Shown here piece by piece: positions 1 through 32,000 of a stretch of 32,000 nucleotides of DNA; position 1 is the stretch's first letter; each line of letters opens with the position of its first letter. The DNA is taken from positions 90,001 through 122,000 of the forward strand of contig NZ_FUWK01000004.1 of NCBI RefSeq assembly GCF_900167395.1, given 5' to 3'. The DNA comes from Nitrosomonas europaea. Lineage in GTDB: Bacteria; Pseudomonadota; Gammaproteobacteria; Burkholderiales; Nitrosomonadaceae. Under the pieces are notes generated by a model. The model worked only from the letters and a program-made list of their open reading frames with translations. It was not told the DNA's origin and ran no database searches. The position numbers and the translations under genes were made by a program.

Positions 1-727
1 AGACAACCTGAAAAAAATTGGAAATGAATTTAATGATAAGGAAAGCGGTACATTTATTATTGCGACTACTCACACACAAGCACGATATGTACTTCCTCCT
101 GTAATCAAGCGCTTTATCGAACACTACCCGAAAATCAGGCTGTCCTTACGACAGGGAAGTCCCATAGAGATAGCCACCTGGGTTTCATCTGGTGAAGCCG
201 ATTTAGCTATAGCAACCGAAGCTATCGAATTATTCGATAAACTTGTCATGCTGCCTTGCTACGAATGGAACCGCTGCATCGTTGTTCCACCCCGACATCC
301 ATTACTCCAGCTTAAGGAGTTAACACTTGAATCCATCGCCCAATACGCTATCGTTACCTATGATTTTGCCTTTACCGGCCGCTCCAAAATCAACCAGGCA
401 TTCGAATCCAAAGGGCTGAAACCCAATGTGGTACTGACCGCACTTGATGCGGACGTAATCAAAACCTATGTAGAAATAGGTTTAGGCGTAGGCATTCTGG
501 CAAAGATGGCCTTTGATCCAGTTCGCGATAAAAAGCTACGGGCTATTGATGCCGCACATCTGTTTGAACCCAGCACTACCCGCATCGGCATCTGTCGTAA
601 CAGTTACATTCGTCACTATGTTTACGATTTTATCGAGATGTTCGCTGCTCATCTCGACATGGAAACAGTTAATAAATTACTCAAAAACCCCGAAAATCAA
701 CAGTTATCTATAGCCAACGATAAATAA
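1..727 (+). CDS. cysB: LysR-family regulator CysB, C-terminal ~240 aa (5' end lies outside the window)
   Basis: The frame of ORF 248..727 stays open back to base 2. The translation (..IATTHTQARYVLPPVIKRFIEHYPKIRLSLRQGSP..LTALDADVIKTYVEIGLGVGILAKMAFDP..) is colinear with the E. coli CysB effector domain as I remember it (ATTHTQARY, TATDADVIKTYV). It lies upstream of cysJI. Confidence 0.9.
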   Translation, partial: DNLKKIGNEFNDKESGTFIIATTHTQARYVLPPVIKRFIEHYPKIRLSLRQGSPIEIATWVSSGEADLAIATEAIELFDKLVMLPCYEWNRCIVVPPRHPLLQLKELTLESIAQYAIVTYDFAFTGRSKINQAFESKGLKPNVVLTALDADVIKTYVEIGLGVGILAKMAFDPVRDKKLRAIDAAHLFEPSTTRIGICRNSYIRHYVYDFIEMFAAHLDMETVNKLLKNPENQQLSIANDK

Positions 728-1254
728 ATCTCTCGGCATGCCTCGATTGATGATCAGATTGCTTTCTGATAGACTCCGCCCCTTAAAATTTTCGGTACAT
801 TTATCCGGAAAGTGGAGACAGCACGATATGAATAAATATTATTGCTGAATACACACTCCGCCGGACAGTCCGCAGTACCCACAGCAACAAAGCTTAATAA
901 GCGAGCACCAACGCCATTGAGGAATAAATTTTCTGATCGGGAGTTAGGATAGCTCATATCCTTATAATTTTATATTTGATTGGCATCAAAAATTTCTGTG
1001 ACTATCCTGATGTCTTTTATATAACAAAATACAATATGTAATTAATTTAATATTCTTTTGAATTATAAAAATAATTGCTATCCTTGCATACTCTTATTTA
1101 GAGAGTGATGTAACGCAAAACTAAAACAGACGCAAACGGTTTTTTTAATTGATTTGTCCATACCTACAAAATATTCAGGATATGTTAGTTACCCGCTGGC
1201 TATCCTATTTCTACGTATTTCTACGTGTGAAAAACTTCCAAAATATAGAATAAA

Positions 1255-3090
1255 ATGATGGCATCACAACTCTCGAGGGGCACACTGACTGCGGAACAGT
1301 GGCAACTTGTCGAGGCACTAGGCTCTTCGCTTACGCCAGAACATGCATACTGGATCAGCGGCTACTTTGCCGGCCTTGGATCAGCTTTGTTACGCAGCAG
1401 CGGCACAGCCTCCCAGTCGCCGGATGTATGCATTCCTCCAGTAGTAACACAAGCAGAACCCGTTGCAGCTCGTTCACTTACCATTCTTCACATCAGTGAA
1501 ACCGGTAACAGTACTGAGCTGGCAATCCGTCTGGCAGCACTGGCCGTTGAGCAAGGGCTCAGTCCAACACTCGTTGGCATAGCTGATTACAAAGTTCGCA
1601 AACTCAAAGAAGAGCAGGATCTGCTGATTATTACCTCCACTCATGGAGAAGGAGATCCACCTCAGTCCGGAATGGAATTTTTTGAATTTGTCGAGGGGCG
1701 CAAGGCTCCCTCACTATCCGGGTTGCGTTATGCCATACTCGCACTGGGCGACATGAGCTATGAACATTTTTGTGGCGCCGGTAAACGTCTCGATGAGCGT
1801 TTTGAGGCATTAGGTGCAAAACGGCTGCAACCGCGCGTCGATTGCGATGTGGATTACGAAGACCCGGCAGCCGTATGGAGTACCGGTATACTGGCATTGC
1901 TCGCCGCCGAACAGGCATCGGCCATATCATCAGTCGCATCACCATCAAAGACAACAGGCGGTACTCAGCAAGCTAACAATTCAGTTTATAGTAAACGAAA
2001 TCCTTTCCCGGCAACTGTCATCGATAATATTGTTCTCTCTGGTCGAGGCTCGACCCGGGAAACACACCATATTGAAATTTCACTTGCTGATTCCGGCCTG
2101 ACCTACGAACCGGGTGATGCATTAGGCATCGCGGCTCATAACGACCCCGCAATGGTTGAAGCACTACTGGCTGCGCTCAACATGAATCCAGACGCACCAC
2201 TCACTGTAAAGGGTCAGACAACCACTCTCTTTGATGCACTTGGCAAATCGTTCGAAATCACCACAGCAACGCTGCGTTTCCTTGATCACTGGGGAGAATT
2301 GACCGGCACGACTGATATTTTTTCCGCAATGGATAATACCAAGCGCGCAGCATTCCTTCATGATAATCATATAATTGATATCATTCGCGCTTATCCACTC
2401 AAGGGCCTTGATCCGCAGCGTTTTGTCGATGGACTGCGTCCGTTGCAGCCGCGTCTCTATTCCATAGCCTCCAGTTTGTCGATCTGTCCTGATGAGGCAC
2501 ATATCACTATTGCGCCAGTACGCTATAAGCTGCATGGGGAACCTCGCTCAGGTGTCGCCTCCGGTCATCTGGCAGATCGGGCTATAGCTGATTCCGTACT
2601 ACCGGTTTATATCCAGAGTAATCCTCATTTCCGTCTGCCATCCAACGGTGAGCCGATCATCATGATCGGTGCCGGGACCGGCGTGGCACCCTATCGTGCC
2701 TTCATGCAAGAGCGTGAAGCAAATGGTGGTGGCCGTTCATGGATGTTTTTCGGTGAACGTAATTTCCGTACCGATTTTCTTTACCAGACCGAATGGCAGG
2801 ACTGGCTGAAGAATGGTGTCTTAACAAAAATGGAAGTCGCCTTCTCACGTGACGGAGCAGAGAAGGTCTATGTACAACATCGCATCTATGAGCATGCGCA
2901 CGATGTCTATGCCTGGCTGGAAGAAGGCGCCTATATTTACTTATGTGGCGACGCTTCGCACATGGCACCCGATGTTCATAACATACTGGTCACCGTTATT
3001 GAAGAACAGGCAAGCGTTCAACGTGAGGAAGCAGAAGAATATCTTCGCGATTTGCAACGCGATGGGCGCTATCAGCGCGATGTTTATTGA
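1255..3090 (+). CDS. cysJ: Assimilatory sulfite reductase (NADPH) flavoprotein alpha subunit
   Basis: 611 aa. N-terminal WISGYFAG, flavodoxin-like TSTHGEGDPP, FAD motif RLYSIASS, NADPH motif GAGTGVAPYRAF, and a C-terminal YQRDVY as in E. coli CysJ. cysI follows after 8 nt. Confidence 0.93.
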   Translation: MMASQLSRGTLTAEQWQLVEALGSSLTPEHAYWISGYFAGLGSALLRSSGTASQSPDVCIPPVVTQAEPVAARSLTILHISETGNSTELAIRLAALAVEQGLSPTLVGIADYKVRKLKEEQDLLIITSTHGEGDPPQSGMEFFEFVEGRKAPSLSGLRYAILALGDMSYEHFCGAGKRLDERFEALGAKRLQPRVDCDVDYEDPAAVWSTGILALLAAEQASAISSVASPSKTTGGTQQANNSVYSKRNPFPATVIDNIVLSGRGSTRETHHIEISLADSGLTYEPGDALGIAAHNDPAMVEALLAALNMNPDAPLTVKGQTTTLFDALGKSFEITTATLRFLDHWGELTGTTDIFSAMDNTKRAAFLHDNHIIDIIRAYPLKGLDPQRFVDGLRPLQPRLYSIASSLSICPDEAHITIAPVRYKLHGEPRSGVASGHLADRAIADSVLPVYIQSNPHFRLPSNGEPIIMIGAGTGVAPYRAFMQEREANGGGRSWMFFGERNFRTDFLYQTEWQDWLKNGVLTKMEVAFSRDGAEKVYVQHRIYEHAHDVYAWLEEGAYIYLCGDASHMAPDVHNILVTVIEEQASVQREEAEEYLRDLQRDGRYQRDVY

Positions 3091-3098
3091 GAATATAA

Positions 3099-4820
3099 AT
3101 GGCAAATACCCTTCCCCCAACTGATCGCAGTTGCGATATATCCCAACCGCTTGAACGGCTGAGTCCGGACGAGTCACTTAAGGCTGAAAGTGATTATTTG
3201 CGTGGCACAATCGCACTTGGTCTGTTGGATCGCATTACATCCGCCGTGCCCGGCAACGATATCAAGTTGATGAAGTTTCATGGTATTTATGAACAGGACG
3301 ATCGTGAGATTCGTGATGAGCGCCGCCGCCAGAAACTGGAACCCGCTTTTCAGTTCATGATTCGTGTACGCTTGCCGGGAGGCATTTGTACGACCGAACG
3401 CTGGTTAAAGATCTCAGAACTGGCCTGCGCACATGGCAACGAAACATTGCGCATGACTACTCGACAGACTTTCCAGTTTCACTGGGTGCTCAAGCAGAAT
3501 ATCGTTCCGTTGATCCGTGGTCTTCATGAAGTATTGCTTGATACAGTAGCTGCATGCGGAGATGATTCACGTGGAGTAATGGCGACTGTCAACCCGCAAT
3601 TCCCTGCACTGCAGGCAGAACTTGCAGCACTGGCAAAAACAGTGAGTGATCACGTCATTCCCAAAACCCGGGCCTATCATGAAATCTGGTATGGCGAAGA
3701 ACGGATTGCTTCGTCCGAACCGGAAGAGCCATTCTACGGGCAAACCTATATGCCCCGTAAATTCAAAATCGGATTCGTAATCCCACCCAATAATGATATT
3801 GATATTTATGCCCAGGATCTGGGTTATATCGCCATCATTGGTGAAAACGGGAAAATAGCAGGTTTCAATGTTGCAATCGGTGGTGGAATGGGGCGTACCG
3901 ACAAGGCGCCACATACCTATCCTCGTACTGCATCAGTCATCGGTTTCATTACGCCGGACAGACTTATTTCTGTTACCGAAGCTGTCATGGGTGTTCAGCG
4001 TGACTATGGCAATCGTGCCGATCGGTCACGTGCCCGCTTTAAATACACAATCGACGATAAAGGACTGGACTGGATCAAACTTGCCATTGAAGATCGAGCC
4101 GGACCGCTCGAATCGGCACGCCCCTATGACTTTACCTCCAATGCGGATATCTACGGGTGGATTGAATCGGGTGATGGATTTCATCACTTCACACTGTTTA
4201 TCGAGAATGGCCGCTTAAACCGCGATATGCTTGATAAAATTGCACAAATTGCACATGTTCACAAAGGGCATTTTCGCCTGACTCCCAACCAGAATCTCAT
4301 GATTGCCAACGTTGCCACGGCTGACAAACCTGAGATAGAAGCATTACTAAGAGAAACAGGATTAATCGCCTTTAACGAGCGCAGTGTACTGCGTTTGAAT
4401 TCAATGGCGTGTGTTGCCCTGCCAACCTGCGGCCTGGCAATGGCCGACAGCGAACGTTATCTGCCCGATCTGATTACGAAGATCGAGGGAATCCTTACTC
4501 GGTACAACCTGCAAAATGAACCGATTACACTCAGGATGACAGGATGTCCTAATGGATGCAGTCGCCCTTTCATTGCAGAAATTGGACTCACCGGTCGCGC
4601 GCCAGGTAAATACAACCTTTACTTGGGTGGTGGCTTTCACGGCCAGCGCCTCAATCGTCTTTACCGCGAAAATATCGGTGAACCGGCAATCCTTGAAACC
4701 CTTAACGAAGTACTTGGTCGCTATGCAACAGAACGGTTGCCTGATGAGCACTTTGGTGATTTTACGATTCGCGCCGGTATTATCCGTGAGGTAACGGAAG
4801 GACGCTTCTCGAATGACTGA
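3099..4820 (+). CDS. cysI: Assimilatory sulfite reductase hemoprotein beta subunit
   Basis: 573 aa. Has the Cys clusters of the siroheme/4Fe-4S site (SMACVALPTCGLAMADSERY and TGCPNGCSRP). Length and order match cysJI. Confidence 0.93.
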   Translation: MANTLPPTDRSCDISQPLERLSPDESLKAESDYLRGTIALGLLDRITSAVPGNDIKLMKFHGIYEQDDREIRDERRRQKLEPAFQFMIRVRLPGGICTTERWLKISELACAHGNETLRMTTRQTFQFHWVLKQNIVPLIRGLHEVLLDTVAACGDDSRGVMATVNPQFPALQAELAALAKTVSDHVIPKTRAYHEIWYGEERIASSEPEEPFYGQTYMPRKFKIGFVIPPNNDIDIYAQDLGYIAIIGENGKIAGFNVAIGGGMGRTDKAPHTYPRTASVIGFITPDRLISVTEAVMGVQRDYGNRADRSRARFKYTIDDKGLDWIKLAIEDRAGPLESARPYDFTSNADIYGWIESGDGFHHFTLFIENGRLNRDMLDKIAQIAHVHKGHFRLTPNQNLMIANVATADKPEIEALLRETGLIAFNERSVLRLNSMACVALPTCGLAMADSERYLPDLITKIEGILTRYNLQNEPITLRMTGCPNGCSRPFIAEIGLTGRAPGKYNLYLGGGFHGQRLNRLYRENIGEPAILETLNEVLGRYATERLPDEHFGDFTIRAGIIREVTEGRFSND

Positions 4821-4885
4821 GGAGCTTCTGCAGAACTACTTGCCAGCGATACTCTTTCCCTGATCCTGACAGCCTCTTATCAATA

Positions 4886-4921
4886 CCTGATGATCATCCA
4901 CCAGTCGAGATGATCATCAGG
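4886..4921. terminator. Candidate bidirectional terminator hairpin between convergent cysI and the transglutaminase-like gene
   Basis: Perfect 13-bp stem: CCTGATGATCATC (4886-4898) pairs with GATGATCATCAGG (4909-4921), with a 10-nt loop. It is followed by TTATATT on the plus strand. It sits in the 112-bp gap between two convergent stop codons. Confidence 0.5.
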
Positions 4922-4932
4922 TTATATTCGGA

Positions 4933-6045
4933 TTACAGCTTTGCGCCGGTCCCCACCAGTACTGCTGAGGTAATTTTGTAGGAGAAAGATTCTGGTTCCA
5001 GACTATCCTGCAGTCGCCCGTCAATTTCTGCATAGGGGTAACCGAAGAATGGCAGCTTGCTGATGGCGGCGCTTACCTTGGTGGTACCGAGGTCAACATT
5101 CTCTCTTTCATTGAACGCCACCCAGTTCATCTCCCAGGAACCAAACAGCTTTTCCCTCAGCTGACTGATCGAATCATGGTTGTGTGATAACGATTCTGCC
5201 GCCATAACCCTGGCTACATCGGATGGATTTACCGGCACCCAACCCAACCCGGAAAGATAAAACTCTGCCTGACAATGCTGGGAAGTGCTGATGTCACCCG
5301 ACTTACCCAGATTTTTGTTCAATGCCGAATCACCGATACGGATGCCATACTGGATTCTGGCGGGGATGCCGGAAGCACGTGCCAGACCTACAAAGAGTGC
5401 ATGAATATCCCCGCATTTTCCACTGAGATTTTCCTTCCTGGAAAGCAGACTTCGAAGATCTCCACTGCCCTGCCCACGCCCATTGATATCATAGGCCACG
5501 TTATTGATTACCCAATCATAAATGGCACGCGCCTGCTGCAAAGGAGTATGTGCATTGGCCGGGCTGGTCACAGAGCGCGCCATTTTTTTCACGACATCAT
5601 CCAATGGAATATGCTTGGTGGATTGTAAATAGCGCTGTATATTCTGGGGAATTGAAATTTTGGCAGGCGCCCGGTAGGAATGCAGATCAACAGTACGGTC
5701 AGCAGTTTTGACAATACTGCTTACCCTGACCGTACGCTCCTCCCCCTTTTGCCAGAGAGCAAAAAATACCTGTGACTGAGTACCCGGCAGCATATAAAAA
5801 GCTGAAGCCGTAGCTTTTCCGCTCCAGTTATTTCCCTGAGTGAACTGATAAACGGTATCACTTGCGTCCGGCAGCGGCAGCCACAGTTTTGCGACCTTAC
5901 CCGATGCAGGCAGAGTAACCTGGTACGTTAATTGATAGCTGCGCCATTTCTGGTTTGGGGGCAAAGATGCACGCGCAACAGCCGGAAATAAAGCAGCAGC
6001 TGCAGCACTCGACCCCACCAGCTTGAAAAAACTCCTGCGTTTCAT
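4933..6045 (-). CDS. Tat-exported transglutaminase-like (Cys-His-Asp core) protein
   Basis: I placed the start at the ATG at 6045 because AGGAG lies 5 nt upstream; the ORF track starts 5 codons earlier. The N-terminus MKRRSFFKLVGSSAAAAALFPAVARA-S has a twin-arginine motif and an AxA cleavage site. The transglutaminase core is GKCGDIHALFVGLARASGIPAR .. HCQAEFYL .. WVPVNPSD. Confidence 0.75.
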   Translation of the reverse strand: MKRRSFFKLVGSSAAAAALFPAVARASLPPNQKWRSYQLTYQVTLPASGKVAKLWLPLPDASDTVYQFTQGNNWSGKATASAFYMLPGTQSQVFFALWQKGEERTVRVSSIVKTADRTVDLHSYRAPAKISIPQNIQRYLQSTKHIPLDDVVKKMARSVTSPANAHTPLQQARAIYDWVINNVAYDINGRGQGSGDLRSLLSRKENLSGKCGDIHALFVGLARASGIPARIQYGIRIGDSALNKNLGKSGDISTSQHCQAEFYLSGLGWVPVNPSDVARVMAAESLSHNHDSISQLREKLFGSWEMNWVAFNERENVDLGTTKVSAAISKLPFFGYPYAEIDGRLQDSLEPESFSYKITSAVLVGTGAKL

Positions 6046-6123
6046 ACAACTCCTCATCAATGATAGTATAGAACCCGATAAATTTATCGCTACCGGCCAA
6101 CCCGGTCAATTCTCAACAGCGCC

Positions 6124-6798
6124 ATGCCAGACAATTCATTTCAGCTTTCTGCAATCGATATTACAACCGGATCAAATCCGGAATATACCATTTTATGGAT
6201 GCACGGGCTGGGAGCCGATGGCAATGATTTCGTACCTGTTGTACAAGCGCTCGATTTACCGGAAATCCCGATCCGATTTCTATTTCCACACGCTCCCCAG
6301 CAGCCTGTCACCATCAATAGCGGATACATCATGCGAGCCTGGTACGACATCCAACATACTGATTTCGTCGAACAGGAAGATGAAACCGGGATACGCAGAT
6401 CACAGCACGCAATCGTAGAGTTGATCGAACGTGAAGATCGACGCGGCATCCCGCCGGATCACCTCATCCTGGCCGGATTCTCACAAGGTGCCGCCATGGC
6501 ACTGCATACGGGATTGCGCCATCCGGACAGGCTGGCTGGCATCATCGCCTTGTCAGGTTATCTCCCACTTGCTCATAAGATTGAACGTGAAGCACATATC
6601 ACCAACAGGATAACCCCCATATTCATGGCTCATGGCAACGATGACCCCATCGTCCCGATTGAATTGGCACATGCCTCACTGCAACAATTACGTGAATACT
6701 ACTACCCGGTAACCTGGCATGAATACCCAATGGAACATACGGTATGTGATCAGGAGCTGGTCGATATTTCCCGCTGGTTGAAAACCATCCTGAAATAA
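6124..6798 (+). CDS. Alpha/beta hydrolase, phospholipase/carboxylesterase family
   Basis: 224 aa. Contains HGLGADGNDF, the nucleophile elbow GFSQGAAMAL, and later AHGNDDPIVP and EYPMEHTV (Ser-Asp-His triad pattern). Confidence 0.8.
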   Translation: MPDNSFQLSAIDITTGSNPEYTILWMHGLGADGNDFVPVVQALDLPEIPIRFLFPHAPQQPVTINSGYIMRAWYDIQHTDFVEQEDETGIRRSQHAIVELIEREDRRGIPPDHLILAGFSQGAAMALHTGLRHPDRLAGIIALSGYLPLAHKIEREAHITNRITPIFMAHGNDDPIVPIELAHASLQQLREYYYPVTWHEYPMEHTVCDQELVDISRWLKTILK

Positions 6799-6813
6799 GA
6801 ACAGATTCAGACA

Positions 6814-7506
6814 ATGACTCATGACAATACCCACTATTCACATCGTACCGGCTGGTTACGGGCCGCAGTACTGGGCGCCAATGATGGAATCGTTTCAACC
6901 GCCAGCCTGATTATCGGGGTGGCCTCTGCTCACGCTGCTGCAGATGACATTCTCCTTGCAGGGGTGGCCGGTGTCGTTGCTGGCGCCATGTCGATGGCCG
7001 CAGGAGAGTATGTTTCCGTAAGCTCGCAATCAGATACAGAAAAAGCAGATGTCGCTCTCGAACAGTACCATCTCGATCGGGATATCGACTTCGAGCTGCA
7101 GGAGCTCACAGATATCTATATGAAAAGAGGATTGCAGCCCGAACTGGCAGCCCAAGTTGCCCGGGAGCTCATGGCTCATGATGCACTCGATGCTCATCTC
7201 AGGGACGAACTGGGTCTGCACGAGCGAGTCAACGCAAAACCCGTCCAGGCTGCCTTCACTTCTGCTGGTATGTTCATCCTCGGTGCATCGATGCCTCTCG
7301 CAGCAACCATCGCCGCACCTGCAACAACCCATATCATTCCAGTCGTGGCAATCTCCTCCCTGCTTTCGCTGACTGCTCTGGGAACATTTGCAGCCTATCT
7401 CGGAAAAGCAAATATGTTGACAGGCGCTGCGCGCGTAGCTTTCTGGGGAGCGCTCGCCATGGCATTCACCGCACTTACCGGCACCCTGTTCGGAATCATT
7501 GCCTGA
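6814..7506 (+). CDS. VIT1/CCC1-family membrane protein (putative Fe/Mn transporter)
   Basis: 230 aa. N-terminal WLRAAVLGANDGIVSTASLIIGV, a central acidic cytoplasmic helix region, and hydrophobic C-terminal helices. This is the typical VIT-family layout. Confidence 0.75.
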   Translation: MTHDNTHYSHRTGWLRAAVLGANDGIVSTASLIIGVASAHAAADDILLAGVAGVVAGAMSMAAGEYVSVSSQSDTEKADVALEQYHLDRDIDFELQELTDIYMKRGLQPELAAQVARELMAHDALDAHLRDELGLHERVNAKPVQAAFTSAGMFILGASMPLAATIAAPATTHIIPVVAISSLLSLTALGTFAAYLGKANMLTGAARVAFWGALAMAFTALTGTLFGIIA

Positions 7507-7561
7507 ACATAATTCAATAGCAGAGAACACCGACAGTTTTTATCAAGATAAGGAGCATCAT

Positions 7562-8014
7562 TTGGATCTGATTTTATGGCGTCACGCCGAAGCGGAAGAT
7601 GGCATTCCCGATGCCACCCGCAAGCTGACCGAAAAAGGTTTGAAACAGGCACAAAAAATGGCCCGCTGGCTTGAGCCCAAATTACCAAAAGATACGCGCA
7701 TCATCGTCAGTCCGGCTACACGTACACAGCAAACCGTCTCGGCACTGACCCACCATTTTGAAACCAGCGAGCAGGTAGGAACGAGCGCTACCCCGCACAG
7801 AGTACTCAATACAATTGCCTGGCCGGAAGCAGAAGGAACGGTGCTGGTAGTGGGGCACCAGCCAACTCTTGGCAAAATTGCCTCTCTCTTGCTGAAAGGA
7901 GATGAAAGTGGTTTCTCTGTACGCAAAGGTTCGATCTGGTGGTTCAGCAGCAAGCAAAAGGATGAACGGGAAAGCATCATCCTGCGCGCAGTGATGACAC
8001 CCGAGATATTGTAA
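7562..8014 (+). CDS. sixA: Phosphohistidine phosphatase SixA (histidine phosphatase superfamily)
   Basis: The RHAEAE (RHG-type) motif lies near the N-terminus, followed by VSPATRTQQT and VVGHQP. I chose the TTG at 7562 as the start because AGGAG (7551-7555) lies 6 nt upstream and this gives ~150 aa, as in E. coli SixA. The ORF-track ATG at 7499 would overlap the VIT gene and add 21 aa. Confidence 0.7.
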   Translation: MDLILWRHAEAEDGIPDATRKLTEKGLKQAQKMARWLEPKLPKDTRIIVSPATRTQQTVSALTHHFETSEQVGTSATPHRVLNTIAWPEAEGTVLVVGHQPTLGKIASLLLKGDESGFSVRKGSIWWFSSKQKDERESIILRAVMTPEIL

Positions 8015-8133
8015 AGACCGGATCATTTCTTCCAAATAACATGGAAAAACGACCACTGACACCGATCTGGTGACATTGATTCATCAGTATCCTTGTTTTT
8101 CCCGAACCAGATCAAACCCCAAATACTGCTCCC

Positions 8134-9084
8134 ATGAAAATACTGCCTTCCCTGTTTTCTCCCGCAGGTAAAAACTCAAAATTATCCATCGTCATTTACC
8201 ATCGCGTTCTGCCGGAACCGGATCTGCTGACGGGAGAAGGTGGAATCGCACAGTTCGAAAAGGGATTGAGCTATCTGACCAACAACTTCAATATCCTGCC
8301 TTTATCTGAAGCAGTCAATAAGTTACGCAGCGGCACCCTGCCCGGCCGTGCCGCCTGCATCACGTTTGATGACGGCTATGCGGACAATGCTGAAATTGCA
8401 CTTCCTATTCTGCAGAAACATGGCGTAACTGCCACATTCTTCATCGCTTCCGGCTTTCTCGATGGGGGAAGAATGTGGAACGATACCGTCATCGAATCGG
8501 TACGCCGGGCCAAAGGAGACAAACTGGATTTGAATGCAATCGGTTTGGGAAACCACGCTATCGCCACACTTGAACAAAGGCGGGAAACCCTGAATCTGCT
8601 GATCAACAAACTGAAATACCTGCCCCATGAAGCACGAGCCTCCCAAGTGGACAAACTCAGTACCATTATCGCCGCCGACCTGCCGGACAATCTCATGATG
8701 ATCTCGGCGCAAGTTCGGCAATTGCACGATGCAGGAATGGAAATAGGCGGGCATACCCTCACCCACCCGATTCTCGCCAGCATCGATGATGCCGCCGCAC
8801 GCACGGAAATAGCAGAAGGCAAGGCAAAACTCGAAGCTATTATCGATACACCCCTGCGCCTGTTTGCCTACCCGAATGGCAAACCGGGAAAAGATTACCT
8901 GTCTGCACACGTAAAAATGATCAAGGATGCCGGGTTTGAAGCGGCTGTTTCAACTGCATGGGGCGCTGCCCGACAGGATAGCGACATGTTCCAGCTACCA
9001 CGCTTCACCCCCTGGGATCAAAGCGAATGGCGCTATGTACTGCGCATGGTACGAAATATGAGACAAAGAATTCAGACTGTGTAA
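8134..9084 (+). CDS. Polysaccharide deacetylase (NodB-homology domain) family protein
   Basis: 316 aa. Contains ITFDDGYADN (NodB motif 1), GHTLTHP (His motif) and FAYPNGK. Confidence 0.8.
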   Translation: MKILPSLFSPAGKNSKLSIVIYHRVLPEPDLLTGEGGIAQFEKGLSYLTNNFNILPLSEAVNKLRSGTLPGRAACITFDDGYADNAEIALPILQKHGVTATFFIASGFLDGGRMWNDTVIESVRRAKGDKLDLNAIGLGNHAIATLEQRRETLNLLINKLKYLPHEARASQVDKLSTIIAADLPDNLMMISAQVRQLHDAGMEIGGHTLTHPILASIDDAAARTEIAEGKAKLEAIIDTPLRLFAYPNGKPGKDYLSAHVKMIKDAGFEAAVSTAWGAARQDSDMFQLPRFTPWDQSEWRYVLRMVRNMRQRIQTV

Positions 9085-9211
9085 CGTTTATCGGGTCTTC
9101 CCCACGCCCGTGGAAATACTTCTCCGATCCGATATTCGCTAAAGTCACCAGAATAGAAATTGATGGATTAATTCGGTTCAATTCAATGTCTGGATAAACA
9201 AAACTCTCGTT

Positions 9212-9796
9212 ATGATCATTCGTAATAACTCTAGTTTTTACAGAATAGATCCCTTGAAATCGCCCATAAAAGCCAATCCACTCAGAAATCCGGGTGAATC
9301 CCTGAATCACCGTCTTCAGAATATTTTCCTGGATGGTATCGTTCCGTATTTCATAGCAGCATTATGTTTTGTATTAATAGCCGCGTGGGAATGGATACGG
9401 TGGTATACACAAACATCACCAAACCCGGTTTTATTTACAGTGATGGCTATACCTTGTATCGCAACACTTCTATGGAAAATTTATAAAGGGCGCAAAGAAG
9501 TCAAGCGTATCAAGCTAGGTTTGGCCGGAGAACTTGCGGTAGGGCAATTTCTTGAACGATTAAGAGCCCAAGGAAGTCATATTTTTCACGATATACCGGG
9601 AAAAGGATTTAATCTCGACCATGTCGTCATCCACTCATCCGGTATCTATGTCATAGAAACAAAAACGCTTTCCAAGCCGGATCGTGGTGAATCAAAACTG
9701 GTTTACGATGGAAATCATATATTGAAGAATAGCACTGCGCTGGACAGGAACCCAATCACTCAAGTACGTGCAAACAGCAGGTGGCTCAGAGAATAA
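9212..9796 (+). CDS. Membrane-anchored NERD (nuclease-related, PD-(D/E)xK) domain protein, probably 3'-truncated
   Basis: Two predicted TM helices (IVPYFIAALCFVLIAAWEWI and VLFTVMAIPCIATLLWKIY) precede GELAVGQFLERL..FNLDHVVIHSSGIYVIETKT (D..ExK core). The ORF ends ..NPITQVRANSRWLRE-stop, only 2 nt before the first CRISPR repeat. Confidence 0.65.
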   Translation: MIIRNNSSFYRIDPLKSPIKANPLRNPGESLNHRLQNIFLDGIVPYFIAALCFVLIAAWEWIRWYTQTSPNPVLFTVMAIPCIATLLWKIYKGRKEVKRIKLGLAGELAVGQFLERLRAQGSHIFHDIPGKGFNLDHVVIHSSGIYVIETKTLSKPDRGESKLVYDGNHILKNSTALDRNPITQVRANSRWLRE

Positions 9797-9798
9797 CT

Positions 9799-10412
9799 GT
9801 TTCAATCCTCGCCCGGTCTGGTGACCGGGCGCTACTAATTAAATGATGGCTTTAATAGGTCGACTACCGGGTTTCAATCCTCGCCCGGTCTGGTGACCGG
9901 GCGCTACATTACCGGCACAGACGCTGATACCTGAATACATCATGTTTCAATCCTCGCCCGGTCTGGTGACCGGGCGCTACTTGACACGGGCCAGTAATGC
10001 AGCCTATTACGATGTGTTTCAATCCTCGCCCGGTCTGGTGACCGGGCGCTACTTAGATTAGGGTCAGTAATTCTTAGCGATTTAAAGTTTCAATCCTCGC
10101 CCGGTCTGGTGACCGGGCGCTACCTGGCAATTTCCTGATGGAGATCAAGAGAGGTAGAGTTTCAATCCTCGCCCGGTCTGGTGACCGGGCGCTACGCCTG
10201 TGACCCTGACAAATCTATTACTGATGCCACTGTTTCAATCCTCGCCCGGTCTGGTGACCGGGCGCTACTAGGAGCCTCGGTTTTCTCGGATTGTAACATC
10301 AATGTTTCAATCCTCGCCCGGTCTGGTGACCGGGCGCTACAAGCTAGTCATCTCGTTATGGATCAAGGATTGCCAGTTTCAATCCTCGCCCGGTCTGGTG
10401 ACCGGGCGCTAC
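9799..10412 (-). CRISPR. CRISPR array, 9 repeats and 8 spacers, repeat consistent with type I-C
   Basis: The 37-nt repeat GTTTCAATCCTCGCCCGGTCTGGTGACCGGGCGCTAC (plus strand) starts at 9799, 9871, 9944, 10016, 10087, 10159, 10232, 10304 and 10376. All nine copies are identical. Spacers are 34-36 nt and all differ. Orientation is taken from the cas2-proximal leader; the minus-strand repeat ends in ATTGAAAC. Confidence 0.97.
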
Positions 10413-10592
10413 AGTACAACTATAACTGCTTGATACATCTTTAAAATTCGGGCAATTTGCGCGAACGTAAAGATTTTCTCGGCTGCCGGTAACGAACAGT
10501 AGAAAAAGGAAGCTATTTTCCTGTTTGTTACCATACAGTTAGATGTAGCGCGAACTGGCCGGTATTGAGCCGGTGCTACAGGTTCGCGTTTA
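10413..10592 (-). promoter_or_regulatory. CRISPR leader (cas2 stop to first repeat)
   Basis: A 180-bp non-coding, relatively AT-rich stretch between the cas2 stop codon (10593-10595) and the leader-proximal repeat (ending at 10412). I could not place -35/-10 boxes with confidence. Confidence 0.55.
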
Positions 10593-10883
10593 TCAGATAG
10601 TGAGAGGTCCTTCAAAATCAATTGCCTTAAAATTGCCATACTCTTTTACATGGAGCTCCGCCGGTTCGGTCAGGCGATATAGCCGCAGATTATCTTCCTG
10701 TTCGTCTATTTCAGACAGTAAACGACGCTCCAGCTCCTCATACTGCATTAAATTGATACGACATTCAAATACAGATTTTTGCACACGTTGCCCGATACTT
10801 TCACATAATTTTGCAACACGGCGCAATCGCTTGCGACCTGCTCTGGTTTCCGTTGAAACATCGTAAGTAACAATGATCAGCAT
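10593..10883 (-). CDS. cas2: CRISPR-associated endoribonuclease Cas2
   Basis: 96 aa. [54 protein letters not shown] closely follows the type I-C Cas2 pattern (compare Bacillus halodurans Cas2 as I recall it). It starts 2 nt after the cas1 stop. Confidence 0.9.
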
Positions 10884-10885
10884 GA

Positions 10886-11453
10886 TTATCTAACCAAGAA
10901 AGGAAGATAACCATCCATTTCACCGCGTATGACGCGAGCCATAAATCTTGCCTGAAGCTGCGGCAGCAAGCCAATAGGTACTTTGGTTTCAAGCAGAGGA
11001 TGAGTAATCTCTTCCTGCTTGCGTTCCTGATAGGCAACGACTACAGTTTTTCTGGCTTTATCCTCAAGATGGACAGCACCACCTTCACGTACCAGTAAAT
11101 CCTGATCGGTGATTTGTCCACGGTTGATCAGGGTCAGTGCCAACCGATCAGCCATGAACGAGCGGAATTCTTCCATTAGATCCAGCGCGAGGGCTGCTCT
11201 TCCGGGGCGCACTGCATGCAAGAAACCTATTTGCGGATCCAGTCCGACACTTTCCAGAGCAGAACGACAGTCATTCATCACCAGAGAATAAATAAATGAA
11301 AGCATAGCGTTGAAGCGATCACGTGGCGGACGGCGCGTTCGCCCGTCCATCGTAAAGAATTCACGTATATCTTTGCGTACAAGATATGGCAGAGCGGAAA
11401 AATAGGTTTTGGCCGCATCTCCCTCAATTCCGCGCACCTGATCAAGGTCTTTA
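10886..11453 (-). pseudogene. cas1: cas1 remnant (C-terminal ~188 aa), 5' part removed at the transposon IR
   Basis: The authentic sequence begins at KDLDQVRGIEGDAAKTYF and continues GRTRRPPRDRFNAMLSFIYSL..GLDPQIGFLHAVRPGRAALALDLMEEFR..YQERKQEEITHPLL..YLPFLVR, which is the I-C type Cas1 C-terminal domain. The first 20 codons of track ORF 10886..11512 are IR or merR-antisense sequence. About 150 N-terminal residues are missing. Confidence 0.88.
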
Positions 11454-11491
11454 GGGGTCGTCTCAGAAAACGGAAAATAAAGCACGCTAAG
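11454..11491. repeat. Transposon terminal inverted repeat, mer end
   Basis: GGGGTCGTCTCAGAAAACGGAAAATAAAGCACGCTAAG. The merR stop codon (11487-11489) lies inside it, as in Tn21/Tn501. Confidence 0.95.
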
Positions 11492-11912
11492 GCATAGCCG
11501 GGCTTGCGTCACCCTGTAGCGACGCGATCAACGGGCAGGAAACATTTCCCTGCCGTAGATGGCAGGCGGACACAAGTTCGGACAGCACCGACTCCATACG
11601 TGCCAAGTCGGCCATCTTCTCGCGCACGTCCTTGAGCTTGTGTTCCGCCAGGCTGCTTGCTTCTTCGCAGTGAGTGCCATCGTCCAGCCGCAGCAGCTCT
11701 GCGATCTCGTCCAAACTAAATCCCAGCCGCTGGGCCGATTTCACAAACCGTACCCGCGTCACATCCGCCTCGCCATACCGGCGAATGCTGCCATAGGGCT
11801 TGTCCGGCTCAGGCAGCAATCCCTTGCGCTGATAAAACCGGATGGTCTCTACATTGACCCCTGCCGCCCTGGCAAAAGCGCCAATGGTCAGATTCTCCAA
11901 AATAGTTTGCAT
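11487..11912 (-). CDS. merR: Hg(II)-responsive transcriptional regulator MerR
   Basis: 141 aa. Contains [72 protein letters not shown] and the Hg-binding cysteines C..C(x8)C (HCEEA .. [13 protein letters not shown]). Divergent from merT. Confidence 0.96.
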
Positions 11913-11917
11913 ATCGC

Positions 11918-11948
11918 TTGACTCCGTACATGACTACGGAAGTAAGGT
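11918..11948 (+). promoter_or_regulatory. merOP: PmerT promoter with MerR operator dyad
   Basis: -35 TTGACT (11918-11923), a 19-nt spacer, and -10 TAAGGT (11943-11948). The spacer contains the dyad TCCGTAC-ATGA-CTACGGA (6 of 7 positions symmetric). The overlong 19-bp spacer is the MerR-family hallmark. Confidence 0.85.
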
Positions 11949-11983
11949 TACGCTATCCATTCCAAATTCAAAAGGACAAAAGC

Positions 11984-12334
11984 ATGTCGGAACCACAAAA
12001 CGGGCGCGGCGCGCTCTTCGCCGGCGGGCTGGCCGCCATCCTCGCCTCTACCTGTTGCCTTGGGCCGCTAGTCCTGGTCGCTCTGGGATTCAGTGGCGCG
12101 TGGATCGGCAACCTGACGATATTGGAGCCGTATCGGCCGATCTTCATCGGCGCGGCGTTGGTTGCGCTGTTCTTTGCCTGGCGGCGCATCTACCGCCCGG
12201 CAGAAGCCTGCAAGCCGGGCGAGGTGTGCGCGATTCCACACGTGCATACCACCTACAAGCTCATTTTCTGGATCGTGGCCGTGCTGGTCCTGGTTGCGCT
12301 TGGTTTTCCCTACGTCATGCCATTTTTCTACTAA
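11984..12334 (+). CDS. merT: Mercuric ion transport protein MerT
   Basis: 116 aa from the internal ATG at 11984: MSEPQNGRGALFAGGLAAILASTCCLGPLVLVALGF.. with the CC pair in TM1. The ORF-track upstream extension runs through the operator and was rejected. Confidence 0.95.
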   Translation: MSEPQNGRGALFAGGLAAILASTCCLGPLVLVALGFSGAWIGNLTILEPYRPIFIGAALVALFFAWRRIYRPAEACKPGEVCAIPHVHTTYKLIFWIVAVLVLVALGFPYVMPFFY

Positions 12335-12347
12335 TCAGGAGTTCACC

Positions 12348-12623
12348 ATGAAAAAACTGTTTGCCTCCCTCGCTCTCGTCGCCGTCGTTGCCCCCGTGTG
12401 GGCCGCCACCCAAACGGTCACGCTGTCCGTGCCTGGCATGACCTGCGCTGCCTGTCCGATCACGGTCAAAAAAGCCATCTCGAAAGTCGAGGGTGTAAGC
12501 AAGACCGACGTGAGCTTCGACAAGCGCGAGGCCGTCGTCACCTTCGACGACACCAAGACCAACGTCCAGAAGTTGACCAAGGCGACCGAGGGCGCGGGCT
12601 ATCCGTCCAGCGTCAAACGCTGA
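12348..12623 (+). CDS. merP: Periplasmic mercuric ion-binding protein MerP
   Basis: 91 aa: signal peptide MKKLFASLALVAVVAPVWA, then an HMA fold with GMTCAACP. Confidence 0.95.
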   Translation: MKKLFASLALVAVVAPVWAATQTVTLSVPGMTCAACPITVKKAISKVEGVSKTDVSFDKREAVVTFDDTKTNVQKLTKATEGAGYPSSVKR

Positions 12624-12651
12624 TCCGCTGAACCTAACTCGGGAGCGACAC

Positions 12652-14798
<2,147 letters not shown>

Positions 14799-14815
14799 GG
14801 AAAAGGAGGTGTTCG

Positions 14816-15181
14816 ATGAACGCCTACACGGTGTCCCGACTGGCTGACGATGCCGGCGTGAGTGTGCATGTCGTGCGCGACTACATCGTGCGTGGATTGT
14901 TGCGGCCGGTCGCATGCACCACGGGCGGCTACGGCCTGTTCGACGCGGCAGCCTTGCAACGCCTGTGCTTCGTGCGGGCCGCCTTTGACGCGGGCATCGG
15001 CCTGGGCGCGCTGGCGCGGCTGTGTCGGGCACTGGATGCTGCGGACGGCGACGGCGCGGCTGCGCAGCTTGCCGTGCTGCATCAACTCGTAGAACGGCGG
15101 CGCGAGGCCCTGGCCAGCCTCGAAATGCAGTTGGCCGCCATGCCAATCGAGTCGGCACGGCAAACGGAGAGTTTGCCATGA
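14816..15181 (+). CDS. merD: MerD co-regulator (MerR-like)
   Basis: 121 aa: [31 protein letters not shown].., a helix-turn-helix related to MerR. Position after merA is canonical. Confidence 0.9.
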
Positions 15182-15414
15182 ACAGCCCCGAGCGCTTGCC
15201 AGCCGAGACGCGCAAGCCGGTCACCGGCTACCTGTGGGGCGCGCTGGCCGTGCTGACCTGCCCCTGCCATCTGCCGATTCTCGCCGCTGTGCTGGCCGGT
15301 ACGACCGCCGGCGCTTTCATTGGGGAGCATTGGGGTGTTGCTGCCCTCGCGCTGACCGGGTTATTTGTCCTGTCCGTGGCGCGGCTGCTTCGAGCGTTCA
15401 AGGGAAGATCATGA
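15178..15414 (+). CDS. merE: MerE small membrane mercury transporter
   Basis: 78 aa: [41 protein letters not shown].. with the CPC motif. Its ATGA start overlaps the merD stop. Confidence 0.88.
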
Positions 15415-16397
15415 CCGCTTCCCGACCGGTTGTATGGACGGCGACACAATTGGCGCAGGCGGTTGTGCTCGGACAGCTTGAGCTGCATTACCAGCCGATT
15501 GTCGATCTGCGCAGTGACCAGATTGCCGGCGCGGAAGCACTGTTACGCTGGCGGCACCCGAGTCTCGGCTTGTTACCGCCGGGCCAGTTCCTACCCGTGG
15601 CGGAATCGTCCGGCCTGATGCCGGAGATCGGTGCATGGGTGCTGCGCGAAGCCTGCCAGCAGATGCACGAGTGGCTACCGGTGCAATGGCGGCCGTTCCG
15701 CCTGGCCGTCAATGTATCCGCACGCCAGGTCGGGCCAGGTTTCGATGACCAGGTGCAACAGGCATTGGCGGCGGCAGGCTTGCTCGCCGAGTATCTGGAA
15801 ATCGAGCTGACCGAATCGGCCGCCTTCGGCGATCCGGCAATTTTTCCTCTCCTGGATGCGTTGCGCGCCATCGGCGTGCGCTTCGCTGCCGACGATTTCG
15901 GGACGGGCTATTCCTGCCTGCAACACCTGAAATGCTGCCCGATCACCACGCTCAAGATCGACCAATCGTTCGTCGCGGGAATCGTGGATGACACACGCGA
16001 CCAGACCATCGTCCGGGCGGTGATCCAACTCGCGCACGGCCTTGGCATGGAAGTGGTAGCCGAGGGAGTGGAAACGCCGGCCAGTCTCACGCAGTTGCGG
16101 CTAGCGGACTGCGACGCAGTGCAGGGCTTCCTGTTCGCCAAGCCGATGCCGGCGGCGGCATTCGCCGCCTTCGTTAAGCGATGGAGGGGTGTCACCATGA
16201 ACGTCAACGAACCGACCACCAGTTGTTGCGTGTGCTGCAAGGAAATTCCGCTCGATGCTGCCTTCACCCCGGAAGGCTCGGAATACGTCGAACACTTTTG
16301 TGGACTCGATTGTTATGAACGTTTTCAGGCCCGAGCTAAAGCCGTAGCCGAACCAGTTACTACACCTGCCGCTGGCGGCCCAACGCCGTCAGGTTGA
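15411..16397 (+). CDS. Urf2-type EAL-domain protein (predicted c-di-GMP phosphodiesterase) with a Cys-rich C-terminal tail
   Basis: 328 aa from the ATG at 15411, with ATGA overlap on the merE stop. EAL-domain landmarks are all present: [53 protein letters not shown]. The last 66 aa contain CCVCC-X20-C-X3-C. Confidence 0.85.
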
Positions 16398-16526
16398 AGC
16401 ATACCCTATCCTGATGTCAGGAGAAGCCACCCAGCAACGTCAGAATAGAGCCAATTTTTGTATTTCTTGACACCTGCGGCGAAAGGTCATAAATTTCTTC
16501 CTGACACTTTCGTGTTTAGAGGCACC
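16398..16526. promoter_or_regulatory. res (resolution) region and tnpR promoter
   Basis: This non-coding stretch lies directly upstream of tnpR, where Tn21-subgroup res sites lie. Repeated GTCAG/CTGAC-type half-sites are present: TGTCAG (16415-16420), CGTCAGAAT (16438-16446) facing TTCTTGACA (16464-16472), and GGTCAT..CCTGACA (16485-16506). I could not delimit subsites I-III. Confidence 0.6.
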
Positions 16527-17087
16527 ATGCAGGGTCAACGCATCGGCTATGTCCGGGTCAGCAGCTTCGACCAGAACCCGGAACGGCAACTGGAGCATGT
16601 CGAAGTCGGCAGGGTATTCACCGACAAGGCGTCGGGAAAAGACACCCAGCGGCCTGAACTCGATTCGTTGCTGGCCTTCGTGCGCGAAGGCGACACGGTG
16701 GTGGTGCACAGCATGGATCGCCTGGCGCGCAACCTCGATGATTTGCGCCGCCTGGTACAAAAGCTGACCAAACGCGGCGTGCGCATCGAGTTCGTCAAGG
16801 AGAGTTTGACCTTCACCGGCGAGGATTCGCCGATGGCGAACCTGATGCTGTCGGTGATGGGTGCGTTCGCCGAATTCGAGCGGGCCTTGATCCGCGAGCG
16901 GCAGCGCGAAGGCATCGCGCTCGCCAAGCAGCGCGGAGTCTACCGGGGCCGTAAGAAAGCACTGTCGCCCGAACAGGTCGCCGAACTGCGGCAGCGTGCC
17001 GCAGCCGGCGAACAGAAAGCGAAGCTGGCACGTGAATTCGGTGTCAGCCGGGAGACCCTGTATCAATACTTGAGATTGGATCAATAG
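16527..17087 (+). CDS. tnpR: Tn3-family serine resolvase TnpR
   Basis: 186 aa from the ATG at 16527: [85 protein letters not shown]. This shows the catalytic Ser and a C-terminal HTH. Confidence 0.96.
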
Positions 17088-17089
17088 CG

Positions 17090-20059
17090 ATGCCTCGTCG
17101 TTCCATACTGTCCGCCGCCGAGCGGGAAAGCCTGCTGGCGTTGCCGGACACCAAGGACGACCTGATTCGACATTACACGTTCAGCGATACTGACCTTGCC
17201 ATCATCCGGCAGCGGCGCGGGCCTGCCAACCGGCTGGGCTTCGCCGTGCAGCTTTGCTACCTGCGCTTTCCCGGCATTATCCTTGGCGTCGATCAGCCGC
17301 CGTTCCCGCCCTTACTGAAACTGGTCGCCAACCAACTCAAGGTCGGCATCGAAAGCTGGGACGACTACGGGCAGCGAGAGCAGACCCGGCGCGAGCACCT
17401 GGTCGAGCTGCAAAACGCGTTCGGCTTCCAGCCCTTCACGATGAGCCACTATCGGCAGGCTGTGCATACGCTGACTGAGCGAGCCATGCAGACCGACAAG
17501 GGCATCGTGCTGGCCGATGCCTTGATCGAACATTTGCGGCGACAGTCCATCATTCTGCCCGCGCTCAATGCCATCGAGCGCGCCAGCTCCGAGGCCATCA
17601 CCCGCGCCAACCGACGAATCTACGAAGCCCTGTCCGAGCCGTTGTCGAACGGGCACCGGCATGGCCTCGACGATCTTCTAAAACGCCGCGACAACAGCAA
17701 GACGACTTGGCTGGCCTGGCTGCGGCAGTCGCCCGCCAAGCCCAATTCTCGGCACATGCTCGAACACATCGAGCGTCTCAAAGCCTGGCAGGCGCTCGAC
17801 CTGCCGCCCGGCATCGAGCGGCTGGTTCACCAGAATCGGTTGCTCAAGATCGCCCGCGAGGGCGGCCAGATGACGCCCGCCGACCTGGCCAAGTTCGAGC
17901 CGCAACGGCGCTACGCCACCCTGGTGGCGCTGGCCATCGAAGGCATGGCCACCGTCACTGACGAAATCATCGACCTGCACGACCGTATCCTCGGGAAGCT
18001 GTTCAACGCAGCCAAAAACAAGCATCAGCAGCAGTTCCAGGCGTCCGGCAAAGCCATCAACGCCAAGGTGCGCCTGTACGGCCGCATCGGCCAGGTGCTG
18101 ATCGACGCCAAGCAATCGGGCGGCGACCCGTTCGCCGCCATCGAGGCCGTCATGTCCTGGGACGCCTTCGCCGAAAGCGTCACCGAGGCGCAAAAGCTCG
18201 CGCAGCCCGATGACTTCGATTTCCTGCACCGTATCGGCGAGAGCTACGCCACCTTGCGCCGCTACGCGCCGGAATTTTTGGATGTGCTCAAGCTGCGGGC
18301 AGCGCCCGCCGCCAAGGACGTGCTCGATGCCATCGAGGTGCTGCGCGGCATGAACACCGACAACGCCCGCAAGGTGCCCGCTGATGCTCCGACCGATTTC
18401 ATCAAGCCGCGCTGGCAGAAGTTGGTGATGACCGACGCCGGCATCGACCGGCGCTACTACGAGCTGTGCGCACTGTCGGAACTCAAGAACTCGCTGCGCT
18501 CGGGCGACATCTGGGTGCAGGGATCACGCCAGTTCAAGGACTTCGAGGACTACCTGGTGCCGCCCGCGAAGTTCGCCAGCCTCAAGCAGTCCAGCGAACT
18601 GCCGCTGGCCGTGGCCACCGACTGTGACCAGTACCTAGACGACCGGCTAACGCTGCTGGAGGCGCAACTTGCCACGGTCAATCGCATGGCAGCGGCGAAC
18701 GACCTGCCGGATGCGATCATCACCGAGTCGGGCCTGAAGATTATGCCGCTGGATGCAGCCGTGCCCGAGACTGCGCAGGCGCTGATCGACCAGACCGCGA
18801 TGATCCTGCCACACGTCAAGATCACCGAACTGCTGCTGGAGGTAGATGAATGGACGGGCTTCACTCGTCACTTCGCGCACCTGAAATCGGGCGATCTGGC
18901 CAAGGATAAGAACCTGCTGCTGACGACGATCCTGGCCGACGCGATTAACCTCGGCCTGACCAAGATGGCCGAATCCTGCCCCGGCACGACCTACGCCAAG
19001 CTGGCTTGGCTACAAGCCTGGCATATCCGCGACGAAACCTACTCGACGGCGCTGGCCGAGCTGGTCAATGCACAGTTTCGGCACCCGTTCGCCGAGCACT
19101 GGGGCGATGGCACCACGTCATCGTCGGACGGCCAGAACTTCCGCACTGGCAGCAAGGCCGAGAGTACGGGCCACATCAACCCGAAATACGGCAGCAGCCC
19201 AGGGCGGACGTTCTACACCTACATCTCCGACCAGTACGCGCCGTTCCACACTAAGGTCGTGAACGTCGGCGTGCGCGACTCGACCTACGTGCTCGATGGC
19301 CTGCTGTACCACGAGTCCGACCTGCGCATCGAGGAGCACTACACCGACACGGCAGGCTTCACCGATCATGTCTTCGCCTTAATGCACCTGCTGGGCTTCC
19401 GCTTTGCGCCGCGCATCCGCGACCTGGGTGATACCAAGCTGTTCGTCCCAAAGGGTGAAGCCAGTTACGACGCGCTCAAACCGATGATTAGCAGCGACAA
19501 GCTGAACATCAAGGCGATTCGTGCCCACTGGGACGAAATCCTGCGGCTGGCCACCTCAATCAAGCAGGGTACGGTGACAGCCTCGCTGATGCTCAGGAAG
19601 CTCGGCAGTTACCCACGTCAGAACGGCCTGGCCGTGGCCCTGCGCGAGTTGGGCCGCATCGAGCGCACGCTGTTCATTCTGGACTGGCTGCAAAGCGTGG
19701 AACTGCGCCGACGTGTCCACGCCGGACTCAATAAGGGCGAAGCGCGCAATGCGCTGGCCCGCGCCGTGTTTTTCAACCGGCTGGGTGAAATCCGCGACCG
19801 CAGTTTCGAGCAGCAGCGCTACCGGGCCAGCGGCCTCAACCTGGTGACAGCGGCTGTCGTGCTGTGGAACACGGTCTATCTGGAACGGGCGGCGCATGCG
19901 CTACGTGGCAACGGTCATGCCGTCGATGACGCGCTGTTGCAGTACCTGTCACCGCTGGGCTGGGAGCACATCAACCTGACCGGTGATTACCTGTGGCGCA
20001 GCAGCGCCAAGATCGGAGAGGGCAAGTTCAGGCCGCTACGACCGCTACAACCGGCTTAG
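17090..20059 (+). CDS. tnpA: Tn3-family (Tn21-subgroup) DDE transposase TnpA
   Basis: 989 aa, starting 2 nt after tnpR. Its stop codon lies inside the right IR (20057-20059), as in Tn21/Tn501. Confidence 0.96.
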
Positions 20060-20092
20060 CGTGCTTTATTTTCCGTTTTCTGAGATGACCCC
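20055..20092. repeat. Transposon terminal inverted repeat, tnpA end
   Basis: CTTAGCGTGCTTTATTTTCCGTTTTCTGAGATGACCCC is the reverse complement of the left IR with one mismatch (GTCATC versus GTCGTC). Confidence 0.95.
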
Positions 20093-22098
20093 TTAATGAG
20101 CTGGAATTTGTCCGCGGCAGTGCGGAAGCTGAACTCGGCACGGCGAGCTTCGACCCGGTTGTGCATGTCCAGCAGGCCGATGATGTTTTCTTCATCTAAG
20201 CTGTTTAGACTGGCGTAGTAGTGACGAAAGTAGGCTTCGAAACGCTCACGCGTGAGTGGATCGCCTTCGGTCAGCCGCATGATTTCCTGCCCACTCTGTT
20301 GAGCTTTGCGCAGTAGTCCAGGGACAGCTGGCTTGGGCGGCACGAACACGACAACCTTGCCCATACCCGGCAGCATACCTTCGCGGTTACAACGCCCGGC
20401 AGCCTGCGCCACGGCATCCAGTCCAGCCAGTGCACGATAAACCACTGGAAAATCTATATCTACTCCGGCTTCTACCAGCTGAGTACTGATAACACGAGTG
20501 GGGATGCCATCTTTCAAACGTTGTTTGATGTCCGCGATTACCTCACTGCGATGCTGGCCGCACATCAGGGCGGAAAGATGGATGGTGTCCCTGGGCATCA
20601 ACGCATGCAGCGCGCGGCAATCAGTACGGGAATTCACTATGCACAACACGGAATCATATTGCTGCAATTCTTCAGCAATGGATTCCCAAGTACGAGGTGC
20701 GTTGAAATCCCGTGGCAGTTCGGCTTCGACACGTTTCAAATCGGCATACAACCCATCCGGGTCGTCCATCAGCTCTTGCACACCCCTGAGACCGGAAAAC
20801 TTAGGGCGCGGCGAGAAGGCGGGTTGCGTCGCGGTAGAAAGTACGAAACTCACTTTATAGTTTTGCGACAAATCTTGCATGACATGCAGGATAGGGGCGA
20901 GGAACTCCGGCGGCAGCAGTTGCGCTTCGTCCAGAACGACTACGCTGTTCACGATGTTGTGCAGCTTGCGGCAGCGGCTGGTACGGGCAGCAAACAGTGA
21001 TTCGAAGAACTGTACGTTGGTGGTGACGATGATGGGGGCATCCCAGTTTTCCGTGGCGAGCCGCGAGCGTGAATCTTCCTTGTCGGGATCGAGATTGCTG
21101 TGGTGTTCAATGACATTTTCATCCCCGAAAATCTTGCGGAAAATTTCCGCCGTCTGTTCGAGGATGCTGGTGTAGGGGATGACATAAATCACGCGCTGTT
21201 TGCCATGATGCATGGCGTGATTCAGTGCAAAAGCCGTGCTGGAAAGGGTTTTGCCGCCACCGGTGGGCACGGTGAGCGAGAACAGGCCGGGCGGCAACGT
21301 GGCTTTCTCACAGCATTGGCGTAGCACTTCAGTACGGATACGGTTGACCGGAGAATCTGTTGCATTTGCTGTTTTGTCATTCATGTACTGGTCGAATGCG
21401 GACAGCAATTCATTCAACGCCGGATAACCCGCGCGCAAATCTTTCCTGCGCTCGTCCATAAAGGCTTCCGTATCCAGAAAATCAGCATCCACCAGACAGG
21501 AAAACAACATCCTGATCCAGAGCGCGAACGAACCATCTTGCGGTGGAGATGAAGTGGGACATGGTTGGTTGAACAGTCCGGTTGTCGGTGCATTCTGCAA
21601 CGCTTCTTGCCGATAGCCTTTTTGCTTACCATCTTCTATCCGCTGAAACAATGAAGCGGGTTCGCCATTCCAGTCTGGCAACCCAGCGTGATGCCCGGCA
21701 ATCAGATAGGCGATGATGCGTCCCGGCGGGCCCAGTTCTTCAATGGCATGGATGGCGCCTGCAGTGGAATGATCCACCCGACCAGGCGCACCTTCGATGT
21801 GTGCTTCGGCATCGTAGCCGCTGACGGACTTGATATATTTCTGGAATTTCTCGCGGAATTTGCCGATGTCGTGCCACAATCCGGACAAGCGTGCCCAGTC
21901 CTGACTATTAAAAACAGACGCAAATTCAGCCGCCAATACAGCAACAGCGAGCAAATGCTCTTCCAGAAAATGCTCGATCCATCTCCCATTCGGCAGCTGC
22001 CGCACATGCGCCAGATAAGTGGTATTGTTTTCAGCATTCACTTTCTCAGATCTCCGGGGTTGTTTCCTAGAAACAAGCTTTCCGATATTTTGCCGCAC
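20093..22098 (-). pseudogene. cas3: cas3 (N-terminal HD nuclease plus SF2 helicase), 3' end removed at the transposon IR
   Basis: HD-domain motifs are LWHDIGK, VDHSTAG and AGHHAGLPDW. Helicase motifs are TVPTGGGKTL (I), VVLDEAQ (II), STATQP (III) and AQAAGRCNREG (VI). Authentic sequence stops at ..FRTAADKFQLI, and the last ~11 codons plus the stop codon of track ORF 20056..22098 are IR sequence. The start is ambiguous: ATG at 22098 or GTG at 22041. Confidence 0.88.
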
Positions 22099-22262
22099 CC
22101 GCTACCCAACCTGATCAGGAAATAAGAGGAGAATTACTGGCTTTCTATGATGAATAGCTTTTTTGAATGTGGCCAGCTGGTGGAAACCGAAGCAAAACTC
22201 ATTGCTTCGTCAGTTGCATTCTGCTGCAATCCGGTATTTCAATGGGAAGCAACGTTATTCGG

Positions 22263-25200
22263 TCACTCCCGCACGCTTTCCCACAGTTTTTGCAGACGTT
22301 TCACTGAAACAGGCGCCGGGGTTTTCAGTTCCTGGCTGAACAGGGAAATGCGCAATTCCTCGATCTGCCAGCGGAATATTTCCATATTCGGATCTATTAC
22401 TCCGGCCTGGCGGTGCTTGTTCAGGCGCTGAATGTACTGATTCCACAATGTACTGATGATTTCTGTCTGTTCCTGATCACGTGCCGGATTCTTGTTGTAC
22501 TTATCGAGGCGCAGGATCATGCCTTTGAGATAACGGGGAAGGTGTTGCAGATATTGCCAGCGGGTCGTACTTAGAAATCCCGGATAAATCAGGTGGTGGA
22601 GTTGCTCCTCCATATCCTTTTTCAGGAAAACGGCTGATTTGTCCAGAACGGATAGTCGTTTTTTCAGTTCCTGGCAGGGTTGGGCGATGGTATGGATCAG
22701 CCCGGCTATCTCCTGTGAAACGGATCCCAGGCGTGTTCGGGCACGTGACGTCTGTGAATTGAATTCATCCTCGTTACGCGGTAAGGGATCATCACCGATC
22801 AGCGCCAGATCGATGATGGCCGAACGAATATCTTCCTTCAGTCTGTCCATTTCGATCAGGCTGCTCATGAGCAGAATCGCTTGTCGATCGACCGGCAGAT
22901 TTTTCTCCAGTTGTTTGATCCGGTCCTTGAGTGCCAGACACAATAAACGCAGCACCCCTCCACGCATACTGCGCTGCGCGCCTTCCTGCGTATCAAATAT
23001 ACGAACGGCAACGCTTTGTTCCTGATCAACCAGCGCCGGATAACCGGTCAGCAACTTGCCGGCTCGGCTGAAACGGGTTTCCACTGGTAATTCTCCGAAA
23101 TCCCATCGGGTAATGTCATCACGTTCAATGGAATCAGGCTCTGCGCCGGCGCCACGTGCAAACAACTGCTGTGCTGTCTGACCAAATTGTGCCTTCAGCT
23201 CGATCAGATCATGCCCCATGCCCAGCGTCATCCCGGCATCATCGATCACTTTCACATTCATCTGCAAATGTACCGGCAGCAACCTGCTATCCCAGGTATC
23301 CAGCGGTACTTTGATTCCAGTTTCGCTGCGGATGAATGCAGTGAGAGACTCAGCAAGCAACATGGCCTGATCCGGGCAACTATCCAGCCATTCCAGAAAC
23401 CGGGTAACGAATTGCGGTACCGGAATAGCGTGACGGCGCACCTGCTTGGGCAGCATTTTCACGTACCAGCCGATCTTTTCCCGAATGAGCCCCGGCACCA
23501 GCCGGTCGAAGTGAAACGGCATGATCTGATTGAGCAGCGGTAGCGGTACCGTAACGGTCACCCCATCCAGTGGATGGCCAGGATCGAAACGGTAACTCAG
23601 GGGCAATACGTGGCCGGCTGCTGTCAGGGTCTCGGGAAACTGTTCGGCAGCCGTTCCGTCTACTGCCTGACGTATCAATACTTCCCGCGTCAGATACAGG
23701 AGCTCGGGTTCAGTCTGTTCCGCCTGCTTACGCCATTTTTCAAACGCAGTGCCGCTATAGATACCCGCTGGAATACGTGCAGCATAGAATTCGAATATCT
23801 GCTGCTCATCGACCAGAATATCCTGCCGCCGCACTTTGCTTTCCAGCTCGCGGATTTCATCAATCAGTTGCTGGTTGTGCTGCAGGAAAGGTGCAGTGCT
23901 TTCATACTCCCCTGCCACCAGCGCCTGACGTATGAAAATTTCGCGTGCATGTGCCGGGTCGATCGGGCCATAGGCAATGCGCCGTTTGGGGACGATGGTC
24001 AGGCCATACAAAGTGATCCGCTCAAACGCCATCGCCTGCGCACGTTGCTTTTCCCAGTGCGGATCAAAATAGTGTCTTTTGCACAATTTACCAGCGATTC
24101 TTTCCAGCCAGGCCGGGTCGATTGCTGCCGCACAACGAGCATAAAGTTTGGTAGTTTCCGCCAGTTCAGCTGCCACCACCCATTTCGGTTGTTTTTTTCT
24201 CAGGGATGAACCAGGAAAAATCGAGAATTTGATGGCACGTGCCCCCTCATAAACCCCTTTCTCATCCGATTTGAAACCGATATTGCCTAGCAATCCGGAT
24301 AACAGTGCCCGATGGATTTCATCATAGCCGGCAGAAACCTGATTGGGGCGCAACCCCATCTCACTGATCAGTATATGCAACTGGCCGTGGATCTCGCGCC
24401 ACTCGCGCATTCTGCGATGGGAAATGAAATTTTTCTGGCATTGTTCGATCAGTTTTTTATTGGATTTTTTGTGTTTGAGCAGCTCATCATAGAAATCCCA
24501 TAGTTTGAGATAGCCCATGAAGTCAGAGCGATCATCACGGAACGGCTGGTGCGCCTGATCAGCCGCCTGCTGATGTTCGAACGGCCGATCACGCGGATCC
24601 TGCAGGCTGAGTGCAGCAGCGATGATCAGCACTTCGCTCAAACAATTTTCCTGTTTGGCCGCCATGATCATGCGGGCGATTCTCGGATCGGTTGGGAATC
24701 TTGCCAGTTGATGGCCGATTTGTGTCAGCCCCTTGCGCTCGTCAAGTGCGCCAAGCTCTGACAAAAGCTGATAACCATCCGCGATCATGCGCGGCGCAGG
24801 CGGCTGAATGAATGGAAATTGCTCGACATCCCCAATCTTGAGCGATTTCATACGCAGAATGACAGCGGCCAGCGAGGAACGCAGAATCTCGGGATCGGTA
24901 TATTCCGGGCGGGCATTGAAATCTTCTTCTGAATACAGCCTGAAACACACGCCGTTCATTACCCGTCCGCAACGCCCTGCGCGCTGGTTGGCCGATGCCT
25001 GGGAAATCTTCTCGACCAGAAGCTGCTCCACCTTGTTGCGGTAGCTGTAGCGGTTGATTCGCGCCAGCCCTGTATCGATCACATAACGGATACCGGGGAC
25101 TGTAAGTGAGGTTTCGGCAACATTGGTTGCCAGCACGATTCGCCGCTGCTGACCGGGAGCAAAAATACGCGCCTGTTCTGTATGAGATAACCGGGCAAAC

Positions 25201-26018
25201 AGCGGCAGAATCTCTAAACCGGCCTTGCCACCCGGGCCGGAAAAAGCATATTTGCGCACTGTCTCGGCAGTTTCGCGTATTTCCCGCTCTCCAGGCAGAA
25301 ATACCAGTGTGTCGCCCTCCCCCATGCGCATGGCTTCATCGATCGTGCTGAGAATGGCCCGGGGCAAATCGCGATCCTCTCCATCGATTGGATCATTGGG
25401 CCGGTAATGAATCTCTACCGGAAACAGCCTGCCGGATACCTCAATGATGGGAGCATCATTGAAATGAGAGGCAAACCGCTGAGCATCGATGGTAGCGGAG
25501 GTGATGATCAGCTTCAGATCCGGGCGGCGCGGCAGCAACTGCTTGAGATACCCGAGCAGGAAATCGATATTCAGACTGCGCTCGTGCGCCTCGTCGATGA
25601 TAATGGTCTGATAGGCGCGCAACAATGGATCCTGCTGCGTTTCCGCCAGCAGGATGCCATCGGTCATCAGCTTGATGCGCGTATTGGGGTGAGTCTGATC
25701 AGAGAACCGTACTTTGTACCCAACCAGTTTTCCAAGCGGGCTGTTCAGTTCCGCGGCAATACGTGCGGCAACGGTTCTGGCGGCAATACGCCGGGGTTGG
25801 GTATGGCCGATCAGATGTCCGGTACCCTGTCTCCCGGCACCTTGCCCCAGCTCCAGGCAGATCTTCGGTAACTGCGTCGTTTTTCCGGAACCGGTCTCAC
25901 CACAGATGATGATCGCTTGGTGTTGCTGGATCGCATGCGCGATTTCTTCACGCCGTGCGACAACCGGCAGATCTTCCGGATAGGTAATACAGGCAGGTTG
26001 TTCGGGGAGATACGTCAA
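22263..26018 (-). CDS. hrpA: ATP-dependent RNA helicase HrpA (DEAH-box)
   Basis: 1251 aa. Contains CGETGSGKTTQLPK, IIIDEAHERS, TSAT, QRAGRCGR, and the long HrpA-type C-terminal extension. Confidence 0.93.
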   Translation of the reverse strand: MTYLPEQPACITYPEDLPVVARREEIAHAIQQHQAIIICGETGSGKTTQLPKICLELGQGAGRQGTGHLIGHTQPRRIAARTVAARIAAELNSPLGKLVGYKVRFSDQTHPNTRIKLMTDGILLAETQQDPLLRAYQTIIIDEAHERSLNIDFLLGYLKQLLPRRPDLKLIITSATIDAQRFASHFNDAPIIEVSGRLFPVEIHYRPNDPIDGEDRDLPRAILSTIDEAMRMGEGDTLVFLPGEREIRETAETVRKYAFSGPGGKAGLEILPLFARLSHTEQARIFAPGQQRRIVLATNVAETSLTVPGIRYVIDTGLARINRYSYRNKVEQLLVEKISQASANQRAGRCGRVMNGVCFRLYSEEDFNARPEYTDPEILRSSLAAVILRMKSLKIGDVEQFPFIQPPAPRMIADGYQLLSELGALDERKGLTQIGHQLARFPTDPRIARMIMAAKQENCLSEVLIIAAALSLQDPRDRPFEHQQAADQAHQPFRDDRSDFMGYLKLWDFYDELLKHKKSNKKLIEQCQKNFISHRRMREWREIHGQLHILISEMGLRPNQVSAGYDEIHRALLSGLLGNIGFKSDEKGVYEGARAIKFSIFPGSSLRKKQPKWVVAAELAETTKLYARCAAAIDPAWLERIAGKLCKRHYFDPHWEKQRAQAMAFERITLYGLTIVPKRRIAYGPIDPAHAREIFIRQALVAGEYESTAPFLQHNQQLIDEIRELESKVRRQDILVDEQQIFEFYAARIPAGIYSGTAFEKWRKQAEQTEPELLYLTREVLIRQAVDGTAAEQFPETLTAAGHVLPLSYRFDPGHPLDGVTVTVPLPLLNQIMPFHFDRLVPGLIREKIGWYVKMLPKQVRRHAIPVPQFVTRFLEWLDSCPDQAMLLAESLTAFIRSETGIKVPLDTWDSRLLPVHLQMNVKVIDDAGMTLGMGHDLIELKAQFGQTAQQLFARGAGAEPDSIERDDITRWDFGELPVETRFSRAGKLLTGYPALVDQEQSVAVRIFDTQEGAQRSMRGGVLRLLCLALKDRIKQLEKNLPVDRQAILLMSSLIEMDRLKEDIRSAIIDLALIGDDPLPRNEDEFNSQTSRARTRLGSVSQEIAGLIHTIAQPCQELKKRLSVLDKSAVFLKKDMEEQLHHLIYPGFLSTTRWQYLQHLPRYLKGMILRLDKYNKNPARDQEQTEIISTLWNQYIQRLNKHRQAGVIDPNMEIFRWQIEELRISLFSQELKTPAPVSVKRLQKLWESVRE

Positions 26019-26024
26019 CAGCGG

Positions 26025-26504
26025 TTACTTGCTTACGATGACCTTTTCTTTCTGGGTGCTGAGCGTGCCCTGTTCGATGATGGCGACTGTCAGCCTGGAA
26101 ACGGCGATACGCTTACCGGTTTCTTCTTCGGTAATATCCGTCTGCCAGACCTGGGTGCGTCTGCCGACGTGCAGTGGCGTACATACTCCGATGACATTGC
26201 CTTGCGTTACTGCCCGGATATGGTTGGCATTGATTTCGATACCAACAGCCCGATACTGCTCGGGATCGATCGTCATCCAGGCAGAGACGCTGCCCAGTGT
26301 TTCAGACAGCACGCAACTGGCTCCTCCGTGCAGGATGCCAAAAGGCTGGGTGGTACGATGATCGACCGGCATGCTTGCCTTGAGAAAATCAGGGCCGACT
26401 TCCAGAAAGCGAATACCGATATATACACCCATATTGGCATTGCGCAGCCCTTCCAGATAATCGAGAGTATAGTTTTTAAACCAGGTTGCTTGATTGGGAT
26501 TCAT
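26025..26504 (-). CDS. PaaI/YbdB-type hotdog-fold thioesterase
   Basis: 159 aa with the motif PFGILHGGASCVLSETLGS and the typical length. It ends 6 nt before the hrpA start. Confidence 0.75.
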   Translation of the reverse strand: MNPNQATWFKNYTLDYLEGLRNANMGVYIGIRFLEVGPDFLKASMPVDHRTTQPFGILHGGASCVLSETLGSVSAWMTIDPEQYRAVGIEINANHIRAVTQGNVIGVCTPLHVGRRTQVWQTDITEEETGKRIAVSRLTVAIIEQGTLSTQKEKVIVSK

Positions 26505-26531
26505 ATTGGTCTCCGCGTACTTGACATATGC

Positions 26532-27638
26532 TCAGGAAAGCGCAGTGGAATGATCTGGAACCAGTATCGGGGTATTCTGCAAATTTCTTCGTTTTTCCAC
26601 CGCTTCCGCCAGCTCGAACAGCACCTGCTGTGTCGTATCGAAATCGATACAGCCATCCGTGATGCTTTGCCCGTAAACCAGCTCTTCCCGCCGCTTACCT
26701 TCAACATTCTGCCTGCCGGCCACCAGGTGACTTTCAAGCATGATCCCGCTGATTGAGCAGTTTCCTTCCGCAATTTGCTGAGCCACATCGGCAGCCACTT
26801 CCGGCTGACGCCGGTAATCCTTGTGGCTGTTGGCGTGACTGCAATCGATCATCAGATAAGGAGGCAGCTTGGCTTTCCGCAGTGCTTCGACCGCAGAAGC
26901 AACACTCTCTGCATCGTAATTCGGTGATCTTCCGCCGCGCAGGATGATATGACAATCTTCATTTCCCCTGGTGGTGAAAGTAGCAACCCGGCCTTCTTTG
27001 GTGACTGACAGGAAATTATGCGGGTGGGATGCAGCACCAATCGCATCGATTGCGATATTCAGATTGCCGTAGGTACCATTCTTGAACCCCACTGGACACG
27101 AAACACCGGAGGCCAGTTCACGATGTCCCTGGCTTTCAGTCGTGCGTGCGCCGATGGCCGCCCAACTGATGAGGTCAGCCACATATTGCGGGCTGATCAG
27201 ATCAAGAAATTCAGTTGCAGCCGGCATATTTATATTACCCAGTTTCAGCAACAGGTCGCGGGCAAGCCGCAATCCCTTGTCAATGTTGAAACTGTTATCC
27301 AGGTCTGGGTCGTTGATCAGGCCTTTCCAGCCAACTGTTGTGCGAGGTTTCTCGAAATAAACCCGCATGATGATATGTAACTGATCTTTCAGCTCCTGAC
27401 GCAGATGACTCAGTCGGGAAGCATATTCCACTGCCGCATCCACATCATGAATCGAGCATGGGCCACATACCACCAGTAACCGGTCATCCTCTCCCCGCAA
27501 AATATCGTGGCACTCCTGTCTGGCAGTAACCACAGTTTCAGTCGCCTGTTCAGTCAGAGGATGATCATGAAGCAGTTTCACCGGCGTGATCAGCTCATCT
27601 CCTCTGATAATGCGCCGGTCGTCAGTTTTATGTTCCAC
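26532..27638 (-). CDS. Class I 3-deoxy-D-arabino-heptulosonate-7-phosphate (DAHP) synthase
   Basis: Colinear with E. coli AroG: DDRLLVVCGPCSIHD, VYFEKPRTTVGWKGLINDP, GARTTESQGHRELASG, KNGT, IDCSHANS. I chose the GTG at 27638 as the start, with AAGGA 7 nt upstream, because it gives VEHKTDDRRI.., which aligns with MNYQNDDLRI of AroG. The track ATG at 27710 would add 24 unmatched residues. I cannot assign the isozyme. Confidence 0.88.
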   Translation of the reverse strand: MEHKTDDRRIIRGDELITPVKLLHDHPLTEQATETVVTARQECHDILRGEDDRLLVVCGPCSIHDVDAAVEYASRLSHLRQELKDQLHIIMRVYFEKPRTTVGWKGLINDPDLDNSFNIDKGLRLARDLLLKLGNINMPAATEFLDLISPQYVADLISWAAIGARTTESQGHRELASGVSCPVGFKNGTYGNLNIAIDAIGAASHPHNFLSVTKEGRVATFTTRGNEDCHIILRGGRSPNYDAESVASAVEALRKAKLPPYLMIDCSHANSHKDYRRQPEVAADVAQQIAEGNCSISGIMLESHLVAGRQNVEGKRREELVYGQSITDGCIDFDTTQQVLFELAEAVEKRRNLQNTPILVPDHSTALS

Positions 27639-27772
27639 AGATGATTCCTTGATGACTATTTCTTTTTGCACTTCCTTGCCACACTGGCAATACAGACTGC
27701 CCGACTTCATGTTGTGTGACCCGGTTCTGTTTTTAGCGGCAGTATTTTACTGCGATGTTCCGGCAGCTGCCA

Positions 27773-29431
27773 TCATTCTTGCAATGAAGCCAGATGGCTG
27801 GCCACGTCTTCCTTGCTGAAACCAATGGCGCTTGCAATACGATCAGCATGGCTGATACGGGAAATCCCGGGTATCAGCCGGTGAGACGGTTTCTCAGAAA
27901 CGAACTCGACCTGCAGATAGTTGCCTATGTTTTCCTGCTGCAAACGTTCACACAATTCATGGTTATGGGTCACCAGGATGGTAGTTGCACCCAGCTGATG
28001 AAATCCTTTCAGCACATATTCCGACAATGTCATTTTCTCTTCGAATGTGGTGCCTTCTGCCAGTTCATCAAGTACCACCAGCGAGCGAGGGGTGGAGTTG
28101 AAGAAAATTTCACGGGTTTGTTTCAATTCGTGTGCAAAACGTCCCATCCCTTCTTCCAATTGGCCGGGATCGGGTATCTGATAAAAAATATGCTCGGCAG
28201 GCACGGCTCGTGCCTGGACAGCAGGCACGTAGGCTCCAGCTTGTGCCAGTAACTGGATCTGGACGACCGTCTTGCAGTAGGCCGTCTTTCCGCCACTGTT
28301 CGGCCCTGTCACGATCAGCAGATGCTTGTCATTATCCAGCACGATATCGTTGGATACATAATCCGGGCGAGTTCTCACCAGCAAGGGATTCCTGGCACCG
28401 GATACGACCAGCGTATGTCGTCCATCCATATCAATCTCCGGCAGGACGGATTCCCCGGGAATCGAACGTGCATGGCGGTGTAACGCCAGCAACTCATCGA
28501 TCATCCCCATGGCTTCAATGGTTCTGGCCAACTCCGGGCTTTGTCGGAACAGCCTCTGCAGCGGGTATATCACCGAATCCCGATCCGAAGCGCTGATGGC
28601 CTGCAGAATGATGGGAATGATCGGTACGACCAGAATCAGCAGCCCGTAACCGACATAGCTGGCTACCAGTTCATTCAGCGTGTTCTGAAAGAAAAGCAGC
28701 AGGCCAGCCACGAAAGCCAGAAAAAAGCTGATAAACGGCCACTTGAACATGGAAGGGCGAAAACGCTGAATAAGCAGATACCGTGGCTTTTCCTCCCGGG
28801 TCATGAATTTTCCTTGCGATACATAGATAGGCCCATGCATCAGGGCATAAGTACGTGACCGGGCAAAATCCCGCAGAGTCTGTACCAGTGTCCGCAGGTA
28901 ATCACTCTCAGGCATGGGTAATGCTTCCGCCTCTTCGACCAGATCGACGACGAAACCGGTCCCATCGATGAACTGACGATAACCATAGCCGCCGAATTCC
29001 AGCTTGTCTTTACCGGTTTTATCTCGGGGATCATCCGTCGTCAGCCCTCCCGCAAATTCACCGTACAGCAGGTGATGCAGCGATGCCTCATCTATCGCTA
29101 TCCGTTTGATGTATTGTTCGAGCACTTTCAACAGATCCGGATTGGATTCCAGTTCACGCAGCGCTTCCTGTTTACTTTGCAGCAACGCGGCATCCGTCAC
29201 GGGGCGGGCGAGCGAACGGTAGAGTATGGATTGGCCTGTCAGGGTTTGTGCCTGGTTGATCTCATCGAACAAAGCATCGACTTCCACGGCGGCAAAAGTC
29301 TTGGCGTCCAGCACGCCGTAATTATCCGCAGTCGGTCTGGTATCGCGTATTCCGGAAGGATTCTTGCCGGATGACAAAATGAAACTTTCGCGCCAGACAG
29401 AAGCCGCGGTATCTTGTGTTGTATCATTCAT
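27773..29431 (-). CDS. MutS-related ATPase (domain III/V only) with two internal transmembrane helices
   Basis: 552 aa from the ATG at 29431. Contains a MutS core-like LFDEINQAQTLTGQSILYRSLARP, the hydrophobic helices WPFISFFLAFVAGLLLFF and YVGYGLLILVVPIIPIILQAI, then MutS domain V: Walker A TGPNSGGKTAYCKT, Walker B VVLDELAEGT, and TILVTHNHEL. No mismatch-binding domain I and no Smr domain are present. Confidence 0.75.
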   Translation of the reverse strand: MNDTTQDTAASVWRESFILSSGKNPSGIRDTRPTADNYGVLDAKTFAAVEVDALFDEINQAQTLTGQSILYRSLARPVTDAALLQSKQEALRELESNPDLLKVLEQYIKRIAIDEASLHHLLYGEFAGGLTTDDPRDKTGKDKLEFGGYGYRQFIDGTGFVVDLVEEAEALPMPESDYLRTLVQTLRDFARSRTYALMHGPIYVSQGKFMTREEKPRYLLIQRFRPSMFKWPFISFFLAFVAGLLLFFQNTLNELVASYVGYGLLILVVPIIPIILQAISASDRDSVIYPLQRLFRQSPELARTIEAMGMIDELLALHRHARSIPGESVLPEIDMDGRHTLVVSGARNPLLVRTRPDYVSNDIVLDNDKHLLIVTGPNSGGKTAYCKTVVQIQLLAQAGAYVPAVQARAVPAEHIFYQIPDPGQLEEGMGRFAHELKQTREIFFNSTPRSLVVLDELAEGTTFEEKMTLSEYVLKGFHQLGATTILVTHNHELCERLQQENIGNYLQVEFVSEKPSHRLIPGISRISHADRIASAIGFSKEDVASHLASLQE

Positions 29432-29725
29432 GGTTCGGGTTGTAATGACATGCGTTGACTCAGTGTTTCCAACTTTAGCCGATTTTGCCACTTTATGCTG
29501 GATTGATGACAATAGAAACCATGATCGGGCTTTTTGGAATCTCTGATCGAGTCCTCCATGAGCCGCATGGCAGGCAAAATCGTGATGGTCACAAGAAGCG
29601 CGACGAAAGTCGCAGTTTTCTACGATGCAGAGGAGCACGACACAGCGTGCGGCCATGCGGGATTTAATCAGCGACTCCTTAATCCAATACAGGTAACAGA
29701 TCTTTCAGATTGCAGCTTTACCGCG

Positions 29726-30289
29726 ATGCGTAAATTATTTAAAAAATACCTGCCCTCCCATGAAAGCATCCGGCAAAACCGTTTTGTAAATTTTTTCGGC
29801 ACGCTGCTGTATCATCACAACCTTTGGCATTTACACCGCCGCTCTGTTGCCGGAGGTGTGGCGGCAGGTCTGTTCGCCGGCCTGATTCCGGGCAGCAACC
29901 CGGTACAATTCTTTTTCGCCACCCTGTTTTCCGTGATATTCAAAGTCAATCTGCCCATCGCCGCTTTCGTGACGCTTTACTCCAACCCTTTTACTATCGT
30001 GCCACTTTATCTGGCGGCCTATACGCTGGGTGGCTGGGTGACGGGCGGTACGAGAAATTCAGGCAGTCTCCCCCCGCTGGAGCTAGGTCTGCTGGATAAA
30101 AATCTGTCGGAATGGATTCCCGTTCTGACGGATTATCTGGTTACATTCGGGAAACCGCTGATAACCGGATTGTTTCTGCTCGCTTCTCTGCTATCCATCA
30201 CCGGTTATTTCACAGTACGGATTCTCTGGCGCTATTACGTCGTACATGCATGGCACAAACGGGCCAAACGCCACCACCCCGATAAATAA
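29726..30289 (+). CDS. DUF2062-family membrane protein
   Basis: 187 aa from the ATG at 29726: MRKLFKKYLPSHESIRQNRF..HRRSVAGGVAAGLFAGLIPG..PIAAFVTLYSNPFTIVPLY. The ORF-track extension back to 29534 would overlap the divergent MutS-like upstream region and is not conserved-looking. Confidence 0.65.
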   Translation: MRKLFKKYLPSHESIRQNRFVNFFGTLLYHHNLWHLHRRSVAGGVAAGLFAGLIPGSNPVQFFFATLFSVIFKVNLPIAAFVTLYSNPFTIVPLYLAAYTLGGWVTGGTRNSGSLPPLELGLLDKNLSEWIPVLTDYLVTFGKPLITGLFLLASLLSITGYFTVRILWRYYVVHAWHKRAKRHHPDK

Positions 30290-30309
30290 TTTTTTGTTTT
30301 TTCACCCTC

Positions 30310-31464
30310 ATGCCCAAATCACGACGGCTACTTCGCATAGCAGGCATTGCACTGGTGATTGCTGCAACAGGCTCTACCACCTGGTATCTGACTCGAAGCG
30401 CCCCTCAGGAAGTCGAACTGGTCACCGTCAGTCGCGGTACCGTCGAAGCCACCGTGGTCAATACCCGCGCCGGTACCATCAAAGCATGCCGACGTGCCAA
30501 ATTATCGCCGGCAGCCGGCGGCCAGGTCATCCACCTGCAAATCAGGGAAGGCGATCGGGTCAAAGAAGGCCAGATTCTGCTCGAATTGTGGAATGCCGAT
30601 TTGCAGGCACAGTACGATCTCTCCCGGCAGCAGCTTGCCACTGCTGAAAGCCGGCAGCGTGAAACCTGTATTCTGGCCGGGAATGCACAGCGTGAATCTG
30701 TTCGCACTCAGCAGCTGGTAGAAAAAGGATTCGTCAGCTCACAACGTGCCGATGAGGCTGATGCCACGGCCAAAGCTCAGCAGGCCGCCTGCACTGCCGC
30801 AGCAGCCGAAGTCAAACGGGCTCATGCACAGATTGCCGTCAGCCAGGCCAATCTCGAACGCACCCGGCTCATTGCACCCTTTTCCGGCGTCGTTGCGCAG
30901 ATTACCGGGGAACTGGGTGAATACGTTACCCCTTCTCCTCCGGGAATTCCCACTCCTCCGGCAGTCGATCTGATCGATGATTCCTGTTTGTATGTGAGTG
31001 CCCCGATGGATGAAGTCGATGCTCCTAAAATCCGCATAGGACAAACTGCACGTATTACGCTGGATGCCCTACCCGACCAGGTTTTTGACGGAAAAATACG
31101 CCGGATTGCTCCCTATGTGACTGAAATCGAGAAACAGGCACGCACGGTGGATGTGGAAGCAGAATTTGTCAATCCCACTCAGGCTGTTCTGCTGGTAGGC
31201 TATAGCGCTGATATCGAAGCCATCATCGATCAGCGTGAAAACGTGCTGCGTATTCCCACCCAGGTCATCCGTCAGGACAACAAAGTATGGGTGCTGGGCC
31301 AGGATGACACGCTCGAGGAACGCACTTTGAAAACAGGGTTGGCCAATTGGGCCTATTCCGAAGTGCTCGAAGGACTGTCAGAAGGAGATCAGGTGCTGCT
31401 GTCCAGCGATAATGGAAAAATCACAGCCGGCACCCGCGTCATTCCCAAACCACCGCAGCCATGA
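30310..31464 (+). CDS. Efflux periplasmic adaptor (HlyD/MacA-like membrane fusion protein)
   Basis: 384 aa with an N-terminal TM anchor (LLRIAGIALVIAATGSTTWYL), a lipoyl/barrel motif, a coiled-coil segment (QAQYDLSRQQLATAE..), and C-terminal beta-barrel motifs (IAPFSGVVAQ, VLRIPTQVI). Confidence 0.85.
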   Translation: MPKSRRLLRIAGIALVIAATGSTTWYLTRSAPQEVELVTVSRGTVEATVVNTRAGTIKACRRAKLSPAAGGQVIHLQIREGDRVKEGQILLELWNADLQAQYDLSRQQLATAESRQRETCILAGNAQRESVRTQQLVEKGFVSSQRADEADATAKAQQAACTAAAAEVKRAHAQIAVSQANLERTRLIAPFSGVVAQITGELGEYVTPSPPGIPTPPAVDLIDDSCLYVSAPMDEVDAPKIRIGQTARITLDALPDQVFDGKIRRIAPYVTEIEKQARTVDVEAEFVNPTQAVLLVGYSADIEAIIDQRENVLRIPTQVIRQDNKVWVLGQDDTLEERTLKTGLANWAYSEVLEGLSEGDQVLLSSDNGKITAGTRVIPKPPQP

Positions 31465-32000
31465 TACAGCTCTCCGGCATCACCCGTATTTTCCACATGG
31501 GTGATCAGGCCATCCATGCGCTCGATCATATCGACCTGACGATCGAATCTGGCGAATACGTTTCCATCATGGGGCCTTCCGGATCAGGTAAATCAACCTT
31601 ACTGAATGTCATCGGACTGCTGGACCGGCCTGACAGCGGGCATTATCTGCTCGACGGCAGGAATGTCACTGATCTGTCGGAAACCGAACAGGCACAGGTA
31701 CGCAGGGAGAAAATCGGTTTCGTTTTTCAATCCTTTCATCTGATCCCCCGGCTGACCGCAGCAGAAAACATCGAGCTCCCCCTGATACTGACCGGCATGC
31801 CGCCTGCAGATCGCAAGATACGTATCATGGAAACCCTGCAGGCATTCAATCTGAGTGATCGCGCACATCATCGTCCGGCTGAACTGTCCGGCGGGCAACG
31901 CCAGCGCGTCGCCATTGCACGGGCCACCATTCTGCGTCCCACTGCGCTGCTGGCGGATGAACCGACCGGTAACCTGGATCATCGTATCGGCTCGGAAGTC
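31461..32000 (+). CDS. ABC transporter ATP-binding protein/domain (MacB/LolD-like), 3' end outside the window
   Basis: This ORF is absent from the ORF track because it has no stop codon in the window. Its ATG at 31461 overlaps the adaptor stop (ATGA). The translation MIQLSGITRIFHMGDQAIHALDHIDLTIESGEYVSIMGPSGSGKSTLLN..LSGGQRQRVAIARA..LLADEPTGNLD shows Walker A, the ABC signature and Walker B. Confidence 0.9.
   Translation, partial: MIQLSGITRIFHMGDQAIHALDHIDLTIESGEYVSIMGPSGSGKSTLLNVIGLLDRPDSGHYLLDGRNVTDLSETEQAQVRREKIGFVFQSFHLIPRLTAAENIELPLILTGMPPADRKIRIMETLQAFNLSDRAHHRPAELSGGQRQRVAIARATILRPTALLADEPTGNLDHRIGSEV

Follow-up and report, generated by a model that had tools for sequence, protein, structure and literature searches.

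The window, a stretch of 32,000 nucleotides, is part of the chromosome of Nitrosomonas europaea ATCC 19718, the type strain (AL954747.1), and holds the remains of a CRISPR-Cas locus in which a complete mercury transposon of the Tn21 subgroup is lodged (11454-20092, 8,639 bp). The features are given below, where IR stands for the inverted repeats of the transposon, L086 for the closest relative and L091 for a locus identical to that of the window.

9799-10412, minus strand: CRISPR array, 9 repeats of 37 nt (GTAGCGCCCGGTCACCAGACCGGGCGAGGATTGAAAC) and 8 spacers; leader-proximal end at 10412
10413-10592, minus strand: leader region, from cas2 to the first repeat, assigned by position only; identical in intact relatives
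10593-10883, minus strand: cas2, intact, 96 aa (TIGR01573, PF09827)
10886-11453, minus strand: cas1 remnant, codons 157-344 of 344, identical to L086 Cas1
11449-11453, plus strand: left flanking pentamer CTTTA, native cas1 sequence (TAAAG at L086 9431-9435)
11454-11491, plus strand: left IR, mer end, 38 bp
11487-11912, minus strand: merR (PF00376, PF09278)
11984-12334, plus strand: merT (this and the next five from the gene calls of L091)
12348-12623, plus strand: merP (HMA)
12652-13074, plus strand: merC
13113-14798, plus strand: merA
14816-15181, plus strand: merD
15178-15414, plus strand: merE
15411-16397, plus strand: urf2-type gene, protein with EAL and DUF3330
16398-16526, no strand: intergenic region upstream of tnpR (129 bp), putative place of res, by position only
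16527-17087, plus strand: tnpR, serine resolvase, 186 aa (PF00239, PF02796)
17090-20059, plus strand: tnpA, Tn3-family DDE transposase, 989 aa, intact (PF13700, PF01526)
20055-20092, plus strand: right IR, tnpA end, 38 bp
20093-20097, plus strand: right flanking pentamer TTAAT, native cas3 sequence (ATTAA at L086 4743-4747)
20093-22041, minus strand: cas3 remnant, residues 1-650 of 747, identical to L086 Cas3

The mer coordinates are those of the L091 gene calls, moved by +7089. The cargo encodes MerR, MerT, MerP, MerC, MerA, MerD, MerE and the urf2 protein, with merR divergent from the other genes and transcribed toward the cas1 remnant, cas2 and the array; tnpR is co-directional with tnpA and directly upstream of it. 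In Tn21-subgroup elements, res lies upstream of tnpR, and this is where the 129-bp intergenic region is found. The parts that make the transposon competent (tnpA, tnpR and both IRs) are all intact; the two IRs agree in 37 of 38 positions and have no further copy within the window. With IRs of ~38 bp starting GGGG, a DDE transposase of ~990 aa and a mer cargo, the element belongs to the Tn21/Tn501 subgroup of the Tn3 family; it has in common with the Tn21 backbone, Tn501 and Tn4380 of Cupriavidus metallidurans pMOL30 the 38-bp IRs beginning GGGG, the gene order merR, merT, merP, merC, merA, merD, merE, urf2, tnpR, tnpA, a 5-bp target duplication upon simple insertion, and a length of ~8.6 kb without integron. 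This duplication is borne by a near-identical copy at a second site (AACTG), not by the copy in the window, where CTTTA and TTAAT mismatch, so that no 5-bp direct duplication surrounds it. The element differs from its plasmid relatives in nucleotide identity, which over the whole length is only ~84-86% to the best plasmid-borne matches among annotated Tn21-family elements; judged by this identity, the N. europaea transposon is a distinct member of the subgroup, and no registered name for it was found.

The second copy, for which the original prediction had proposed a search, differs from the first by one base and lies ~770 kb away, inverted, with flanks 100% identical to ATCC 19718. Its neighbors are a multicopper-oxidase gene and a LysR gene, and a perfect AACTG duplication stands on both sides of it (L095). 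The DNA of a widely shared mock community carries this copy, which is absent from the 2003 reference; in AL954747.1 the site is empty, with a single AACTG, and the one contig that a metagenome scan for the empty site brought up belongs to another strain (98.7% identical). By this comparison of occupied and empty sites, the element is still mobile in this strain.

On the host side, the cas1 remnant corresponds to K157-R344 of the 344-aa Cas1 of L086, 188 aa starting KDLDQVRGIEG; the annotated 208-aa ORF CAD84755.1 extends to 11512, its first 20 codons consisting of the transposon IR and the end of merR. Its best match is the type I-C Cas1c model TIGR03640 (positions 153-339 of 340), with a score of 310.8 bits, below the cut-off of 385 bits because the protein is truncated. 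The cas3 remnant keeps the HD nuclease (TIGR01596, N-terminal) and the helicase (TIGR01587) through motif VI (QAAGRCNREG, residues 546-555), and breaks off 95 aa downstream; as called, the ORF continues into the IR and measures 661 aa from its ATG, or 680 aa from an upstream GTG at 22098. Cas2 is, to the residue, the protein common to relatives with an intact operon. The window thus retains an HD-helicase Cas3, Cas1c, Cas2 and an adjacent array as type I-C features, and is missing the signature genes cas8c/csd1, cas5c and cas7/csd2; what it holds is the remainder of such a locus rather than a type I-C system. A type I-G reading, prompted by the 37-nt repeat ending in ATTGAAAC, was rejected because the Cas1 remnant matches best the I-C model, the HD domain of Cas3 is N-terminal, and the relatives have Cas8c, Cas5c and Csd2.

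The strain is left without the Cascade genes, without Cas5c for crRNA processing and without Cas4, its Cas1 lacks the N-terminal 156 aa and its Cas3 the C-terminal 97 aa; the surviving cas2 and 8-spacer array are very probably inert. The spacers matched none of 50,697 phage and 72,556 plasmid records and, the arrays themselves apart, nothing in the transposon, the rest of the window or the fetched loci. That the loss of type I-C interference was selected for keeping the vector of the element is speculative, and selection by way of spacers targeting the transposon or its vector was set aside, as no spacer match supports it.

In the intact relatives the gene order is hrpA-cas3-cas5c-cas8c-cas7-cas4-cas1-cas2-array, and the signature genes cas8c/csd1, cas5c and cas7/csd2 are found there at the same locus, with TIGR01863, TIGR01876 and TIGR02589 all scoring over their cut-offs. 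BLAST aligns window positions 10376-11454 and 20091-24839 to L086 at 100% identity; between these two segments L086 has a further 4,683 bp (L086 4748-9430), which begin in the 3' part of cas3, stop in the 5' part of cas1 and encode, by NCBIfam, Cas5c, Cas8c/Csd1, Cas7/Csd2 and Cas4. Because IR ends and native sequence coincide there by chance, each edge of this interval is uncertain by one or two bases. No ATCC 19718 Cas5c, Cas8c or Cas7 is a member of the 90%-identity clusters of the relatives' proteins, the result of a check for the missing genes that had been proposed from the outset. In five relatives whose cas genes are intact, the 'array' consists of a single repeat; array loss was rejected here, all five being Logan short-read contigs in which the repeats have probably collapsed, and assemblies of similar strains from NCBI, ENA and JGI have arrays of 8-56 spacers.

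The original prediction is borne out in all its observations and supported in its interpretation, with two reservations, on target immunity and on the effector. It had described a left IR abutting a cas1 cut down to ~188 aa and a right IR abutting cas3 ~95 aa past motif VI, and the alignments show both genes truncated at these points, where full-length ORFs would have contradicted it; with cas2 and the array, both remnants lie on the minus strand, as it had stated, and the ancestral order that it had deduced is exactly that of the close relatives. Its assignment to type I-C agrees with the Cas1c match and with the Cas8c, Cas5c and Csd2 of the relatives; the pentamers that it had called non-matching are read as such directly in the window, and L086 answers its question of their origin, both being native at the breakpoints. 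A transposition-associated adjacent deletion, which it had proposed, is what the complete element, the IR-exact ends and the 4,683 bp missing relative to L086 point to. Its statement that a mobile element excised the CRISPR effector and left the array stands as far as the deletion and the array are concerned; the effector itself may already have been dead when deleted, since cas8c in L086, the closest relative, has a nonsense codon (R97 to stop, C to T at L086 6006), which, if real, would probably mean an inactive interference module already in the immediate ancestor.

Both complete 38-bp IRs directly abut native sequence, as is expected for strand transfer by the transposase and not for random deletion. 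That the complete element ends exactly at both IRs ties the deletion to the transposon and not to an unrelated event, and the machinery of the transposon, or recombination between its copies, almost certainly made it. Tn3-family elements prefer AT-rich targets, and the composition of the pentamers fits this preference: TTAAT is A/T in five of five positions and CTTTA in four of five, which among the pentamers of the intact operon holds for 1.9% (five of five) and 15.4% (at least four of five), respectively. As in cis deletions, an end of a complete element abuts DNA that was not adjacent to its neighbor ancestrally, with a native pentamer at the new site.

We infer the following order of events, for which intramolecular replicative transposition is the probable route. 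The ancestor of ATCC 19718 would have had an ordinary type I-C operon beside hrpA (cas3-cas5c-cas8c-cas7-cas4-cas1-cas2-leader-array), which the mercury transposon would have entered by normal replicative transposition, at ATTAA in cas3, at TAAAG in cas1, or somewhere between. In the 'cis' geometry, its own transposase would then have linked both ends to another AT-rich pentamer on this chromosome, a few kb distant; after replication of the element, one copy would stay in the chromosome between an old and a new pentamer, and the other would leave on an origin-less circle that took the intervening 4,683 bp with it and was lost. Two successive one-sided events of this kind would give the same product. 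Insertion at the cas3 site alone, a hypothetical intermediate, is predicted to show the junctions GGTTTGGCCTTCTTCCTTAAT then GGGGTCGTCTCAGAAAACGG, and insertion at the cas1 site alone, equally hypothetical, TTTTCTGAGATGACCCC then CTTTAGAATAAGGTAAGTTTCTGATC. Look-ups by exact protein, for TnpA and for both Cas remnants, returned only the deletion configuration, contigs stopping at the element, the second site and one hybrid scaffold (L093), and no single-insertion intermediate with a matching duplication at one site.

The same final sequence would result if cas3 (at ATTAA) and cas1 (at TAAAG) had each received a copy in the same orientation, by independent insertions of which the second could have come from a plasmid or a sister chromosome, and if one copy and the intervening 4.68 kb had then been deleted, either by TnpR acting at two res sites or by RecA over 8.6 kb of homology; as the products are identical, the window itself does not discriminate between this sequence of events and the intramolecular one. 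Resolvase efficiently resolves directly repeated copies, tnpR is intact, and the copy ~770 kb away documents that two copies can coexist on one chromosome in ATCC 19718 DNA, all of which makes two insertions conceivable; we nevertheless consider them unlikely, as two same-orientation hits would have to fall within 4.7 kb of a 2.8-Mb chromosome, at a distance at which Tn3-family immunity should be strongest, and no genome with either or both insertions was found. The DNA around a resident IR is shielded by target immunity no matter which copy the attacking ends belong to. The argument of the original prediction that immunity favors the intramolecular route therefore fails, for immunity, if present, should equally hinder an attack 4.7 kb from the element's own IRs; and it would not be absolute in this host, because the second copy lies on the same chromosome. 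What makes intramolecular transposition the likelier route is rather proximity and viability: such an attack would prefer nearby targets, and of the resulting deletions only short, non-lethal ones would survive, whereas a second independent insertion this close and in the same orientation would be unlikely beforehand.

It is very improbable that a simple insertion came first and that an unrelated deletion (such as replication slippage or illegitimate recombination) then happened to end at the IR: its end point would have had to fall precisely on the outermost base of a complete 38-bp IR and leave an AT-rich pentamer typical of transposition targets, at junctions that share only 1-2 bases and no extended microhomology. 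The same low probability covers import of the already rearranged segment from another strain by homologous recombination, an allelic replacement that the flanks would permit, being the same as in strains with an intact operon. Such import would only shift the event to another cell. An assembly artefact, be it a misplaced transposon or contigs mis-joined across the repeat, can be dismissed: in this lineage, assemblies from short reads do fragment or form chimeras at the element (L102, L104, L118 and the N-gapped scaffold L093), but both junctions recur in one structure in the finished AL954747.1, the separate CM135170.1 and a 128-kb JGI contig, separate short contigs cross the left (ENA, L106) and the right (JGI, L099), and the 90%-identity clusters of the relatives' proteins contain no Cas5c, Cas8c or Cas7 from ATCC 19718.

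Events of this kind have been described on plasmids. In Tn3-family elements, intramolecular cis transposition has removed 171 bp and 1,259 bp of adjacent DNA, with loss of one duplication (PMC5142620), Tn4401 has produced intramolecular (trans) inversions (He et al., 2015, PMC4471558), and both Tn4401 and Tn1331-delta are natural exceptions to target immunity (PMC4471558, PMC5142620). In Tn1331-delta::IS26 of the pAAC154-type plasmids (He et al., 2016, PMC5142620), a complete element has both IRs beside non-contiguous host DNA, as here; with it and Tn4401 the N. europaea case also shares a 5-bp duplication that is lost or mismatched, a truncated neighboring gene, and an interpretation drawn from a relative in which the deleted DNA is still present. 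It differs in lying on a chromosome, in the extent of the loss (4.68 kb versus 0.17-1.26 kb), in its mercury-resistance cargo, and in that the lost DNA is a CRISPR-Cas interference and adaptation module; further, the plasmid series contains an intermediate with matching duplications, and none was found here.

Mobile elements are known to inactivate CRISPR-Cas systems, by IS or transposon insertions in cas genes and by leaving orphan arrays without cas genes. The present locus likewise has disrupted cas genes and an orphaned array, with the difference that one element took six gene segments, between base-defined breakpoints and with a near-identical intact relative at hand. Literature searches yielded nothing specific that described this event, familiar in kind and new in its setting, with a mechanism that is ordinary and not new. 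It explains the odd locus of a model ammonia oxidiser, with its orphan 8-spacer array, cas2 and two cas fragments, where public annotation calls CAD84755.1 an ordinary Cas1 despite the 20 codons from the transposon; as a base-exact natural case of a Tn3-family element removing a defence system from a chromosome, it may serve for teaching and as a reference for annotating mismatched target duplications.

Movement of the element in type-strain stocks matters wherever ATCC 19718 serves as a reference or is part of a mock community. Scaffold L093, a hybrid with N gaps, joins the cas1 junction to the far second site, a linkage that would be the product expected of a single intramolecular 'trans' transposition or of a flip between the two copies. 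It is a doubtful proposition, and on balance an improbable one, that the transposon is still reshaping the type-strain chromosome in laboratory stocks to the extent of a ~770-kb inversion; if true, the cis deletion of the cas module and a trans inversion would both go back to one element within a single lineage, and stocks of the reference strain would be structurally unlike the reference genome. The putative inversion would span the region opposite the origin.

In close relatives, what lies between hrpA and a NERD-domain gene at this locus is an intact operon, cas3 (747 aa)-cas5-cas8c-cas7-cas4-cas1 (344 aa)-cas2-array, which is the order that the original prediction had deduced for the ancestor of the window locus. 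The assignment to type I-C holds as well, because the four middle genes of the relatives fit the NCBIfam models for Cas5c (TIGR01876), Cas8c/Csd1 (TIGR01863), Cas7/Csd2 (TIGR02589), and Cas4 (TIGR00372), all above cut-off. In the window, which exact-protein matches place near 0.9 Mb in the ATCC 19718 reference chromosome (AL954747.1), the locus is a type I-C remnant that, for lack of the signature genes, no longer belongs to the type; the exact Cas2 protein is also present in many close relatives. The features of the window locus are as follows.

9799-10412, minus, left of the element: CRISPR array, 9 repeats of 37 nt and 8 spacers
left of the element, minus: leader, 180 bp
left of the element, minus: cas2, intact
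left of the element, minus: cas1 fragment, matching the type I-C Cas1c model only at 153-339 of 340
11454-11491: left inverted repeat (IR), 38 bp
between the IRs, minus: merR
between the IRs: merT, merP, merC, merA, merD, merE
between the IRs: urf2-type gene, EAL/DUF3330
between the IRs: tnpR, serine resolvase gene
between the IRs: tnpA, Tn3-type transposase gene, 989 aa
20055-20092: right IR, 38 bp
right of the element, minus: cas3, N-terminal HD nuclease and helicase, without the C-terminal domain
right of the element, after cas3, minus: hrpA

Both breakpoints can be read against the closest relative, L086 (63-kb contig, run SRR23982699), to which the window is identical at 10376-11454 and 20091-24839 (100% each) and nearly so at 16-9835 (99.99%). 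Missing from the window are 4,683 bp (L086 4748-9430), with an ambiguity of 1-2 bases at each edge because the IR termini by chance equal the native bases. Cas3 is identical to its L086 counterpart up to residue 650 of 747, breaking off 95 residues beyond helicase motif VI (residues 546-555), and Cas1 restarts at K157 and from there matches L086 exactly through to its C-terminus, keeping 188 residues; all figures in the original prediction are correct. The pentamers directly outside the IRs, CTTTA (left) and TTAAT (right), are each native at their own site and neither duplicates the other, since the intact genes carry them at the breakpoints: native cas3 reads ...CAGCTCATTAA before and GGAAGAAGG after its breakpoint, native cas1 ...CCTTATTC before and TAAAGACC after. 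The flanks of the window copy thus do not match, and the 5-bp direct duplication is lacking, as had been noted. Misassembly of the junctions, raised as a concern at the time, can be set aside, as independent assemblies agree: the deletion structure is common to the finished 2003 genome, a separate chromosome assembly (CM135170.1), and a 128-kb JGI contig, and short contigs from other samples span the left (L106) and the right junction (L099). There is also no sign that the missing genes have relocated within the genome, because, when the relatives' Cas5c, Cas8c, and Cas7 are clustered at 90% identity, no ATCC 19718 protein falls in with them; the sole ATCC 19718 entry among the relatives' Cas clusters is the truncated Cas1, CAD84755.1.

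The transposon is 8,639 bp long, with a G+C content of 63% against about 50% for the chromosome; its IRs are identical at 37 of 38 positions, no further IR copy occurs elsewhere in the window, and transposase, resolvase, and both IRs are intact. It shows all of the defining features of the Tn21 subgroup that were tested and, because annotated plasmid-borne Tn21-family mercury transposons align with it over the full length yet at only 84-86% identity, it appears from its sequence to be a complete, distinct member of the Tn21/Tn501 subgroup. On both sides the deletion runs up to the outermost base of a complete IR and no further, and the pentamers are 5/5 and 4/5 A/T (in the intact operon, 1.9% of pentamers are 5/5 and 15.4% at least 4/5 A/T). 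These exact boundaries and AT-rich pentamers are what strand transfer by the transposase at two separate targets leaves behind, and they speak against an unrelated deletion.

Probably, the deletion arose by intramolecular replicative transposition in cis: a resident copy would attack a nearby site, and a circle made of the intervening DNA and a second copy would be released and lost. In a variant with the same product, the element would have inserted inside the now-deleted segment and undergone two successive one-sided events. Precedents in the Tn3 family are deletions of 171 and 1,259 bp beside Tn1331-delta::IS26 (PMC5142620), and the trans counterpart is known for Tn4401 (PMC4471558). Direct copies at both sites would lead to identical sequence once TnpR acting at res, or homologous recombination, had resolved them, but this requires two same-orientation hits inside 4.7 kb of a 2.8-Mb chromosome; it is the less favored course. 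For neither route does an insertion intermediate occur among the exact-protein matches of TnpA and of the Cas3 and Cas1 remnants. The intramolecular route is preferred because nearby sites are most accessible intramolecularly and only short, harmless deletions survive. The original prediction made the same choice, citing target immunity; the choice stands but the reason does not, because DNA near a resident IR is shielded from strand transfer no matter which copy provides the transposon ends. This event falls into the well-described class of adjacent deletions by Tn3-family elements with mismatched duplications and is not a new mechanism; no paper on this particular event was found in the literature, and it provides a neat chromosomal example, exact to the base, in a model organism.

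The search for a second copy, which had been suggested, finds one in other assemblies, with the 3' end of a multicopper-oxidase gene on one side and a LysR gene on the other.

L095 4365-13003: second copy, 7 bases different from the window copy
L096 1243-9881: second copy, 1 base different
L118, contig end: second copy

It is flanked by a perfect AACTG duplication in DNA 100% identical to ATCC 19718; in AL954747.1, which has only one TnpA entry, the site (near 1.68 Mb; L111 ~10994-11000) is empty, with a single AACTG. Insertion of this element thus yields the canonical 5-bp duplication, and the element has transposed in ATCC 19718 since the reference genome, or in a sub-line. The existence of this copy shows that immunity cannot be absolute here, at any rate over long distances. 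The copy is seen in JGI samples and in assemblies of ENA study PRJEB12287, in which the Shakya/Podar mock community was shotgun-sequenced (PMC4787001); N. europaea ATCC 19718 is a member of that community (PMC4712552). Incidentally, this shows that type-strain stocks are structurally heterogeneous. In the mock-community assemblies, contigs break off at the element both at the cas site and at the second location, which is what an assembler is expected to do with a two-copy repeat. One 58-kb scaffold (L093, the same as L110; JGI 3300014713) is a hybrid, array-cas2-cas1 remnant-transposon-AACTG-LysR-pirin. Since the two copies are mutually inverted on the chromosome, a ~770-kb inversion, by a flip between them or one intramolecular trans transposition, would give this linkage; it is just as possible that the short-read scaffold, which has N gaps, is chimeric across the repeat. 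In L095, the LysR gene is split by a 28-bp deletion (~13572; L111 10403-10431), absent in L093 and the reference, and six of the differences from the window copy fall within 35 bp (14761-14795, at the merA end just upstream of merD), with one more at 16268; the cluster resembles a small patch of gene conversion, or else the assembler may have mixed in a second mer operon from the sample.

For the CRISPR-Cas system, the deletion means the loss of the Cascade genes (Cas8c, Cas7, and Cas5c, the pre-crRNA nuclease of type I-C) and of Cas4, with Cas1 lacking its N-terminal 156 and Cas3 its C-terminal 97 residues; the leftover cas2 and array are very probably non-functional. In L086, cas8c has a nonsense change at codon 97 (CGA to TGA, L086 6006), leaving ORFs of 96 and 425 aa; the codon is intact in the next relative, L081. 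The stop may be a read or assembly error; if real, interference may have been lost before the deletion, which may then have been neutral. The 8 spacers have no match in phage and plasmid collections or the transposon, so nothing indicates that the incoming element was a target of the system. None of them recurs in the arrays of L083 (19 spacers), L088 (56), L089 (54), and L020 (20), whose strains have exactly this Cas2 and are 90-97% identical in the flanks; this suggests that spacers were replaced quickly in the species before adaptation was lost in this lineage. Five Logan contigs (L081, L082, L084, L086, L090; 10472-10508) have a single repeat, against 8-56 spacers in other assemblies of similar strains; most likely this is assembler repeat collapse rather than biological array loss. 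Between array and NERD gene, some relatives (L084, L090; 10643-11196) carry two genes, for a 73-aa RHH protein and a 110-aa protein, which look like a toxin-antitoxin pair; this module is absent from the window. The ORF publicly annotated as Cas1 (CAD84755.1, 208 aa; 10886-11512, minus) has its GTG start within the merR end and left IR, and its first 20 residues are thus transposon-encoded; with merR immediately upstream of it on the same strand, transcription running on from merR could reach the cas1 remnant, cas2, and the array.
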